A program made the position numbers and the translations under genes. Shown piece by piece: positions 1 to 64,000 of a stretch of DNA of 64,000 bases; position 1 is the stretch's first letter, and every line of letters begins with the position of its first letter. Source of the DNA: Candidatus Bilamarchaeaceae archaeon (lineage in GTDB: Archaea > Micrarchaeota > Micrarchaeia > Anstonellales > Bilamarchaeaceae); the NCBI GenBank assembly GCA_038870635.1, contig JAVZJR010000003.1, positions 1 through 64,000 of the forward strand, read 5' to 3'. The notes beneath the pieces were generated by a model that searched no databases, was not told the DNA's origin, and saw nothing but the letters and a program-made list of their open reading frames with translations.

Positions 1-508
1 CGGCATAACCATAAACGATTATTTCATTTGCGTCTTTGACAACATTAACAACATTGTCAATATTATTTTTATCTGCAAAAATAACATAAGCACCTTTTAA
101 TGCAGCATAAGACATGGTTGATAAAGCGCCGTCAGCATATGCAGAATCTACAATTATAAATTTTTTAGCACCAGAACGAACTGCAAGGTCAAGATTTGTT
201 TGTCCTCCATCGATTGACTCAAAAATCTGGACAGTGCTTCCTCTTCTCTCTATGGCCTGTTTTAATGTTGGGCTAACCGGCCTATCTTTTGACTGTATTA
301 AAAGCACTTCTTTTCCTTTTCCAACTTTCATTGCAAGAAATTCCGCATCCCCATTTGGATAAGCCATAAACTTGACTGGCTCGTTTTTAACATTTGCATA
401 AAATATGCCGGAAAGCACGTCTCGCCCATCAATTGAATTTACGACAACATAATTCTCTGCGCTCGCAATGGCAAAAATCAAAAGCAAAAATAAAGCTATT
501 TTCTTCAT
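1..508 (-). CDS. Exported/surface protein, runs off window edge; possibly cell-wall-binding-2-like
   Basis: Own translation from ATG 508: MKKIALFLLLIFAIASAENYVVVNSIDGRDVLSGIFYA..., open to the edge, with a signal peptide; not in ORF track. Confidence 0.75.
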   Translation of the reverse strand, partial: MKKIALFLLLIFAIASAENYVVVNSIDGRDVLSGIFYANVKNEPVKFMAYPNGDAEFLAMKVGKGKEVLLIQSKDRPVSPTLKQAIERRGSTVQIFESIDGGQTNLDLAVRSGAKKFIIVDSAYADGALSTMSYAALKGAYVIFADKNNIDNVVNVVKDANEIIVYGYA

Positions 509-706
509 ATCAATCCCGCATTAACTACTTTAAAAAAGTTTAAAAACATAACTTTCTTGTTCACCGCGATATAAGAGCAATTTTTAACTTAAACAAAAAA
601 TAAAATTCGGGCAAACTAAACCTACAGTCAACCAAAAAATTTAGAAGAGTAAATAATAACCTTTGCCAACTTAATAAAAGAAAAGAAAAAAGAAAAAAGA
701 TTGCCT

Positions 707-1399
707 TTAGTTAAGTTCTGCGTAGAAGTAATAAGTCTCTGTTTCAGAGCCCAGTGTTGTTGGTACTATAAGTTCATAGTCTGCTGCCACTCCGGCATAG
801 TTTGTACCTGCTTGGTTTATTGCTGAACAGAATGCAAAGTCTGTTTCACCAGTTCCACCTGTACGAACAATGGCGCAGGTTTCAAAAGTACTAGAACCAG
901 CGTGATCTGCGGTAGCAGTATCACTTATAGAATTAGATGGATTATAGAACGTTATATCACAAGTTGATAATGTGAAAGTATTTGTAGCATTATCTGTGGC
1001 ACTACCGAAATCCCATGCACTGTTTATAGCAGCTGCAGTAGTACCCTCAGCACTTGCAAATGGGAAGTTATTATTGGTGGAAACACAAACCCAACCGCTA
1101 GGTGCTGATGCAGTCCATCTAAATAGGTAAGAAGTTGTAGCATTACCAGCATCTGTTAAATATATATAACCATCAACCGGACCAAAGAAACCTGCCCATC
1201 TGTCTGTAAGCGTTCCAGCAGAGACATTTACTTGAGAAATATTTCCACCTTCAGTTGTTATAGATCCTGCGCTTGTTTCGCCACCCCATCTAGCTAAGTC
1301 TGCGTCTCTTGTTGCAGTTGCATTTGATATTGCCATCACTAATCCGCTTCCAAGAAGCAAAAGCCCTAGGAAGACAAATAAAAACTTTTTATATCCCAT
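707..1399 (-). CDS. Secreted Thr/Ala/Gly-rich beta protein (putative surface structural subunit)
   Basis: AGGTGA RBS before ATG 1399; signal peptide; GGNISQVN...TDRWAGFFG motif; no Lys in mature part. Confidence 0.75.
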   Translation of the reverse strand: MGYKKFLFVFLGLLLLGSGLVMAISNATATRDADLARWGGETSAGSITTEGGNISQVNVSAGTLTDRWAGFFGPVDGYIYLTDAGNATTSYLFRWTASAPSGWVCVSTNNNFPFASAEGTTAAAINSAWDFGSATDNATNTFTLSTCDITFYNPSNSISDTATADHAGSSTFETCAIVRTGGTGETDFAFCSAINQAGTNYAGVAADYELIVPTTLGSETETYYFYAELN

Positions 1400-1526
1400 T
1401 AATTCACCTTTCCTAAGTATTTTTTTCTGTTTCATAAACAACTATAATATTTAAAAATGTTTCTTTTTCTTTACAGAAGAAAACATTTATAAACACCACT
1501 TTTCATATATAATATGGTGATTAAAT

Positions 1527-1685
1527 ATGGCAGTATGTGGTAATATTGAAATAAATCCGAAAATGGTCAGTATAAACAAAAAAACAGTTAAAAATAAAAA
1601 AGATGTAAAAAAACACGAACCATTGCTTGAAAAAGTTAATGATAAAACAAAAAAATACGGTGGAACATGTGGAAACATTGAATAA
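1527..1685 (+). CDS. 52-aa small protein with CGNIE at both termini
   Basis: GGTGAT RBS at 1516-1521; MAVCGNIE...YGGTCGNIE*. Confidence 0.6.
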   Translation: MAVCGNIEINPKMVSINKKTVKNKKDVKKHEPLLEKVNDKTKKYGGTCGNIE

Positions 1686-1766
1686 ATAACGACAAATAAC
1701 GTAATAATCTACATCTAACCACTATTTTTTAAAATACTTCCAATATAAATTATTTTTGGTGGTGGA

Positions 1767-3401
1767 TTGTCAGACGAATTTTTTATAAGGGGAAAAAAGG
1801 AATTAAAGCAAAAAAGCATAGAAGTAAAAATAGAGACAACAATCACCTCTTTTCTTATGGATGACGATGCCAATTACATATATTATAGTAAAACAGGGGG
1901 CTTTGTACCGCCTTCACAGGCTCTTGATACCATACTTACAAATCCAATACATTACGGGGCAGGCTTATTCGAAGGCATGCGGTATTACTACTCTCCTTAT
2001 GGTACAGTTATTGTTGAGCCATGGCAAAATATCGCAAGAATGATGCATTCTGCTACTTTTTTCAGCCCGATACTGGCAACCGAAATAAAGAAAATATTTG
2101 AAAAAGAGCAAAATGTGGAAGAGATAAGACTAGATAAAATAACACCAAGACAATATTACGCTTTGGCTGAAATAGCATATAAAGAAGGAAAAAATCCATC
2201 ATTCCCTATAACCATAATAAGAAATATGGCAGGAAATAAGGTCAGCGAAAAAAGACTTATAGAGTTAAATCTGAAAGCAGTTTGCGGAGCCAAAATAAAA
2301 CTATATGATATGACCGAGATAGATAATATAATAAAAATACTGGCTTTTGCAAATAAACTTGTTTCTATTGATTATTTTCCAGAAAGATTAGAAATGGTAT
2401 TGTCTGGTTATATACGACCATTTGCTTGGGTTTCAGGTGAAAAAGGGTTAAAAGTGCCAACAATATTAAAAACAAAAGATGGCCTTGAAAACAAACCAAT
2501 GTATTTTGCAGTTGCTACTCTCCCGTGGGGTGTTTATCTTAACGAAGATGATTATGCTAGAGGACTTGATGTCCTTATTGGCCCGTACAAAAGATTAGGA
2601 AAGGATATGCCATCAGATGCAAAGATAGCAGGAAATTATGTTAATTCAGCATTGAACATAAATCTTGGCGCAATGTTTGGGTATGGTGAAATATTGGCAT
2701 TAAACAACGGGGGGAGAGTCGTAGAAGGCTCAGCAGAAAATCTTTTCGTCATTTACAAAACAGGAAATAAAATATCTGTTTACACTCCTCCAACAGGTAG
2801 CGGCTGTTTACCAGGAACAACAAGGGACAGAATAATAAGAACCCTTGAAAGCGTAGGAGCAACAATAACATACCGCGCACCTACTTTGAATGAATTATAC
2901 AACGCAGATGGGGTTTTATTGAGTGGGACTGGGGCACAAATGATTCATGTGCGAAGTGTAAGTGAACTAAAAGCGGCTGATAAAATCGCCGAGATGATGC
3001 ATCTTCAGCCAGAAAATAAAAAATCAAAATACTTGAGCATTAAAAAAGAGGATTTCTCAGAGAAGAAAAAGTTGATAAACAACGGGGAAAGACACGAAAT
3101 AATAGATTTTATAAGAAAAAAATACGAAGAGATGCTCCTAAAAGATTCACAAGCATTAGAACCAGTATACAACATAAACATCGAAGCAATATGTAAAGCA
3201 CTTGATTTAGAGAAGCACGACATAGCAAGTAAAGAGGATATAGAAAACGAAAGAGCAGGGTATTTCAAAGAAAGGATAAACGGATTAAAACAGCCAGAAG
3301 AACTTATGGAAAGAACAAAGCGCGCAGCATGCATAGTTAAAAAAGCAATAGAGAAGAGTGAAAGAAAAAGATTGCAGAGTATTACGACAATAAAAAAATG
3401 A
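1767..3401 (+). CDS. Class IV PLP aminotransferase (IlvE/BCAT-like), enlarged
   Basis: HYGAGLFEGMR, AKIAGNY (PLP lysine), EGSAENLF, LPGTTR, SGTGAQ motifs; TTG start after GGTGG. Confidence 0.85.
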   Translation: MSDEFFIRGKKELKQKSIEVKIETTITSFLMDDDANYIYYSKTGGFVPPSQALDTILTNPIHYGAGLFEGMRYYYSPYGTVIVEPWQNIARMMHSATFFSPILATEIKKIFEKEQNVEEIRLDKITPRQYYALAEIAYKEGKNPSFPITIIRNMAGNKVSEKRLIELNLKAVCGAKIKLYDMTEIDNIIKILAFANKLVSIDYFPERLEMVLSGYIRPFAWVSGEKGLKVPTILKTKDGLENKPMYFAVATLPWGVYLNEDDYARGLDVLIGPYKRLGKDMPSDAKIAGNYVNSALNINLGAMFGYGEILALNNGGRVVEGSAENLFVIYKTGNKISVYTPPTGSGCLPGTTRDRIIRTLESVGATITYRAPTLNELYNADGVLLSGTGAQMIHVRSVSELKAADKIAEMMHLQPENKKSKYLSIKKEDFSEKKKLINNGERHEIIDFIRKKYEEMLLKDSQALEPVYNINIEAICKALDLEKHDIASKEDIENERAGYFKERINGLKQPEELMERTKRAACIVKKAIEKSERKRLQSITTIKK

Positions 3402-3436
3402 TAAAGATTTAAAACACACTGATTAAATAAAAACAG

Positions 3437-5149
3437 ATGACTCCTGTTATTGATGTTTGGGCGATAGTTGTATTCTCATTACTCGGTGTCCTTTTCGCAA
3501 ATAGATTAGGGCTTCCATCAGCTATAGGAGTATTGGTTTTTGGTGCGCTCATAGGACCACACGGTCTTAACATAGTACACGAGAATGAAGTGATAGAAGT
3601 TTTCTCTGAGATGGGTGCCATCTTCCTTCTTTTTTTCATTGGGTTAGAATTCTCAATTGAGAAATTAGTGCGAAGAGGATTGCGCGCTCTTTCTCTTTTT
3701 ATTTTTAAGATAGGCCTAACATTTTTATTCGCTTACATCGCTGCACTCTTACTAAATTTTGATGTTTTCAACAGCATCTTAATTGGAATAATAATGTCTT
3801 TTAGCAGTACTGCGATATTCGCACGCTTCTTACAAGACATAGGCACTAAAAACAAAAAAGAGGCACAGATACTCACAGCAGTATTGATAATGGAAGACAT
3901 TGCTGCAGTTTTTCTTTTGGCTATTTTTGCACAGTTAAAAAATATCGGGACAATTTCAATAAGTGCAGTAATTGTGCCAACACTAATCTCTCTTGTTATA
4001 TTTTCATTCTCCTACATAATACTTCGTTCTATTGTTAAAATATTTATAGAGAGATTCGTAAATGAGAACAACACTGAAAGCCTTCTATTCACAGCGCTTT
4101 CTCTTTGCGCCCTTTTTGCCTCTCTGGGTGCTTTCTTTGGTTTGCCAATTTCTATAGGTGCATTCTTAGCTGGAAATATTTTCTCATCAACAGCAATATT
4201 AAAAAAATCAAAAAACCTCTTAACTAACTTCATAATAGTTTTCTCTTCATTTTTCTTCTTCTCGATAGGAATGCTTATAGACCTTACTGCAATCAGCACC
4301 ATATGGCCACTTCTTATTGTTTTCTTTGTGCTTGCTATAGTGATAAAGTTTTTTTCAATGTCACTTCCATCTTATCTTTTTGGTTTTGATAGCAAAGGCG
4401 CTGCTTTTTCAGGTGTGATGATGCTTACAATAAGCGAATTTGCGCTCATAATAGCAAAAGAAGCGAATCCACTCACCGCGTTTGATATCGTAACATTAAG
4501 TGGTTCGCTTCTCTTCCTAACCGCATTATCGTCAGGCGTCCTGTATAAAAAATACGAAAAAATAGACTACCTTATAAATGCACTTTTACCCAAAAAGATA
4601 AAAGAAAGAATGCACTCGTTTTCATTATATCTTCAAAATGTATTTGAGAGTTTTGAACCGGGCGGCTTTTTCTATAACACCGCGTCAATAGAATTCAAAA
4701 GAATAAGCTTCAATACCATACTGGTGATAATGATAAATGCCATTCTTCTCCTTTTACTTAACTTTATTGATACGATAGCATCCATACTTGGTCTCCGTGC
4801 TATCATAGGTCATAGTATACCTCTCTTCTTCATAGGTGCATCGATAATGCTTTCCGCTTATCCAATATTCCTTATCGCCAGATCTATAAAAAACATATTT
4901 GTTGAATTTCCCCGTGCATTCCACATGGCCCATCGCAATTACATTAGTGTTTCAAGAAGAGCATATTTTGACCTCTTTATGTTTTTCTTGTTTTTCACAT
5001 TTGCGCTTTTTTTTCCGGTATTTTTCACTCTTATTTCCTTGCCCGTGTTTATGCAACTTGCTGCACTAATCCCGCTCTTAATAAGTTTTGCGTTTGCGCT
5101 TGATTTAGGAAGTGTTCTTATTAATTATATCCGCCATAGAAAAGAATAA
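3437..5149 (+). CDS. CPA2-family cation:proton antiporter with extra C-terminal TM helices
   Basis: LLFFIGLEFS, SSTAI, LIMEDIAAV, IGAFLAG, SEFALII motifs. Confidence 0.9.
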   Translation: MTPVIDVWAIVVFSLLGVLFANRLGLPSAIGVLVFGALIGPHGLNIVHENEVIEVFSEMGAIFLLFFIGLEFSIEKLVRRGLRALSLFIFKIGLTFLFAYIAALLLNFDVFNSILIGIIMSFSSTAIFARFLQDIGTKNKKEAQILTAVLIMEDIAAVFLLAIFAQLKNIGTISISAVIVPTLISLVIFSFSYIILRSIVKIFIERFVNENNTESLLFTALSLCALFASLGAFFGLPISIGAFLAGNIFSSTAILKKSKNLLTNFIIVFSSFFFFSIGMLIDLTAISTIWPLLIVFFVLAIVIKFFSMSLPSYLFGFDSKGAAFSGVMMLTISEFALIIAKEANPLTAFDIVTLSGSLLFLTALSSGVLYKKYEKIDYLINALLPKKIKERMHSFSLYLQNVFESFEPGGFFYNTASIEFKRISFNTILVIMINAILLLLLNFIDTIASILGLRAIIGHSIPLFFIGASIMLSAYPIFLIARSIKNIFVEFPRAFHMAHRNYISVSRRAYFDLFMFFLFFTFALFFPVFFTLISLPVFMQLAALIPLLISFAFALDLGSVLINYIRHRKE

Positions 5150-5173
5150 ATTATTAGCACTCGTAAGTGATTC

Positions 5174-6415
5174 ATGATAACATTGGATTGTCTTGGCGCA
5201 GCTGGAGAAGTCGGCAGAAGCGCCTTTCTTCTAAAAACCGACAAACGCCTTCTTCTTGATTATGGTGTAAAGATTTTTGATATTTCTGGAAAACCACGTT
5301 TCCCAAGCGAGGACGTAGAAGTAGATGCGATGCTGCTCAGCCACGCACACCTTGACCATAGTGGCTTTGTGCCTGCGCTCTATAAACGAAATCAAAAAAT
5401 AAGGTGGTTTGCTACACCACCAACAGAAGAGATATGCGAACTCCTGTGGTATGACTCAATGAAAATAATGGGAGAAAACCTACCGTACTCTCAGCAACAT
5501 TTCAAAAAAGCGCTTTCTAACTGGAGCCCGATGCTTTACGGGCAGCCTTTGCAATTTGGAGAAACAGAAGTTATGTTAAACGATGCTGGCCACATAGCAG
5601 GAGCAGGAATAATAAGCATAGAATACAACAATAAAAAAATAGTTTATACAGGTGATTTTAAGTTAGAAGACACAAGAATGCACAAAGGCGCAAAAACAAT
5701 AAAAGGCGCGGATGTTTTAATAATAGAGAGTACTTATGCTGATAGAGAACATCCAAACAGAAAAGAAATAGAATTAGAAATAATAAAACAGATAGAAGAA
5801 ACTGTCGAAGAAGGCGGAAGCGCTCTTTTTCCAGCATTCTCTCTTGGAAGAACGCAGGAACTTATCGCATTGATAAGACATTACAACAGAGAGGTACCAA
5901 TATTCGTAGATGGTATGGGAAAAGATATAACTCAGATTTATCTTCGTTATGGAAATTACATAAAAGATATTGGTGCATTTAGAAAAGCAGTTAATAGCGT
6001 TGTAATGATAGAAAGAAGAGACCAAAAAGCAGAAGCTACACGAACGCCAGGAGTGATAATAGCAAGTGCAGGAATGCTCATGGGCGGACCAATGGTCAAT
6101 TATTTATTCAATGCAAATAACAAATCAAGAATAATATTCACTGGGTATAACGTAGAGGGAAGCAATGGTTGGTCATTGCTAAACAAAGGTACTATAATAG
6201 TTGACGGACAGGAATTAGCAGTTGATCTTCCAGCACAATATCTTGACCTTTCAGCTCATGCAGGCAGAAGCGATCTCTTAAAATTCATAAACGATGCATC
6301 GCCCGAGAAAATAATATTAGTCCATGGGGATAAACCTGACCTATTCGCAGCAGAGCTCCAAGCAGCAGGATATGATGCGGTAGCACCTAAGATTGGTGAA
6401 AAAATTTCAATCTAA
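5174..6415 (+). CDS. Beta-CASP metallo-beta-lactamase ribonuclease (aCPSF2-like)
   Basis: EVGRS, SHAHLDHSG, AGHIAG, YTGD, IESTY, SAHAG, VHG. Confidence 0.9.
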   Translation: MITLDCLGAAGEVGRSAFLLKTDKRLLLDYGVKIFDISGKPRFPSEDVEVDAMLLSHAHLDHSGFVPALYKRNQKIRWFATPPTEEICELLWYDSMKIMGENLPYSQQHFKKALSNWSPMLYGQPLQFGETEVMLNDAGHIAGAGIISIEYNNKKIVYTGDFKLEDTRMHKGAKTIKGADVLIIESTYADREHPNRKEIELEIIKQIEETVEEGGSALFPAFSLGRTQELIALIRHYNREVPIFVDGMGKDITQIYLRYGNYIKDIGAFRKAVNSVVMIERRDQKAEATRTPGVIIASAGMLMGGPMVNYLFNANNKSRIIFTGYNVEGSNGWSLLNKGTIIVDGQELAVDLPAQYLDLSAHAGRSDLLKFINDASPEKIILVHGDKPDLFAAELQAAGYDAVAPKIGEKISI

Positions 6416-7651
6416 CTCAACACAAGCTTCTGAAAGCGGCAGATGGCTAAGGTTGTCTTTATTGCGTAAAAGCACTTCTTCAACAGCCTTAACTATTCCT
6501 TTCTTTTCAAAATTAACAATAGCTATCAATCGACCATTTTTCTCTTTAAAAACGCAGCCGCTATGCGCTTTTCTAAACCGCATCGCGTGTTCTTTAAAAG
6601 AAAGGGGCGGTCCAACTATTTCTTTTTTTCCTCCACTTTCTTTTTTTCTCGCCAAGATGGCCATTATAATCTCACAATTAGCATGAGCAATTATGGAAGA
6701 GATACCATAATCAATTAATTCGCGCTTTAATATACTGATTAATCTTTTTACTTGTCCCCATAAAACATCATCAACAACTTCTGGTTTTTTGAATCTTACA
6801 AAAACCACAAACTTTTTTCTCCTTAAAGATCTTAACCTTTCATCAAAAGTTTTTTCACCGGCAAAATACTTCTCAGATGGTTTTTTTAAGAAAGCACGGG
6901 CAAGTCGTATAAATTTCTTAAAGTTCTCTTCGCTAACAGGTGCGGCTACATTTCTGTTTTTGTCAGTCGGGTCAATAACGATAAAACTTTTATTGAATTT
7001 TTCTACAAGTTTGCGGTAGTCACTTTTTTTGTAATATTTTTTTAAATCAATGATAACAGGAATCTGCCATTTTGAAGCATTTCTAAGAGTTTTTAAAAAA
7101 CTTCCATAACGTATAACCAAAAGTTCGCAGAGATAACCGGAAAATCCTTCTACACGTATCTCTGCTCCGTACAATCCTGCTGTTTTAAGAAACTTTTTTA
7201 ACAAGCGCACTTCGTCTTTTTGCTTTTCTTTAAGGTTTTTTAAAATGAATTTAGTGTGAAGAACAGAACGATCAACCGCAGTGAGAAGACTATCACCAAC
7301 TGCAATCTTATATGCAGGCACAACATCTACTTTTTTCCCAAGATAATGAAACTTTATATAAGGATGTTCAGCATAATTCATCTGATAGGAAAGAGAAGGA
7401 AATGCCTTTTTGAAAATTTTCTCTAATCTTTCTTTCATTTCTTCTTTGCTGATTTTTTTCTTGAATAATATAAAAATATCTATATCTCCTTCTCCTGCCA
7501 AAGCTGTGTCTTTTGCAACCGAACCTGCGAGTACAATTTCCTGTCTTGATGCCTTTCTTAATCTCATTGCAATCTCATTTGAGATTTTCTTTATTGAATA
7601 TTCTTCTTTTTTTGATGGACGAATTTTAGCGAGAATGTGTCCTAAATTCAT
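6407..7651 (-). CDS. cca: Archaeal CCA-adding enzyme
   Basis: GSVAKDT..GDIDIF, YAEHPY, DVVPAY, GFSGYLCELL, DPTDKNRNVAA. Confidence 0.95.
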   Translation of the reverse strand: MNLGHILAKIRPSKKEEYSIKKISNEIAMRLRKASRQEIVLAGSVAKDTALAGEGDIDIFILFKKKISKEEMKERLEKIFKKAFPSLSYQMNYAEHPYIKFHYLGKKVDVVPAYKIAVGDSLLTAVDRSVLHTKFILKNLKEKQKDEVRLLKKFLKTAGLYGAEIRVEGFSGYLCELLVIRYGSFLKTLRNASKWQIPVIIDLKKYYKKSDYRKLVEKFNKSFIVIDPTDKNRNVAAPVSEENFKKFIRLARAFLKKPSEKYFAGEKTFDERLRSLRRKKFVVFVRFKKPEVVDDVLWGQVKRLISILKRELIDYGISSIIAHANCEIIMAILARKKESGGKKEIVGPPLSFKEHAMRFRKAHSGCVFKEKNGRLIAIVNFEKKGIVKAVEEVLLRNKDNLSHLPLSEACVELD

Positions 7652-7702
7652 AGATAACCTTCAACGTCTTTAAATTAAAACGTTTCGCACATAAGGGAAT
7701 GT

Positions 7703-8728
7703 ATGAAGATAATTCATTATGATGAAAAAGAAGGAGAGATGAAGATTGCGGTAGATAGCCTAGAAGATATGTGGCATCTCTCCAAAATAATCAGAGAAGG
7801 AGATGAAGTGGAAGGCTCTACTTTTCGTACTTACAAGGTTGGAAAAACAGAAGAAAAAAAGCACGTCAAGATTAGGATAAAAACAGAAAGAGTGGAATTT
7901 GCTGAGGCAGCGAATAGGTTGCGTGTGCTTGGAAAAATAACATGGGGAGAACCAGAAGAATTTGTCCAATTGGGAAAACATCACACCATAGATATTGCAG
8001 CTGGTGATAAAATAAAGATAAAAAGAAAATGGATGGCGCATGAGTTAAAACGCTTGAGAGAAGCAGAGAAAGAAACAAAAAAACCAAAGCTAAACGTAAT
8101 ATTGCTTGACGAAGAGCATGCATTATTAGCATCTATAAAACCATACGGCGTGGATTTCGGAGCGGAATTTCACAACGCGGCGAGAAAAAAAAGTGATGAT
8201 TTTGACAAAAAGCAAGAGGAATATTTTAAGAAACTCACAGAAGAAATAGAAAGGTTTGAAGGTAAAACTGTTGTTGCTGGACCGGGTTTTGCAAAAGACA
8301 ACTTAAAAAAATATATAACAGAAAAAAAGCCAGAACTTTTAAAAAAAATAATTTTTGAAAGTTGCAGTTATGCAGAGCCAAGCGGAATAAAAGAACTGAT
8401 AAACAGAGGAGTAATCGAAAAAGCAGTAGGACTCGCAAGGTTTGAAAAAGAGGAAAGAGAAGTAGAAGATTTTTTTATGCATATATATAAGGAAACAGGA
8501 AAGGTAGTGTATGGTATAGAAGAAGTAAAAAAAGCAGTGGCTGAGGGTGCAGCAGAAAAGATTTTAGTTATAGATAGCCTTTTCAGAACTTCTGAAGAAA
8601 TACAAAAAATAATAGAAGATGCTGAAAAAACAGGCACTGATGTAATAGTTGTCGCGGCCGAAGGAGACCCTGGATTAAAGTTAAAGAATTTCGGTGGATT
8701 TGGCGCCATTCTCCGTTGGAGAATATGA
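7703..8728 (+). CDS. pelA: mRNA surveillance protein Pelota
   Basis: EDMWHL, RLRVLGKI, GKHHT, AGPGFAK, FGGFGAILRW. Confidence 0.95.
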   Translation: MKIIHYDEKEGEMKIAVDSLEDMWHLSKIIREGDEVEGSTFRTYKVGKTEEKKHVKIRIKTERVEFAEAANRLRVLGKITWGEPEEFVQLGKHHTIDIAAGDKIKIKRKWMAHELKRLREAEKETKKPKLNVILLDEEHALLASIKPYGVDFGAEFHNAARKKSDDFDKKQEEYFKKLTEEIERFEGKTVVAGPGFAKDNLKKYITEKKPELLKKIIFESCSYAEPSGIKELINRGVIEKAVGLARFEKEEREVEDFFMHIYKETGKVVYGIEEVKKAVAEGAAEKILVIDSLFRTSEEIQKIIEDAEKTGTDVIVVAAEGDPGLKLKNFGGFGAILRWRI

Positions 8729-8932
8729 TTAATTTGTCTTTAAGCCAAGGAGTTTATAGAGCGCACAAAAGCCAGTTATGCCAGTAAAAAGTAAGATTGC
8801 GCCAACAATGTAAAGTATGATGTCTAATGGCGACACAACATACCTGAGATAAGCAGCCACGATTAAAATTACGCCGGCGATAATTCTTGCTGCACGGTCT
8901 ATATCCCCTTCATTTTTCTCAAAGCCAAACAT
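8729..8932 (-). CDS. DUF2892 (YgaP-like) membrane protein
   Basis: KNEGDIDRAARI...TGITGFCALY..LG. Confidence 0.85.
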   Translation of the reverse strand: MFGFEKNEGDIDRAARIIAGVILIVAAYLRYVVSPLDIILYIVGAILLFTGITGFCALYKLLGLKTN

Positions 8933-9021
8933 AGAATCACAAAAATAATAGAAAATAAAGATTAATAAACAGCCTATTTTATAATATTAAACATTTATAT
9001 ACTGTTTAAAACACAATAAAT

Positions 9022-9834
9022 ATGGTCATTATGTTGTTTTTTAATAGTAGAGAAACGCAAAAAGAACAAGTTCAAAAAAATAAGTTTAAGTTATTCTCAA
9101 AACTAAAAGTTTTAATTGAGAGAAACAAAGATAATGAGAAAAACAAAAGTGAGCAATCACAAAATAAAGAAACAACACAAACAACAAAAAAAACAGAGAG
9201 AGTATCTATAGCAAAAGAAGAAAAGAAAAAAAGCTCAACATACATAAACTTAGTTGATATCGCACTTGACGGCTATGATGATATATTTTCTGACTTTGAC
9301 CCATCCCCCTACTCCAAAAGAGAGTTATCAAAAGACTTTGTAAAAGAAGTAGAAAGAAGGTACAGCCTCACACGTGGTGGCCAAATAGAGGTTGTTTTCT
9401 CACTTCCAAAAAAATTAAGAAACACAAAAGACGAAGCAACAATAAAGGAAAGAATAAGAGAGTATTTTCAGTGGAAGATGAATGAGGTTGAAGAGGAAGC
9501 TATTAAGAAACAGAAATTAGGTGGATTGCTGATAGGTGTTGGAGTTGTATTTATTACAATATCAAATATCATAGGCTTATACAGCGAGAATAGCTTTTTC
9601 CTAAAAATACTGCACGAAATAACCCTTGTGCCTGGTTGGGTTGGCGAATTTGTAGGAATAGAAAAGTTATTACTTGAGAGTAATGAGATAAGACAAAAAA
9701 AAGCGTTTTATGAAAAGTTTAGAGATGCAATTTACATATTCGTATCTGAGGAAGACGTAGTAAAGAAAATGGCGGATGCGATAACACCGCAAAAGGAAAG
9801 TGAAAACAAAGAACAAAAAAAGATGGAGTTATAA
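9022..9834 (+). CDS. Hypothetical membrane protein (2 TM)
   Basis: Long ORF; FSDFDPSPYSKRELSKDF motif; two hydrophobic segments. Confidence 0.75.
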   Translation: MVIMLFFNSRETQKEQVQKNKFKLFSKLKVLIERNKDNEKNKSEQSQNKETTQTTKKTERVSIAKEEKKKSSTYINLVDIALDGYDDIFSDFDPSPYSKRELSKDFVKEVERRYSLTRGGQIEVVFSLPKKLRNTKDEATIKERIREYFQWKMNEVEEEAIKKQKLGGLLIGVGVVFITISNIIGLYSENSFFLKILHEITLVPGWVGEFVGIEKLLLESNEIRQKKAFYEKFRDAIYIFVSEEDVVKKMADAITPQKESENKEQKKMEL

Positions 9835-9856
9835 ATCCAAAAGAGGAAAACAAAAC

Positions 9857-10162
9857 ATGATAAAGAAAAAACACGTCTTAGAAAAACTAAAAGAAGTTTT
9901 AGACCCTGAACTAGGCATAAACATTGTTGATATGGGGTTCATATACAAGATAGAAGAGAAAAAGAAAAAAAATAATAAGCAGCAATTTTACATAGAGATG
10001 ACTTACACAACACCGATGTGTCCTTTGATGGGTTTCATAGAAGATGAAATAAAGAAAAAACTAGAAGAACTCGATGCTGATTTTGACATAAAGGTTGTTT
10101 TTGACCCGCCTTGGACGCCTGCGAAGATGAGTAAAAGCGCCAGAAAAAAACTCGGCATATAG
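9857..10162 (+). CDS. DUF59/MIP18-family Fe-S cluster assembly factor
   Basis: DPELGINIVDMG, TTPMCP, VFDPPWT; start moved to ATG 9857. Confidence 0.9.
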   Translation: MIKKKHVLEKLKEVLDPELGINIVDMGFIYKIEEKKKKNNKQQFYIEMTYTTPMCPLMGFIEDEIKKKLEELDADFDIKVVFDPPWTPAKMSKSARKKLGI

Positions 10163-10173
10163 TCAGTGAGAGG

Positions 10174-11463
10174 ATGAGAGTAACATTTTACGGTGGTGCA
10201 GAAGAAGTTGGAAGAAGTTGCATTGTGCTTGAGCACAATCGCTCTAGAATAATGTTAGATTGCGGAATAAAGCTAGGGGAAAAAGTGGAAACACCACTCA
10301 TCAGCGATGACGAGTTGAAAAGGATAGATAATATAATAATAACACATGCTCATCTTGATCACAGCGGCTATTTACCCCACGTCTGCTCAAAAGGAACGAA
10401 TGCAAAAATCTACTTGACAAAACCAACCCACGACTTAATGGGCGTCTTGCTCGCTGATTATTACAGAATACAAAAATCAAAAAACGAATTATCTTTTTCA
10501 ATGAATGATGTCAATAAAGTAATGCAAAAAAGCACTATGATAGAGTACAACGAAAAGGTCGAAGGCGAACTAAAATTTGAACTTCGAAACGCTGGCCACA
10601 TATTAGGGAGTGCAATGGTCTATTTTCCAGAAAACAAAATACTCTACACTGGGGATATCTGCATGCGAAAGACAAGAATACTTGACAGATGCGATGTTGG
10701 GCTAAAAGCAGAAACATTGATAGTCGAGTCAACATATGGAAATAAAAAAGATATCTTGCCACCCTTAAAAGAATCTGGCCAAAAACTCGCAAAGATAATA
10801 AACGAAACCATTGACAGAGGAGGGCATGTCTTGATACCGAGCTTTGCAGTTGGCAGAGCGCAGGAAATCCTTTTACTTCTTGACGATTATATGCGCTCAG
10901 GCGCCATTAGTGAAGCGAAAATATACGTAGATGGAATGATAGGAAAGGCGATGAAAATATACAGGCATAATGCAATATATGCAAACGATGATATAAAGAG
11001 AAGAATCCTAATGAGTGAGGACGATCCATTCAAAAGCAAGAGGTTCCACAAGCCAAGAAAAAAAGATAGAAGCGATGTTTTGACAGAACCATCAATAATC
11101 ATATCAACATCTGGCATGCTCACCGGAGGACCAGTTTTATACTATCTTGAAAAGCTTCACGAAAATCCCGCAAACTCTTTGGTGTTTGTAGGTTATCAGG
11201 CGCCAGGTACTTTAGGTAGTAAAATACTTGAAGGCGAAAGAGTAATCAAGATAGGTGATAAAGAGATAGAATTAAATATGAAAATTGAGCGAGTGAAGAT
11301 ATCTGGTCATGCTGATTACAATGAACTTCTCCAGTTTATAAGAAGCACACCAGACTTGAAAAGAGTATTCATAATTCATGGTGAAAAAAGCGAGTTAAAA
11401 GATGCTTTGGAGAAGAAATACGAAGTTATAACGCCGCGGCTTCTTGAAACCTATGGTTTTTAA
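10174..11463 (+). CDS. Beta-CASP ribonuclease (aCPSF1-like, no KH domains)
   Basis: EVGRSC, THAHLDHSG, AGHILGS, FAVGRAQE, VGYQAPGTLG, SGHAD. Confidence 0.9.
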   Translation: MRVTFYGGAEEVGRSCIVLEHNRSRIMLDCGIKLGEKVETPLISDDELKRIDNIIITHAHLDHSGYLPHVCSKGTNAKIYLTKPTHDLMGVLLADYYRIQKSKNELSFSMNDVNKVMQKSTMIEYNEKVEGELKFELRNAGHILGSAMVYFPENKILYTGDICMRKTRILDRCDVGLKAETLIVESTYGNKKDILPPLKESGQKLAKIINETIDRGGHVLIPSFAVGRAQEILLLLDDYMRSGAISEAKIYVDGMIGKAMKIYRHNAIYANDDIKRRILMSEDDPFKSKRFHKPRKKDRSDVLTEPSIIISTSGMLTGGPVLYYLEKLHENPANSLVFVGYQAPGTLGSKILEGERVIKIGDKEIELNMKIERVKISGHADYNELLQFIRSTPDLKRVFIIHGEKSELKDALEKKYEVITPRLLETYGF

Positions 11464-11489
11464 CATATATTTTTAAATCCAAAAAAAGA

Positions 11490-12740
11490 ATGGTTTTTAT
11501 GACATCTAAACTAACTCCAAAAGGAATGAGAGATTTTCTTCCAGAAGAAGCAGCAGTGAGAGAAGAGGTAAGAAATAAGATAGCAACGATTTACAAAAAA
11601 TATGGTTTTTTACCTATGGAAACTCCTGCACTAGAATATCTTGAAACACTAAGAGCAAAAGCAGGCGATGAAATAGACAAACAGATATTTGTACTTAGCG
11701 ACGAGAGACTTGCACTACGTTTCGACATGACTGTTCCGCTCGCAAGAGTGGCCTCAACAATTGAGGCACCAAGACCTTTTAAAAGATATGCGATAGGACC
11801 TGTTTGGAGAAAGGAAGAGCCACAAAAAGGAAGGTTTAGAGAATTTTGGCAAGCAGATGCTGACATAATTGGCTCTTCTTCTATGCGCGCAGAAGCAGAG
11901 TTGCTCACGATGGCAAAAGAGATATGCACGGAATTTGGATTTAGCAAACCAAAGATACTTCTAAATAATAGAAAAATACTAAACGCAATGGCAAAAGAGT
12001 TAGATTTTGAAGATAATAAAAACGAGGTGTTTCGAACACTTGATAAAATAGACAAGATAGGAAGAGAAGAAGTTGAAAAAGAAATAGTAAAGTTAATAGG
12101 CCAAAGAGGGACAGAGTTAATACGTGAGATAAGTAGCGGAAAAAATAATGAGGAAAAATTGGCGATAGCAGAAAAATTCTCGAAGGAAGGTGCGGATGAA
12201 CTCCGTGAGATACTCAGATTTTGCAACTTTGAAATAGATGTTGACCTCTTATTGGTTAGAGGGCTTGGTTATTACACTGGACCTGTTTTTGAAATAAAAC
12301 TAAGTGATGAAATAGGAACAGTAATAGCAGGCGGGAGATATGATGGTTTATTATCACTTTATGGTAGAGGTGAGGCCGCCACAGGGATATCAGTTGGAGT
12401 AGAACGTCTGATAACGTTGACGATAGAAAGAAAAAAAACTAAGAGCACATTGCAGGTTTTTGTTGCAAATGTAAAAGATGAACAGTACCTTTATGCATTA
12501 GAAGTGGCATCTAAATTGAGGAATGCAGGAATAAACTGCGAAACTGACTTAAATTGCAGAAACTTAAGAAAACAATTAGATTATGTAAATGCTAAAAAGA
12601 TAAAATATGCAGTTATAGTTGGAGAAAAAGAAGCGAGTAGAGGTAATTATAAACTCAAAGACATGGAAAGTGGTAAAGAAGAGGAGGCTAATATAGAAAA
12701 GCTTATCAACTTATTAAAAGAGGCAGATAAAAAATGCTGA
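11490..12740 (+). CDS. hisS: Histidine--tRNA ligase
   Basis: PKGMRDF, LRFDMTVP, GRFREFWQ, RGLGYYTG, GGRYD. Confidence 0.97.
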   Translation: MVFMTSKLTPKGMRDFLPEEAAVREEVRNKIATIYKKYGFLPMETPALEYLETLRAKAGDEIDKQIFVLSDERLALRFDMTVPLARVASTIEAPRPFKRYAIGPVWRKEEPQKGRFREFWQADADIIGSSSMRAEAELLTMAKEICTEFGFSKPKILLNNRKILNAMAKELDFEDNKNEVFRTLDKIDKIGREEVEKEIVKLIGQRGTELIREISSGKNNEEKLAIAEKFSKEGADELREILRFCNFEIDVDLLLVRGLGYYTGPVFEIKLSDEIGTVIAGGRYDGLLSLYGRGEAATGISVGVERLITLTIERKKTKSTLQVFVANVKDEQYLYALEVASKLRNAGINCETDLNCRNLRKQLDYVNAKKIKYAVIVGEKEASRGNYKLKDMESGKEEEANIEKLINLLKEADKKC

Positions 12741-13231
12741 TGGTCCCAGTGATATATATAAAAGATAAGCAAGCATTCTCTAAATCTGGCGGAACATTAA
12801 AATTGCTTGGACCGGCGGTGGAAACAATAAAAAAACTCTCTCAAAAATATGAGCTCTTTCACATAATAGACTTGGATCTTAAAAAAGGAAACTTAACGAA
12901 TTTTGATGTTTATGATAAATTGACATATAGTACGCATATAGAAGTTGAATGTGAAAAAGAAGAAATTGTGGAAAGATTGTTGGGTATAAATGCTCGCGCG
13001 GTAATCGAACTACCATCTCAAATGAATTTAGACAAGTTTAACAAAAAATTGCTCGTTGGAGTAGTTAGAGATAAAGATACAGACGTATCTAAAGTAAATG
13101 ATGTAATAATAGAAAATGCGGAAAAAGATGCAATCAGTTATTATCAAAACAAAGGCAAAAGAATAATGTTAAGAGAAGACAAATGGGATAAAAAAACAAA
13201 AGTATGGGCGGTTATTTTGACAGCACCGTGA
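12734..13231 (+). CDS. Short HisA/HisF-related protein
   Basis: N-terminal VPVIYIKD and HIIDLD resemble HisA strands 1-2; only 165 aa. Confidence 0.55.
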   Translation: MLMVPVIYIKDKQAFSKSGGTLKLLGPAVETIKKLSQKYELFHIIDLDLKKGNLTNFDVYDKLTYSTHIEVECEKEEIVERLLGINARAVIELPSQMNLDKFNKKLLVGVVRDKDTDVSKVNDVIIENAEKDAISYYQNKGKRIMLREDKWDKKTKVWAVILTAP

Positions 13232-13913
13232 TGCCTTTGGGAGTAATTGTTAATGGGTATATCTTCATTGAATGTTGTACTCCTTTCATCTTAAGCACTT
13301 CTATAAATCTTGCCCTCTCGTTTTTCTTTTGATCATATTTAAAACCAAGGTTGACCCAACCATCAGTAAAACTTTCTATACCATAAGTAGTGTATGGAAG
13401 AGACTCAGCAGGTGAAGCTGTTGTGTCCTCAGAAATAATAAAGGTGGTCGCCCCCCACGCCCTAATGTTTTCGATGAGTTTAAGAAAACCACGCTTTCTC
13501 TCTTCTTCGCTCTTGAAATGTAAGGCAATGGGCATTATTGAATCTACAACAACACGTTTTACATTTGCTGTATGCACTATTTCTTTTATTGCATTTGATT
13601 GCTGTAAAAACTGCTCAACTTCGTAAATAGGGTAATCTAAAAATATGAGTTTTTGTTTTCTTTCAAGCGAACTTAAATCCCATTCATAGCCGCTCATGTT
13701 AAAAAGCACTGCCTCTTTGCTTTCCTCTATTGAAATATACAAACCAGTTTCATCAAACTGCTTAGCACCTTCGTAAATAAATTGCATGCCCAAAGTTGAC
13801 TTACCAGAGCCCGTGGGACCACCTATAGTAACTATAGAACCATAGAGCAAACCGTCACCTAACACTTTATCCAAGCCAGGGATACCGGTTTTAACAAAAA
13901 CTCTTCCAGCCAT
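13212..13913 (-). CDS. Single-domain KaiC/RAD55-like RecA-superfamily ATPase
   Basis: TGIPGLD, GPTGSGKS, YISIEES, RVVVDS, EVLKMKG. Confidence 0.9.
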   Translation of the reverse strand: MAGRVFVKTGIPGLDKVLGDGLLYGSIVTIGGPTGSGKSTLGMQFIYEGAKQFDETGLYISIEESKEAVLFNMSGYEWDLSSLERKQKLIFLDYPIYEVEQFLQQSNAIKEIVHTANVKRVVVDSIMPIALHFKSEEERKRGFLKLIENIRAWGATTFIISEDTTASPAESLPYTTYGIESFTDGWVNLGFKYDQKKNERARFIEVLKMKGVQHSMKIYPLTITPKGITVLSK

Positions 13914-13921
13914 ATAAACAC

Positions 13922-14431
13922 CTATTTTTTATCTTTTTTTTCGAGAATTTTTTTTCCCATTTCTGCCCGGAGTGCAAGTTGTCTTTGAAACTCCGCCAAC
14001 TCTTCCGGGCTTGCTAAACGAGTTATAAACATTTTTTTATAATCCGCAGTCGTGGCAGAAAGCTGCCCTAACAGCTCATTGGCCTGATTAAGAGGCATTC
14101 TTATCTCTTCTGGTCGATGTATCTCTATTGTAAAGGGTGAATGCGTAAGGCAAATATTTGCCAAAGCAAAAAAAGTGCGAGTGAGAACCTTAACTTCTAT
14201 ATATGAAGAAAAATTTTTCCCTTCTTCAGAAAGTATTGGCTCCTCTATCTCGCCAACAGCATAAACAACTCCAGGCATTTGGATAAGGTGCTGAAGAAAG
14301 CCTGCACCTAATTTCTGTGCATCCTCTTTTGTTGCAGCATGGATATCAAAATAAAGCGTTGCTAAAACACCACCCTCATTTATTGTTTTTTCCGTCAACT
14401 TCTTAACATCTGCTTTTACGTCCATTGCCAT
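13922..14431 (-). CDS. Hypothetical protein
   Basis: 169-aa ORF co-oriented with the KaiC-like gene. Confidence 0.75.
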   Translation of the reverse strand: MAMDVKADVKKLTEKTINEGGVLATLYFDIHAATKEDAQKLGAGFLQHLIQMPGVVYAVGEIEEPILSEEGKNFSSYIEVKVLTRTFFALANICLTHSPFTIEIHRPEEIRMPLNQANELLGQLSATTADYKKMFITRLASPEELAEFQRQLALRAEMGKKILEKKDKK

Positions 14432-14485
14432 ATTCGTTATATCTAAATAGTTGGATTTAAAATTCCTTTTATTTAACTTTAAAAC

Positions 14486-14869
14486 ATGAACCTCGTATTT
14501 AGTGAAGAATCTCTTAAATGGCTAAAAGAGAAAGGTTTTAACGATTGGGAAATCGAAGATGCCCAAAAGTACATAAACATTGCTGCCAAAAGCATATTGA
14601 ACAATGAAACTGCAATTAGGATACCAGAAGGAACAACAGTAAAAGTGGCGGCTCTTGCATATGCTGTGCTTTCAAACTTTGATGAAAATATGGCCCAAAG
14701 TAAGATGATAACCATTTCTCAAGAAATACGCGATGCGTATAATGAGGAAATAGAGATAGGACAATTGGAAGAGCTTCATGCCAAAATAAGAAAGGTTAAA
14801 CTTGGAAAGATTTATTCAGATGCAAGAAAAAAATCCAGCGTTAAAAAAGGAAGTCCAACAATAGATTAA
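14486..14869 (+). CDS. Hypothetical protein, possibly a single cyclin/TFB-like fold
   Basis: EGTTVKVAALAYAV resembles the TFB G.....AAA.Y helix; weak. Confidence 0.55.
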   Translation: MNLVFSEESLKWLKEKGFNDWEIEDAQKYINIAAKSILNNETAIRIPEGTTVKVAALAYAVLSNFDENMAQSKMITISQEIRDAYNEEIEIGQLEELHAKIRKVKLGKIYSDARKKSSVKKGSPTID

Positions 14870-15408
14870 AGCAACTCGCCACGTGCTTGTTCTATCTGAA
14901 TGCGCGCAACGTCCTGTTTTCTTCTGAAATCAGGAAGAACAGCATTAGAAAAACGTAATGGTAAAAGAGAATCATAGATGTCCTCCATTAAAGAGAAATA
15001 AATCTCAGCCTCTTTTCTCTCGTTTCTTCTAAGCGCCTCGTACATCTCTCTTTTTAATTCCCCAATGGCATCGAGCAAGCCATTTAAGTAAGATACTTCG
15101 TCAACACCCACTTCTTTCAAAGAAGGTACTCTTTTTTTTGTAACAACATCGAGAACAATCCGTGCTTCAGCATATTCCTGCATAATATGACCAATCTGAA
15201 CTGGAAAAATTAGTGCTAATGATTTTATTTTTTTTATACCATCATCAGCTTCCTTGAGAAACAACATCGCTGCTTTTTTATCTTTTGAGTGGATGGCCTT
15301 TATCGCGTTCGCGCATGAACGAATTATTATTCTGCTTTTAGCATTTATTTCATCCATCGCTTTCTCTTTTTCCATAAGTTTCTCTTCAATAGAAGCAATA
15401 TCAATCAT
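14866..15408 (-). CDS. Translin-family protein
   Basis: SRIIIR, QEYAEA, YLNGLLDAIGELKR, RRKQDVAR. Confidence 0.9.
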   Translation of the reverse strand: MIDIASIEEKLMEKEKAMDEINAKSRIIIRSCANAIKAIHSKDKKAAMLFLKEADDGIKKIKSLALIFPVQIGHIMQEYAEARIVLDVVTKKRVPSLKEVGVDEVSYLNGLLDAIGELKREMYEALRRNERKEAEIYFSLMEDIYDSLLPLRFSNAVLPDFRRKQDVARIQIEQARGELL

Positions 15409-15529
15409 AAGTCTTATTCTTCCTCTATATTTAAAATGTTTGATATTTTAACTCTAAAAATTTAGCTGGACTTTGGTCAGGCCATAAGTTTATAAATTTT
15501 TTTTTCAAAAAGCAAGAAAGGTGGGTTTT

Positions 15530-16456
15530 ATGGCATTGAAAAATTTAAAAGGCAGGCACCTTCTTAGCGATTTTGATCTCAACGCTGAGGAGTATTTAGA
15601 GGTTTTGGATTTAGCGCAAAAGATGAAGAGCGGAAAGGTTAAGAAAAAACTAACAAATAAATCGCTGATAATGCTTTTTCAAAAACCTTCAACAAGAACA
15701 CGACTTTCTTTTGAAATCGGAATGACAAGATTAGGCGGCCATGCGGTTTTTGTCGATATAAGCACAACACAATTAGGAAGAGGAGAAACCATAGCAGATA
15801 CAGCAAGAGTGATGGCGCGATATGCAGACATCATCATGGCTCGTCTAAATTCGCAAAAGGATCTTGAAGAAATAGCAAGATATTCTAAAGTTCCTGTCAT
15901 AAATGCACTAACAGATATGTTTCATCCTTGCCAAGTAATGGCAGATTTACTAACGGTAAAAGAGAAAAAAGGTAAAATCGCAGGTTTAAAAATAGCGTTT
16001 CTTGGCGATTGCGGATTTAATATGTTTAATTCAACTGCGATAGCTTTCAGCAAATTAGGCGCTGATGTTTATGGGGGCTGTCCTAACAAACCAGAGTATA
16101 GAATAAAACAGGAAATACTTGAAAGAGCGTTGAAGGATGCAAAAGGAAAGATAGTACTTACAGAAGACCCAATAGAAGCAGTAAAAGATGCTGATGTTGT
16201 TATGACAGATACGTGGGTATCAATGGGCCAAAAAGATGAAGAAAAAAGAATAAAGGACTTGTCGCCTTATCAAGTAAACCCAGAACTTATGAAGCACGCA
16301 AAACCAGACGCCATATTTATGCACTGCTTGCCAGCACATAGGGGACATGAAGTGGTTGATGAAGTCGCAGATTCTGAGCAGTCAGTAATATTTGATCAAG
16401 CGGAAAACAGATTGCACGCACAAAATGCAATAATGGTAGCGCTTCTTGGAGAATAG
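15530..16456 (+). CDS. argF: Ornithine carbamoyltransferase
   Basis: STRTR, HPCQ, DTWVSMG, HCLP, QAENR. Confidence 0.95.
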   Translation: MALKNLKGRHLLSDFDLNAEEYLEVLDLAQKMKSGKVKKKLTNKSLIMLFQKPSTRTRLSFEIGMTRLGGHAVFVDISTTQLGRGETIADTARVMARYADIIMARLNSQKDLEEIARYSKVPVINALTDMFHPCQVMADLLTVKEKKGKIAGLKIAFLGDCGFNMFNSTAIAFSKLGADVYGGCPNKPEYRIKQEILERALKDAKGKIVLTEDPIEAVKDADVVMTDTWVSMGQKDEEKRIKDLSPYQVNPELMKHAKPDAIFMHCLPAHRGHEVVDEVADSEQSVIFDQAENRLHAQNAIMVALLGE

Positions 16457-16828
16457 CTATACACGCCTTAATCCTTTTATCTTTTCATAATCAGTTGGTT
16501 TTCTCGTAAAGAGAAAGGCGTCGTTCACAATACAAGCAGCAGCGTTAAAAAGCACTTCTTGCGGCGCTATTACACCGCTCTCTTCCAATTCATTTTTTAG
16601 TTTTGATGCCACTACTGCAACTTTTCTATCGATAGGGATAACAGTTATACTATTTGCAAATGAGACGACCACATCTTGTTTTTTTATTGTAAAAAGCAGG
16701 TGCGCTAATGTTATAGAAGAAATGCATATTTCATCTGTTTTTAAATAGTAATTTAGTTTCTCCACTGTAGATGGTTCGCCACGTAGAAAGTCAAGCGCAG
16801 CATAATAGTCAAGGCATATCTTTTCCAT
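16457..16828 (-). CDS. VapC-like PIN-domain protein (degenerate active site)
   Basis: ICLD..., ISSIT, overall PIN layout; coupled to upstream antitoxin. Confidence 0.75.
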   Translation of the reverse strand: MEKICLDYYAALDFLRGEPSTVEKLNYYLKTDEICISSITLAHLLFTIKKQDVVVSFANSITVIPIDRKVAVVASKLKNELEESGVIAPQEVLFNAAACIVNDAFLFTRKPTDYEKIKGLRRV

Positions 16829-17037
16829 TAGAATACCCTGTTGCTTATTCTCATGAGAGCCCGCTTATCAACATCATCTTCTTTTATTGTACCTGCAAAA
16901 ACCTTTAACTGCTTTTCATTTTCATTCCTTTCGTGCAACAGATACCTAATTACCTCGCTAAAACTCATGCCCTTTGACTTCTTGAGCCTATTAAGCTCTA
17001 CATATACATCATCCATTATTGTTATCACACGGACCAT
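16828..17037 (-). CDS. VapB-family antitoxin
   Basis: ITIMDDVYVELNRLKK..MSFSEVI; stop/start overlap with PIN gene. Confidence 0.8.
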   Translation of the reverse strand: MVRVITIMDDVYVELNRLKKSKGMSFSEVIRYLLHERNENEKQLKVFAGTIKEDDVDKRALMRISNRVF

Positions 17038-17223
17038 GGGGGATCAATAAATACATTTAGTAAATATATTTAAACTTTTCGTCGGTTTGGTTTTGAGAGT
17101 GTATAATAGTGGTAATTTGCGTTTATATTTTTTAGACGAAAAAGAAAATATTTTTAAATAAAAAAAATACCTTCTTCTCATCCTCGTTATATTTACGAGG
17201 AAAAAAGCGACCAGGTGAAAAAT

Positions 17224-18303
17224 ATGGAAGATTTGGTAAAATCTGTTATGGGAGAAAGTACCTCCCAGGTTAAGGATGAGAGTGAGAGCTTGAGCTCAGA
17301 GACGATTAAAATCGTCACTGTCGGTGTCGGTGGTGCCGGAAACAACACTATAAATAGGTTGATAAAAGCAGGTGTTAAAGGCACAGAGCTAGTAGCCATT
17401 AACACAGACAAGCAGCACTTGAGCATAATACACGAGAGAGCAAAAAAGATTTTAATAGGTAAGAGCGTGACAAAAGGTCTTGGTGCTGGTGGATACCCTG
17501 AAATAGGTGCAAAATCAGCAGAAGTCGACAGACCATTAATAGAAAAAGAGCTCGAAGGAGCACACCTTGTTTTCGTATGCGCTGGTATGGGCGGCGGAAC
17601 AGGTGGCGGGGCAGCACCAATAGTTGCACAAATAGCAAAAGAACAAGGTGCAATCGTTGTTGCGATGGTAACTTACCCATTCGCACTTGAAAGAGCAAGA
17701 AAGAAAAAAGCAGATGAAGGCATAAAATTGCTCAAAAAGAGCTGCGACTCAGTCATTATATTAGATAACAACAGATTAGTGCAATTAGTTCCAAACTTGC
17801 CAATGACAGAAGCATTTGCAGTTGCAGACGAAATTTTAGCAAGAGCGATATCTGGTCTTGTTTGGACAATTACCCAACCATCACTCATCAACATTGACTT
17901 TGCAGATGTGCGCGCTATTATGGAAGGCGGCGGAGTTGGATTTATAGCAGTAGGTGAAGGAAAAGGAAATGATAAAGTAAGAGCAGCTGCAGAAGGAGTT
18001 ATAAAGAACAGATTGCTCGACGTTGATTTCGAAGGTGCTAAGGGTGCACTTATACACATAAGTGGTGGAAGCGACCTCACACTCGGCGATGCAATAAAAG
18101 CAGGTGAGTTAATAACAGAGAAGATGGATGCTGAAGCAAATGTTAAGTGGGGCGCAAGAATAATGCAAAACTACGAAGGCAAACTCGAGATAGTGGCCAT
18201 AGTAACTGGTGTTAAAGGCGCATCAGTTGGTGGCGCTCAATTCAGCCAAGAAGAAGAAACAAGCGCACCTATATATGGTGAAGAACTCGAAGTACTTGGT
18301 TAG
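17224..18303 (+). CDS. ftsZ: Cell division protein FtsZ
   Basis: [31 protein letters not shown]. Confidence 0.97.
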
Positions 18304-18323
18304 TTTTTTCTTTTTTTCTTTTT

Positions 18324-19127
18324 TTGATTTTTATGCAGTATAGCGACCTCGTTAACGATATTCAAAAATTATCTTACGAGATGGTTTTTCCTTTAATTCC
18401 TTTTTTCTTAGTGAATTTTTTTAATATGGAAATAAAATATGGCGTAGAGGCTGCCATATTAATAGAAGTAGTTAGTCTCACGGTTTTTGTTTTAACTATT
18501 TTTATAAGACAGCGCTTCAAAAAAAATGCAAGTCCATTAGGGCTTGCGACAGCAGCCATAGCACGATGGTTTTTGGCAGGAGCACAAAGCACTTTGGGCA
18601 TGTTTACTTATAGAATAGCAGAATATGTTGGTTTAGGAATAGCAGAAAAAAGCACGCAAAATCTTAAAATTCACAGAAGTGCAATGATCACGGGACCATT
18701 ACTTACTTTATTCCTTGTTATTTTTATTGAGGTAAAAACAATAATAACAATCTCTGCTTTTGTATTAGGATGCGCATTTCTTTTATCTTTATTTTTAAAA
18801 AAAGAAAAAGAGGAAACCTATCTGGCCCAAAACAATCTTCTTAAAACGATTATACCAATTTTGCTTGTATTTATTTTTTTAGCATTTGAAACGCTTTCAG
18901 CGCCCCTATTTTTCTTACCTCTTTTTTATATCGCTTATCAAACATTTCGTATCTTGATGGGAAAACGCCTCGCAAATTTTCTAAGAAAAGAAAGCAGTCG
19001 AACGACTGTTAGTATAATCGCGATTATTCTTTCGTTATATTTTCTTTTTTCTTCTACTCTATTGACAATGCACATATTAGCTTTTGTCTTACTTGGAATT
19101 TTTACTGCTATGTATGAAAATGGATAA
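18324..19127 (+). CDS. Polytopic membrane protein, MFS-fragment-like
   Basis: Many TM segments; N-terminal SDLVNDI..EMVFPLIPFFL and HRSAMITGPL resemble MFS motifs; short. Confidence 0.55.
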   Translation: MIFMQYSDLVNDIQKLSYEMVFPLIPFFLVNFFNMEIKYGVEAAILIEVVSLTVFVLTIFIRQRFKKNASPLGLATAAIARWFLAGAQSTLGMFTYRIAEYVGLGIAEKSTQNLKIHRSAMITGPLLTLFLVIFIEVKTIITISAFVLGCAFLLSLFLKKEKEETYLAQNNLLKTIIPILLVFIFLAFETLSAPLFFLPLFYIAYQTFRILMGKRLANFLRKESSRTTVSIIAIILSLYFLFSSTLLTMHILAFVLLGIFTAMYENG

Positions 19128-19166
19128 AATTTTAAATACACGCTCTTTAATATTCTCGGTGAAAAA

Positions 19167-19568
19167 ATGTTAGGAATGGTTGGGATAAGGCTTCTTGACG
19201 GAAGTGTAAAGATAAAAGAAGACACGCCACCCAAAGGGCTTGCAATCGATTTAAAGATAACGAAGATAAGCAAAACTGAAAGGCCAGAGCTTGCGAATGT
19301 AAAGTTTTCTTATACAGTCTCATACACGCCAAATACAGCAGTGCTTAAGCTTGAGGGAGACGCGTTATTTACTGATGAACCAGCTGTCCTAGAAAAAATA
19401 ATAACATCTTGGAAAGAAAAGGAAAGAATAGATGAAGAAATAGCAGCGCGAATACTTAATTTCATAAATCCGTTTGTAACACACAATGCCTTACTTATGC
19501 TCCGCGCGTTTAACCTTCCGCCACATATATCCCCGCCTCCGATAATACCACAGAAAAAAAGCAAATAA
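19167..19568 (+). CDS. Archaeal hypothetical protein
   Basis: GGTGA RBS; beta-rich N-terminus, C-terminal NLPPHISPPP. Confidence 0.75.
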   Translation: MLGMVGIRLLDGSVKIKEDTPPKGLAIDLKITKISKTERPELANVKFSYTVSYTPNTAVLKLEGDALFTDEPAVLEKIITSWKEKERIDEEIAARILNFINPFVTHNALLMLRAFNLPPHISPPPIIPQKKSK

Positions 19569-19579
19569 AGTGATAATAG

Positions 19580-20302
19580 ATGGAACTAAAAAGTGTTTTT
19601 GCAGCATATGGTGAAAAACCACTACTTTTCTTATGGGGGTCATTGCTTTACGTTTTTTTCTCTCTTATAGTTTTACTTTCAACTATTGGCATTCTTCTTG
19701 TCTCATTCTTGCTGCTTTTCTTTTTTGGATACTTACCTAATTTTGATACACCTCTAAATCTAATACTATATGCCCTACCAACAACAATAGCATTGCTCTT
19801 TATGTTATACATGAACGGATGCATCACCGCAGCAACTATTTATGCTTACAAAAATGCCACGAATGGCACTGCAATCTCTCTAATAGATTTTTATCACTAC
19901 GGTCTATCCCGCGGTCCGATGATGTTCTCTATAGGAGTACTAAGGGATTTCTTTATGTTTATCGTAATAGGAGTAGGGGCTGCGATTTATTATTATGGAT
20001 TGCAGGGATTTGAGTATGGCACCCATATACTAGTAATTTATACTCTTATGGTTCTCTTCGTGTTCCATCTTATTACAAAACCAGGAATAATTGCTTGTGG
20101 TCTTGGTGAACGTCCATTTGAAAGTTTTAAGAAAACCTATCTTGTTTTTGCAAAAAAACATATTTATTTTATAGTGTTTTTTACAATGTATGCCTTTGTT
20201 TGGCTAATGAATTTTATTCCAATTTTGCAGTTTATTTCTCTCTTTGTACTCTTCCCTCTTTCATATAGCGCATTGATAAAAATGGTTGAAGAGATAAGGT
20301 GA
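19580..20302 (+). CDS. Hypothetical membrane protein
   Basis: About 6 hydrophobic segments. Confidence 0.75.
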   Translation: MELKSVFAAYGEKPLLFLWGSLLYVFFSLIVLLSTIGILLVSFLLLFFFGYLPNFDTPLNLILYALPTTIALLFMLYMNGCITAATIYAYKNATNGTAISLIDFYHYGLSRGPMMFSIGVLRDFFMFIVIGVGAAIYYYGLQGFEYGTHILVIYTLMVLFVFHLITKPGIIACGLGERPFESFKKTYLVFAKKHIYFIVFFTMYAFVWLMNFIPILQFISLFVLFPLSYSALIKMVEEIR

Positions 20303-20616
20303 TTTTTATGGATAGATTATACGAAATCGCTTTAGAAAAAAGGGCACAGTTAACTAAAATACTAGAAAACGAGCCTTATGCTCCTGATAGTTTTGCCCGC
20401 GTGGGCTATCGTATTAGGGATGGTGCAACATTGGAAGAAGATAAAACTAAAATTTATTTATTCATATCATCTTCAGAAGAATTCGTAAAAAAAGCAGATG
20501 ATAGATTAAAAGATGTTGCAGTCGTTGTCGAAGGTGAAAAGGCTTCACGCATAATTTCAAAAATAAAAGCAGAAGAAGAAGCCGCGGAGAGTGGGTTTGG
20601 CTCACTTTTCGGCTAA
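20299..20616 (+). CDS. Hypothetical protein with ribosomal-stalk-like C-terminus
   Basis: Ends EEEAAESGFGSLFG; AGGTGA RBS suggests start at ATG 20308. Confidence 0.8.
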   Translation: MIFMDRLYEIALEKRAQLTKILENEPYAPDSFARVGYRIRDGATLEEDKTKIYLFISSSEEFVKKADDRLKDVAVVVEGEKASRIISKIKAEEEAAESGFGSLFG

Positions 20617-20694
20617 TTTGTTTTTTTTACTCTTTTTTATACTAACATACACATTTATAAATAGAATTATGTTTAATAATTATTAGGGGTTGAG

Positions 20695-23600
20695 ATGAAA
20701 TATAAGTTTAATTTATTAACTACGAAAGATTTAAATAAACTAAACAATACTAATTATAAGTCGAGATGTTTCTCGATAAAGTATCCGCGGCTCTCAAAAG
20801 CAATTGCTGCTGGATTAGGTTTATGGTTAATGTTAGAGGGTGTTATTATGCCTATAGGCGGTGGTGTTTATGGAAAATTTGGAAAAGAGGTTTATGCGCA
20901 AACTCCAAAGAAAGTTGACCCATACGACGAATTAATTGAATCGTTGAACCAAATAATAAAGGAAAATGAAAAAATAAGTAAAGAATTGAAAGAAGGGACG
21001 GCGATACCACTTTACTTAAACAGTAAAAATGGGAAAAATATATTAACTAGATTAGAAAAAGCCGGTTTTGAAGTAAAAGACGGTAAAGTATTATACAAAG
21101 GAAAAGAAGTATATACATTATCTAAGGACAAGAAAGGACGCTATTATATAGGGGATATTAATGAGTTTACAAATGAAATTGTAGTCATATATAATAAAGA
21201 ACAAGCAAACATGGCAATTGAAAACATAGAAAAAGAAGAAAAAAATAAGCCTACTGCTGTAGCTGTAACTCCTGTTAAAGAAAAATCACAAATAGAAAAA
21301 TCACAAATACGTGAAAAAACGGCAGAAGAGAAAGAAAGTATAAATAAAATAAACAAGTATTGGAGCACCGTTTTAGGCAATTGGGTTGCATACTACTACC
21401 AGACAACTAATAGAATAAAAGAAGAAATAAAAAAAGAAATAGGATATTTAAAAGCGCAGAAAAGTGAAAAAAAACTTAGTAAAAAAGAAATAGAAGAACT
21501 CAATAATAAAATAAATAAACTTGAAGAGAAACTTACAAAAATCGATGATGATTACATAAAATTGAAGAAAGAAATTGAACAAAAAAAGAAAGAAGGATAT
21601 TATACTGAAGAAGACATAAACAAACTAGCAAACATTCTATTAAAAGATTCTCCTCAATTAGAAGAATTTAATAAGTTGGCTTACCCTGAAAAACTCTCAT
21701 TCCTAGAACAACATCTCTTTTATGTGTTACATCTTCAAAGTGAAGCAATTAATTCCTACTTAAAACAAGTAGACACACCTACAAAAGATCTTTTATATGT
21801 TTTAGATATTATAAATAAACAAGAACTAGAAGGTTATTCATTAAACAATATTTTAGGAATACGTCTGCTTTTAGCTGCAATTAATGATAGAGATCTAGAG
21901 AGAAATATATCCAATGCCAAAGAGTACTACGACCAACATAAAGATAAAGGAGAAAAGTACAGAAATATAGCTGAAATAGAAAAAACCCGATTAGAAGGAA
22001 TAAAAGGACTTATAAAAGAAAATGAACTCTACAACAAAGCATTAGAGATTACAAAAAACACTTTCGGTGAAAATAGCGAATTTTATAAAAATGCGAACAG
22101 TAAGTTGGTTGGCGATAAAAAAATAATAGCATACACACTCTTGTCAATTTGTGAATTAAAGAATCTCAATGATTTGAAAAAAAATACACAAGGATTTCGC
22201 TTGGAATTGGCAATTGAACATTTCAACAAGCTCTTTATACCAAGCATGAAAAGCGAGCAGATAAAGAGATTTGAAATGGCGGGGTATGATATGAAAGAAG
22301 ATCCTTTATTATTTAATCCTTATGCTGCTCTAGTAATAGCAAATGTTGGTATAGCGCAAATAATGGGAGGATCAAGATATATTGATTTAGTAGCTTACTT
22401 AAATCGCCATGACCAAATACAAGATGTGCATGCAGTGATAACTTACATATTGGAGAAAGGAGGCATTGCGTACCCATTCATATATCAAAATCCTATACTT
22501 ACAAATGACGATGTGGGTGTTACATTTCTTACAAAAATAATAGATGAGAATAATGAAAAGTTTAATAAATATGTTGGGGGAATAGACCAATCTTTTTACC
22601 CAAATCTCATAACAGATAATAAGAATAGGCAACACAATCCTTACATAGGGTCACCCATCGAAATTATTGAAAGCTACTCACCAAATTATATAAAAAGGAA
22701 AATATTTCCCCAATTTTTAACCCATCGAAATAATGATAGATATGAAGTAGAGTACAAGAGGTTCAATAATAGACAAAACTACCCTGATGAAAGAAAAAAA
22801 GAAGACATACTATCACTACTAACACCTACTGAACAACTTTTAGCATTTGAAGCACCGCAGTCAATATTAGCTCCTCCACCCACAAAAATACCACCGTCAA
22901 CAACAGCAAGATTCGAAAGATTATATGTACTCCCAACGCAATTTGAAATGAAAATTGGCGAAAGTGGATTTTATTATAATGGTGTACCGTCTCCGAGCGC
23001 AATACAAAAAGTTGGGGAAGAAGGCGCAGAGGCGTTAATTAGGGCATTGGTATATGGTTTAAATGTAAAAGAGACGGGCGATGTTAAAAATGCCGCAGAT
23101 AATATAATAAATGAACTTAACAAATGGCAACCAAAAAGTGATGAGGAAAAAAAAATTAAGGATGATATAATAACACAACTTCAAAACGCAAAAACGCCGG
23201 AAGAATTAAGAGCAGCCATAATCAAACTCCAACAAAAAGAACTCGGCATAGATTTTTTAAGTTCTATTTGCTCTTATCAGTGGGAGGGAAATACACTCCG
23301 TATAAGAAATTTGTATGGATTTGAAGTCAACATTAATATGAATGTAACTAAGGAAGAGATAAAAAAAGAATTAGGTGAAAAATATATAAATTTAATAAGT
23401 ATTCCAGCAGGATTAGCAGGAAGGATTGGTTTAGCCTATTCACAAATAGCCGGTACTTTAATTGAAGAAAAACTTATTGATTTTAATGAAAAGAACGAAC
23501 CTGTTTTTGAACCGACTGGCAAAACAAAAAGAGCGATTATGAGTGAATGGGAGGTATATTTAAATGGTATATATAATTTCTTAGCATTCAAAGCGCCAGC

Positions 23601-24159
23601 TGTCTTGGGTGGGGTTGGATTGGTTCAAGTAAATGTAGATATTAATCTTGACAAACAATCGTTAGAAAGAACAATATCTGATAATAAGTTTGATTTTGAT
23701 AACTGGTTATTCTCTAGTAATATAAGTGTTTCTATTGATTTTCCATTTGGTGAAGGTTTCTTCATAAGAAGATTAGAATTAGGTTATCTCAATCCAATAT
23801 TTATAACACAAGAAGGAAAAATGCAACTAACAGAGAATCCATTCGGAAGCATAACATTCGGATATAAAGAAAAGTTAGGAAATATACCTCTTGAAATTTA
23901 TGTTACTCCAACCTATCTAATTAATACAAAGGAACTTATACTATCTTCCCTCATACGAGCACTAATTCCTGTTGGTAAAAACTGGGGGATTATACCCACT
24001 TTGGGATCGAGCTATGATTTTAGAGATGGTCGTCTAAATGCTAATTTTGAACTACCTTTACAATGGGGGATATTTAAGTTGGGACCGTCGGTAGGAATAG
24101 AATATAAAGGCGAAAACATTAATTTCAATATATTAATAAAAGGTGAGGTTAATTTTTAG
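20695..24159 (+). CDS. 1154-aa exported orphan: helical N-terminal part, putative C-terminal beta-barrel
   Basis: Signal-like segment ending VYA|Q; K/E-rich helices; amphipathic beta strands; ends INFNILIKGEVNF. Confidence 0.8.
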   Translation: MKYKFNLLTTKDLNKLNNTNYKSRCFSIKYPRLSKAIAAGLGLWLMLEGVIMPIGGGVYGKFGKEVYAQTPKKVDPYDELIESLNQIIKENEKISKELKEGTAIPLYLNSKNGKNILTRLEKAGFEVKDGKVLYKGKEVYTLSKDKKGRYYIGDINEFTNEIVVIYNKEQANMAIENIEKEEKNKPTAVAVTPVKEKSQIEKSQIREKTAEEKESINKINKYWSTVLGNWVAYYYQTTNRIKEEIKKEIGYLKAQKSEKKLSKKEIEELNNKINKLEEKLTKIDDDYIKLKKEIEQKKKEGYYTEEDINKLANILLKDSPQLEEFNKLAYPEKLSFLEQHLFYVLHLQSEAINSYLKQVDTPTKDLLYVLDIINKQELEGYSLNNILGIRLLLAAINDRDLERNISNAKEYYDQHKDKGEKYRNIAEIEKTRLEGIKGLIKENELYNKALEITKNTFGENSEFYKNANSKLVGDKKIIAYTLLSICELKNLNDLKKNTQGFRLELAIEHFNKLFIPSMKSEQIKRFEMAGYDMKEDPLLFNPYAALVIANVGIAQIMGGSRYIDLVAYLNRHDQIQDVHAVITYILEKGGIAYPFIYQNPILTNDDVGVTFLTKIIDENNEKFNKYVGGIDQSFYPNLITDNKNRQHNPYIGSPIEIIESYSPNYIKRKIFPQFLTHRNNDRYEVEYKRFNNRQNYPDERKKEDILSLLTPTEQLLAFEAPQSILAPPPTKIPPSTTARFERLYVLPTQFEMKIGESGFYYNGVPSPSAIQKVGEEGAEALIRALVYGLNVKETGDVKNAADNIINELNKWQPKSDEEKKIKDDIITQLQNAKTPEELRAAIIKLQQKELGIDFLSSICSYQWEGNTLRIRNLYGFEVNINMNVTKEEIKKELGEKYINLISIPAGLAGRIGLAYSQIAGTLIEEKLIDFNEKNEPVFEPTGKTKRAIMSEWEVYLNGIYNFLAFKAPAVLGGVGLVQVNVDINLDKQSLERTISDNKFDFDNWLFSSNISVSIDFPFGEGFFIRRLELGYLNPIFITQEGKMQLTENPFGSITFGYKEKLGNIPLEIYVTPTYLINTKELILSSLIRALIPVGKNWGIIPTLGSSYDFRDGRLNANFELPLQWGIFKLGPSVGIEYKGENINFNILIKGEVNF

Positions 24160-24169
24160 GTGAGCACGG

Positions 24170-25636
24170 ATGTTTGATGAAAAAGTTGAAAATGCATTAT
24201 GGGTTGTTGATGTAGCAAAAGGGAAGAAGAAACCAGCAACGCTTGAAGAGTGGTTAAAAGTTGTGATATATTCCACTAAAATACTGCGTTTGTACGACAT
24301 AAGCGGAAAACTAAATGGCTGGGCGAGATATGTTTTTGATAAGACAAACGCAACATTGGAAAATAAGGCAAAAATACTCTTGCGTACTATACGAAAAGAA
24401 GCACTTTCACAGATACTTTCCCATTCACCTGAAGAAATAAAAGCAATTAGAAACTCTCTTAAAGAAGAGTACATTTCAACAAGGGTCATAGACTTTGAAC
24501 CAGAGATAAGAGAAAACTTTTACACACTACTAAATATTTTCTTAAGCGATACTTCATTAAAATACTACAAACTTGCTCTTGCAAATCCTGCGCCGGTAAA
24601 TGTACTTATAAATGATATAGGATATATGTTAATAATAATAGACAATTATTACCTTCCTATAGAAACAATAAATGAATTTGAAAACGAAAATGACGCATAT
24701 GCTTTCTTCGCAAACTTTTTGATGCTCATCCTTTATGCAAAAGAGAAAAAAATATTTGAAGCAGATGTATTAATAAATGACAAAATAGCATCAAAATATG
24801 TAAAAGAATGTTATAGAATATTTTCAAAAAGCATAAAAGATGAGAAAAAATCAGGAATAGCAGAACTAATACGCTCTGGGAATATTTGGGATGCTGTTGG
24901 AGAATTGCAAACTTATGAATCCTTCTATTCAGCATTTAAACAAATGCATAACATAAATCTTGTTTCATTTGCGTACGGAGAGATAAAAATAACTTCTTTT
25001 GTAGCGGAAATAACACTGTCAGTTGATAAGTACGGACTTGAAAAAATGGCAGATATATTTGAGAAAAATAAAAATTCAACAAAAGGGTACTTTACTGGAA
25101 TTTTCTACTTAAACGCTGCGATACAAGATTATTTAATAGATAGAAGAGTTTACCTCTCAAGAGAACTCGACCCAATCCTCCCAGACGGAGTAGGTTGGGC
25201 ACTTCCCCTAAAAATAAAATTTGAGTGCACGGCAGATTGGAAAACCATCGTACCATTAAACAAACCTGCTTATCTTTTTGGTATAAAAAATGCGTATATT
25301 GAAACCATGGATAATAAATTTATTTCAGTAAGAAAAGCACCAGAAGATTTTGAAATAGACCCAGTAAATGGTAGCATAGCAAAAATAGAAGTTTACTCGA
25401 CAGAAGAAGAGAATGACTTATTTAAAGGGAATATTATGTTCATACCAGAATTTTTAGGATTGCTATCCAACCTTATGTTAAAAGGAAGAATAGATGAAAG
25501 CATAGTTAACACCCTAAATCTAAACCCAGCGTATAGGAAATTTAATTTTATATCAGAAAAAGGTAAAATTGGAATTGACGGGCATTTCACAGGATATATA
25601 ACTGCAGAAACAAAAACAGGAGGTTTGAAAAAATGA
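24170..25636 (+). CDS. Hypothetical protein (488 aa)
   Basis: AGGTGA RBS; long ORF coupled to next gene; no motif recognised. Confidence 0.8.
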   Translation: MFDEKVENALWVVDVAKGKKKPATLEEWLKVVIYSTKILRLYDISGKLNGWARYVFDKTNATLENKAKILLRTIRKEALSQILSHSPEEIKAIRNSLKEEYISTRVIDFEPEIRENFYTLLNIFLSDTSLKYYKLALANPAPVNVLINDIGYMLIIIDNYYLPIETINEFENENDAYAFFANFLMLILYAKEKKIFEADVLINDKIASKYVKECYRIFSKSIKDEKKSGIAELIRSGNIWDAVGELQTYESFYSAFKQMHNINLVSFAYGEIKITSFVAEITLSVDKYGLEKMADIFEKNKNSTKGYFTGIFYLNAAIQDYLIDRRVYLSRELDPILPDGVGWALPLKIKFECTADWKTIVPLNKPAYLFGIKNAYIETMDNKFISVRKAPEDFEIDPVNGSIAKIEVYSTEEENDLFKGNIMFIPEFLGLLSNLMLKGRIDESIVNTLNLNPAYRKFNFISEKGKIGIDGHFTGYITAETKTGGLKK

Positions 25637-28002
25637 AAAAAATAATATTTTTGTTTTTTTTGTTAACAGTATTTTTTGCTACTGAAAACTCTATTAGAAT
25701 TCATTACCACAGCCAATATGAAACATCAGATGTTATTACAAATCAGAAATTTGTCGCAGATTTAAAAGAATGCACAATAACTGGAAAGGTTATAGAAGGT
25801 GATCCATGCAAAGCAGGCATTTCAAAAGTATGTAAAAACACCGTTATTACATATACGCCTCGGATTGTTGGGTTGTGGGGAGATAACAACAACTATATTA
25901 CAACAACTTTGCCAAATTGTTTTTGCAAAGCACCAGCGGGCTCTGGTCTTCCAGATAGACCATCATACTGTGATCCAAACACAAAAACATGTTCATGTAC
26001 TGTGGAGGGGTATACTCTTTATTGTCCTGAGAATTACTTAGTTGATTACAACACTGATAATAGAGTACTAATTGCTTGGTTACCAGAAAGCATTTATAAT
26101 AAATATGATGTAGAGCATCATGGTTATGCTGAGCAAACAATTTGGTCAGGTTATGCAGCTGGAAAACAAATACTCCAACTTTATAAAGAACTTGGACCAA
26201 ATAATTATCACGCACAAACAATAGATAGATACGATGCAACTTTCACTACATATTATAACAAAAAAGGATATGCAGCAGTATTTTGCAAAGGAAAGTATGA
26301 AATGAAAGAAGGAAATAATATAATAAGAAGCGGAGAGATGCCAATCCAAGAAGGTCTACCCCAAAGAATTTTGATTTTAAACAATGTTGGGACAACAGCG
26401 ACATTTAGTTCAAAACTTTATGGTCTTGATTGTTTTGCTTCTGTTATAAGGCATCCAAAAGATGATGACTACCTTTATGGTTTTGAAATACAATTTAATG
26501 GTTATAAAGTACCACCAATTTCTAATGTAGAAGACATTCACCAAATTGAAGTTGTCGATATAAAATCATCTATGGAGATTATAAGCACAGAAGTAATAGC
26601 AAAAGATGGAAGCGGCAATTATTTACTTAAAACAATTGTAAAAAACACAGGTGATGTAAGAATAAAGATAAATGAAACAAAAGCAGATTATTTACCAAAT
26701 TCAGGAGCAACACCAATGGATAGACAACTATGTAATTTAATCTTCGGACCAAATCCACCAGCAGAATGCAATTATCCAAATGGATATAATTCATATTTTA
26801 ATCCTGGTGAAGAAAAAACGCTTTATACATTATACCTTTATCAAGGAGAATCCAAAGAACTCTGCGATGTTTCAATTATGAGATTAAGTTATACATCCGA
26901 CCAACCAACTTGCTCGCAATATGATAAATGGTGGGCAGCGGTTAATGGACCGTGTATAACCGAACCTATAAAATATCCGCCAAAATGCGAGGTAAAACCA
27001 AAAGAGAATACCATTAATCCTCTTGAGATTCACGAATGGACGGTTAGTTGTTTTGATGAGAATAATAAAGCAGTAGCGTGTGTAGGTAATAATTGGAGAT
27101 GGGAAGGAATAAAAGGTGATTTCGTAACAAAAACAAATGAAAAAGCATTAGCGTATTCAACTGCAACTAGTAAAGTAAGTGGTAAAATAGTTTATAGACA
27201 AGGTGAAATAAATTGCAGTGCAAATGTAACAGTTGATCCGCGCTCTCTTCCACAATTTGTTTGTATGCTTGAGCCATCATCTGCAGAAATGGTTGTTAAT
27301 GAAACTAAAAATTTTGACTTAAAATGTATATTTAGAGACGAAAGCGGCTCTTCAAAAGAAACAAAGCCTCAAAAAGCAGATTATGCAGCAGTCGAAGGGC
27401 TCATAGGAAAAGTCGAGCCATATCCACGCGATCCAACAAGTGGTGTAACCTTTAATGCAACTGACGTAAGCGCAGGAAAACTTAGAGGAATAGGTTATTA
27501 CACAACACCTTTGGACCCAACATTAAGAGGAGCGATTGCCTTTTCATCAATAAATGTTGGTGCTGGTGAATTACAATGCGGTGAAAACGAGACGCTGGTT
27601 TGCCACCTTGAAGAGATAGAACTTCCATTCGGAGGCAGTACATTTATAGTTATATGCGAATGTGTGCCAAAAGAAGATAACGAGGAAGAAGACAAGTCAA
27701 ATATGGAGTGCGTTATAAGCCCACCAAATCAAAGGATATCACCATTACAACCTGGATTAGCAACTGTGAGTTGCTATGATAAGCAAACTTGGAGCAGGGT
27801 AGAATGTGGCAGCGATATAACCTGGTCAATAAATGAGAACCTAGCGACATTCAAAGATAATACTTATGGAAAAACAAATGTTGTATTCAATGCAAAACCA
27901 GGCGCTACTGGCGAGGGGTTCTTAAACGCCAAAGTAGGCGATAATGTAAGATGCGAGGCCAAATTCCTCGTTTCTCCATACACATGCTTAGAAATCAGCT
28001 AA
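25633..28002 (+). CDS. Secreted Cys-rich protein with probable Ig-like modules
   Basis: Signal peptide MKKIIFLFFLLTVFFA; many Cys; VKNTGD motif; three C-x-(V/L/I)-x-P-started modules. Confidence 0.8.
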   Translation: MKKIIFLFFLLTVFFATENSIRIHYHSQYETSDVITNQKFVADLKECTITGKVIEGDPCKAGISKVCKNTVITYTPRIVGLWGDNNNYITTTLPNCFCKAPAGSGLPDRPSYCDPNTKTCSCTVEGYTLYCPENYLVDYNTDNRVLIAWLPESIYNKYDVEHHGYAEQTIWSGYAAGKQILQLYKELGPNNYHAQTIDRYDATFTTYYNKKGYAAVFCKGKYEMKEGNNIIRSGEMPIQEGLPQRILILNNVGTTATFSSKLYGLDCFASVIRHPKDDDYLYGFEIQFNGYKVPPISNVEDIHQIEVVDIKSSMEIISTEVIAKDGSGNYLLKTIVKNTGDVRIKINETKADYLPNSGATPMDRQLCNLIFGPNPPAECNYPNGYNSYFNPGEEKTLYTLYLYQGESKELCDVSIMRLSYTSDQPTCSQYDKWWAAVNGPCITEPIKYPPKCEVKPKENTINPLEIHEWTVSCFDENNKAVACVGNNWRWEGIKGDFVTKTNEKALAYSTATSKVSGKIVYRQGEINCSANVTVDPRSLPQFVCMLEPSSAEMVVNETKNFDLKCIFRDESGSSKETKPQKADYAAVEGLIGKVEPYPRDPTSGVTFNATDVSAGKLRGIGYYTTPLDPTLRGAIAFSSINVGAGELQCGENETLVCHLEEIELPFGGSTFIVICECVPKEDNEEEDKSNMECVISPPNQRISPLQPGLATVSCYDKQTWSRVECGSDITWSINENLATFKDNTYGKTNVVFNAKPGATGEGFLNAKVGDNVRCEAKFLVSPYTCLEIS

Positions 28003-28040
28003 CTCTTTTTTAATTTTTTAAAAAACATCATAGTTTGGGT

Positions 28041-28224
28041 GAGCGTAAGCCTTTGCCCTTGTAATACAGAAGTCAAAGGCTTCGTAAGAAGCCAAGAAAA
28101 CAGGAGAAAACATAAAACGGCTGCGGTGGCCGATGAAAACATAAGTCCACCGCACATAGAAAACAGAAAGTATAACAGAGAAAACAGTAAGAAGCCAAGA
28201 AAACAGTAAGAATACCTAAAAACG
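28041..28224. repeat. Structured dispersed non-coding element, copy 1
   Basis: Near-identical to 49231-49459; stems AAGCCTTTG/CAAAGGCTT and TGCGGTGG/CCACCGCA; six GAAAACA motifs. Confidence 0.9.
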
Positions 28225-28269
28225 AAAACTATTTATTTATAATTATTGTTATCTTAGCAGGGTGGTCTT

Positions 28270-29631
28270 GTGAGCTCAATAGATGATGTTTTGAAATATA
28301 TAGCAACAAATGAGATTAGATGGGTTGACTTCCAATTTTTTGGTTTAGATGGTAGTTTACACCGTACAACTGTTTCAAACAGAAAAATTGACGAAAGCAC
28401 GTTCGGAAAAGGACTACGAAGTGCAGATTTAAGAGAAGTCTTTGGTGAAACAAATGGCGAAATAACACTCTTGCCTGATCCTGATACAATGGCAAGACTT
28501 CCATGGGAACCCGCAACAATTAGATTAATTTCAGATATTATGGTGATGCCCGAGGGCGAAAAATATGTAAAGGATTCGAGGAGTATGGCTGATAGAATAG
28601 AAACAAACCTACAAGCAGCAGGTATAAAAGAAGCAAAAATAGGTGCAGAAGTAAATTGTTATATATTTGACACAGTAACACTGGAAAAGATGGATATAGG
28701 AAGAGGAACAGGTATAATCATGGATTCAAGAGAATCAAAATGGAGCCCATCACCATTAAGTTGTGAAAAAGGAGCATATATCAATCAACCTAACGATAGC
28801 TTATACGCTGCAAGATGCCAAATAGCAGAGACATTAGAGGATAATTTTGGTGTCTTGATAGACGGTCATTGGCATGGAAGCAGTCCAACAGGCCAGCAAA
28901 CATTTGAATTAGCAGAGACAAATATAAAAACAGCAGGAGATGCGTTTGCAACATTAAAATTTGTAACACGAAATCTTGCAACTGCTGTAAACGTATCGTC
29001 TACTTTCATGCCATACCCAGTAGAAGGTGAAAAAGGAAACAATTTATTTATATCAATTAGTCTATGGAAAACAAGTGATAATAACATCTTCTATGATGCA
29101 GAAGAAAAATACGCGCAAATAAGCCAAAACGCAAGATATTTTATTGGTGGCCTTCTTGAGCACACAAGGGCGTTAACGCTTTTCACCTGTCCAATTCCAA
29201 ACTCCTACAAAAGGTTAGCCGCAGCTAACTTTATAGCGGGTTGGAGCGCAATAAAAGGAAACACAATTGTATATGTGCCGCATGCAAAAAAGAACAGAAA
29301 AGAAACCAAGAGGATAGTATTTAAGCTTTCTGACCCGGCAGTAAATCCGTACCTTGCCTACGCAGCAGTTTTGTCTGCTGGTCTTGACGGAATAAAAAAC
29401 AAAATAGAGCCTGGTGAGCCAGCAGAAGAAGAAGGAAAAAAGAAAAAAGAAACCACTCTTCCATCCAATCTTTACGAAGCTGTAGAGGCGCTAGAAAGCG
29501 ATCCTAAATTTATAAAAGGCGTGGTAACACCAGAGTTCTTAGAAAGCTATTTAGAATTGAAACTCTCGCAGTATAAAGAAGACAGAACAGCAGTCAGCAT
29601 GGCAGACCACAGAAAGTATTATAACATCTAA
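28270..29631 (+). CDS. Glutamine synthetase type I homologue, probably catalytically inactive
   Basis: VDFQF, LLPDPDT..PW, TFMP.P, NSYKRL, DPAVNPYLA retained; metal and substrate ligands substituted. Confidence 0.85.
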   Translation: MSSIDDVLKYIATNEIRWVDFQFFGLDGSLHRTTVSNRKIDESTFGKGLRSADLREVFGETNGEITLLPDPDTMARLPWEPATIRLISDIMVMPEGEKYVKDSRSMADRIETNLQAAGIKEAKIGAEVNCYIFDTVTLEKMDIGRGTGIIMDSRESKWSPSPLSCEKGAYINQPNDSLYAARCQIAETLEDNFGVLIDGHWHGSSPTGQQTFELAETNIKTAGDAFATLKFVTRNLATAVNVSSTFMPYPVEGEKGNNLFISISLWKTSDNNIFYDAEEKYAQISQNARYFIGGLLEHTRALTLFTCPIPNSYKRLAAANFIAGWSAIKGNTIVYVPHAKKNRKETKRIVFKLSDPAVNPYLAYAAVLSAGLDGIKNKIEPGEPAEEEGKKKKETTLPSNLYEAVEALESDPKFIKGVVTPEFLESYLELKLSQYKEDRTAVSMADHRKYYNI

Positions 29632-29717
29632 TTCTTTCTTTTTTTATTTTAAACTTACCGCTCGTCAATTATCTAAGATGATATACATTTAAAAACACTT
29701 TTAATAACAATATAATT

Positions 29718-29933
29718 ATGGCAAATGTGAAACAAGATAACATTAAGGCTAAGGCATTACTGTTTGTATACAAAATTAACAACTCGCCATATTTTGAAAC
29801 TCCACTTAATGAAACAATTACAAACACTGAAGTAATAAAAAGAATAAACAAATTAAAAGAGGTTTGGGAAAAGCTTCCGGAAAGGGTAAAAATATATACC
29901 GTTATTAAAAGAAGTAAAAAAGACGAGTTGTAA
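29718..29933 (+). CDS. Small hypothetical protein
   Basis: 71-aa ORF downstream of TATA-like TTTAAAA. Confidence 0.45.
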   Translation: MANVKQDNIKAKALLFVYKINNSPYFETPLNETITNTEVIKRINKLKEVWEKLPERVKIYTVIKRSKKDEL

Positions 29934-29990
29934 GCATTTATAAACTTTCTCTTTTATTATTAAAACAACTATTTCTCCCGATGTGATTTT

Positions 29991-30629
29991 ATGGAAAACG
30001 AAGCAAATGAAAAAATGAAAATACAAGCTCGAAAAACAGGAACAACAACGGTGGGGTTAGTTTGTAAAGATGGTGTCGTTCTAGCATCAGATAGAAGAGC
30101 AACAATGGGCTATTATATAGCGAGTAAGGACATTGATAAAATCTACCCTATAAGCGATCATATCGCAATGACAATTGCAGGAAGTGTGGGCGACGCTCAA
30201 ACACTTGTTAGATGGATGAAATCAGAGTTAAAGATATACGAATTAAGGATGAACAAAAAACCTAGTGTAGAAGCCGCAGCAACTTTGCTTGCAAATATAT
30301 TAGCGCAATATAAATTCTATCCTTTCTTTGTACAATTATTAGTTGGTGGAATAGACGAACAGCCACGATTATTTAGTGTTGATATGCTCGGGGGAATAAC
30401 TGAAGAAAAAGTAACTGCTACTGGTAGCGGAACTACAATAGCGATAGGAGTGCTAGACAGTCTTTACACTGAAGGAAAAACAACTGAAGAAAATCTAAAA
30501 ATAGCCGCTAAAGCAGTGACTGCAGCCATGAAGAGGGATGCAGGAAGCGGTGAAAGAGTAGACCTTGTTGCAATAACAAAAGAAGGTTTCAAGAGAATAC
30601 CAAAAGATGAAATAAAGAAATACTTATAG
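29991..30629 (+). CDS. psmB: Proteasome beta subunit
   Basis: Propeptide then KTG|TTTVG, ASDRRAT, AGSVGDAQ, TGSG, RDAGSG. Confidence 0.97.
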   Translation: MENEANEKMKIQARKTGTTTVGLVCKDGVVLASDRRATMGYYIASKDIDKIYPISDHIAMTIAGSVGDAQTLVRWMKSELKIYELRMNKKPSVEAAATLLANILAQYKFYPFFVQLLVGGIDEQPRLFSVDMLGGITEEKVTATGSGTTIAIGVLDSLYTEGKTTEENLKIAAKAVTAAMKRDAGSGERVDLVAITKEGFKRIPKDEIKKYL

Positions 30630-30709
30630 AAAATATATTTTTATTTCATAACGCGCAGCTCACAAAAAGTGCTGCTTAAAACTCATTCAAATTAACGAGA
30701 GGTGTTTTT

Positions 30710-32608
30710 TTGCACTACAAAGATATAGTCAAGAAAGTAGAAGAGCTTATGCCAAAAGAATGCGGTATAACAAAAATAGAACCAGAAGGACTTGCAATAG
30801 TTGTGTACATAAAAAATGTAGAGGCTTTTTACAACAATATAACCTTAATAAAAGACCTTGCAAATGCGATAAAAAAGAAGGTATTAGTGAGAACAGATCC
30901 AAAATATTTAATGCAGATAGAAAAAGCCAAAAACGAAATAGAAAAACTTATCCCACAAGAGGCAGGAGTAAAAAAAATAGTATTTGTACCAGAAATGTCA
31001 GAAGTGCACATAGAAGCTATAAAATCAGGTTTAGTCATAGGTAAAGGGGGAGCTCTACTAAAAGAAATAATGATAAAAACAGGTTGGGCGCCAGTGGTCG
31101 AGCGAGCCCCCACTATGCCTTCAGTAACACTCGATGGCGTAAGAAAAATAAGTAATGAAGGTGCAGAAGAAAGAAAAAAATTCCTTCTTGAACTTGGTAA
31201 AAAGATATGCCATCCATCACCAACAAGCGAATGGATAAGAGCGGTGTCTTTAGGTGGTTTCGGTGAGGTTGGCAGGTCTTGTCTTCTTATCCAAACACAA
31301 CACAGCAAAATACTCATAGATGTCGGTGTAAACGCAGCCACAAGCGACCCTGCAAAAGCCTATCCTTATCTTAATATGCTTGGTTTTTCTCTAAATGAAA
31401 TAGATGCAGTAGTTATAAGTCACGGACATATGGACCACATGGGTTTTCTTCCTTACCTTTATGCATACGGCTATGATGGCCCGGTTTATTGCACTGCCCC
31501 AACTAGAGACATAATGGTGTTATTGCAACAAGATTACATAAATCTATGCAAAGGGTCTTTTGGTATAGAACCACTTTATAGCAAAAAAGACATACAAAAA
31601 GAATTAAAGAAAACAATAGTTGTTGATTACGGAGAAGTAGTAGACATCACACCAGAAATAAAGATGACTTTATACAATGCAGGCCACATACTTGGAAGCG
31701 CAAGTATTCATCTCCATATAGGAGATGGATTATACAACTTAGTCTACACTGGGGATATAAAGTTCGGTTTTACGCGTCTTTTTGAACCAGCACAAGTTAG
31801 GTTTCCGAGATTGGAAGCACTTTTTATAGAGAGCACTTACGGTGGACGCAACGATACAACAATAAACAGACATGAGAGTGAGAATAAATTAATGGAAGTC
31901 ATAATGCAGACAGTTGAAAAAAGAGGAAAGGTACTCATACCTGTTTTTGCAGTTGGTAGAAGCCAAGAAATATTGTTAGTTTTAGAAGAATACAGCAGAA
32001 AACATCCAGAATTTAATATACCAATATATATCGATGGAATGGTATTAGAAGCTTCTGCAATACATACCGCTTATCCTGAATTTATGCGGGAGCAGGTTCA
32101 AAGAAGGATACTCTCGGATAGAAGTCCTTTTGAATGCCCTTTAATAAAAGTCGCAAAAGGACCAGATAGAGATAGTATTGCAAATAGTGAAGAAGGTGCG
32201 ATAATATTAGCGCCATCAGGTATGCTTGCTGGTGGCCCATCATTAGAATACTTAAAAATGATGTGTGATGATGAAAAAAACACCCTCATATTTGTTGGTT
32301 ATCAAAGCACACTTTCAATTGGATATAAAATTCAAAACGGTATGAAAGAAGTGCCTATAATAGGAGATGACGGAAGAACAAAACTACTCAATATAAATAT
32401 GAGAGTTGAAACCGTAGAAGGTTTTTCTGGACATAGTGATAGAACACAACTCATGGCTTATTTAAGAAATCTTAAACCGACTCCTGAAAAAATTATCACG
32501 ATGCATGGCGATTTAGGAAAAACCGAAGATCTTGCTCGTTCTGCTGCTATGATGCTAAGAAAAGATGGTCGAGCTCTAATGAATCTAGAAGCCATTAGAT
32601 TGAGATGA
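30710..32608 (+). CDS. fttA: aCPSF1/FttA KH-domain beta-CASP ribonuclease (termination factor)
   Basis: N-terminal KH (GLVIGKGG), EVGRSC, SHGHMDH, GFSGHSDR; follows psmB; TTG start after GAGGTG. Confidence 0.95.
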   Translation: MHYKDIVKKVEELMPKECGITKIEPEGLAIVVYIKNVEAFYNNITLIKDLANAIKKKVLVRTDPKYLMQIEKAKNEIEKLIPQEAGVKKIVFVPEMSEVHIEAIKSGLVIGKGGALLKEIMIKTGWAPVVERAPTMPSVTLDGVRKISNEGAEERKKFLLELGKKICHPSPTSEWIRAVSLGGFGEVGRSCLLIQTQHSKILIDVGVNAATSDPAKAYPYLNMLGFSLNEIDAVVISHGHMDHMGFLPYLYAYGYDGPVYCTAPTRDIMVLLQQDYINLCKGSFGIEPLYSKKDIQKELKKTIVVDYGEVVDITPEIKMTLYNAGHILGSASIHLHIGDGLYNLVYTGDIKFGFTRLFEPAQVRFPRLEALFIESTYGGRNDTTINRHESENKLMEVIMQTVEKRGKVLIPVFAVGRSQEILLVLEEYSRKHPEFNIPIYIDGMVLEASAIHTAYPEFMREQVQRRILSDRSPFECPLIKVAKGPDRDSIANSEEGAIILAPSGMLAGGPSLEYLKMMCDDEKNTLIFVGYQSTLSIGYKIQNGMKEVPIIGDDGRTKLLNINMRVETVEGFSGHSDRTQLMAYLRNLKPTPEKIITMHGDLGKTEDLARSAAMMLRKDGRALMNLEAIRLR

Positions 32609-32612
32609 TAAA

Positions 32613-32915
32613 ATGCTAAATGAATTTTTCAGAATAAAACCTTGCAAAATAATTCTTTTATTAAGAGAAGAAAAAGAAGGTGAAAAAAGAAAATATATAA
32701 GTGAACTGGCCAGACAAAGTGGCTCTACCTATGTACACGCCACCAATCTAATAAAAAAACTAGAAAGAGTAGGCTTAGTTAAAACTGAGAAAAAAGGAAG
32801 AGAAAAAATCGTTACGCTAACAGAGGAAGGGTTAAAAGTAGCGAATGCTATTTCAGATGCTGTAAGTAGGTTAAGCGCAATTACTCCACCATCTCAACAA
32901 CAAAATAAACATTAA
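32613..32915 (+). CDS. Winged-HTH transcriptional regulator
   Basis: YISELAR..GSTYVH..LERVGLV..KKGREK..LTEEG. Confidence 0.85.
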   Translation: MLNEFFRIKPCKIILLLREEKEGEKRKYISELARQSGSTYVHATNLIKKLERVGLVKTEKKGREKIVTLTEEGLKVANAISDAVSRLSAITPPSQQQNKH

Positions 32916-32919
32916 AAAG

Positions 32920-33384
32920 TTAGACCACTCTTAAGCGCGTCTTGTTTTTTTGATAGTTTAAAACTTTATCATAGCCGACATAGTGCGCATAAACAACATA
33001 ACCTATTTCGTATTCGCCCGGAGCTGTTTGTGACCCTCCCCAAATTGGTATAGAAGTAGAAATAGATTCACCTGGTTTTATTTCCCCTAATCTTTTTTCT
33101 ATAACTTTATTTATACATGATGGTTCAAAACCCATATAAGCAGCTTTTGGAAGCATAACATCTACCGAAACCAATTGAGGGTCAGGCGTTATGTTTTTTA
33201 TGTTGATGTTAAGACTGACAGAATTACTTTTTTTGGCAGCCATTCTCAAAGGTGTGAATGAAGTTGTTATAATAAAAGGCTTTGCTAAAATTTTTTTATT
33301 TTCTATATTTACCTCTGCAGCTTTTTCTTTCCCCTCTTCCTTTTTCGTACCGAGTAACCAATCTAAAATACCCATAATAGTCAC
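32920..33384 (-). CDS. Hypothetical protein, Ig/CARDB-like beta fold
   Basis: LNINIKN, LGEIKPGES, PGEYEI patterns; N-terminal MGILDWLLG amphipathic helix. Confidence 0.7.
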   Translation of the reverse strand: MTIMGILDWLLGTKKEEGKEKAAEVNIENKKILAKPFIITTSFTPLRMAAKKSNSVSLNINIKNITPDPQLVSVDVMLPKAAYMGFEPSCINKVIEKRLGEIKPGESISTSIPIWGGSQTAPGEYEIGYVVYAHYVGYDKVLNYQKNKTRLRVV

Positions 33385-33431
33385 GTATTAACCTATCTTC
33401 AAATTAAATAAAAATATATCGTTTTACGAAA

Positions 33432-34724
33432 TTAGTCTAAAAATGATAAAGCTTCTTTAAAAGAGGCCTTAGCGCGCCACACGTCGTTGTTTTCAAGGCG
33501 TTTTAAAGCATTTTTAAAATGTTCCATAAAAGAAGACAGATAGGGGTCAGCAGTTTTCTCTAATTGCTCCAACACATACCAAGGGTTTTTAGAACTAAGA
33601 AACACACTAAGAGAATCTAATTTTCTTAAACCACTTTCATAATCTACCTTAAATGTTTTTGCTATGTCCACGATATTAGTCTCAATGTTAGTGCCTTTTG
33701 CACAAAGATAGAACTCTTTCAGAAGCTCACGCAAAATAGGATAACCAATTTTCTGTTCTGCTGCTTCTTTTATGATGGCGATGTGCCCAAGAAACCATAA
33801 ATCTGTTCTCCAAGTACGCAATACAGAAAAAGCTTTTCTCTCTTCGGTAAGCAGTATTATATATTCTTCTACTAAAGATTTAAGGTAAAAGTCTCTTTTT
33901 GCACGAAGGGCACACTCTCGTAAATCATTCCAAGCCAAAAGTTTTCCTATGCCTTTATCCCTCCATTCTCCTAAACGATTTCTAAGGGCAGTAAGTTTAG
34001 CACACGCACCTGCTAAAAACATAGTTTTTTCTTTGCCGTTATGAGTGTTTGCGCTTTTTTGCAGAAACTCAATGGTCTTATTTAGATATTCCTTTGCTAA
34101 AAATTTCTCTGCACTTCTCCAACGAACTGCTACTTTTGAATAAGAAGAAAGTGCTTCAATAAAAAACATGACTTCTTCCTTCTTTACTTTTCCGCGCAAA
34201 ATTAACGCATTCATCTCAGAGTTCATTTTCTCTAATTCCTCAAGAATTTGATTTTTTGAGTCAATTTCTTTTTTGTAACTCTCACGAAGATGTTTGCACA
34301 ACCTCACGGCAGAAAATATATCAGTAGACACAAAAACATATTTTTTTGGTGCTTCCTTGCCTTTTTTCATTCTTCGTTCAATTTCTAAAAAACCGATATT
34401 ATTCATTAATTTGATATTTTCTCTCTTAAAACGAATGATAATTTTTTTAGGATATGGTTTTCCATTCTTAAGATTTCTTTCGTATATTTTTATGCCCAGA
34501 CTGGATAGCGGTTTTGTTTTTTTTATGTTGCCATTTTCATCTACTCCGTTTTCAGTAAGACCATTCTTAAGAAAATTTTCACGAAGAGGTTCAAAATTAA
34601 GAAAAAGTTGTTGAGCTTTAACTCGTTGCTTTGCAAGATTTTCAACAGTAGCAGCAACCTTTTTTTTGTCTATCCCCTCTATAACCATAACAATATTTAC
34701 TTTCAAACAATTTATTAATGCCAT
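33432..34724 (-). CDS. Hypothetical helical protein
   Basis: 430-aa ORF; start uncertain; no motif recognised. Confidence 0.7.
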   Translation of the reverse strand: MALINCLKVNIVMVIEGIDKKKVAATVENLAKQRVKAQQLFLNFEPLRENFLKNGLTENGVDENGNIKKTKPLSSLGIKIYERNLKNGKPYPKKIIIRFKRENIKLMNNIGFLEIERRMKKGKEAPKKYVFVSTDIFSAVRLCKHLRESYKKEIDSKNQILEELEKMNSEMNALILRGKVKKEEVMFFIEALSSYSKVAVRWRSAEKFLAKEYLNKTIEFLQKSANTHNGKEKTMFLAGACAKLTALRNRLGEWRDKGIGKLLAWNDLRECALRAKRDFYLKSLVEEYIILLTEERKAFSVLRTWRTDLWFLGHIAIIKEAAEQKIGYPILRELLKEFYLCAKGTNIETNIVDIAKTFKVDYESGLRKLDSLSVFLSSKNPWYVLEQLEKTADPYLSSFMEHFKNALKRLENNDVWRAKASFKEALSFLD

Positions 34725-34748
34725 GTTTAGCAGAATGCGATGAGGAAC

Positions 34749-34789
34749 CTTTATAAAAGTTTGTATAAATTACAAAACAGAAAGGTGAT
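34749..34789 (+). promoter_or_regulatory. TATA box and Shine-Dalgarno of the acidic micro-ORF
   Basis: CTTTATAAAA at 34749-34758 after a purine-rich BRE-like stretch; AGGTGAT at 34783-34789. Confidence 0.6.
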
Positions 34790-34793
34790 CCTA

Positions 34794-34886
34794 ATGAAAA
34801 TCTTTAGGGCAGATGAAGAAGAAGATTGGGAAGATGAAGAAGATGAAGAAGACTGGGAAGAAGAGGAAGAGGAAGAAGAGTTCTAA
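34794..34886 (+). CDS. 30-aa highly acidic micropeptide
   Basis: MKIFRADEEEDWEDEEDEEDWEEEEEEEEF*; TATA, strong RBS and downstream T-rich tract. Confidence 0.7.
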   Translation: MKIFRADEEEDWEDEEDEEDWEEEEEEEEF

Positions 34887-34980
34887 ATAACATAATTTTT
34901 ATTTATTTTTCCTTATTTTTCAACCCAGGTTTAGAAAGCTTACCGTTCTGTTTAAAAAATCTGTGTTAGTAAATATAATT

Positions 34981-35601
34981 ATGAGTTTTATACTAAAAAG
35001 AAAGGGAAAAAATAAAGACCGCACAGAAGATGTATTTTCTAAAAAAGAAGTTATCGACGAAAAGTTAAGAAAAATTCAGATAACTTATCTTACAGAAAAA
35101 TTCGCAATGTATAGGAATAATATAGAATCTGCTAAAATGGATTTAGAAGAATACGAAAAACTAAAAGACAATTCTCTTAAAGACTTAACGCAACAACTAA
35201 AGGATGCGATAAAAGAATGGGAAAAAAGATTAAATGAAACAAAAGAAAAATTAGCTTCGATAGTTGAAAGTGAAAGTGAAATAGATAAGATAATTGAAAA
35301 AACAAAACAAAAAATAAAAACGCGCAATTTTATAGAAAACGCTAAAAAAATAATAAAAGCAAGCGTGTTCACGTTCATAACAACACTCGTGATTGTAAAT
35401 CTTATAGGAGTTCCCATTAATGAAGCTATAAAAAATCCTATGTTATTTTATCCAACTTTTATTGTGGCATCTTTGTTAAGTGCGTTCTATATAATAAGTC
35501 CAAAAAGAAAAGAATTTTTGCAAGCGATAAATGAAAAAGTCAAAAAAGATGAATTAGACATAAAAGAAAGAGTGCAAAAAAATGCCGCGGGTCGGATTTG
35601 A
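34981..35601 (+). CDS. Coiled-coil protein with two C-terminal TM helices
   Basis: K/E-rich heptads then two hydrophobic segments; 3' end overlaps tRNA-Phe. Confidence 0.7.
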   Translation: MSFILKRKGKNKDRTEDVFSKKEVIDEKLRKIQITYLTEKFAMYRNNIESAKMDLEEYEKLKDNSLKDLTQQLKDAIKEWEKRLNETKEKLASIVESESEIDKIIEKTKQKIKTRNFIENAKKIIKASVFTFITTLVIVNLIGVPINEAIKNPMLFYPTFIVASLLSAFYIISPKRKEFLQAINEKVKKDELDIKERVQKNAAGRI

Positions 35602-35669
35602 ACCAACGACCCTTCGGTATCTGCGGAAATCGCTTCAGCCGAATGCTCTCCCAACTGAGCTACCGCGGC
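35583..35669 (-). tRNA. tRNA-Phe(GAA) with 14-nt intron at 37/38
   Basis: GCCGCGGTAGCTCAGTTGGGAGAGCATTCGGCTGAAG[cgatttccgcagat]ACCGAAGGGTCGTTGGTTCAAATCCGACCCGCGGCA. Confidence 0.92.
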
Positions 35670-35757
35670 ATTAAAATGTGTGTATAATCTTTTAAACGAA
35701 AAGTTTAAAATTGTTTGAAAATGCAAGATTTTTTATTAATATCACAAGCATAAATAT

Positions 35758-36000
35758 AATGGTGAGGGGAGAACAGCTTACCGGTTTTCACCGGAGGAAG
35801 TTCTGTCCACGGGAGGCTGATGCTCTTAAGGAGCGGAAAATGTAATAGAAACGATACCCTACGGGGATGAAACGGACATTTTCCAGCCTTTGACCGTGCA
35901 AGGCCATTTGGCCGCTTTTCAGGCTAAAACCTGAAACCCGATAGATTCGGTGTAGTATAATGCTGTTTAAAACAGAAGACAGGCTACTTCCCTCACCATT
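35758..36000 (+). ncRNA. rnpB: Archaeal RNase P RNA (compact)
   Basis: P1 AATGGTGAGGGGAG/CTTCCCTCACCATT; CR-I GAGGAAGTTCTGTCCAC pairs with CR-V AACAGAAGACAG; AGAAAC and TGAAAC motifs. Confidence 0.92.
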
Positions 36001-36036
36001 TTTAAGCTAACTGACATAAATGTTTTTGGTGGGATT

Positions 36037-36798
36037 ATGAAAATAAAGAATTACATTGACGGAGAATTGTCAAAAAAAGGAGCTTTGTTCTTCGCACTTA
36101 TAGATCCATTAGATTACAAAAGCTCAGAAGACGCAATTAAAACTGCAGTGGTTGCAGATGAAGCGGGAAGCGATGTTATACTTATAGGAGGAAGCACAGG
36201 AGTGCAAGGACAGGTTTTAGATGATGTCACAAAAGCGATAAAGCAAGCGGTATCAAAACCTGTTGTTTTATTTCCAGGCAACATAGGAACAGTTACTAAA
36301 TACGCGGATGCAGTATATTTTATGTCAATGTTGAATTCTCGCAATAGTTATTGGATAAGCGAAGCACAAATGCTTGCGGCGCCCATTGTAAAAAAATATG
36401 GTATTGAGCCTCTTTCTGTTGCTTACACTGTAGTTGAACCGGGTGGCACAGTTGGGTGGGTTGGAGATGCCCGCCTAGTACCAAGAAATAAACCACAATT
36501 AGCTGCCGCATACGGTCTTGCAGCACAGTACATGGGATTTGATTTTTTTATAACTGACGCCGGCAGCAATCCTCACAACGGCCACATTCCTTTAGAAATG
36601 ATAAAAGCGGTGTCGACTACAATAGACATAAATTATATTGTAGCTGGTGGAATAAGAAAACCAGAAGAAGCAAAAGAAATAGCAAAAGCAGGTGCAGACA
36701 TAATCCAAGTAGGGACATTTTTAGAAAAAGAAGGTAAAAAAGAAAGAATAGTAGAAATGATAAAAGCGCTTAGAGAAGGCGCAAAAGCAAGAGTTTAG
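36037..36798 (+). CDS. Geranylgeranylglyceryl phosphate synthase
   Basis: LIDP, IGGSTG, LFPG, SMLNSRN, AAQYMG, DAGS, GGIR. Confidence 0.92.
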   Translation: MKIKNYIDGELSKKGALFFALIDPLDYKSSEDAIKTAVVADEAGSDVILIGGSTGVQGQVLDDVTKAIKQAVSKPVVLFPGNIGTVTKYADAVYFMSMLNSRNSYWISEAQMLAAPIVKKYGIEPLSVAYTVVEPGGTVGWVGDARLVPRNKPQLAAAYGLAAQYMGFDFFITDAGSNPHNGHIPLEMIKAVSTTIDINYIVAGGIRKPEEAKEIAKAGADIIQVGTFLEKEGKKERIVEMIKALREGAKARV

Positions 36799-37148
36799 TC
36801 AAATACTTTTTTTGCAATCTTTTCAAGAATAGATTTGCTTTCTTCTTCTGTAATTCGCTTTCCGAGATAGTATGCTTTTTTTGCCCACTCATCTTTTTCA
36901 ATAGTATGTTTAAAAGTATCCGGATCATTTTTCTTTAATTCTTCTAATTTATTGTAAACATAAACAGCGGCGTGTTCAATAGATTTATTTAAAATCTTCA
37001 TATGAAAATAGTACTTTATATAGTCTTTGATTGTTTTTGCTTCTCCCCATTTCTTTGCCGCTTCTAAAAAAGATTCAAAATATTTTTTGAATGAATTTTG
37101 ACCAACATTCGCGATTATCTTAATTTCCACATCTGATTTAAATTCCAT
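36795..37148 (-). CDS. Hypothetical protein
   Basis: 117-aa ORF filling the intergenic space. Confidence 0.6.
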   Translation of the reverse strand: MEFKSDVEIKIIANVGQNSFKKYFESFLEAAKKWGEAKTIKDYIKYYFHMKILNKSIEHAAVYVYNKLEELKKNDPDTFKHTIEKDEWAKKAYYLGKRITEEESKSILEKIAKKVFD

Positions 37149-37299
37149 GAATTTTTTTTAATTAGAACATAATAAAATACTAACGTCTAACTAAGAATTG
37201 GATAAACTTTAAAATATTTTTGTATAATATTAGCACATACTTTTTCTGTTCTAAAATATTAGAAAGAAGAAAAAGAGCAAAATTTTTAGAGGTGGTAAT

Positions 37300-38952
37300 A
37301 TGGCAAAACAGGTTAGTGGAGAGCCGATGTATGTGCTCCCAGAAGGGGCGCAGAGGATCATTGGAAGAGACGCGATGAGAATCAACATAGCAATAGGTTA
37401 TGCGGTAGCAAACATAGTAAAGACAACGCTTGGCCCAAAAGGAATGGACAAGATGTTGGTAAGCGACTTAGGTGACATTGTAATAACAAACGACGGCGCC
37501 ACTATATTAGAAGAGATGAATGTTGACCACCCCGCAGCAAAGCTTATGGTAGAAATTGCAAAAACGCAAGATAAAGAAGTTGGGGACGGCACCACAACCA
37601 GTGTTGTCATAGGAGGAAACCTATTAAAGAATGCAGGCACATTACTTGATCAAGGTATTCACCCAACAACAATAATAAAAGGCTATGAAATGGCAGAGCG
37701 CGAGGTTGCAAATCTACTGAACAAGATAAGTAAAACAGTGACGCCAAATGATAGCGAACTTTTAGAAAAAATAGCATTAGTGTCTATGGGGTCAAAAGGC
37801 ATAGGAAGCGAAGAGGAAAAGAAAAAATTAGCGAAGCTTATAGTAGAAGCGATAAAACAAATAGCAACTGAAAAAAATGGAAAATATGTTATAGACACTG
37901 AATTAGTTAAGATAGAGAAAAAAGCAGGTGGCGAAGTCCTTGACACCGAACTTATAAAAGGCGTGGTTGTTGACAAAGAAGTAGTACATGCAGGTATGCC
38001 TAAACTAGTAAAAAACGCAAAGATTGCGCTTATTGATGCGGCGCTTGAGATAGAAAAAACAGAAACCGATGCAAAAATAGAGATAACCTCTCCAGAACAA
38101 ATGGAAGCATTCTTAAAACAAGAAGAGAAAATGCTTAAAGATATGGTAGAAAAGATAAAAGCAAGTGGAGCGAATGTTGTTTTCTGCCAAAAAGGAATCG
38201 ATGACTTAGCACAGCATTACTTGGCAAAGGAGAAGATAATGGCTGTGAGAAGAGTCAAGAAAAGCGATATGGAAAAGTTGGCAAGAGCAACTGGCGCAAA
38301 AATAGCATCCAGCATAGAGGACTTAAATGCAGATGACCTTGGAGAAGCTGGCTTAATAGAAGAGAAAAAAATAGGCGGGGAGGCAATGGTTTTTGTACAA
38401 AACTGCAAAGACCCAAAATCCGTCAGCATATTCGTTCGAGGTGGCACCGACCACGTAGTAAGCGAAGTTGAAAGAGCATTAAAGGACTCGCTTGGTGCAG
38501 TTTCATCTGCAATAGAATACGGTAAGTATACTTTTGGTGGCGGCAGCGCAGAAATGGCGCTCAGTGCTGCATTACAAGAGTATGCGGTTAAAATAGGTGG
38601 AAGAGAGCAATTGGCGATACAGGCTTTTGCAGAAGCATTAGAATCAATACCAAAAGCGCTTGCAGAAAATGCAGGGATGGATGCGATTGACACAATCGTT
38701 GTATTAAGAAATAAACACAAAGAAGGAAAAACAACTTATGGTATTGATGTTATCGGTGGCAAAGTGGATGACGTTGAAAAATTAGGAATTCTTGAACCTA
38801 CGAAAGTAAAAAAGCAAGCAATAAGCTCGGCTACTGAAACTGCAAGATTAATTCTTAGAATAGACGACATAATAAGTTCAAAAGGTAAGAGCAGCTCCAC
38901 AAGTGGAGCAAACCAATCTGGAGGCGGAAGCCCAGGAATGGATATGGAATAA
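37300..38952 (+). CDS. ths: Thermosome (group II chaperonin) subunit
   Basis: [32 protein letters not shown]. Confidence 0.97.
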
Positions 38953-39003
38953 TTTTTTCCTTTTTTACTATTTTTTAAATGTTTTTATCCATAATTACAT
39001 AGT

Positions 39004-40707
39004 ATGGCAAGGCAGACTGAGCTAAAAAGCAACGAAATCCTCCAACAAGTGCCCCAAAAAAATATTACGGCAAGAATTTTAGACACACATAAAAAACATA
39101 ATCAAATGATAAAAAAAATAGAACAAAGGCTCGACTATTTAAAAGAAAAATATGGTATAAAAGAAGAATTGGGATTATACTTATTGGGTTTTTTAGCAGG
39201 CGCAATGGATGGTAAAAACTATCTAAAAATTGTGCCTTTAATCTTTTCAAATGGAAAAGCAATGCAAGTCTCTGAAATTTTAAAAGATAAAAACATAGTA
39301 TTTGCCATAGATGACTTAAAAAAATTAGTAAAAAACAAAGAAGAGATTTACAATTTTTACAATGAACTAGAAAAACTAGATTCAAAAGATTTAAGCAAAG
39401 AAAAATTGTGGGAGGCGTATATAAAATCATACGAAAGGAAGTATATACTAGAATATGTTAGTGGATTATGGGAAAAAAGTTACACAGAAGGAAAGTACGA
39501 AATCATTCCAGAAGAAAAGAAAAAAATACCTGAATTAAGAGAAGAACTTATAGAATTGCCGCCAACAACAACTGACCTCTATATTTATGGCTCTAGACCG
39601 ATATATTTTGACAGTCAGACGGGTATAAGCGGGACAAAAGAACAGATTAAATTAGTTCGAGAAGCAGAAATTAAAAAAGAGATAGTGGGCAATGACGAAA
39701 TGCTTCTCTATCTTCTTCCGTTGATAGGAACGGGTTATGCTCTTGTAAAAGATTTAAGAATAATAAAAGAAGGAAGCGAACAAGAGCTAATTAAAATAGG
39801 TAAATTAAGAATCTCAGAAAAAGATATAGGCAAAGGAATGCTTGTGCTTGACCTGTTGTTTGGATGGTGGGACGCAAGTTTCGTTATCCATTTAGGAGCA
39901 AAAAGCGCTGTTAAAACAGCAGCACGGGAAATTGAAAATGTAACAAAAAGTGGGAGGGCGATTGCGGTAAGTGAAATAAACAAAAAAGTCTTATTAAAAG
40001 CAGCAGAAGAATTGGACAATAACGAAATGAAAAAGTTCATAGAGATATTAGGACGAAACCCAAAGTTAGGAGAGGAAATAGTAGCTAAAGCAGGAGGTGT
40101 AAACAACATAACAAAGGAAATACTTAAGGAATATATCAACAAAGAAAAAACAAAAATTAGCACAGTAAAAGAAACAGCACTTTTACTTTCTGAAAGAAAA
40201 TTTAGAGAGTATGCACCTCTCGTCCTTTTCAAGGAAATGGCAGAAAGAACAGAATTAGAATCATTAAGATATCTTGGACAAATGGCAAAAGGTTTAGATG
40301 AAAGAGAAAGAAAAATTGTGCTTAAGGCAATATTCGCTACACTAACAACATTTGACAAAAACGCTCAGAAATCCCTTGCGAATTACGTAAAGAAAAATGG
40401 TTGGAAAGGAATAATAGAAAAAATAGAAATGAAAAAAGATGTCGTAAGGGCACTACAGGAATTGTTTCCAGAATATAAAGATGCTTATAAATATGCACCT
40501 TTGGAGGACATAGTAAAAACAGCGCGAGACCTAGGCGCATTGCACGCGGTATTTGTGTTTGTGCAGTTAATTGGCAGTTATATAAGCACAAAAGAAGAAG
40601 AAAAGCTAAACGAGATTGAATTTATGCAAGGATTAAAGGAACTATCGTATAAAGAAAAGAACAAGGGGTTATTAGATTTATTTATGAAAAGTTATGAAAA
40701 TAAATAA
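39004..40707 (+). CDS. Orphan membrane-associated helical protein (567 aa)
   Basis: Hydrophobic hairpin LLPLIGTGYAL...VLDLLFGWWDA and a C-terminal TM. Confidence 0.8.
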   Translation: MARQTELKSNEILQQVPQKNITARILDTHKKHNQMIKKIEQRLDYLKEKYGIKEELGLYLLGFLAGAMDGKNYLKIVPLIFSNGKAMQVSEILKDKNIVFAIDDLKKLVKNKEEIYNFYNELEKLDSKDLSKEKLWEAYIKSYERKYILEYVSGLWEKSYTEGKYEIIPEEKKKIPELREELIELPPTTTDLYIYGSRPIYFDSQTGISGTKEQIKLVREAEIKKEIVGNDEMLLYLLPLIGTGYALVKDLRIIKEGSEQELIKIGKLRISEKDIGKGMLVLDLLFGWWDASFVIHLGAKSAVKTAAREIENVTKSGRAIAVSEINKKVLLKAAEELDNNEMKKFIEILGRNPKLGEEIVAKAGGVNNITKEILKEYINKEKTKISTVKETALLLSERKFREYAPLVLFKEMAERTELESLRYLGQMAKGLDERERKIVLKAIFATLTTFDKNAQKSLANYVKKNGWKGIIEKIEMKKDVVRALQELFPEYKDAYKYAPLEDIVKTARDLGALHAVFVFVQLIGSYISTKEEEKLNEIEFMQGLKELSYKEKNKGLLDLFMKSYENK

Positions 40708-40727
40708 AAAATGTTTATAACAGAGAT

Positions 40728-43274
40728 ATGTTGGTGATGTTTATGGTTGGTGGTACTATGGTACAAGAAACGTCTGAAAAAAATCCTCAAGAAAAGAGTG
40801 GAATGGACCGTATTAAAAAAGGAGTGCAAAAAATTTTACCACAAAAAAAAGGAAAGAGTATGCCTCATCATCTTGGTGCTCTGATGGAGGAAAACGATTA
40901 TATTAAAAGAGCTTTAAAAAAATTTGAGGATACATATAAAAAATTGCCGCAAACAGAAGCAAAAGAATTACTAAACAAAATTTACGAAGAATACAAAGAA
41001 GCTCTTGAAAGAAACGACAAAGAACAGATAACAATTCTCTATGACATTTTGCAAAAACTTCAAGCAAAAAGAGACGACGTAAATGTAATAAAGATGAGCC
41101 CTATTTTAAAAACAAAAGCAATGAAACAAGAATTAAATGCTGATGATGTGATAAGAATAATAAGCATCGATTTAAAAAATAACGAAAATAAATTAATGAG
41201 TTGGTTAAAAAATCTAAAGTTAGATATGGCAGAACAAGCTGCACTTTTAGTTGAACTAGAAAAAAGAGGACTAATAAAAAGAGATATTATTTTCCAAACG
41301 TTTGAGCGGTTAAGCGGAACAGTAGATGAAGAGATAATCAATAGAATAATAAATGGGCAAACAGCAGTAGATGCTATCGCAAATAGTATACCATCACACC
41401 TCAGAGAAACATATAAAAAATATCAAAGCAATACTTTATCTGAAACTATAAAAAATATAGATAACAGGATAGATGAAATAAAAGATCAAATTAAAAGAAA
41501 GCTTTATGTAGACCAAGCTTTAGATGACGAACTAAAAACTTTAAATGAATTAAAAAATGAAGTGAAAAAGTTTATTGAAGGGGGAACCGAGGCTCTTGAG
41601 ATTTTAGGGAAAAGAATAAGCACTATAGCAGAAGAAGAATTAAGAATAAGCCAAGAGCTAGCTTACCTAAACCGACCGTTTTCATTTAACCTAGGTATAT
41701 TTAAAAAACCAATTATTTTTGGTTTGTGGGCAGGCGGGCTTTATGGTATTTATGAATTAGCAGAAACACCGTGGGCTTCAGTAACAGCATTTATTTTCGG
41801 AATAGGAACGTACTCAACATACAAAAAAGCCAAAGAAGTTGAAGGCCTACGGGCTAGAATAAGAAGAACAGGACCAATAGCGATTTTATGGGCAACTCTT
41901 ACTGGAGTTTCTGGTTACTTAACTTACGAAGCTCTGCAAAAAAAAGAGAATGAATTACAAAACGAACTTATGAAAGAATACAAGCTTTCAAGAGAAGAAA
42001 TAAAAAGATTGGGTGATTTCGCAAAATCAAAAGAAGGAAAAGCAGTGATTAATTATCTAAAAGATTTAAGAGGTAAAATGGTGCGAGAAGGAGAGAGATT
42101 AGATTTCAACAAATTAGAAGAATGGCTCAAAGACGAAAAAACTATTGGTTCATTCAAAAATCTTGAATATTTCATTAAAGCCCTGCTTGAAATTGCTCCT
42201 CTTGTGAAAAATAAAAATGAAGATGAGATAAAAAGAATAATAAATCAAAAAATAGATGAATTTAAACAAAAAGGTTATCTCTACAATAAAGGAGAAAGTG
42301 TGCTTTTTGAATATGGGTTAGCGATTGGCTTATCTGAACAACAAATAGAAAAATTACTATCTTCTGCTGAAAATAAAAAAGAAATTGTTGAACTTTTAAA
42401 AGCAGTTTATGAAGGTAGATTACCGCAAAGCTATGCAATGATATATGCTGAGTTTATACTGCAAGGCAAAAAAGAAGAAGCAGAAAAACTTCTCCTTCAA
42501 CAACCAATACAAAAAAACTCAGCACTCGATCACTTGGACAGGTACACATTGGATATATTGATGGATCCTAATAAAGACATAAAAGAAAAACAAAATGCAA
42601 AAAGGAGATTAGACGAAATAATTAAGTGGTATAATACAAACGAGACGTACAGAAACAATTTAAACCAATCTCTGGGTGAAAACGTAATTTATGGTGATGA
42701 TAAATATGGATGCATAAGTGCTATTATGAGAGGTGACATAACTATAGAACAAATTGCTAATGGTGAAAAATTAGAAGTAGGATATATAATAGCGAACCCT
42801 TTATTAGCAATGATTGACAAGAGATTCATAAGCGATGCGCGAGCAGCAAATTTTGTTAACGAATATGGTTTGCTAGAATTTATTAAAGGCTATATAAAAG
42901 AGAATAAAATCGGCATTGATGCCTATGGCTTAGTAAAAGAATTAGAAAATGATAAAACCTTTAGAGCTATAGATAAAAATAAAAGAAAAGAGTGGTTAAA
43001 GGAAAATCTTGAAAAAGGATTGCTAAAGAAATATCTAAAAACTAAAAATTTGGAAAGAACATATATGGCAAACGGAATAGAAACTGCTCCCCCTACCATA
43101 ATAGAAAAAAAAGAGGGGAAAAGGGCACCTCCAAGCAAAAGAGCACCTCCAAGCAATACTCCTTCACAAGTAATACCAAGGAAAACAGAAAGGCCGCAAC
43201 AACCATCAGGGCGTAAAAAAGTAGGAAAAGAGGAAGAAGGAGGGGGAAAAAAAGAAGAGGAGATAAGTTGGTAA
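40728..43274 (+). CDS. Orphan coiled-coil membrane protein (~840 aa, 3 central TM)
   Basis: Three Gly/aromatic TM segments; disordered tail; start may be a downstream ATG. Confidence 0.8.
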   Translation: MLVMFMVGGTMVQETSEKNPQEKSGMDRIKKGVQKILPQKKGKSMPHHLGALMEENDYIKRALKKFEDTYKKLPQTEAKELLNKIYEEYKEALERNDKEQITILYDILQKLQAKRDDVNVIKMSPILKTKAMKQELNADDVIRIISIDLKNNENKLMSWLKNLKLDMAEQAALLVELEKRGLIKRDIIFQTFERLSGTVDEEIINRIINGQTAVDAIANSIPSHLRETYKKYQSNTLSETIKNIDNRIDEIKDQIKRKLYVDQALDDELKTLNELKNEVKKFIEGGTEALEILGKRISTIAEEELRISQELAYLNRPFSFNLGIFKKPIIFGLWAGGLYGIYELAETPWASVTAFIFGIGTYSTYKKAKEVEGLRARIRRTGPIAILWATLTGVSGYLTYEALQKKENELQNELMKEYKLSREEIKRLGDFAKSKEGKAVINYLKDLRGKMVREGERLDFNKLEEWLKDEKTIGSFKNLEYFIKALLEIAPLVKNKNEDEIKRIINQKIDEFKQKGYLYNKGESVLFEYGLAIGLSEQQIEKLLSSAENKKEIVELLKAVYEGRLPQSYAMIYAEFILQGKKEEAEKLLLQQPIQKNSALDHLDRYTLDILMDPNKDIKEKQNAKRRLDEIIKWYNTNETYRNNLNQSLGENVIYGDDKYGCISAIMRGDITIEQIANGEKLEVGYIIANPLLAMIDKRFISDARAANFVNEYGLLEFIKGYIKENKIGIDAYGLVKELENDKTFRAIDKNKRKEWLKENLEKGLLKKYLKTKNLERTYMANGIETAPPTIIEKKEGKRAPPSKRAPPSNTPSQVIPRKTERPQQPSGRKKVGKEEEGGGKKEEEISW
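43119..43154 (+). repeat. 18-bp in-frame tandem duplication (KRAPPS x2)
   Basis: aaaagggcacctccaagc / aaaagagcacctccaagc. Confidence 0.8.
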
Positions 43275-43295
43275 AATAATGAGGTGAGATGTTAA

Positions 43296-43886
43296 ATGGT
43301 TGTAGCAAAAGTTGCACCAAAAGAAAAAAAAGAAGAGACAGTAGACGAAATAATAGATAATTTTATAAAAATAGAAAGAGGAAAAGATGTAATTAGTTAT
43401 TTCATTGGAAAAGAGGAAAAAATAAAATCCAATAAAGAAAAATTTATAGATAAATTGTACAACCGATTAGAAAAATATATGCTTTCGGATGAAAAGAAAA
43501 GAGAAATCGTAAAAAAGAACAAAAAACAGATTATTCAAACTCTTAACAAGGATAAGTATTATACCAAATTGAAAGACTATTTTCCAACCGAAGACGATGC
43601 TTTTGATTTTTATGTAGATAATGTTAAAAATATAGATGCGCTTTACAATAAAATAAAACTTAAGATTGACACTAAAGAAAAATTAGAAAGAATAAAGGAA
43701 TTTTTAACTAATGAAGCACAAAAAGACGAACGAATAAAATCTGAATTAAGCGATTATGTCAAAATAAATTTTGAAAAGGCACGATACTCTGTTTTTGGGG
43801 CGATGCTTTATTTGCGAGCTAAAGAAAACCCAAAAAGTGAGCCGTGTGAAGAATCATTAATAAAAAAAGATGAGTTTACATTTTAG
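43296..43886 (+). CDS. Orphan helical protein
   Basis: GAGGTGA RBS; 196 aa. Confidence 0.75.
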   Translation: MVVAKVAPKEKKEETVDEIIDNFIKIERGKDVISYFIGKEEKIKSNKEKFIDKLYNRLEKYMLSDEKKREIVKKNKKQIIQTLNKDKYYTKLKDYFPTEDDAFDFYVDNVKNIDALYNKIKLKIDTKEKLERIKEFLTNEAQKDERIKSELSDYVKINFEKARYSVFGAMLYLRAKENPKSEPCEESLIKKDEFTF

Positions 43887-43947
43887 GATTGAAACCAAAA
43901 AACACCATCCAACAGGATTTTAAAATAGTTACTATAAATTATAAATT

Positions 43948-46900
43948 ATGGCTGATGGAAAAAAAACAATCAGCTTACGCTATAAAATAATTTCCAATAT
44001 ATTACTTGTTAGTTTATCAACTACAACTTTTTTCTCTCAGCCTAACTTTAAAAATCCTTTTAGGCTAAATGATGTTATGGCAGAGGGATATCGTGTCTCT
44101 AAACAACCACAGGAGATAGACATAAATAAAAAGATAGAAGAAATAACAAAGATAAACAATGAGAAAAAGAAAAACCAGAATATAGAAGAATTGATAAATT
44201 ATATTAATAAAAATAATAAAAATTTAAATAACTTTTTATCAACCTTCAAACAAACAACACTTAAAGCAATGGATGATCCTCAAGAATATCAAAAATTCCT
44301 TATCTATGTGCAAATAATAAATAAAATAGAACTACACAAAAATGAAAATTTCATTAGCATAGTAAAAGAAATAATAGAAAAAATTAAAGAGGAAAAAAAA
44401 GATATTTGGGAAGCTTATGATAAATATCTGAAGGATAAGGGTGAAAAACCAAAACTGACAACATTAATCAAAATAATAAATGATATAAAAACAGGGGAAG
44501 ATTCTTATCCGAACTATCTTAAAGAGGCCGTACTTGGGGGAAAAAAGGGAACACAGGAAATACCACCATCATTGATAATACCGACTCCAATCAAAAAGAT
44601 TGATAAAGAAGATATAGAAAGCACATTAAAATTTGCAGAAAAAAGAATAGAATATGCTAAAGAAACCATACAACAACTTAAAGAAATGGCTAACGAAATA
44701 AAAAATAATGAAGAAAAAAAGAAGGTAGACGAAATTATTGCAAAATGGGAAGAAAAAATAGAAAATTATGAGAAGATCATAAAAGAGAGTAAAGAAGCTT
44801 TCTATAAAACTTCTTATGAAAAAGAAGATGCGACGAAAATAAAAAACATAACAAAGATTGCAACAGAAATTGAAGAATTTATTAAAAATGAATTAGTTCA
44901 TTCGAGCGACATAAGAATAACAAAACAATTTGCTTATCACCTTATAGGAGCAATGACCACCGGTACAGAAGGGGACTACACAGAAGTACAAAAACTTAAA
45001 GCTATTCTTGAAAACACGAAAACGATAGCACCAAAAAAATATGAATTTTGTATAATGCTTATTAAATCATTCGTGCAAGAGGTCTCACCGGATGTCTACA
45101 AAGCATTAGAAAGCATTAATTCTGAGAGAGCACTCAATATAGCGATAGCAGCAGTATTAACTGCAAATGATAGAGAATTACAAAAAATAAAAGAACAATA
45201 TGGCAATGATTTTGTATCTTATGTTTTAGGAAATAGAGAAAAAATAAATGAAAAAGAAATAAGAGAAGAAGCGAAAAAAAGGATAAACATTGACTTTGAA
45301 ACTCCAATTACACAATCGCTTGCTTTGCTCGACGCAGTGAGAATTCTTAGAAATCGACTTACTTATATTCTAACATCAACTGATTCATTAGAGAGTATGC
45401 AAAAAAACATCTCAAATTGGATGGAGAATTATAAAAAAATAGCAGGCAATGATCTTGCCTTACTCAACTTATTTTATGATATCGATAAAATAGCCGAAAC
45501 TGCGGGACTAAAAAAACCAACCAACACAGAGGAAGCAAAAAAACTATTTTTAGAGATTTTTAATTACCTCAATCAGAACCAACAACAAACAAATATAGCT
45601 TCTGCTGATGCGATAACAAAATTTTATCTTTTAAAAGTAAGAGAGCTAGCAACCAAATACAATCTAGACGCAAAAGCAGTAGAAGCGATGGATATATCGA
45701 TAATCGCCTTGGAAAAAATAGATCGTAAATTAATACCTGCTTTTTATGAGGATGTAGTTGTAGTATTAGCAAAAACACTAGAAGGTAGATCTGCTGAGTT
45801 CTCAGAATCATTACTAACTTTTAGCGGTCTTCTTCAAGCTCGCTATCCCACTGAAAGAGCAAATCTGTCATTTTTAGTTTTGGATGTAGAAGAAAAATTC
45901 AAAAAGGTATTTATATGGTTTAAAGAGAATATACCACAAGCAACAGCGAAAATGACTCATTATGAACTTATGGAAGAAACAAGAGAAAGAAGTGAACTAA
46001 CAGAATACGAAGTTTACCCCCCCTATAACTTATATGGATTAAAAGAATCAATATGGCAAAGACCATCTGCGGTCTATTTTCAGGATGTATTTTATAGATA
46101 TGGAATTGATTATCTTCCAAATCCTCAAATTCCTTACCCTGCTACAATGCCTTATGGCCCATTGACAATAAACACAGATGCAGAAGGACTTCACCTAAAA
46201 TTAGACAACCAACTTAATCCATTCATTCCTACATTTGGAAGACCAACCTTAAGCGGAGATTTTAGGATTACTGCAGTTTCAAGAGCAGTCATGCTTGCAA
46301 CAATAAGAAAAGCATTCGGTCAAATATCTATGTATTCTCCATATGAATTAATAGCGGCATATGGTGAAAGCGCAGGGTATTATAGATGGGAAGAAAAAAA
46401 AGGAGGAAAAATAACTGAAACGATGGGGGCAGGCGGCCTCAGAGGTAAATATGAAGAAAGGCATCCTGCTGGTGGTTTAGCTGCACAAATAGTAGGTGAA
46501 AAAAGCACAACAACAAGAGAAGAAGGTGGTGGCACTGAGGAAATCAAAACAACAATTGGAAAAACAGATTTGTATGGAACATTAACTGGCGGCGGTGTTG
46601 GATCCATAGTCACCGTGGCGGATAATTTAAGATTCACAGAAGAAGAAAGACCGAATAGCAAAAATGCTGCTATGAAAGCTACCATCAATCAATTAAGCGC
46701 ATTATCACAAGAAAATGGACAAAGTTTGCTTGTTTATTTCCCTGATATTGAGACAGAGGAAAAAATAGTAAAAGATGAAAAAGGCGTGGAAAAAACAGAA
46801 AGTAAAAAAATAATGGGTGGGAAGGTCTACTATATTAATCCTCATGGTGATGTTTATCAGTTAGCACTTGGCCATAATGAGTTTGATGCTTTTAAGCAGT

Positions 46901-49173
46901 TCCTTTATGGAAGCATGGAAAAAGAAAACGTGCTCGCTAGCATGCGAAAATATGGCCAATGGGGTAAAACCGATATTGAAAATTTAGGTGGAGCGATTGG
47001 TTTTACTATTGGACCTATCGCTACGTTTGCCATGGAAGATGCAATTAGAAGGATAGGCGCGACAACCACAACAAAATATGACGAAACTGTAGGGAGAAAT
47101 GTAAGTGTTGTTGATTTCACAAAACTTGAAGCAGTTGGGTATAGCGGTGTTCCGCTTGCAATGGCATTTAATACATTAGAAAATGGGACTTTTGCTTTTA
47201 TAACCAGATTCTCAACGCCTGTAGAAACAGTGACTAAAGAAAGTACATCAAAAACAGGACCAGCATATGAAAAAGGCATCTATAACTTAGAAATGATAAT
47301 AAGGAATATACAGCCACAAAGAGAATATGAAGTAAGAGTAATGGGAGGCTGGCCTGGAGATTTTGGTGTGCTTTATAAAATAGGTAAAAAGGAGGGAGAG
47401 AAGGAAACGCGATGGCTTGCTAAAGCATCTACATCTACTTATATTCTTTATTCTGATCTTTTCACCTATGAAAGAGAAGCACAAACAGTTGCAGAGTATG
47501 TTAGAACAACAATGGGCGAATTGTATAATTGGAGCGAAGATAGAAAAACAATGGAAGGACATTTTATTGGTTTTACATTGATGAATGCTGCAATTTCAGA
47601 TACTATGGAGAAATATACAAAGCTTTCTGACATGGGATGGGATAATACTTATTTCACAGTCGTGGGATCATATTATGCTAAAAAGTTTGGTATGTTCGGT
47701 GGTTTAGAAAGAACACCAGGATATGGTAATCAAATAAATCAATTAACACTGCTAATAGAACAACGAAGACAAGAGATGTTGCAATATCCTGAGAGGGCTG
47801 AAGAAATAGCAAAATCATTGGATGAAGAGATAAAGAGGATGAGGAATACCAAGTTTTGGAAACCAGTTGTTGGTATGCAATGGGACCCAGAAACATTCCA
47901 AGTCAGACTTATAGGAAAAGCAGAAATAGCAGAGTACAAGGAGAAAGGTATCGACCTTGGCTATTCATTATTTGGCGGAAACTTTTTTGTTGGACATAAG
48001 AAAGGAATGCAACCTTACTTTGAATTATCAGCTAATACTCTGAGGTATAACCAAAATGCCTATCTTGATTTATTATTTGCTTTGGGAGCTGCAAAAGTAA
48101 ACTGGAAACCTTCAAGCACATTTACATTTTATACAAGTGAGAAAGATAATTTAGAAGGCATTATGAAGTGGTTGAAAAACAACAAAAAAGAATATTTAAC
48201 TGCGTTGTTCACAAAATACTATAAACTCGATCAAAATCTCGAAAAAATAGAAAATTATAAAGTAGAGATGGCCAAACATCTCAAAGAAGAAGGAGGGGCA
48301 AAAGTATATTATATTCTTTTTGACCAAGCTAGAGAGATAATTTTTATAGGAAATGAAAAAGATAGAGAGAGTTGGATTGATAAATTCCTTGAAGAAGGTA
48401 AAGATTTCTTTGTGCTCCATGCAGAAAAAGAAAAAGATGGGACGAAAATAACAATAGAAACAGCAAATGTCAACGAAAGCAAAATTATGCCAAGAATGAA
48501 GTTAATAGGCAGCGTCCCGCTTAAAATGTATGAAAAAGAAACAGAAAGGGTTGGAGGAGTGGGAGCACTTTTGGCCGATGTATTCACTAACTACAAACAA
48601 CAATGGCTTATGGCGTTAGTGGCAGGAAAAAGAATATTTGAAAATGAAGATTGGTCACAGTATAGTTTTGTTGTTTCAACAAAATGGAACAATGTTAATC
48701 TTGCCAACATTCAAGATAAAATGTATGGCTACGTTGTGATAAATCACATAACAAAAGAAATCAGTGTTATTACACCTGAAGAAATGAAAGAAGAGATAAA
48801 GAGGACAACTGGTGCGACAGGAATAACTTGGGCGCGGTTTGATGGTATTCTAGGTGAAACAGCAAAGCTAAACTTTTATCTTGAGGCAGGTGTTGAAGAA
48901 TATACAACATCTATCCAAAAAATAGGTGAAGCATCAAAATATTATAATGAGAAACTGATAGGTAGGTTAGGATTAAGTTATGATTGGAAACAACAACTAT
49001 ACGGATACCCAGCATGGCTAACAATAGGAATAGTCGGATACGTTGGTTATTGGCCTCTTTTAGGCGTACCTACAAATATAACTGATATAAGAACGCTAAT
49101 GCAACAACCATTCTATGGCGCTCCTAATTATGATACAAGAGGAGTTATGTTCTATATTGGTGGAAGTTTCTAA
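43948..49173 (+). CDS. 1741-aa exported orphan: helical N-terminal half, putative C-terminal beta-barrel
   Basis: Signal-like segment ending VMA|E; Gly/Tyr-rich amphipathic strands after ~aa 800; ends RGVMFYIGGSF. Confidence 0.8.
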   Translation: MADGKKTISLRYKIISNILLVSLSTTTFFSQPNFKNPFRLNDVMAEGYRVSKQPQEIDINKKIEEITKINNEKKKNQNIEELINYINKNNKNLNNFLSTFKQTTLKAMDDPQEYQKFLIYVQIINKIELHKNENFISIVKEIIEKIKEEKKDIWEAYDKYLKDKGEKPKLTTLIKIINDIKTGEDSYPNYLKEAVLGGKKGTQEIPPSLIIPTPIKKIDKEDIESTLKFAEKRIEYAKETIQQLKEMANEIKNNEEKKKVDEIIAKWEEKIENYEKIIKESKEAFYKTSYEKEDATKIKNITKIATEIEEFIKNELVHSSDIRITKQFAYHLIGAMTTGTEGDYTEVQKLKAILENTKTIAPKKYEFCIMLIKSFVQEVSPDVYKALESINSERALNIAIAAVLTANDRELQKIKEQYGNDFVSYVLGNREKINEKEIREEAKKRINIDFETPITQSLALLDAVRILRNRLTYILTSTDSLESMQKNISNWMENYKKIAGNDLALLNLFYDIDKIAETAGLKKPTNTEEAKKLFLEIFNYLNQNQQQTNIASADAITKFYLLKVRELATKYNLDAKAVEAMDISIIALEKIDRKLIPAFYEDVVVVLAKTLEGRSAEFSESLLTFSGLLQARYPTERANLSFLVLDVEEKFKKVFIWFKENIPQATAKMTHYELMEETRERSELTEYEVYPPYNLYGLKESIWQRPSAVYFQDVFYRYGIDYLPNPQIPYPATMPYGPLTINTDAEGLHLKLDNQLNPFIPTFGRPTLSGDFRITAVSRAVMLATIRKAFGQISMYSPYELIAAYGESAGYYRWEEKKGGKITETMGAGGLRGKYEERHPAGGLAAQIVGEKSTTTREEGGGTEEIKTTIGKTDLYGTLTGGGVGSIVTVADNLRFTEEERPNSKNAAMKATINQLSALSQENGQSLLVYFPDIETEEKIVKDEKGVEKTESKKIMGGKVYYINPHGDVYQLALGHNEFDAFKQFLYGSMEKENVLASMRKYGQWGKTDIENLGGAIGFTIGPIATFAMEDAIRRIGATTTTKYDETVGRNVSVVDFTKLEAVGYSGVPLAMAFNTLENGTFAFITRFSTPVETVTKESTSKTGPAYEKGIYNLEMIIRNIQPQREYEVRVMGGWPGDFGVLYKIGKKEGEKETRWLAKASTSTYILYSDLFTYEREAQTVAEYVRTTMGELYNWSEDRKTMEGHFIGFTLMNAAISDTMEKYTKLSDMGWDNTYFTVVGSYYAKKFGMFGGLERTPGYGNQINQLTLLIEQRRQEMLQYPERAEEIAKSLDEEIKRMRNTKFWKPVVGMQWDPETFQVRLIGKAEIAEYKEKGIDLGYSLFGGNFFVGHKKGMQPYFELSANTLRYNQNAYLDLLFALGAAKVNWKPSSTFTFYTSEKDNLEGIMKWLKNNKKEYLTALFTKYYKLDQNLEKIENYKVEMAKHLKEEGGAKVYYILFDQAREIIFIGNEKDRESWIDKFLEEGKDFFVLHAEKEKDGTKITIETANVNESKIMPRMKLIGSVPLKMYEKETERVGGVGALLADVFTNYKQQWLMALVAGKRIFENEDWSQYSFVVSTKWNNVNLANIQDKMYGYVVINHITKEISVITPEEMKEEIKRTTGATGITWARFDGILGETAKLNFYLEAGVEEYTTSIQKIGEASKYYNEKLIGRLGLSYDWKQQLYGYPAWLTIGIVGYVGYWPLLGVPTNITDIRTLMQQPFYGAPNYDTRGVMFYIGGSF

Positions 49174-49230
49174 TTATGGAGCAAAGTTTTCAGATAAATT
49201 AGTAGTATAGTTAAAAACCAGTTTTAAAAC

Positions 49231-49459
49231 GAGCGTAAGCCTTTGCCATCGATAGCTATGCTATCGAGCTGTAAACGTATAGACGTTTACACAAGGAGAT
49301 GATAGAAGTCAAAGGCTTCGTAAGAAGCAAAGAAAATAGGAGAAAACATAAAACGGCTGCGGTGGCCGATGAAAACATAAGTCCACCGCACATAGAAAAC
49401 ATTAGAAATACAGAGAAAACAGTAAGAAGCAATGAAAACAGTAAGAATAACTAAAAACG
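49231..49459. repeat. Structured dispersed non-coding element, copy 2
   Basis: 64-nt core identical to copy 1; same stems with two extra hairpins in the first loop; abuts tRNA-Arg 3' end. Confidence 0.9.
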
Positions 49460-49557
49460 GGCCTGGCAGGATTTGAACCCACAACCGCCTGGTCACTCCT
49501 ACAATCAGGAGAGTGCATCCGAAGCCAGGCGCTCTATCCAAGTTGAGCTACAGGCCC
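49458..49557 (-). tRNA. tRNA-Arg(TCG) with 25-nt intron (49494-49518)
   Basis: Acceptor GGGCCTG/CAGGCCC; anticodon stem CCTGG/CCAGG; bulge-helix-bulge (CUUC/GGAG helix, GG|A and UG|A bulges). Confidence 0.95.
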
Positions 49558-49591
49558 TTTTTATTAAATTAGAGTAATTTGTTTAAATTGA

Positions 49592-50173
49592 TTATCTTTT
49601 TTCAATAAAATTCATTACAAGAGGTATAAGGTAAAATGTTGCGGCAAAACCAGCAAACGCACCAGTTAAAAATCGGATAGTATTCGTACTTTCATAGTGG
49701 CCTACTAAATTTAATACACCAAGAAGTTGAAGCCCACCATCTATAGCCAATGGTATTAGTGCTAAAATAAAATAAATAGGCGGAAGAACCTCATCGCTGT
49801 CCCATTTTCTTAAAAGCGGATAGATAAATGCGGCAATCAGCATCATTCCATATATACCAGTATCACGAGAACAAAAAGCGATTTTGTATCCAATTTTACC
49901 TTCGTATTCTGTTTTTATTATCTTATTATCATTAGGTATGAATTTACCTAGCTGGGGTGTGCAATCTCCTATATTAAGTGGGTTGTCATCAAATACACAA
50001 AATGAACGAGAAATTTTTTGATGGCAAGTGGGCGCATATATTTCATATATCATATTTGCAATTTTTTCATCTTTAAATGCCACGAAAGGGGCTAAAAAAG
50101 CCCCACCAACAAATCCTATTAATAAAATAACATATGAGATGTAAAATAATTTTTTTATAGTTTTTTTATCCAT
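49592..50173 (-). CDS. DUF2085 membrane protein
   Basis: CHQ..RSF, CSRDTGIY, PLAIDGG.Q, STNTIRFLTG. Confidence 0.85.
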   Translation of the reverse strand: MDKKTIKKLFYISYVILLIGFVGGAFLAPFVAFKDEKIANMIYEIYAPTCHQKISRSFCVFDDNPLNIGDCTPQLGKFIPNDNKIIKTEYEGKIGYKIAFCSRDTGIYGMMLIAAFIYPLLRKWDSDEVLPPIYFILALIPLAIDGGLQLLGVLNLVGHYESTNTIRFLTGAFAGFAATFYLIPLVMNFIEKR

Positions 50174-51124
50174 CTACAACACCACTATTCTTTTTCCATC
50201 ATGGTATACTGTGTTTTCGTATCTCAATCCATACTCTTTAGTGTAAACACCAGGCTCTATCGTAAATGTTGTTTGTATTATGTCGTCATTATATTTCTTA
50301 CCAAATCGTGGATACTCGTGCACCTCTAGTCCTATACCATGCCCAATTGAGTGGAGCGGAGCCGGAAATCCTGCTTTTTTGTTAAGCATTTGGTAATACT
50401 CACTTATTTCTTTGCTGCTTTTCATTTTTCCACATTTCTCTACTATTGTTTCTGATATTTTTTTTAGAGTTTCATATTTTTCTTTCAGCTTTTTCCCTTT
50501 TTCTGTATCAAAAAAATAACAACGAGTGACATCTGCGCAGTACTTTTTATATTTCACTCCATAATCAATAAGTACATAATCTTCTATTTTTTTTCTTGTG
50601 CAGAGTGCATGAGGAGTGGATGCATTTTTACCTGTTGCCACAATCGGTAAAAAAGCAGGTTCTAAACCGTTTTTATAAGTCTCTAAAATTATCTCTTCCG
50701 CTATCTCTTTTTCGCTTTTGTTCTCACATCGCGAGAATTTTTCTATTATATCTAAAGTAAATCGCACAGCTTTTTTTATCTTTGAAATTTCTTTTTTTGT
50801 TTTTTTTGCCCTTCTTTTGTAAAGTTCATCAGTTGCATCTTCTGCAAAATCCTTACCGCAAATTTTTTTGTATATTCTTAATGGGATCGAAGAATCTACT
50901 CTAAATTTTTTTCCTAATCTTTTTTTTGTTTCTTCAAAGATATCCTCAGCTATTACAAAATCACCATTAAATCCGTTTTTTAGACCTCTGTTAAGCACGT
51001 TTGTTATTATCGTTTTCTTTTGCCCATCCAAAATCAAAAAAGCATGAGTGATGCCTAATTTAGAATAATAATAAAAATTTGGATTTAATGTATCGCCATT
51101 GTATATTAATATTTTAGACTTCAT
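50174..51124 (-). CDS. M24 Xaa-Pro peptidase
   Basis: PH, LIDYG, ADVTR, HSIGHGIGLEVHE, TIEPGVY, GLRYEN. Confidence 0.9.
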   Translation of the reverse strand: MKSKILIYNGDTLNPNFYYYSKLGITHAFLILDGQKKTIITNVLNRGLKNGFNGDFVIAEDIFEETKKRLGKKFRVDSSIPLRIYKKICGKDFAEDATDELYKRRAKKTKKEISKIKKAVRFTLDIIEKFSRCENKSEKEIAEEIILETYKNGLEPAFLPIVATGKNASTPHALCTRKKIEDYVLIDYGVKYKKYCADVTRCYFFDTEKGKKLKEKYETLKKISETIVEKCGKMKSSKEISEYYQMLNKKAGFPAPLHSIGHGIGLEVHEYPRFGKKYNDDIIQTTFTIEPGVYTKEYGLRYENTVYHDGKRIVVL

Positions 51125-51419
51125 ATGTTTTTTTCCCACCATTTTCTATCGTAAGTTGTGCTGGTTCGCTACTTAATTCATAAATAAATTCTACTTTTTC
51201 TCCTTTTTTTATGTTCTGTCTACCGAATTTTACTTCTCCTCTTTTTTGTTTTATTTGTAGTTCAATAGATTTTATATCTTTATGAGCCTGGAATATAAAA
51301 GTAACACGATCTCCTGTAATCTCTTTTTTCCATTCATACGGTTTTTGAATAAATAACAGTATCGCAAAAATCAGGATTAAAGCTATTATAATTATAAAAA
51401 CTAATACAGTCTCGATCAT
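51114..51419 (-). CDS. Small membrane-anchored protein
   Basis: N-terminal TM, beta-rich remainder; tightly packed with neighbours. Confidence 0.7.
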   Translation of the reverse strand: MIETVLVFIIIIALILIFAILLFIQKPYEWKKEITGDRVTFIFQAHKDIKSIELQIKQKRGEVKFGRQNIKKGEKVEFIYELSSEPAQLTIENGGKKTYEV

Positions 51420-51803
51420 CTAAACAAACCCCAACCAATCTTTACCTTTTGTAGTTATTACCTGTATACCATTTTGTTTTAGTTTATTTTTTAATTTTTT
51501 GTCATTTGTACAAACGATAGCATTTTTTTCTTTTGCGTATTTTTCTACCCAGTTATCCACTCTCATGTTGGAATCAATTATTTCTAAATCCTTTCTTGAT
51601 GATAATATTTTCAATCCTAACTTTGCAGCTGCGCCGGTTTTTCCTTTGTTTTCTGCGAGTTGTTCAAGTTCTTTGATTATTCCTTTACTAATGATGTATT
51701 TGTGTTGTTCTTCAACAATCTGATCAATGAGTCGAAATATGTCTATCTTATTTTGATAAGGAAGAAGAAAAAAATTTGTGTCCACTATTACTACTCTGCT
51801 CAT
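51420..51803 (-). CDS. PIN-domain protein (Fcf1/Utp24-like)
   Basis: VIVDTNF, IKEL, VD, VCTNDKKL. Confidence 0.85.
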   Translation of the reverse strand: MSRVVIVDTNFFLLPYQNKIDIFRLIDQIVEEQHKYIISKGIIKELEQLAENKGKTGAAAKLGLKILSSRKDLEIIDSNMRVDNWVEKYAKEKNAIVCTNDKKLKNKLKQNGIQVITTKGKDWLGFV

Positions 51804-51869
51804 ATGCCTTCCTATGATAGAAAGGTTTTTAATTATCAACCTATATATTAGTCCAAAAGGTGATAATGT

Positions 51870-52121
51870 ATGGCGACTAGGTTATCAAAAATGTATAATA
51901 TGGAGATTTTTACCGACACTGGTAAATATGTCGGTAATGCACAGGATTTCATCCTTGATTTTGAAAGTGGCGAAGTTATAAGAATTCTCACAGAGAATCT
52001 TCCTTCTGCACGTGAAGATGTTAGAAAAGCATTGAGGGAAAAGAGTATAATGTATAAAAGCGTTAAATCTGTGGAAGATGTTATAGTTATTTCAAAAATA
52101 AACCCATCACCAGTTGAGTAG
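51870..52121 (+). CDS. PRC-barrel protein (CdpB-like)
   Basis: IFTDTGKYVG..DFILD..GEV, YKSVKSVEDVIVI; AGGTGA RBS. Confidence 0.85.
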   Translation: MATRLSKMYNMEIFTDTGKYVGNAQDFILDFESGEVIRILTENLPSAREDVRKALREKSIMYKSVKSVEDVIVISKINPSPVE

Positions 52122-52134
52122 ATTGGTGATTTAA

Positions 52135-52320
52135 ATGGGCGAATCTCTTCGGAAGTGGGTAGCTGTTATAGGAGGGTTGGGTATAGGAATAGGCATTACA
52201 TACCTCCTAAAAACCATAGAAGTTTTTACCATTAGCGATGAAATGTGGATTGGTTTGGGTGTTTTACTTTCTTTATGTGTCGGTGTTTCACTCTTTTTTA
52301 TGATGAAGGGCGGCGGTTAA
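52135..52320 (+). CDS. Small two-TM membrane protein
   Basis: GGTGA RBS; two hydrophobic helices. Confidence 0.7.
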   Translation: MGESLRKWVAVIGGLGIGIGITYLLKTIEVFTISDEMWIGLGVLLSLCVGVSLFFMMKGGG

Positions 52321-52842
52321 TAATTTTTTTATTTTCATTTTTAAACTCTTTTTTTCAGGTTTTACTTCGATTATTCCTTCATTTGGTTGTCCGTAAAGAA
52401 TAATATGATTTTTACCTGCCTTAAGCATAAATGCAAGAGCAGTTATGTCTTCCTCCCCGTAAATTTTCACCAATCCGCCAGTACTAAGATGTTTTTTTGC
52501 ATTTTTTAATATAAAGGTAGAGAGAGTGCCAGGTGGGTTTTTATATTTTGCCTTTATCTTACCAAACGCCGCTATTATTTTTTTCTTATCTCTAGCTTTA
52601 ATCTTTTTTCTTTTTATTCTGAAATCGCATACCGCGAGATAGGGTTTTTTGTTTATTTTTATTAAGCGAAGGGTTGTCTCATCACCGATTGCTACTATTT
52701 TTCTTTTTGTCTTTATATTTTCCACAGTCGTCTTCTTTCCAAATGGTTTTTTTAGTTGGGCCCTATTCTTACCACTAAATACTATGTACAAAAAACCGCC
52801 CGCAGGTGGATTAATCGTTAGCGTATTTTTCTGCATATTCAC
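52288..52842 (-). CDS. GTP-dependent dephospho-CoA kinase (DUF359)
   Basis: LKKPFG, IGDETT, D.RIKR, NPPGTL, GEEDI, YGQPNEG; true start probably slightly downstream. Confidence 0.85.
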   Translation of the reverse strand: MNMQKNTLTINPPAGGFLYIVFSGKNRAQLKKPFGKKTTVENIKTKRKIVAIGDETTLRLIKINKKPYLAVCDFRIKRKKIKARDKKKIIAAFGKIKAKYKNPPGTLSTFILKNAKKHLSTGGLVKIYGEEDITALAFMLKAGKNHIILYGQPNEGIIEVKPEKKSLKMKIKKLLTAALHHKKE

Positions 52843-53203
52843 CTATGTAAGGCACAAGATATTTTTCACCTTTATACGCATAAGTGAAACCTATGTATAA
52901 GCAGTATAACCACACTAAGAACCCACCTAAAAAAAGCGTAAATGGAGATATAATAAAGCCTATGATTCCTAATAAGATAGCTTGCATCGCATGAAATTTT
53001 ACATATTGTGGGTTTTTTGCTCTATCCTTTGCTATTAAAAAAACAATGAGGCCGGTAAGCCAAGTAAGAATGTATGCAATAAACGCCAAGGTATTGTCCT
53101 CATTTTTTTCTTCTGTTGTTGTTTTTTGTACCTCTTCTTTTTTTGTTTCCTCCACTTTTTCTTTTACTTCTTTTATAGTTACAGTTCCTCCCACTTGAAT
53201 CAC
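52811..53203 (-). CDS. DUF4870 membrane protein
   Basis: LAFIAYIL..TGLI, VKFHAMQA, Y.VPYIG. Confidence 0.8.
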   Translation of the reverse strand: MIQVGGTVTIKEVKEKVEETKKEEVQKTTTEEKNEDNTLAFIAYILTWLTGLIVFLIAKDRAKNPQYVKFHAMQAILLGIIGFIISPFTLFLGGFLVWLYCLYIGFTYAYKGEKYLVPYIGEYAEKYAND

Positions 53204-53255
53204 CGTTTATCTATCTTTAATAATATTTTTAAACTTCATTATATTAATCAAAACC

Positions 53256-54761
53256 ATGAATTCTGACGACATTAAGAGCCTGCACTGGTCAGAAATAATA
53301 GCAAAAAAAGTTTCAGAAAAACAAAAACCCCCCTTTGTAGTAGCTGCAGGTATAACTCCTAGTGGTCCAGTCCATCCAGGTACTTTGTGCGAATTTCTTT
53401 TTGCCTACGCAATAAGCAAACAATTGGAAAAATACGGCCAAGTGCGATATATATTTGTATCTGATGATTTTGATGATCTTGATTCTGTTCCAGAACCACT
53501 TAAAAAATACGAAAAAGTCATTCTTGAAGATATGGGGCAGCCTTTATGTATTGCACGTGATCCTGCTGGTTGTCACAAAAGCTTTGCAGATCACTTTATT
53601 GCTGAAACTAAAACTATTATGAATATTTTTGGCGTATCTTTAGAATTTCTTAGAGCAAGCGATTTATATTCGAAGGGCTATTACGATGAATACGCCAAAA
53701 TGTTATGTGAAAAAAAAGATGAAGTAAAAGAAATTGTGCGTGTAAGTTCAAATAGAGAGGAAATGCCTTCGGATTGGTTTCCTATAATTCCACTTTGTGA
53801 AAGATGCAGTAATCTCTCAAAAAATGTGATATTAGAATATCATAGCGGAGAGTATTCATATAGATGCTCCAAATGTGGTTATGCTGGAAAAGATAAAATT
53901 GAAAACCACCATTATAAGCTTCTCTTTCGTCTTGACTGGCCTACCCGGCAAAAATTTCTTAATGTTTCTGTAGAAGGTGGCAGTGTTGATCATCATAGCC
54001 CCGGAGGAACTATAAGTACTTTGATTGCGATTCATAAACAGATATATAAAGAAGAACCGCCTTTTCTCTATAAATTTGGTTTGTTGAAGTATATGGGAAA
54101 AAAATACAGCAAGAGCAAGGGCATAGGTCACACTGTTAACGAACTTCTTGAACTTTTGCCGGTAGAACTCATAAAATATATTCTTTTTAGACCCGATATA
54201 GATGAGGATAAGGAATTAGCGATTACAAAAGAAACGCTTTTTCCTTTGCTTGATGAGTTCAAGTACATCTCTTCGGTTGATAAAACCAGCAAAAACATAA
54301 CAAGGGCGGATTATAAAAAAGCAATAGCGTTTGAATTATGCGAAGCTAAAACAATATGGAAAGCTGATATAAGTGATATGGTTATTTACTATAACATTTA
54401 TGAAGACTGGGACAGAGTTGGGAAGCTTTTAGATGATGCCCAAGGTGTTAAATACTTACAACCTTATATCGATAAATGGTTAAGTAGAGGTCTTGTGCCT
54501 GACCGTTATGTATTTAAGATATCCTTAGCAGGAGAGCCATCCGCTGCAGTAAGAGAATTTTTCTTGTCTCTTGATGAAAGTATGAATGCAGAGACCATCC
54601 ATAATACTGTGTTTGTAGTTGCCCAAAAATTAGAAATAGAACCAAAACAACTTTTTAAGGAGTGTTATCAGTGGATACTTGGTAAAGAAACAGGTCCGAG
54701 ATTAGGAAAATTAATCTATGCTGTTGGTGTAAAAAAGTTTAAAGAAAATATAAAAGTGTGA
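53256..54761 (+). CDS. lysS: Class I lysine--tRNA ligase
   Basis: HW, GITPSGPVHPG, DDFD, Zn-binding CxxC pairs, KYSKSKG, GPRLG. Confidence 0.95.
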   Translation: MNSDDIKSLHWSEIIAKKVSEKQKPPFVVAAGITPSGPVHPGTLCEFLFAYAISKQLEKYGQVRYIFVSDDFDDLDSVPEPLKKYEKVILEDMGQPLCIARDPAGCHKSFADHFIAETKTIMNIFGVSLEFLRASDLYSKGYYDEYAKMLCEKKDEVKEIVRVSSNREEMPSDWFPIIPLCERCSNLSKNVILEYHSGEYSYRCSKCGYAGKDKIENHHYKLLFRLDWPTRQKFLNVSVEGGSVDHHSPGGTISTLIAIHKQIYKEEPPFLYKFGLLKYMGKKYSKSKGIGHTVNELLELLPVELIKYILFRPDIDEDKELAITKETLFPLLDEFKYISSVDKTSKNITRADYKKAIAFELCEAKTIWKADISDMVIYYNIYEDWDRVGKLLDDAQGVKYLQPYIDKWLSRGLVPDRYVFKISLAGEPSAAVREFFLSLDESMNAETIHNTVFVVAQKLEIEPKQLFKECYQWILGKETGPRLGKLIYAVGVKKFKENIKV

Positions 54762-55372
54762 TGGTTGTGGTAAGAATACTTAAATTAGGAAAGCTATCTG
54801 ATGTAATAAAAGAAGCTAAAAAAGTTGTTGAAGAAGGCGGAATAATAATCTACCCCACTGACACTGTTTATGGGATCGGAGGTGACGCTACCGAACCATC
54901 TGTTGTGAAAAAAGTAAAAGATATCAAGAAGATAACAGATGATAAGCCTTTCTCAGTTATGTTTTCTGATATTTCAATGATAGAGGAGTACTGTATTGTT
55001 GATTTTGCTACCGAGCTCATTCTTAAAAAATATCTTCCGGGTCCTTACACTTTTATACTTAAGCTCCACCGCCCAATCGCTGCCGCAAATGATCTTACAC
55101 TCGGTGTAAGAATACCTGAATTGAGTTTTTGTTATGAACTTTGTAATGCGGTTAAACGACCCATAATCACTACAAGTGCAAATATAACTGGTTTTTCCCC
55201 ACCCACAAAATTCTCAGATATTGACCCTCTGCTAATTGAAAAAGTAGATCTTGCAATAGATAGTGGGAGTACAAAATATGGAGCTCCATCCACTATAATA
55301 GATTTAGTCGAAAAAAAGATAAGACGACAAGGTGAGGCACCAATTGATCTTCAGGAGTTTCTTTCAATTTAA
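54758..55372 (+). CDS. Threonylcarbamoyl-AMP synthase (YrdC/TsaC domain only)
   Basis: YPTDTVYG, PGPYT, GVRIP, TTSAN, PSTIID. Confidence 0.9.
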   Translation: MMVVVRILKLGKLSDVIKEAKKVVEEGGIIIYPTDTVYGIGGDATEPSVVKKVKDIKKITDDKPFSVMFSDISMIEEYCIVDFATELILKKYLPGPYTFILKLHRPIAAANDLTLGVRIPELSFCYELCNAVKRPIITTSANITGFSPPTKFSDIDPLLIEKVDLAIDSGSTKYGAPSTIIDLVEKKIRRQGEAPIDLQEFLSI

Positions 55373-56122
55373 TTATATCTCGTTATATGTTAAACTATTT
55401 TTTTGACAGAACGATTTTATTTTTTCCTTTTGTCTGAGGTTTGTTTGCTCTTTAAGTAAAACTACGCCTTTTACTTTTTCCACGTTTTTCTCTACTCCTT
55501 CAAGTAACAGTTCCTCAGAAACCTCGTTTATCATATACTTAGGTAGTATATGTCCTACTGCGTGAGGTGTTGTTTGAATAAATGAAGTAAACTCTTTTGC
55601 ATAATGTCCTCCCCCGATTGCGAAAAAACTTTCATATATTTCTTTTTTTCTGACCATATATGCAGTTGCTTCTGCTACAATTTCTGCTGCTTTTTTATCT
55701 TTCCATTCATTTTCTGTGCTACCTATCTCTACGAATATAATAGGTTTTTTTATTGTAGGGCCGTGGTGGTCTGCTTCTATTACAACACTCCAATCAGTCA
55801 TTCCTTTTTCTCTTCTCAACTCTTCTGCCTTTATAATAAAATCTTTTATTCTACTTCCGTACGCAATGTTTAATTTTCGTGCTTCCCCGCCCATATCTGC
55901 ATCACCCCAATTACCTGGGTGGTGCGCTGTTATTAATTTCAGAGGATTTTTGCTCTTATGCGAACTGAGTATAACTAAATAATCACTATCTATTTCAGGT
56001 TTTTCTAAAACACTTTCTGCTCTTGTGTTCACCATTTCCACTCCCTTTGGGCAAAATGAAAATAATATTTCTGCTATGTTTTTGCTTGCAATATTTCTAC
56101 TCGTATATATAATTGCTGGCAT
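55373..56122 (-). CDS. dtdA: Archaeal D-aminoacyl-tRNA deacylase (DTD2)
   Basis: SSHKS, TAHHPGN, EADHHGPT, FVEIGS, GGGHYA. Confidence 0.9.
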   Translation of the reverse strand: MPAIIYTSRNIASKNIAEILFSFCPKGVEMVNTRAESVLEKPEIDSDYLVILSSHKSKNPLKLITAHHPGNWGDADMGGEARKLNIAYGSRIKDFIIKAEELRREKGMTDWSVVIEADHHGPTIKKPIIFVEIGSTENEWKDKKAAEIVAEATAYMVRKKEIYESFFAIGGGHYAKEFTSFIQTTPHAVGHILPKYMINEVSEELLLEGVEKNVEKVKGVVLLKEQTNLRQKEKIKSFCQKNSLTYNEI

Positions 56123-56130
56123 TTTCTCAC

Positions 56131-57165
56131 CTAAACCAGCAAAAATAGAAGTGTTAGGGCACATGCTACAGTTATATTGTCGTCAAATGGAAGAGGAAGC
56201 GATTCAACAATCGCCCCTGCTAAACCAGCTAAAAAAGCCAGTGGGCCTATGAAAAAGAAAGCAATAATAGAAGATAGAAAAAAAGAAATAAAACCTTCTA
56301 ATGTTTTATTTTTATTATAGGGTAGTTTTATTTTTCCACGTATTCCCACTAACGTTGAAAAAGCATCACCAAATCCTATTATGATTAAACCAGCAGCTAT
56401 ATAGAGCGGATTTTGTATTATGCTTATCATAAAAAGCACACCGGTTGCATAGCAAGCTGACCCCCACCCAGGAAATCTTGTACCTTCTCTTTCAAAATTC
56501 TTTATAAACCAGTCAACTAATGGATTAGTCTTTCCTAAATATGCTTGGTTAACTAAAATTAATCCTATTAAAAGTATAACGAATGTTGCGCCCATCAAAA
56601 CTCCTTTTCCATAAAAGAAAAGTATCGCAATAGCAACAATAGCCACAATCATATGAAATATCTGTCTTTTATCCTCGGTGCCCTTGTTTTTGATTTTATT
56701 TTCTTTTTTCCATAAAGAGTCAATTAAATGATATATTATCAGTGCAAGGGCCAAAGCAGCACTTATGTCTCTGAAACTATGAACTGCGAGTACCAACCTG
56801 GTTAATGATATAAAAAGTGCCAACAGTGCATACGCAATAAATGAATTTTTATTAAGAAAAGAAATCATCAATATGAAAGCAGTTAAAGCATGTAAACTTG
56901 GCAAAGAATAATCTTGCGGACAGTAATCAAGCCCAAGCGAAACGCAGGGTCTTTCAACAGCCAAAGCAATTTTAAGAGCAGTACCAATTATTACACCTAA
57001 TGCCAAGGCCAATACTATCTTTGCAATCTTTTGTGGTCTTCTTTCACCAATAACTATCGCAAGTAAAAGAAACGTAAGATAGATTATGTCATTGTCTAAA
57101 AAAGAACTCACCGATGCTAACAATCCGCTATTCATAGTATGTGCAAATTGAGTTATTATATCCAT
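56131..57165 (-). CDS. PAP2 phosphatase / dolichol-phytol kinase (CTP-dependent) fusion
   Basis: K..ERP, PSLH, TRLVLAVH..D; then RQIFH, GDAFSTLVG, KTLEG, DDNI. Confidence 0.85.
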   Translation of the reverse strand: MDIITQFAHTMNSGLLASVSSFLDNDIIYLTFLLLAIVIGERRPQKIAKIVLALALGVIIGTALKIALAVERPCVSLGLDYCPQDYSLPSLHALTAFILMISFLNKNSFIAYALLALFISLTRLVLAVHSFRDISAALALALIIYHLIDSLWKKENKIKNKGTEDKRQIFHMIVAIVAIAILFFYGKGVLMGATFVILLIGLILVNQAYLGKTNPLVDWFIKNFEREGTRFPGWGSACYATGVLFMISIIQNPLYIAAGLIIIGFGDAFSTLVGIRGKIKLPYNKNKTLEGFISFFLSSIIAFFFIGPLAFLAGLAGAIVESLPLPFDDNITVACALTLLFLLV

Positions 57166-57175
57166 CTTACCACTC

Positions 57176-58780
57176 CTAAAAATTTACAAAGGTAAAAACT
57201 AACATGCTTGCAAAAGAGAGCAACACGAAGTAGACCGCACCTCTTGACTTTCTTCCTTCAATATCTGCGACATAAAGAGAAGCGATTAAAGCATAAATAA
57301 TTAAATACGCAGGTATAAGCGAAGTTATAAAGTTTAATTTTGCTGTGGCTATTGTGCTATTCTCAATTATGAAGGTCGCTATACTGCCAATGAGTGAAAG
57401 AGAGATTTTCAATATAAATGGTATTATCAAACCACCGAATAAGATGGTGTACTTTTGCATTGACATCAAAGCCGCTCTTTCCCTTTTTATTTCAAAGTTT
57501 TTTAGTATATCCTCAGCGATGAAGTGTAGCTGTTCAACAGAATTAGTGTCGTAAGCATGTTTTATCATCATACAAACTTTTTTTAGAGCAGGCGATTCAT
57601 TTCTTTTCCAAAAATCTTCAAGCACCTTATCAGTGTTTATGTTTGTGTTTAACTGCCTTTTAGCTATGATTGCCTCTTCTGAAAGTGCTTTGTAACCACC
57701 AGACGCCATAACTTCAAATATTTTCTCAATCTTTGCTGATTTTGGTAATGCAGCGATAGAAAAAAGAGCATCAGGTAAATACTGTTCTATTTCCTCTATT
57801 CTCTTTTCTTTTTTATAGTCTTTGTATATGCTCGCCCCCATGATGATAAGACCTAATAAAACACCAACCACATTTATAATAGAGTCGTTGAGTAAGGATG
57901 AAATTATAAAAAGTCCGGCGCCTATTATAAGACCTACTGGTGGCGCGGATTTTTTTGGCATTAAAGGACTGTAAGGAACCATACTTTTGCTGAGCAAGAG
58001 AAGGGCTGCGCTTATCGCGGGAAAAACTATTAACAAAGCCAAAGCAATAGTGAGATCATCAAGAAAACTGCCACCGCTATAATTCCCCACAAGCACATAT
58101 ATTATAAAGAAAGTGGGGAGTATAGCAGTAGTCATTATAAAAAGCATTCCAAAAATAGCATTTTTAGAAGCGCTTTCTCTTAACTCATGCTGCTGGACAG
58201 CTAAGAGTTCATCGCCTATTCTTTTCATCTCAGTTCCTGAACTTCCTACTTCATACGCTGAGAGTATTTGAGCAAGTGCTCTTTTTATAGAATAAGATGA
58301 GAAAAGAGTGGCAAATCTTGAAAAAGATTTTTCAAGTGTAATCCCACGATTAACATCATTTATTATTTTTTTTATTTCTTCAGCCATTTCACTTTCTTCT
58401 TCAGCAGCCATCGCCAAGCATCTTATAAACGGTATTTTCATATTTCTGAGCATTCCAATAGTTCTTAATAGAAAAGGCATTTCAGCTTCCATTTTTTTTG
58501 TTTTTGTTTTTAACTCGAAGGAAGGCAATGAGATTAGAAAAAGAAAGATTATCAATCCACTAAAAATAGAATAGGTAAGAGCATCTGTTAATTCATTAGA
58601 TGCTGCGAGCAGCAACAATAGGATTAAGATAAAAAAAATAATTGAAACTGTAAGTGAAAGGGTAAAGTATTTGCCTGTTTTTGTTTGAGGGTAAAGCTTC
58701 TCTAAAGGTTCAAGTAATTTGCTTTTTACTTCTATTTCAGGAAAGTTTTGCGAAAGTTCAGCGAGATTTTTTAGTAGCAT
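57176..58780 (-). CDS. Type IV pilus/T2SS-F membrane platform protein (two domains)
   Basis: EAEMPFLLR and EQYLPDAL repeats; multiple TMs; overlaps the ATPase gene. Confidence 0.85.
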   Translation of the reverse strand: MLLKNLAELSQNFPEIEVKSKLLEPLEKLYPQTKTGKYFTLSLTVSIIFFILILLLLLAASNELTDALTYSIFSGLIIFLFLISLPSFELKTKTKKMEAEMPFLLRTIGMLRNMKIPFIRCLAMAAEEESEMAEEIKKIINDVNRGITLEKSFSRFATLFSSYSIKRALAQILSAYEVGSSGTEMKRIGDELLAVQQHELRESASKNAIFGMLFIMTTAILPTFFIIYVLVGNYSGGSFLDDLTIALALLIVFPAISAALLLLSKSMVPYSPLMPKKSAPPVGLIIGAGLFIISSLLNDSIINVVGVLLGLIIMGASIYKDYKKEKRIEEIEQYLPDALFSIAALPKSAKIEKIFEVMASGGYKALSEEAIIAKRQLNTNINTDKVLEDFWKRNESPALKKVCMMIKHAYDTNSVEQLHFIAEDILKNFEIKRERAALMSMQKYTILFGGLIIPFILKISLSLIGSIATFIIENSTIATAKLNFITSLIPAYLIIYALIASLYVADIEGRKSRGAVYFVLLSFASMLVFTFVNF

Positions 58781-60188
58781 TTTTAGACCTCTTTTCTTTT
58801 ATATCTGTGGCATTTTCACTAAAACTATACATCTTTTGTTGGAAGTCTTTGTAAAAGTTCACAAATTCAAGTGGGGCTTTTTCTATTATTTTAGTCCTCA
58901 ATTTCCATTCTTCAGTAAGCTCTTTACTGCTCATGTTGAAGCTCGTTGCGATTTTCTCAAAGAGTTTACTGCTTTTTTTGAATCTTAATTTTTTACTTTT
59001 GCTATCAATCACAAAAATTGTATTTATGTTTTTTCCTACTTCTGCTATCTCAGTCATTTTTCTTATTTCAACATTCTTCCTTTTTTTCTTATCGTAAACG
59101 AGCATCCTACGTTGGATTACTAAACAATCTATAGCTTCTATATCATTTTCATTTATTCCGAAGGTTTTAATTCTCTGAACCGCTTCATACGCACCCTGCG
59201 CGTGTATGGTCGCATAGCTTCCTCTCGCTTGGCCAGCGAGTAAAACATCAAAAAGTGCTTCAAATTCTATTTTATTTCTCACTTCGCCTACTATCATCCT
59301 ATCCGGTCTCATTCTCAATGTATCGTACATCAAGTCCTTTAAACTTATATTCATATCTCTATTTGCAACTAGTCGCAATTGGTGCTCGTGCGGGATGTTA
59401 ATTTCTGGTGTTTCCTCTGCTATTATCACGCGCTCGTTCCCAGGTACAAAAGAGAATAATGCGTTTAGCAAGGTTGTTTTTCCGCTTCCTGTGTTGCCAC
59501 CTATAACGACTGAGCTATCGCTTTGCATTACAAGCGAGAGAAATGCCAGTGCTTCCGTTGTTGTTGAACCAAGTGTAGCGAGTTCTTTTGGCGAGAATGG
59601 TCTTGATCTAAATTTTCTTATGGTTATTTCCCCTGCGGATATTGGCGGCAATGATGCATGAAGACGACTCCCATCGGGAAGCATTGCGTCTAATCTTGGA
59701 TTTTGAAGTGTGATATGCCTACCTAAACCCATTGCCATCTTATTAACAACATCTCCTATTGCTTTTTCACTTGTGAAACAAGCATTAACCATTTTCCATC
59801 CTTGATTTTTTACGTATACATAAGCAGGTTTGTTTATCCCAATCACACTTATCTCTTCTATATTTGGGTCTTTTAACAAATTTTCTATGAATGCAAAACC
59901 ATAAACGTGCAGATAAGCGAATTCTGTAAGGTACTCCATCTGGTCTGTGTCTAATACTATTCCATTTTCTTCTGCAATTACTGTTAAAAGGTTTTTTATA
60001 AAATCTTTACTTTCCTCAGGTGTGCTAATATCTTTTGCGCGTACTGCTTCCCTGAATCTCTCCTCAATATTAAATATCATCTGTTCTTCCTCTTGACTAA
60101 GACGGGGAAGAGGAAGTTTGTACTCACCCTCACTCAATATTTTCCAACCTAGCATTAAATTTCTATAGGAAGTAAGATTTTTTAACAT
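58758..60188 (-). CDS. Type IV pilus assembly ATPase (VirB11/CpaF family)
   Basis: LPDGSR, TIRKF, GNTGSGKTT, EETPE, LRMRPDR..VGEVR, TIHA. Confidence 0.93.
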   Translation of the reverse strand: MLKNLTSYRNLMLGWKILSEGEYKLPLPRLSQEEEQMIFNIEERFREAVRAKDISTPEESKDFIKNLLTVIAEENGIVLDTDQMEYLTEFAYLHVYGFAFIENLLKDPNIEEISVIGINKPAYVYVKNQGWKMVNACFTSEKAIGDVVNKMAMGLGRHITLQNPRLDAMLPDGSRLHASLPPISAGEITIRKFRSRPFSPKELATLGSTTTEALAFLSLVMQSDSSVVIGGNTGSGKTTLLNALFSFVPGNERVIIAEETPEINIPHEHQLRLVANRDMNISLKDLMYDTLRMRPDRMIVGEVRNKIEFEALFDVLLAGQARGSYATIHAQGAYEAVQRIKTFGINENDIEAIDCLVIQRRMLVYDKKKRKNVEIRKMTEIAEVGKNINTIFVIDSKSKKLRFKKSSKLFEKIATSFNMSSKELTEEWKLRTKIIEKAPLEFVNFYKDFQQKMYSFSENATDIKEKRSKNATKKSR

Positions 60189-60238
60189 AATATTAGAAAT
60201 GTATTGTTAATATTCTATACCAAATTAGCGGTGATTTT

Positions 60239-61492
60239 ATGAACAACTCTGAAAAATTTTTAGTCTTAATTGCACTAGTGCTTTTTGCAATAGCGATTTT
60301 TTTACCATCTACAACTCATCCAACAAATCAAACTAAAGAAAATTCTACTTTGATTAAAGGAAAGGAAATAATCTATAACGCAATAAATTTTGGTTATAAT
60401 AAGTCTGAGTATTATTATGTTTTTTCTGAAAATGTGAATGGCTACGAGCAAGTATATACGCTTATGAAAAATGTTAATGGTGAATATGTTAAGATAGATG
60501 ATAAAATTGGTACTAAAGAAATTTATTTTGTGGGAGGCAAGTCATTTCTTTGTGTGCAATATTTAGATGAAATTAAATGCTCAGAAACTACTAATCTAAA
60601 CGAAACCCCACTTATTAGGTACTATGCCTCTCTTAAGTCTAAATTTTTCAATAACAACCAGATAGAAAAAGAGAGAACTATGTTTGATGAATTTTTTTCT
60701 AAAGGTTATGTGGTAATAAAAAAAGTTGAAGAAACTACAAAGTATGGTAAAAAATGCATAGCGGTTAATTATGTAATAGACTACACTAACATGAGTGTTA
60801 GTGATGCTACAAAATATGGCATTTCTCTTGATATACCTAAGTATTTTGAGTGGTCAATATGCGAAGCAGATGGCATTCCCTTCTACAAAGAATTTACTTA
60901 TTCTCATAAAGGTGTCGAATACAAAAATGAGTTTTTAATAAAGGAATTTGGAAAACCAAGTCAAATAATTGTCCCTGAAAATCTTACTGATGATGCATAC
61001 TCTCTTTTAGTTACTGAAATGCAGGTTCAAAATACTTTTGCTGAATGTTTCACCAAAACCTCAAAACAAGATAAGGAGAAATGCATCTCTTTGTTTGCTT
61101 TTAAAATTGCAAACCCATCCTTCTGCCTTTTAGCAGGCGATGAATCTGACCGATGCATCGTGCGTTTAATTCCTTATATAAAAGATGAAAGTTGGTGCCA
61201 AAAAGTACAGGATAGCGATTTCAAGGATGATTGTTTTATAGAAGTTGCTGGAGCTCTAAAGAATTCATCGTATTGTCAAAATATAACTAATGCTAAAAAG
61301 ATTGAATTTTGCATGAATGTCTCTGTTCAAAACCAATCTGTAAAAGTTGAGGAAGAAGGACACTCTAATGAAAATCAATCTCAATCCAACTCTTCAATAA
61401 ACACTTCTAAGACTAACTCTTCTGATCATCCAGAAATAATAAAAAGGATTTTAGATGAAATAGAGAATTCAAGTAAAAGTGAAGAGAAATGA
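60239..61492 (+). CDS. Membrane-anchored extracellular protein with Cys-rich helical repeats
   Basis: N-terminal TM; many N-x-S/T sequons; repeated C..I....K..C units. Confidence 0.8.
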   Translation: MNNSEKFLVLIALVLFAIAIFLPSTTHPTNQTKENSTLIKGKEIIYNAINFGYNKSEYYYVFSENVNGYEQVYTLMKNVNGEYVKIDDKIGTKEIYFVGGKSFLCVQYLDEIKCSETTNLNETPLIRYYASLKSKFFNNNQIEKERTMFDEFFSKGYVVIKKVEETTKYGKKCIAVNYVIDYTNMSVSDATKYGISLDIPKYFEWSICEADGIPFYKEFTYSHKGVEYKNEFLIKEFGKPSQIIVPENLTDDAYSLLVTEMQVQNTFAECFTKTSKQDKEKCISLFAFKIANPSFCLLAGDESDRCIVRLIPYIKDESWCQKVQDSDFKDDCFIEVAGALKNSSYCQNITNAKKIEFCMNVSVQNQSVKVEEEGHSNENQSQSNSSINTSKTNSSDHPEIIKRILDEIENSSKSEEK

Positions 61493-62643
61493 AGATTGCG
61501 ATAGTAAGTGATACTTTTAGACCACAAAAAAATGGCGTAGTTGTGTTTTTAGAGGATTTTCTTCCTCGCCTTGCAAAAAAAACAGACGTAGTTGTAATCG
61601 TGCCCGGACAAAAAAACTATTTAGTAAAAAGTCGAGATGGCAATATAACTTACTATTTTTTGCCATCTCTTCCATTTCCTTTCTATCCTGGTTATCGTAT
61701 GGCTATTTCCTCTCGTACTGAAATAAAAAAAATATTAGAAGAAGAAAAACCTGATGTTGTTCATTTACACGCACCGGTATTAGTTGGCTTAAAAGCTCTC
61801 TATATTTCTAAATCTATTAACATACCAACAGTTATCACTTACCACACTCACTTTCCAGATTATGTTTCTCATCTTTCTAAAGGTCTGCTTAAGGGCGACT
61901 TTGAAAATATTGCGAAATTACCAGTAAAAAAACTCATAAAAACAGTTTTTTCTAAAGCAAATGTTGTCACCGCGCCTACTCCTGCATTACGAGAAGAGCT
62001 TCGCTCCTATGGTTTACCAAATGTGGAGTTTATTCCTAATGGAATAGATTTTTCAAAATTTAAAAATTCAAAAAAAGTAAATGTAAGGGCAAAACACAAC
62101 ATACCTAAGAAAAACAAAATAGTCCTCTATGTCGGAAGGATAAGTTTTGAAAAGAAAATTGATATTCTTTTAAGCGCTTTTAAAAAAGTACGTGCTACTC
62201 GTGAAAACACTACCCTTTTGATTGTTGGCACTGGCCCTTACCTTAACGATTATGTAAAACTTGCAAAAACAATGAATTTGCAAGATGTAATTTTTGCTGG
62301 TTTTGTACCTGATGCTTATCTTCCTTCTTATTATAAAATAGCAGATGTTTTTGCTTCTGCTTCTGACACTGAAACCTTTGGTCTTACTTTTATAGAAGCT
62401 ATGTTTTTTGGTTTGCCCGTTGTCGGTGTTAATAAGCTTGGGGCAAGTGATGTTATAAAAAAAGAAACTGGTCTTCTTGCAGAAGCAGGAAATGCAGGAG
62501 ATTTTGGTCGTTGTCTCTCTATCCTTCTTGACCACGATAACTTTGCAAAAGAGCTCGGAAAAAATGGCAAAAATGAAGCTAAAAAATATTCAATAGAGAA
62601 AGTCACTCGGGATTTTATGAATATATACAAGCGATTATGTTAA
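61489..62643 (+). CDS. GT4 glycosyltransferase
   Basis: SDTFRPQKNGV, TYHT, PNGID, VGRISFEK, ETFGLTFIEAM. Confidence 0.93.
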   Translation: MKIAIVSDTFRPQKNGVVVFLEDFLPRLAKKTDVVVIVPGQKNYLVKSRDGNITYYFLPSLPFPFYPGYRMAISSRTEIKKILEEEKPDVVHLHAPVLVGLKALYISKSINIPTVITYHTHFPDYVSHLSKGLLKGDFENIAKLPVKKLIKTVFSKANVVTAPTPALREELRSYGLPNVEFIPNGIDFSKFKNSKKVNVRAKHNIPKKNKIVLYVGRISFEKKIDILLSAFKKVRATRENTTLLIVGTGPYLNDYVKLAKTMNLQDVIFAGFVPDAYLPSYYKIADVFASASDTETFGLTFIEAMFFGLPVVGVNKLGASDVIKKETGLLAEAGNAGDFGRCLSILLDHDNFAKELGKNGKNEAKKYSIEKVTRDFMNIYKRLC

Positions 62644-62646
62644 TTG

Positions 62647-63828
62647 CTATCTCTCTACTGGGAAATTTTTTTCATTTTCTTCTAGAGCATCAAGACCAGG
62701 TAGTTTTTCTCCGCATAGATATTTTATCAATGCTTTACCAGATAAGCTAACATATCCATACTTTTCTTTTCTAAAACCAAATGTTTCTATTGCGCTTGTG
62801 GTATGTCCTCCTCCAAGTAACGAGAAGCCCTTACTGTTTGCTATTTCATTTAGTAATTGCTTCGTACCAGTACCGAAAAGAGGTTGCTCATAAACCCCCA
62901 TCGGCCCGTTCATAACTATTGTTTTAGCATTTTTTATTATAGCTGAATACTTTTCTATTGTTTTTTGGCCGATATCGAATATTTCACCTTTTTCTATTCT
63001 ATCAATTGATGTCTCTACTCTTTTTCCATCTATATTGAGAGCAACATCAGATGGTATTTCCACTCCTTCTATTTCTAATATTTTTTTTGCCCTTTCGAAG
63101 TATTCTAAAAGACCTTCTTTTTCTAAGTATTTTTCAGAATCGCCGACACTGTAGCCTTTCGCTTTAAGAAGAAGAATAGCAATAACCCCTCCTGTTAAGT
63201 ATTTTCCTTTTTTGCCTGCTCTCGCGTAGTTCTCTATCATATCAAATGAATCCTCTATTTTTGAGCCACCTAAAACAAAAACTGTACCATCGCTTTCTTT
63301 TACTTTTTTGAGAGCGCTTACTTCTTGTGCCAAAACTGGTCCATAAAATGCAGGTATGATTTTTGAAAAACCAACAACACTTGAGTGCGCTCTATGCGCT
63401 ACGCTCAGCGCATCTAAGACATAATAGTCTGCAAGATAAGACAATCCAACTATTTCGCCACTCTCAAGATTTTCTGATTTAAGGAATCTCACATTTTCCA
63501 GAAGAACAATGTCGCCATCATTCATCATCTCAACAGTTTTCTTTACATTAGCACCAATTACATATGGTACAAATATTACCTCCTTTTTCATTTCGCTAGA
63601 AAGAAGTTCTGCATGTTGCTGCAGCATTATAAAGTCAGGGTCGCCGTCTCTCCCCTGATGAGCCAATGCTATTACTTTTGCTTTTTTGTCGCTTAGCATT
63701 TTAAGCGTTTTTGCGTGCATTTTTATTCTTTCATTCATCTGCACCTGACCGTTTATAACAGGAGAGTTTAGGTCTACTCTAACTAAAATTTTTTTACCTT
63801 TAATATCATAGTCCATAATATTTCTCAT
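62647..63828 (-). CDS. pgk: Phosphoglycerate kinase
   Basis: VRVDLNSP, AHQGR, LLENVRF, AHRAHSS, NGPMGVYE, GGGHT. Confidence 0.96.
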   Translation of the reverse strand: MRNIMDYDIKGKKILVRVDLNSPVINGQVQMNERIKMHAKTLKMLSDKKAKVIALAHQGRDGDPDFIMLQQHAELLSSEMKKEVIFVPYVIGANVKKTVEMMNDGDIVLLENVRFLKSENLESGEIVGLSYLADYYVLDALSVAHRAHSSVVGFSKIIPAFYGPVLAQEVSALKKVKESDGTVFVLGGSKIEDSFDMIENYARAGKKGKYLTGGVIAILLLKAKGYSVGDSEKYLEKEGLLEYFERAKKILEIEGVEIPSDVALNIDGKRVETSIDRIEKGEIFDIGQKTIEKYSAIIKNAKTIVMNGPMGVYEQPLFGTGTKQLLNEIANSKGFSLLGGGHTTSAIETFGFRKEKYGYVSLSGKALIKYLCGEKLPGLDALEENEKNFPVER

Positions 63829-63846
63829 TTATCCCACCAAATCTAA

Positions 63847-64000
63847 TTATTCAGAATTATTTTTAGGTTTTTTTCTTTTTTCCCATTCCTCTTTTGATTT
63901 GCAATTAGGATCTATGCACATATCATATCTTTTCTTTCCTTGAATCACTCTTATCATTGGCTTTTTGCACCATTCACATTCCTTACCTAAAGATTTTACT
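63847..64000 (-). CDS. C-terminal Zn-ribbon fragment, probably DNA topoisomerase I (partial)
   Basis: Own translation ...GKECEWCKKPMIRVIQGKKRYDMCIDPNCKSKEEW...*. Confidence 0.65.
   Translation of the reverse strand, partial: VKSLGKECEWCKKPMIRVIQGKKRYDMCIDPNCKSKEEWEKRKKPKNNSE

Follow-up and report, generated by a model that had tools for sequence, protein, structure and literature searches.

A genus-restricted giant protein of a DPANN archaeon with a predicted outer-membrane-type beta-barrel at its C-terminus

What kind of protein does a DPANN archaeon encode in a gene of more than a thousand codons whose product resembles no catalogued family? The question is raised by a locus within the 64,000-nucleotide stretch of DNA analyzed here (the window), which belongs to an 859-kb genome (89.55% complete). 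An earlier note on this DNA had claimed an open reading frame at the locus and interpreted its product as a giant barrel-like protein; the frame is borne out as a genuine gene with an ATG start, its product being termed P0001. All sequence strings quoted at the time for P0001 and for a second, 1741-aa protein are located where they had been placed (in P0001, VYA|Q at residues 66–69, LLAAINDRDL at 392, APPPTKIPPS at 726, GSITFGYKEK at 1051, WGIIPTLGSSYDF at 1097, FKLGPSVGIEY at 1127, and NFNILIKGEVNF at 1143–1154). P0001 is the product of a real and very fast-evolving gene for a large, presumably exported protein. It has no match in Pfam (none at E ≤ 0.01 with the full-length sequence), NCBIfam, PHROGs, or PDB sequences; the 1741-aa protein and the two proteins encoded immediately downstream of P0001 likewise lack matches in Pfam, NCBIfam, and PHROGs, and PDB sequence and profile searches retrieved nothing relevant. 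Among 1.84 billion representative proteins, seven relatives of P0001 were found, four of them full-length with 26–33% identity, and the closest named homologues belong to Candidatus Bilamarchaeaceae (Micrarchaeia). A search of 401 genomes from 155 genera of the phylum detected the family in three of the five other genomes of its own genus and in none of the 154 other genera. Adding the syntenic proteins of G291 (locus L020) and G409, the former hardly recognizable by sequence and placed by synteny, brings the giant gene to four of the six other genus genomes compared. A profile of the C-terminal barrel region (A6) recovered neither additional genomes among the 401 nor stand-alone relatives of 136–464 aa. 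The gene is present in hot-spring metagenomes from three studies. In a near-identical strain, 33 of the 145 differences between its protein (P0003) and P0001 fall within residues 851–950, variants in other metagenome samples concentrate at nt 23270–23531, and residues 858–902 constitute the most variable region among near-identical strains.

The gene, together with the two that follow it, forms a genus-specific operon of which it is the head (Table 1). A TATA-box-like element lies 32 nt upstream of the ATG, inside the 78-nt gap that follows the preceding gene, and the 789-aa gene begins within the end of its 488-aa predecessor, the two sharing 4 nt. A homologue of the 488-aa partner was found in each of the six other genus genomes but in none of 70 from 22 other genera of the family, and the gene order giant-488-789 is retained in G064, L008, L009, G066, G291, and G409. 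Identities to the G064 counterparts amount to 95% for FtsZ and to 79%, 72%, and 65% for the neighboring 133-, 105-, and 240-aa proteins; within the operon, the corresponding values are 51% (488-aa), 37% (789-aa), and 27% (giant). A provirus or mobile element was rejected as the source of these genes: no phage families were found, and the position beside FtsZ is fixed in four loci. Two proteins encoded upstream, a membrane protein of 240 aa and another of 105 aa, were also excluded as parts of the system, because the 240-aa gene is widespread (present in 64 of the 77 family genomes) and no relative of the three operon genes was found within ~9 kb downstream of it at eight loci from five other genera.

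Table 1. Position and basis of the features assigned to the giant gene and its operon, in window coordinates
Feature	Position (nt)	Strand	Basis
TATA-box-like TTTATAAATA, candidate operon promoter (putative function)	20654..20663	+	sequence
ORF of the giant, presumably exported protein P0001, 1154 aa	20695..24159	+	ORF call, homologues
Conserved polar N-terminal tail, residues 1–35, consensus MKxKY..KDLN..FSxKYPxLxK	20695..20799	+	6-sequence alignment
Hydrophobic export/anchor segment, residues 36–68, LMxEGVxMP, ends VYA|Q	20800..20898	+	hydropathy, alignment
Small alpha/beta domain, residues 111–152	21025..21150	+	full-length model, pLDDT 72–77
Mostly helical body, residues 155–590	21157..22464	+	DSSP of low-confidence full-length model, composition
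Most conserved family core, residues 440–650	22012..22644	+	clustering of invariant columns
Pro-rich linker, residues 719–738, EAPQSILAPPPTKIPPSTTA	22849..22908	+	sequence
Four-helix module, residues 767–847, best-modelled part	22993..23235	+	model of residues 750–1154
Pre-barrel region, residues 858–902, three short strands and two helices	23266..23400	+	model of residues 750–1154
Amphipathic beta-meander, residues 908–1154, predicted outer-membrane-type barrel	23416..24156	+	model, structure matches, face alternation
488-aa ORFan, second operon gene, no signal or membrane segment	24170..25636	+	11 nt downstream of giant
789-aa secreted Cys-rich protein (31 Cys), third operon gene	25633..28002	+	sequence, syntenic homologues

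The N-terminal tail of P0001, which is presumably cytoplasmic, contains six residues (K11, L13, N14, F26, S27, and K35) that are invariant among six sequences sharing 26–89% identity, and the N-terminal design of the G409 giant matches that of P0001. A single hydrophobic stretch (residues 36–55, KD 1.84) follows this tail, includes a conserved glutamate, and leads to VYA|Q; it coincides with the atypical signal segment noticed earlier and constitutes a putative signal or anchor in which M46, E48, G49, V50, M52, and P53 are invariant. A class III (prepilin-type) signal was rejected because the homologues do not retain a lysine followed by glycine or alanine ahead of this stretch. In the full-length model, the small alpha/beta domain consists of a helix (residues 111–122) and four short strands. 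The helical body described in the earlier note stands insofar as DSSP assigns helices to it, but the model in which they appear is poor (pLDDT 47.7 for the full length); residues 251–300, with 50% K+E, would form a long charged helix. The family core is marked by the motifs YTLLSICELK, FNxNAALVIAN, and GGxDQSFxP, and residues 440–490 reach pLDDT 70–87 in the full-length model. As anticipated, a Pro-rich linker precedes the strand-rich part, and its P721 and P727 are invariant in the six sequences. The module that follows it comprises helices at positions 18–40, 45–60, 67–82, and 86–98 of the model of residues 750–1154 (pLDDT 69–90), and two short helices (residues 886–902) precede the predicted barrel.

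The nature of the C-terminal part is indicated by structure prediction. AlphaFold2 modelling of residues 750–1154 from an alignment of seven rows yielded five models with pLDDT 53.5 to 68.9; the model used here (pLDDT 68.9, pTM 0.49) places residues 903–1154 in an outer-membrane-type beta-barrel, the C-terminal half of which reaches pLDDT 70–88. DSSP divides this barrel into 13 segments, an odd number, and its best structural matches have 12 strands. Comparison with 48,161 chains by VIA-align gave VhGalP as the top match (Z 17.1, rmsd 2.6 Å over 185 residues), with KdgM at Z 16.5, PcoB at 16.2, NanC at 15.8, and OmpLA at 15.6; seven autotransporter beta-domains were also retrieved, namely AIDA-I and BrkA (both 14.9), EspP (14.8), AaaA (14.6), NalP and Hbp (both 13.7), and EstA (13.2). 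The barrel matches listed all span model residues 154–405. Soluble barrel-like folds (DUF1849 6ntr, LolA-like 3bk5, and 9tp6) were matched at Z 9.0–9.7. Foldseek retrieved 185 PDB matches at E ≤ 0.001, and the 35 listed among them are all outer-membrane barrel proteins, one being a computed OmpC model; 12 further matches at the same threshold came from a viral library, five of them to named outer-membrane barrel proteins and seven to uncharacterized or unnamed entries. The full-length model has no Foldseek match at E ≤ 0.001; its weak matches are mostly outer-membrane barrels, and the two predictions agree on a next-neighbor meander of long strands.

The amphipathic character that the earlier note had ascribed to the C-terminal strands exceeds chance: the family-averaged hydropathy difference between the faces of the 13 modelled strands is 2.12, compared with 1.12 ± 0.23 after shuffling, and none of 2000 shuffles reaches this value. 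In most strands one face is strongly apolar (family mean KD 1–2.7) and the opposite face strongly polar, with weak alternation in three of the 13 (residues 908–930, 936–948, and 1021–1037); the last strand exposes I-F-I-I-G-V on its apolar and N-N-N-L-K-E-N on its polar face and is followed by a terminal F. The model agrees with the C-terminal barrel proposed in that note and predicts that the chain of P0001 ends in a beta-barrel of the outer-membrane type with some 12 strands. Sequence comparison reveals no similarity of P0001 to any outer-membrane family in Pfam and PDB searches: residues 903–1154 alone have no Pfam match at E ≤ 5, nor does the barrel region of five homologues, and the A6 profile returned a single unrelated PDB sequence (E 0.12). 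A Pfam TraF_2 match to residues 757–903 of P0003 (E 0.008) falls below the cut-off, lies outside the barrel, and was treated as noise. Counting alternating segments over the C-terminal 300 residues places P0001 joint first of 557 ORFs; as an Lrp/AsnC regulator and a Na/Ca exchanger are among the other top ORFs, this crude count was dropped as unspecific evidence. A language-model look-up with whole P0001 brought up clusters named Phage_OMP, BcsS, and Autotransporter, but their score of 0.82 falls short of the look-up's threshold. The C-terminal residue is F, F, W, and W in four of six aligned members and the other two end in ...NLER; polar tails terminate the proteins of G066 and G409 (...IPEKKK) and of G291 (...RKDPQENKKQ).

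In its order of parts, P0001 parallels the type Va autotransporters (EspP, Hbp, AIDA-I, BrkA, NalP, and EstA; PF03797): an unusually long conserved N-terminal extension with a putative export segment is followed by a large passenger region, which a linker connects to a barrel of ~250 residues. Their barrels match that of the giant at VIA-align Z 13.2–14.9 (model residues 154–405) and Foldseek E 1.8e-7 to 1e-5, and the N-terminal tail presumably resembles the extended signal peptides of autotransporters. Despite these likenesses, several differences exist. No sequence match to PF03797 or any other Pfam family was found in the giant; its passenger is modelled as helical (residues 76–850 mostly helices in the full-length model of pLDDT 47.7) whereas that of type Va proteins is a beta-helix; its host is an archaeon in which Omp85/BamA was not found rather than a diderm bacterium; and some members lack a terminal aromatic residue, with which the type Va beta-signal ends. 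The best structural matches are the 12-stranded porins of the KdgM/NanC type (VhGalP 8xua, KdgM 4pr7, and NanC 2wjr; rmsd 2.6–2.9 Å over 168–185 residues). These are stand-alone proteins of ~210–250 aa from bacterial outer membranes, without sequence similarity to the giant barrel in Pfam and PDB searches, whereas the latter forms the tail of a 1154-aa protein. Trimeric autotransporter adhesins (type Vc) likewise combine a helical or coiled-coil stalk with a C-terminal 12-strand membrane barrel. Their barrel is assembled from three chains contributing four strands each; in contrast, a single giant chain would provide all strands. P0001 appears to resemble a barrel-anchored bacterial surface protein in build, and homology to any such protein is undetectable at the sequence level. 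With giant lineage-specific surface proteins of other DPANN archaea it has in common a small symbiont-type genome, the character of a fast-evolving, presumably exported ORFan, and an envelope operon. In ARM-1, a cultivated relative from the same NCBI phylum, a cryo-tomography report describes a large barrel-shaped complex, 21 nm wide and of unknown protein composition, under the symbiont S-layer, at which host nanotubes dock (PMC11329633). The giant family was found in one genus only among the 401 phylum genomes and therefore cannot be a general component of DPANN-host contact complexes.

The explanation preferred here, for and against which the case is evenly balanced, is that P0001 is a lineage-specific, rapidly diversifying DPANN cell-envelope protein with a barrel-anchored, autotransporter-like build and a proposed role at a cell-cell interface. 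Polar tail, export/anchor segment, helical ectodomain, Pro-rich linker, four-helix module, and barrel would follow one another along the chain. The ectodomain of ~650 residues would be mainly helical, with the long K/E-rich helix acting as a stalk, and the C-terminal ~250 residues of long amphipathic strands would close into a barrel of ~12 strands. P0001 would be exported, the apolar outer face of the barrel would reside in a lipid layer, either the membrane of a partner or host or an outer lipid layer belonging to the symbiont, and the remainder would span the envelope. With the protein so placed, it is proposed to serve as an anchor, or to open a pore, at the cell-cell interface, acting with the presumably co-transcribed and equally genus-restricted 488-aa cytoplasmic-type and 789-aa Cys-rich secreted products; its extreme divergence would reflect selection at an interface exposed to a host or virus. 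Gene, family, operon, distribution, divergence, amphipathic pattern, and predicted fold are direct results of the analysis, whereas export, membrane insertion, choice of membrane, and role are all inferred. Counting against this explanation are its dependence on one medium-confidence model and a 7-row alignment, the poor full-length model, the odd number of strand segments, the three unclear strands, the negative search for BamA in the source genome, the terminal aromatic residue that is not kept, the lack of sequence similarity to outer-membrane proteins, and the S-layer, rather than an outer membrane, reported for cultivated relatives.

A rather unlikely alternative is that the barrel fold is real and not embedded in a membrane, forming instead a soluble or S-layer-associated structural or oligomerization domain, or a lipid-binding cavity, in an otherwise ordinary DPANN surface protein. 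Cultivated relatives from the same phylum are reported to have an S-layer on a single membrane and not an outer membrane (10.1101/2021.04.28.441871; PMC11329633), and no membrane suited to such a barrel is known in them. Omp85/BamA (PF01103) was not found at E ≤ 1 in the source genome, at its 89.55% completeness, and the unconserved terminal aromatic residue and the soluble folds among the structural matches point in the same direction. However, hollow 12-stranded membrane barrels are matched at Z 15–17 as against about 9.5 for the soluble folds, and most strands are amphipathic, a hollow barrel of 12 strands being unable to bury an apolar face inside.

It is improbable that the barrel represents an artefact of a shallow alignment and that the C-terminus of an orphan surface protein is in fact a non-barrel beta-sandwich or a solenoid adhesin domain. 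The seven-row alignment, the pTM, the spread of pLDDT among the five models, the odd strand count, the missing alternation in the first two strands, and the absence of significant structural matches for the full-length model would fit such a view. Yet two separate predictions agree on the meander, even the weak full-length matches are mostly outer-membrane barrels, sandwich domains do not look like these strands of 10–18 residues with short turns between them, the agreement with VhGalP extends over 185 residues, and the sub-threshold look-up with the whole protein also listed the clusters named above.

The earlier note had further suggested that P0001 and the 1741-aa protein (43948–49173 in the same window) are probably distant paralogues, members of a single stalk-plus-barrel family in which the barrels differ in size. 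In favor of this view, the two are giant ORFans with helical fronts and beta-rich ends finishing in F or W, and hhalign aligns their C-terminal modules co-linearly over 158 columns (LGSSYDF versus LGLSYDW). In addition, a language-model look-up with residues 1290–1741 of the 1741-aa protein assigned outer-membrane barrel families to 14 of 30 matches at scores of 0.90–0.91, including all of the 10 best family-bearing ones, the other 16 carrying no family. A score of 0.9 is also reached by 4–10% of shuffled proteins, and the shared features are few (100–123 of 256), so that the barrel end of the 1741-aa protein is a language-model lead only. Profile comparison by hhalign yields a probability of just 0.6% for the whole families (A4 versus A3; E 0.098) and 1.0% for the C-terminal modules (A6 versus A7; E 0.056), and BLASTP similarity is confined to a K/E-rich helix (30 bits, E 0.001). 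Both strings of the supposed shared motif exist, LLAAINDRDL in P0001 and AVLTANDREL at residue 402 of the 1741-aa protein, but the latter is not conserved, the two homologues of that protein having an insertion and other residues at the site; the two proteins have four exact 5-mers in common, within the range of 200 shuffles (mean 2.6, maximum 9). The putative signal segment of the 1741-aa protein, with VMA|E at residues 43–46, stays below KD 1.6 and its homologues differ in their N-termini. The same layout that had been claimed for the two proteins therefore holds only loosely. When P0001 itself, or a profile of either its N- or its C-terminal part, was searched against the source genome, the only match was P0001. 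The two loci have different neighbors and no accessory genes in common, and within the family the 1741-aa C-terminal module is present in 15 of 77 genomes and three of 23 genera, in proteins of about 1400–3000 aa, as compared with one of 155 genera of the phylum for the giant. Paralogy is accordingly unsupported and quite unlikely.

In textbooks, outer-membrane-type membrane beta-barrels serve as a hallmark of diderm bacteria and of the organelles descended from them. Literature searches, judged from titles and abstracts, turned up no description of such a barrel in an archaeon, and the fold of an outer-membrane pore is not established in archaea. It is a tentative possibility that P0001 carries a true outer-membrane-type transmembrane barrel, made by a BamA-less archaeon and inserting alone or with its operon partners to form a bridge or pore. 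If so, the symbiont would be tethered by an N-terminal anchor in its own membrane, with the barrel in the host membrane or in a lipid layer on the outside of the symbiont, and the protein would provide a molecular bridge or pore from the DPANN cell to its partner. Such a finding would also bring back into discussion an older report, cited in PMC4243693, that ARMAN-type cells have two membranes. Divergence this fast inside a single genus singles out the operon as a strongly selected interface. A barrel-tailed giant in a DPANN symbiont would bear on whether any Micrarchaeia possess a lipid outer layer and would constitute a testable candidate for host attachment or channel opening.

The C-terminal module of the giant protein (P0001) is predicted, on the basis of a single medium-confidence model built on a shallow alignment, to form a candidate outer-membrane-type barrel. 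This second model (residues 750-1154; 7-row alignment) reached a pLDDT of 68.9 and a pTM of 0.49, with pLDDT values of 70-88 over the last 100 barrel residues. Structure comparison by VIA-align against 48,161 representative chains returned 62 chains with a Z of at least 8, and outer-membrane barrels constitute the majority of the best 50 of these 62. Twelve-stranded barrels top the list, while the model itself gives 13 DSSP segments. Matches include VhGalP (Z 17.1; rmsd 2.6 Å over 185 residues), KdgM (Z 16.5), PcoB (Z 16.2), NanC (Z 15.8), OmpLA (Z 15.6), the COG4313 channel (Z 15.0), the autotransporters AIDA-I, BrkA, and EspP (Z 14.8-14.9), and a designed 12-stranded barrel (Z 12.4). Foldseek yielded 185 matches at E <= 0.001 in the PDB, exclusively outer-membrane barrel proteins among the matches listed, and 12 at the same threshold in a viral library, five of them named outer-membrane barrel proteins and seven uncharacterised or unnamed. 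The amphipathic strands proposed in the earlier note were borne out: the family-averaged hydropathy difference between the faces of the modelled strands is 2.12 versus 1.12 +/- 0.23 in shuffles, a value reached by none of 2000 shuffles, with differences of 1.6-4.7 in 10 strands and weak ones in 3. No homology to outer-membrane families was found for the barrel region, and Omp85 was not found in the organism's own genome (8 contigs, 859 kb, completeness 89.6%). A terminal aromatic residue is present in four of six aligned members and missing in three further members.

The ORF of the giant is real, and all strings quoted from it earlier, as well as the Pro-rich linker ahead of the C-terminal module, were found at their places. 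At the N-terminus, a polar tail precedes the sole hydrophobic segment, and the giant of another genome of the genus (G409) is built alike. From the sequence, this segment could plausibly stay uncleaved and anchor the giant in the membrane of the symbiont itself, because the tail is conserved and a polar residue lies inside the hydrophobic segment. The helical body claimed previously appears in the full-length model, which consists mainly of helices in this part of the protein but is poor (pLDDT 47.7). Residues 440-650 constitute the most conserved stretch of the family.

Features of the giant (P0001, residue numbers) and of its operon (window positions)
Feature	Position	Strand	Remarks
Giant ORF (P0001)	20695-24159	+	1154 residues
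789-aa gene, third in operon	25633-28002	+	signal-like N-terminus; 31 Cys
Polar tail	residues 1-35		conserved in family
Sole hydrophobic segment	residues 36-59		includes invariant M..EGV.MP
VYA/Q	residues 66-69		after hydrophobic segment
Small alpha/beta domain	residues 111-152		full-length model
Mainly helices, including a K/E-rich long helix	up to about residue 720		full-length model
Pro-rich linker	residues 719-738		precedes C-terminal module
Four-helix module	residues 767-847		model of 750-1154; pLDDT 69-90
Small sheet and two helices	between four-helix module and long strands		model of 750-1154
Long strands	residues 908-1153		model of 750-1154

P0001 matched no family in Pfam, NCBIfam, or PHROGs and no sequence in the PDB. 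Searching 1.84 billion representative proteins in full with HMMER matched seven proteins to its family: a nearly identical strain variant with 89% identity to P0001 (P0003), a partial record with a differing front part (P0004), four full-length homologues of 1161-1212 aa (26-33% identity), and a fragment-like protein of 653 aa. Among 401 genomes sampled across the phylum, the giant is confined to the window's own genus (three of five other genomes; none of 154 other genera), and a search limited to the barrel profile reproduced this distribution. All six other genomes of the genus encode the 488-aa operon partner; none of 70 genomes from 22 other genera of the taxonomic family does.

The giant gene is very highly variable. 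Compared with the genome G064, FtsZ is 95% identical, the 488-aa protein 51%, the 789-aa protein 37%, and the giant 27%. The version in G409 measures 1533 aa and that in G066 is cut at the 5′ end; their C-terminal modules are still recovered by the family profile, at E 1.7e-10 and 1.7e-9, respectively, and the giant of G291 is barely recognisable against it (E 0.07). Between P0001 and P0003, changes are concentrated in residues 801-950 and 1101-1150, with residues 251-600 nearly invariant, and nt 23270-23531 form the same variation hot spot in contigs of other samples. In four other genomes of the genus, the assembly is interrupted within the giant gene or immediately next to it (G074:C9 end; G291:C7 start and C68; G066:C38 start; G233:C101), which fits strain-level hypervariability of the locus. 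In P0004, the first ~190 residues are unrelated, beta-rich, and Ig-like-looking, and from P0001 residue 439 on the record matches the P0003 type with one differing position among the aligned columns listed; it represents either a natural front-part swap or a chimeric assembly.

The giant, 488-aa, and 789-aa genes form a single operon. A TATA-like TTTATAAATA lies 32 nt 5′ of the giant ORF within a 78-nt gap, the giant's stop is separated by 11 nt from the start of the 488-aa gene, and the 488-aa and 789-aa genes overlap by 4 nt. The gene order is retained wherever contigs permit (G064, two metagenome contigs, G066, G291, and G409), with the 789-aa protein, a secreted-type protein matching no known family, third every time and retaining 37% (G064) or about 30% (G409) identity. 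Just 3′ of the operon, a repeat unit varies in its number of copies: between window positions 28033 and 28087, alternative inserts of 30-32 nt occur in contigs of four runs. The upstream pair, encoding a 240-aa membrane protein and a 105-aa protein, was considered as part of the system and rejected: the 240-aa gene is widespread in the taxonomic family (64 of 77 genomes), and at eight loci from five other genera the roughly 9 kb that follow it contain no relative of the three operon genes. By these sequence comparisons, the operon is an innovation or insertion in one genus. The 105-aa gene (20299-20616, +) adjoins the 240-aa gene at six of these eight loci; its product has no match in Pfam and ends in ...EEEAAESGFGSLFG, which presumably resembles the conserved tail of the archaeal ribosomal stalk protein P1.

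The proposal that P0001 is a distant paralogue of the window's 1741-aa protein, encoded at 43948-49173, is not supported. Hhalign gave a probability of 0.6% for the two family alignments and of 1.0% (E 0.056, 158 columns) for the two C-terminal modules. The motif thought to be shared lacks conservation in the 1741-aa family, and common 5-mers are at chance level. BLASTP aligned the two proteins only over a 116-residue K/E-rich helix (30 bits, E 0.001), a search of the organism's own genome with P0001 and its domain profiles found no match besides P0001, and the genes adjoining the two are unrelated. The range of the 1741-aa protein's C-terminal module is wider and different (15 of 77 genomes in three genera of the taxonomic family, in proteins of about 1400-3000 aa), and the own genome contains a second copy, cut by a contig end (G000:C1:203-694, -; E 5e-85). 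As a lead, a barrel-like module may likewise form the C-terminus of the 1741-aa protein. When its residues 1290-1741 were looked up with a language model, outer-membrane barrel families (DUF6850, HP_OMP, Tsx, Porin_O_P) accounted for 14 of 30 hits, including all 10 best family-bearing ones, and the other 16 carried no family, at scores of 0.90-0.91 with low shared-feature counts; this look-up is no evidence that the two proteins share descent.

The window is archaeal DNA, with genes for FtsZ, FttA/aCPSF1, glutamine synthetase, a thermosome, and a subunit of the proteasome. The nearest named relatives of P0001 are labelled Candidatus Bilamarchaeaceae (NCBI taxonomy: Archaea, Nanobdellati (DPANN), Microcaldota, Micrarchaeia), and the window's DNA recurs in hot-spring metagenomes from three studies, two of the samples carrying it possibly being the source sample. 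G+C is 0.30-0.33 across both giant-gene clusters (20001-26000 and 40001-46000) versus 0.35-0.39 in the flanks. Elsewhere in the genome, G000:C1:386468-391881 encodes a 529-aa P-loop ATPase of the HerA/TraG type and, after it, a coiled-coil protein (246 aa) and an ORFan (862 aa), and may be part of a T4SS/Ced-like machinery.

The layout of the giant is like that of autotransporter-type bacterial surface proteins anchored by a barrel. In contrast to bacterial autotransporters, its sequence is without a match, its modelled passenger is of another type, and an insertase was not found; it is therefore classed as a new archaeal variant of the barrel-anchored, autotransporter-like layout rather than a member of this type. 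The literature listings and abstracts searched contained no description of an archaeal outer-membrane-type barrel. Excerpts of earlier work describe two membranes in ARMAN cells, as older tomography was then read (PMC4243693, citing Comolli 2009), an S-layer in Ca. Micrarchaeum harzensis (bioRxiv 10.1101/2021.04.28.441871), and, in ARM-1, an S-layer with an unidentified barrel-shaped complex beneath it at the docking sites of host nanotubes (PMC11329633); these excerpts do not cover the window's genus or the giant's family. The giant would be exported. Its helical part would span the envelope as a stalk, and the barrel would be embedded by its apolar face in a lipid layer, acting as an anchor or a pore where the symbiont meets a partner cell; the 488-aa and 789-aa operon partners would assist. 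If the N-terminal segment stays uncleaved and anchors the protein in the symbiont's membrane, the giant would be a tether between two membranes.

Follow-up and report, generated by a model that had tools for sequence, protein, structure and literature searches.

The locus described here lies in the genome of a tiny hot-spring archaeon of the Micrarchaeota, within a stretch of 64,000 nucleotides that was analyzed as a whole (the window), and it consists of four adjacent open reading frames on the plus strand (39004 to 49173), A, B, C, and D, separated by gaps of only 20 nt (A/B), 21 nt (B/C), and 61 nt (C/D) (Table 1). The gene downstream of D is that for tRNA-Arg(TCG), with a 25-nt intron, which ARAGORN misses at default and recovers once introns are allowed. 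The ORF list, Pfam, and Rfam all agree with the layout proposed in the initial annotation, of four co-oriented, tightly packed genes between thermosome and tRNA-Arg. The structured repeat that it placed after D is also real, at ~49217-49481, but it belongs to a family for which blastn gives 28 more matches across contigs C1-C5 of the genome, positions 28068-28224 of the window being one match, and, being dispersed over the genome, it is not specific to the A-D locus. The GC content of the cluster resembles that of the remainder of the window.

Table 1. Positions of the genes, protein regions, and neighbors of the A-D cluster in the window.
Feature	Positions	Strand	Description or basis
Thermosome gene, upstream of A	37300-38952		Pfam Cpn60_TCP1, E 4.9e-184
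Gene A	39004..40707	+	ORF, 567 aa; orphan, without signal peptide
A residues 232-297, candidate membrane hairpin	39697..39894	+	Hydropathy scan, alignment A5 columns 401-500
Gene B	40728..43274	+	ORF, 848 aa; predicted all-alpha membrane protein
B residues 326-405, three putative membrane segments	41703..41942	+	Read from translation
B residues 406-785, conserved C-terminal domain, predicted helical	41943..43082	+	AF2, strain comparison
B residues 786-848, Pro/Lys-rich low-complexity tail	43083..43271	+	Translation, strain comparison
Gene C	43296..43886	+	ORF, 196 aa; K/E-rich
Gene D	43948..49173	+	ORF, 1741 aa; giant, putatively exported protein
D residues 1-45, signal-peptide-like N-terminus	43948..44082	+	Translation, relatives' N-termini
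D residues 46-679, K/E-rich N-terminal half	44083..45984	+	Composition, consensus of A2-A4
D residues 680-800, Pro/Tyr-rich linker (EVYPPYNLY..., PNPQxPYP...)	45985..46347	+	Invariant columns in A4
D residues 803-1741, predicted giant beta-barrel-like region	46354..49170	+	AF2, Foldseek PDB, VIA-align
D residues 1728-1741, last strand ending in Phe	49129..49170	+	Family C-termini
tRNA gene, downstream of D	49458-49557	-	Rfam, 52.9 bits

As to the identity of the genes, in which the initial annotation had recognized no motif, none of the four products matches a Pfam, NCBIfam, or PHROG family at cut-off, and none matches a solved structure by sequence, the best sub-cut-off family match being that of A to TraI_2_C (19.4 bits versus a cut-off of 27.3). 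Nor was any of them assigned to a known S-layer or viral family, the unrelated kinds of family considered in that annotation, in family, viral-contig, and viral-structure searches. Homologues elsewhere are found for all four, and in a ~98% identical contig, obtained from a related strain in a separate sequencing run, all four frames are kept, the differences being substitutions and gaps, frame-preserving where listed; A, B, C, and D are real conserved genes. Another orphan cluster, 'operon 1' (window positions 20695-28002; 1154, 488, and 789 aa), is, like A-D, a tight group of large proteins of no known family, and the dispersed repeat seen after D has a copy after this cluster too; no homology to A, B, C, or D was detected by BLASTP or by hhalign (no pair above 40% probability).

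Protein A possesses two conserved hydrophobic segments (~232-250 and 279-297) with a charged loop between them, and a third (510-528) near the C-terminus, and residues D290, E411, Q455, W467, and Y491 are invariant in alignment A5. As the invariant Asp290 falls within the second segment, true membrane insertion is presumptive. Protein C possesses no hydrophobic segment in the hydropathy scan; its gene is preceded by a Shine-Dalgarno-like motif, GAGGTGA, and longer homologues (237-335 aa) are encoded at the same position in genomes G005 and G001 and in metagenome locus L057.

Protein B, with homologues P0037-P0039, is all-alpha in the AF2 model (11 sequences, mean pLDDT 61.6, helices only), with pLDDT of 60-91 over residues 460-770 and of 22-40 over the region of the membrane segments. 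These are three moderately hydrophobic stretches (~326-346, 349-368, and 386-405), with a loop rich in K/R (369-385) separating the second from the third, and, by the positive-inside rule, the topology is probably N-in/C-out, with the C-terminal 440 aa outside, making the conserved domain of residues 406-785 probably extracellular. This domain is nearly invariant between two strains, and hhalign matches it, with 93% probability, to the C-terminal portion of giant proteins, 'GA', encoded ahead of D homologues in genus g19. The tail differs between the strains, including an 18-nt in-frame deletion. No Foldseek match of B in the PDB reaches E <= 0.001 (best E 0.21).

Protein D belongs to a fast-evolving family (36-41% identity inside one genus) of 1.3-3.1 kaa, with 31 representatives among 1.84 billion proteins (exhaustive phmmer) and with no Pfam domain in any of 20 relatives scanned; it is present as a single copy per genome, plus a 3' fragment. 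Its N-terminus has a K/R-rich start, a hydrophobic stretch (14-29), and then a conserved motif, VMAE, with the putative cut between A and E ([VSA]MA[EQ] across the family), from which we infer signal cleavage and export. The K/E-rich half that follows, presumed helical from its sequence, holds a conserved 'YGxxFVxYV' motif region, and the matches of D to the Rad50 coiled coil are sub-threshold only (E 0.07-0.11). In the linker, pLDDT is below 50 at 680-715 and 764-799 and up to 87 at 720-760.

The C-terminal ~940 aa of D are predicted by AF2 (31 sequences, mean pLDDT 62.4, pTM 0.56, pLDDT of 80-95 in the last 250 aa) as antiparallel strands of 15-24 residues each, in groups at 803-975, 1319-1396, and 1487-1740, with helical inserts at ~1169-1299 and 1402-1478. 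Of the 15 Foldseek matches in the PDB with E <= 0.001, 12 are outer-membrane barrels, MtrB being the best (3.4e-7), and three are lipovitellin and two chains of microsomal triglyceride transfer protein (MTP); TM-scores to single barrels are low, 0.1-0.3. In a VIA-align comparison with 48,161 chains, 63 matches reach Z >= 8, the best 50 all being outer-membrane barrels, with CymA at Z 13.8 and VDAC1 at Z 12.7 (rmsd 5.5 A, 235/283 residues). A second look with VIA-align also gave outer-membrane barrels for all of the best 50 (Z up to 14.5), the lowest rmsd in that listing belonging to large barrels, for example FhuA (Z 12.2, rmsd 4.1 A, 248 residues). Which structures match suggests both closure of the barrel and its strand number. 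In bacterial outer-membrane proteins the last strand ends in an aromatic F/W, known as the beta-signal rule. The D family ends in the motif W-[GWS]-[FILV]-M-x-x-x-G-x-x-[WF]-COOH, and 28 of its 42 distinct C-termini have a terminal F or W, versus 38 of 534 (7.1%) control ORFs (>= 200 aa, same genome). Across the D family, the C-terminal strands have an alternating, amphipathic pattern with 4-5 hydrophobic positions per strand, and they contain hydrophobic runs of ~9-10 residues. Strands 803-899 show polar or charged residues on either face. The four products are therefore much as the initial annotation had drawn them: A with a hydrophobic hairpin, B of ~840 aa with three membrane segments, C with no hydrophobic segment, as of a soluble protein, and D with a signal-like N-terminus, as of an exported protein, and a C-terminus modeled as barrel-like.

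Homologues of A and B were detected in just two genera (g1 and g15) of one Micrarchaeota family, 'Bilamarchaeaceae' in NCBI records, with an A homologue in 9 of its 81 genomes, all of g1 or g15. The D family (profile A7) is distributed much more widely, in 42 of the 81 genomes and 13 of the 23 genera, and outside its own family it is found in 2 of 325 genomes of the phylum sample. It was not detected in the other 39 family genomes searched, including all eight of genus g3 and all eight of genus g13; with about half of the searched genomes giving no match, D is not a wall constituent that the family cannot do without. A and B adjoin a D homologue at five loci beyond the window. The order A-B-C-D is maintained in genomes G005 (635/853/317/1866 aa) and G003 (620/952/411/2117 aa), G020 has A-B and then D, and A-B-C is divergent from D in L057. 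In G001, G002, and G006, D is away from A-B, or A is missing; in G408, the gene after A-B encodes an unrelated protein of 2184 aa (hhalign probability with D 0.1%); and in genus g19 the partner genes of D are GA-M800, versus A-B in g1 and g15. Genomic surroundings of the cluster vary among species of the genus. A-B-(C)-D is a conserved, co-occurring module, the co-occurrence in related genomes on which the initial annotation had staked its proposal being observed as recurrent adjacency in G003, G005, G020, and a metagenome contig. Of the undescribed multi-part machine proposed there, a conserved module of no known family stands; the invariance of the set does not, since A and B are restricted to two genera, D is distributed much more widely, and an unrelated giant takes its place in G408. 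The conduit that the initial annotation drew from these parts, with a long helical stalk and spanning a double envelope or entering a host cell, is a conjecture.

The reading that we favor, if tentatively, is of A-D as a lineage-restricted envelope module of one Micrarchaeota family, with D as an outer-layer barrel protein. D would be exported through Sec, and its C-terminal ~940 residues would form one very large beta-barrel-like body, possibly acting as a pore or anchoring unit, in an outer envelope layer that is probably largely proteinaceous, while the N-terminal half would extend back to the cytoplasmic membrane. There, B and A may provide a platform holding, positioning, or helping assemble D, with C as a putative cytoplasmic accessory, the four proteins perhaps being in contact. 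A second envelope layer is described for cultivated Micrarchaeota, by TEM and cryo-ET, in the available portions of PMC8784108 and PMC11329633. In design, with the N-terminal part inward and a huge C-terminal barrel in the outer layer, the putative D architecture is like that of Deinococcus SlpA (S-layer deinoxanthin-binding complex) and OmpM-type tethers, and Foldseek places the SlpA structures 8agd, 8ae1, and 7zgx third, seventh, and eighth for D; 7zgx is matched by VIA-align at Z 9.4 with an rmsd of 20.5 A, and the likeness is therefore architectural only. Unlike these tethers, D has no detected SLH domain, and the archaea of its group have no peptidoglycan to bind.

The barrel may instead be a true lipid-embedded one, in a real second membrane, its aromatic C-terminus being an insertion signal and A-B-C a dedicated non-Omp85 tether/insertion system, and the best 50 matches in each VIA-align listing, the conserved terminal F/W, and the amphipathic strands with their short hydrophobic runs would all suit it. 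D shares with outer-membrane beta-barrels (porins, TonB-dependent transporters, ushers, MtrB, LptD, VDAC/Tom40) the signal-like N-terminus, the beta-signal-like end, and, as modeled, long tilted antiparallel meander strands, but it has no sequence relationship to any such family, part of its sheet has no hydrophobic face, its ~940-aa region with two helical inserts follows a ~680-aa N-terminal extension, and it is encoded by an archaeon in whose 89.6%-complete genome no Omp85/BamA insertase was found. The strands polar on both faces, along with the lack of Omp85, argue against a classical lipid-embedded barrel. The available text of PMC8784108 describes 'inner and outer membranes' by TEM in Micrarchaeon ARM-1, and that of a review (PMC4243693) inner and outer membranes by cryo-ET in ARMAN; however, later work on Ca. 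Micrarchaeum harzensis (bioRxiv 10.1101/2021.04.28.441871, in part) and on ARM-1 (PMC11329633, in part) regards the outer layer as an S-layer, and the organisms with reported envelopes sit in other orders than the source genome. We consider a lipid-embedded D unlikely.

A role of the module in host contact, with D as a docking or pore structure for episymbiosis, for example an intercellular channel, and with upstream genes varying with the host, is also doubtful. The patchy, lineage-specific distribution of A, B, and D, the fast evolution of D, and the exchange of its partner genes between genera would agree with such a role, and the accessible part of PMC11329633 describes host nanotubes docking at a 21-nm 'barrel-like structure', of unknown composition, in the envelope of ARM-1; against this, Anstonellales are argued, in an excerpt of PMC8561730, to be less host-dependent than other DPANN. 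No adhesin-type domain was detected by Pfam in A-D or in D relatives, D is single-copy apart from the 3' fragment, and its family is, in the phylum sample, nearly confined to the one archaeal family.

In Sulfolobales, the gene of SlaA, a large, beta-rich protein exported to the outer layer, adjoins that of its helical, membrane-anchored partner, SlaB. By analogy with this pair, which is mentioned in the available part of bioRxiv 10.1101/2021.04.28.441871, the putatively exported, beta-rich D may be an S-layer or sheath lattice protein and B its membrane stalk, the 'barrel' being either a pore of the lattice or an artefact of prediction. Two cultivated Micrarchaeota are documented to have S-layers (bioRxiv 10.1101/2021.04.28.441871 and PMC11329633, each as far as available), and no recognizable S-layer domain was found in this genome; a PF07752 negative weighs little, because of the 401 phylum genomes that model recognizes just 2. 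However, Foldseek and VIA-align give no sequence or fold match to SlaA/SlaB for B or D, SlaB has one terminal anchor versus the three mid-protein segments of B, and the predicted long-strand, barrel-like fold of D differs from the chain of beta-sandwich domains in SlaA and from the beta-sandwich/Ig-like domains of archaeal S-layer proteins in general (bioRxiv 10.1101/2024.05.28.596244, in part). That D was not detected in so many family genomes also makes such a lattice improbable.

That D is a lipid-binding or transfer protein, with large curved beta-sheets that line a hydrophobic cavity, in the manner of large lipid transfer proteins or of AsmA/TamB-like grooves, and moving lipids across the envelope or from a host, is very improbable: lipovitellin and MTP are Foldseek ranks 2, 4, and 5 (E 1.7e-6 to 2.9e-5) and the C-terminal strands have one hydrophobic face, but these matches have probabilities of 0.28-0.47 and TM-scores of 0.06-0.08, neither protein is among the best 50 VIA-align matches in either listing, and the genome retains at least GGGP synthase (PcrB, E 3.5e-49). 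Least credible is a cluster carried as cargo by a virus or other mobile element integrated at the tRNA-Arg gene, as the adjoining tRNA, the inconstant neighborhood, and weak sub-threshold matches to TraI_2_C and a phage minor tail PHROG may suggest, given that no direct repeat of the tRNA resembling an att site was detected, the neighbors are housekeeping genes with no integrase or capsid family, the GC content is like that of the surroundings, a search of 2.9 million viral contigs yielded no relative (none of 67 pattern matches being confirmed), and the viral structure library gives no TM-score > 0.36, its high-probability matches being outer-membrane-protein-like.

In conclusion, we tentatively retain the lineage-restricted envelope module with D in the outer layer. 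The A-D genes are orphans of no known family, and a giant barrel of a kind otherwise known from bacterial outer membranes is predicted here in an archaeon.

The four neighboring genes termed here A, B, C, and D were confirmed exactly, by the ORF listing, Rfam, and an intron-aware ARAGORN run, as the four forward-strand reading frames between a thermosome gene and a tRNA-Arg gene that the initial annotation had described (see the table). The tRNA-Arg carries a 25-nt intron in its anticodon loop and is missed by ARAGORN at default settings, while being found by the intron-aware run and by Rfam. The source genome (859 kb, 8 contigs, 89.6% complete) is archaeal, the genes surrounding A–D are archaeal housekeeping genes, encoding the thermosome, GGGP synthase, a proteasome subunit, FttA, and a class I LysRS, and the close relatives of the locus proteins are labeled at NCBI as "Candidatus Bilamarchaeaceae archaeon" or "Candidatus Micrarchaeota archaeon." The public runs containing this stretch are labeled hot springs metagenomes. 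Within the Micrarchaeota, the Bilamarchaeaceae have been proposed as a family of the order Anstonellales (PMC8561730).

Features of the locus and of its surroundings (window positions)
Feature	Position	Strand	Remarks
Gene flanking the second orphan cluster	19167-19568		Orthologs in G002, G003
Second orphan cluster	20695-28002		ORFs of 1154, 488, 789 aa; no Pfam family
Repeat, further copy	28068-28224		
tRNA-Ser(TGA)	35582-35670	-	Adjoins RNase P RNA
Archaeal RNase P RNA	35761-35997	+	Rfam, 87.4 bits
Thermosome gene	37300-38952		Upstream flank of A-D
Span of strain-variant contig	37300-48711		Contig of 20,491 nt
Gene A	39004-40707	+	567 aa
Gene B	40728-43274	+	848 aa
Gene C	43296-43886	+	196 aa
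Gene D	43948-49173	+	1741 aa
Duplicated 3' end of D	48682-49338		Copy at C1:37-691 of the source genome (G000)
Repeat behind D	about 49217-49481		
tRNA-Arg(TCG)	49458-49557	-	Rfam; downstream flank of A-D
T2SSF-like protein and T2SSE-type ATPase	57176-60188	-	8 kb downstream of A-D

The reported lack of any recognizable motif in the four proteins was borne out, as the models of Pfam, NCBIfam, and PHROG all remain below threshold for 4 of 4. None of A–D belongs to a known sequence family, and a PDB sequence-profile search with the alignments of A, B, and D returned nothing below E 0.07, leaving these three with no solved structure by sequence. No description of similar proteins was found in the literature on the envelopes of DPANN, Micrarchaeota, or Bilamarchaeaceae or on archaeal barrels (supplementary files excluded). 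We regard the A–D module as new both in its gene families and in its system composition.

The neighborhood presents some further features. The structured repeat that had been noted behind the four genes is indeed present, but it belongs to a dispersed family and lies outside the module: it has 28 further blastn matches on contigs C1–C5 of the same genome, often in tandem. Members of this family contain a hairpin, and the copy behind D is located directly behind the 3' end of the tRNA-Arg. The start of contig C1 carries a second copy, 96% identical, of the final ~490 nt of gene D and the ~165 nt that follow. There it encodes a free-standing 150-aa ORF, with similarity ending abruptly on the 5' side; the corresponding contig of another run has a depth of 176.8, twice that of its neighbors (87.8), and 5 contigs are on record with the 150-aa protein. 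The T2SSF-like platform protein and the T2SSE-type ATPase encoded downstream are components of a type IV pilus-like machine of archaea. As to the second tight cluster of large ORFs, homology to A–D was considered and rejected, none being detectable; in two relatives, G002 and G003, D-type clusters lie beside orthologs of the 19167-19568 gene, by which the second cluster is flanked in the window.

The N-terminus of D is K/R-rich, then hydrophobic, and then carries a family-conserved motif (VMAE, SMAQE, AMAE), and we read it as a putative Sec signal with a cleavage region. Residues 46–679 are K/E-rich in composition, unlike a beta-helix, with only sub-threshold matches to Rad50 coiled coils (E 0.07–0.11), and residues 680–800 form a conserved linker rich in Pro and Tyr. 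The part from residue 680 to 1741, when modeled with AlphaFold2 from 31 sequences (mean pLDDT 62.4, with 80–95 in the last 250 residues; pTM 0.56), is predicted to consist of antiparallel strands of 15–24 residues in three groups, with two helical inserts between them. In Foldseek searches of the PDB, this model gave 15 matches at E <= 0.001, at low TM-scores (0.05–0.29), of which 12 are outer-membrane barrels, including MtrB, Deinococcus SlpA, the PapC/FimD ushers, and TbpA, the other three, all at low probability, being lipovitellin and two MTP chains. When the model was compared by VIA-align with 48,161 representative chains, 63 reached Z >= 8, of which the best 50 are all outer-membrane barrel entries (CymA, Z 13.8; OmpT, 13.7; Tom40, 13.0; VDAC1, 12.7 with an rmsd of 5.5 Å over 235 of 283 residues); as the matches cover model residues from about 120 to 1062, strands of all three groups contribute. 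A second VIA-align comparison reached Z 14.5, again with 50 of 50 listed rows being outer-membrane barrels, and the lowest rmsd among the matches listed was for the large barrels FhuA (4.1 Å), OprC (4.5 Å), and BtuB (4.7 Å), which, with the strand numbers that we assume for these reference barrels, suggests a barrel of at least 20 strands for the D model. The language-model look-alikes of D are also clusters of outer-membrane proteins (OMPs), at a score of 0.82 that is within noise, and a viral structure library contained nothing convincing. For a closed barrel, as in bacterial OMPs, the long strands and these matches speak in favor, and the mean pLDDT and the low TM-scores against. The initial view of D as an exported protein with a barrel-like C-terminus is supported, as a prediction, by its signal-like start, the long predicted antiparallel strands, and the matches to OMP barrels, with the most striking feature of the module resting on one structure prediction of moderate confidence.

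At the sequence level, D both resembles and departs from bacterial OMPs. In the latter, the last strand ends in an aromatic residue, as part of the beta-signal, and D, terminating in ...GVMFYIGGSF, is like them in this respect: the final residue is F or W in 28 of the D family's 42 distinct C-termini, versus 38 of 534 control ORFs (at least 200 aa) from the same genome, and a pattern W-G-F-M-x-x-x-G-x-x-W recurs at these C-termini. The strands after residue 1487 carry four to five alternating hydrophobic positions throughout the family. Unlike bacterial OMPs, however, D has no continuous outward hydrophobic belt on every strand, the strands 803–819, 822–839, 842–859, and 866–881 (region 803–899) being polar or charged on both faces, family-wide.

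The hydrophobic hairpin noticed earlier in A corresponds to two hydrophobic segments that are conserved as a pair in the alignment, and the second of them contains an invariant Asp. For D and A, the ESM Atlas contains no structure, and the language-model feature scores (0.82–0.85) are within noise. Likewise, the three transmembrane segments attributed to B are matched by three hydrophobic segments read from its translation, and with a K/R-rich loop between the second and the third, B would probably be oriented N-in/C-out, in which case its conserved 440-aa domain would lie outside the cell. AlphaFold2 predicts B to be all-alpha (mean pLDDT 61.6), the blocks around residues 60–300 and 460–770 being well predicted, and the B model has no Foldseek match in the PDB at E <= 0.001. 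C has no hydrophobic segment.

Word-indexed searches with D, B, and the A profile returned three proteins each, with only two other relatives of D among 5.8 billion clusters. An exhaustive phmmer search of 1.84 billion proteins with residues 680–1741 of D returned 31 representatives at E <= 0.001 (14 at E <= 1e-30), nearly all of them giants of 1.3–3.1 kaa aligned through their C-terminal parts, and 0 of the 20 relatives scanned contain a Pfam domain. In samples of often incomplete assemblies, in which related genomes count non-independently, the D-family profile A3 was positive in 38 of 401 genomes from across the phylum, 35 of them drawn from the 75 that represent the window's own family and just two from other families; the broader profile A7 was positive in 42 of 81 genomes and 13 of 23 genera of the family, including all of genus g1, 17 of 22 genomes of g19, and none of the 8 in either g3 or g13. 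D is missing in roughly half of the searched genomes of the family, and this argues against its being the essential wall protein. The A profile is more restricted still, its 9 positives among the 81 genomes being confined to genera g1 and g15. B homologs, located by position and iterated HMMs, directly follow A at each locus with DNA beyond that gene; a search with the single B sequence found its own genome's copy convincingly, along with three other matches at E 7e-4 to 1e-3. A locus search with the D-family profile A4 yielded three loci, one metagenomic and two genomic, and none from viruses. A strain-variant contig differs by 241 substitutions and gaps, and the gaps listed preserve the reading frames (18 nt; paired 2+1 nt); the two strains share 94% identity in B, where the changes lie at either end of the protein.

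Gene order in the relatives qualifies the view of A–D as a single unit. All four genes do occur together elsewhere, in the order A-B-C-D in genomes G005 (635/853/317/1866 aa) and G003 (620/952/411/2117 aa), and with A-B-C divergent from D on the metagenome contig L057; this runs counter to the refuting case named at the outset, in which the genes would never co-occur, but the unit that travels together is A-B, often with C. The layout in L057, along with TATA-like boxes noticed by eye upstream of A and D, predicts joint transcription of A-B-C and a separate transcript for D. In G020 (genus g15), A-B are followed by two small ORFs and then D, in G002 and G006 D lies on a different contig from A-B, and in G001 A was not found, D being accompanied by a C-like gene and a 698-aa ORF. 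In G408, also of g15 (locus L073, G408:C46 1660-8214, minus strand), A-B precede a 431-aa ORF and a 2184-aa protein that is not D, a divergent D having been rejected (hhalign probability 0.1%), and which may represent a different giant client of the same A-B platform. This protein has an "AMAE" motif at its start, like the one after the signal region of D, and ends in ...QGTFY. A different arrangement is presented by genus g19, in which a giant protein, GA (2.2–2.8 kaa), with hydrophobic segments mid-protein, is followed by an ~800-aa protein, M800, without a hydrophobic segment and with a conserved C-terminus containing RRR, and then by a D homolog of 2.8–3.1 kaa (five to seven loci, the trio being seen at L045, L046, L047, and L056). 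Residues 500–722 of B match the C-terminal part of GA (hhalign probability 93%). D-family giants can pair with partners other than A-B.

Taken at somewhat less than even confidence, our preferred interpretation is that A–D constitute a lineage-restricted envelope module, in which D would be exported and have its very large, barrel-like portion within the outer layer of the envelope, A and B would form a platform in the cytoplasmic membrane, and C would act as a cytoplasmic accessory. A more far-reaching interpretation, which we consider unlikely, is that the D family represents the first OMP-type barrels of Archaea, giant (more than 20 strands), carrying an aromatic insertion signal, residing in a true second membrane or lipid-containing sheath, and tethered or inserted by a dedicated inner-membrane system other than Omp85 (A-B-C here, GA-M800 elsewhere). 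The fold matches, the aromatic C-terminus, and the amphipathic C-terminal strands speak for a barrel in lipid, but the N-terminal strands of the barrel region are polar, and a search for Omp85/BamA (PF01103) at E <= 0.01 found none in this genome (89.6% complete), the control search being positive in 7 of 14 reference genomes. No curated OMP family was recognized in D or in 20 relatives by Pfam, or in D by NCBIfam. The literature also disagrees on whether the second layer of Micrarchaeota is a membrane or an S-layer: earlier accounts based on TEM and cryo-ET describe two membranes (PMC8784108; reviewed in PMC4243693), but the micrarchaeal "outer membrane" has since been reinterpreted in print as an S-layer (bioRxiv 10.1101/2021.04.28.441871; PMC11329633), which likewise speaks against a barrel in lipid. 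The organisms in these papers belong to orders other than that of this genome.

Among known systems, the closest architectural analog of D is the SlpA type of Deinococcus, with an inward N-terminal part and a huge C-terminal barrel. D nevertheless fails as a member of the SlpA/OmpM-type tethers, as neither D nor 20 relatives have an SLH or other wall-binding domain, and D has no sequence relation to Deinococcus SlpA. The autotransporter (type V) alternative is not supported: EspP, NalP, and AIDA-I do appear among the structural matches of D, but only in the lower ranks, no such family is recognized by sequence, and the K/E-rich N-terminal half is not beta-helix-like. The archaeal S-layer tile domain (MSTP-like, PF07752/TIGR01567) was found neither in D nor elsewhere in the genome, but PF07752, which detects just 2 of 401 genomes across the phylum, is insensitive here, so its absence says little, and it was dropped as an uninformative marker. 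An integrated virus or mobile element, including one inserted at the tRNA-Arg, was rejected, with no integrase found among the neighboring genes, no att-like repeat of the tRNA, and no convincing match in the viral structure library.

The envelope is where the symbiosis of DPANN archaea takes place, and to our knowledge almost none of its proteins are known. A conserved module with no known relatives, such as A–D, provides concrete, clonable candidates for addressing the question of the second layer. Should D be embedded in lipid, it would be a first for Archaea, and if OMP-type barrels were indeed to reside in a second membrane, barrel-based outer envelopes would have arisen independently outside Bacteria and organelles. 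If D resides in a protein lattice instead, it would act as an S-layer pore or anchor of a new type. In both cases, A and B would constitute a new membrane platform handling giant surface proteins.
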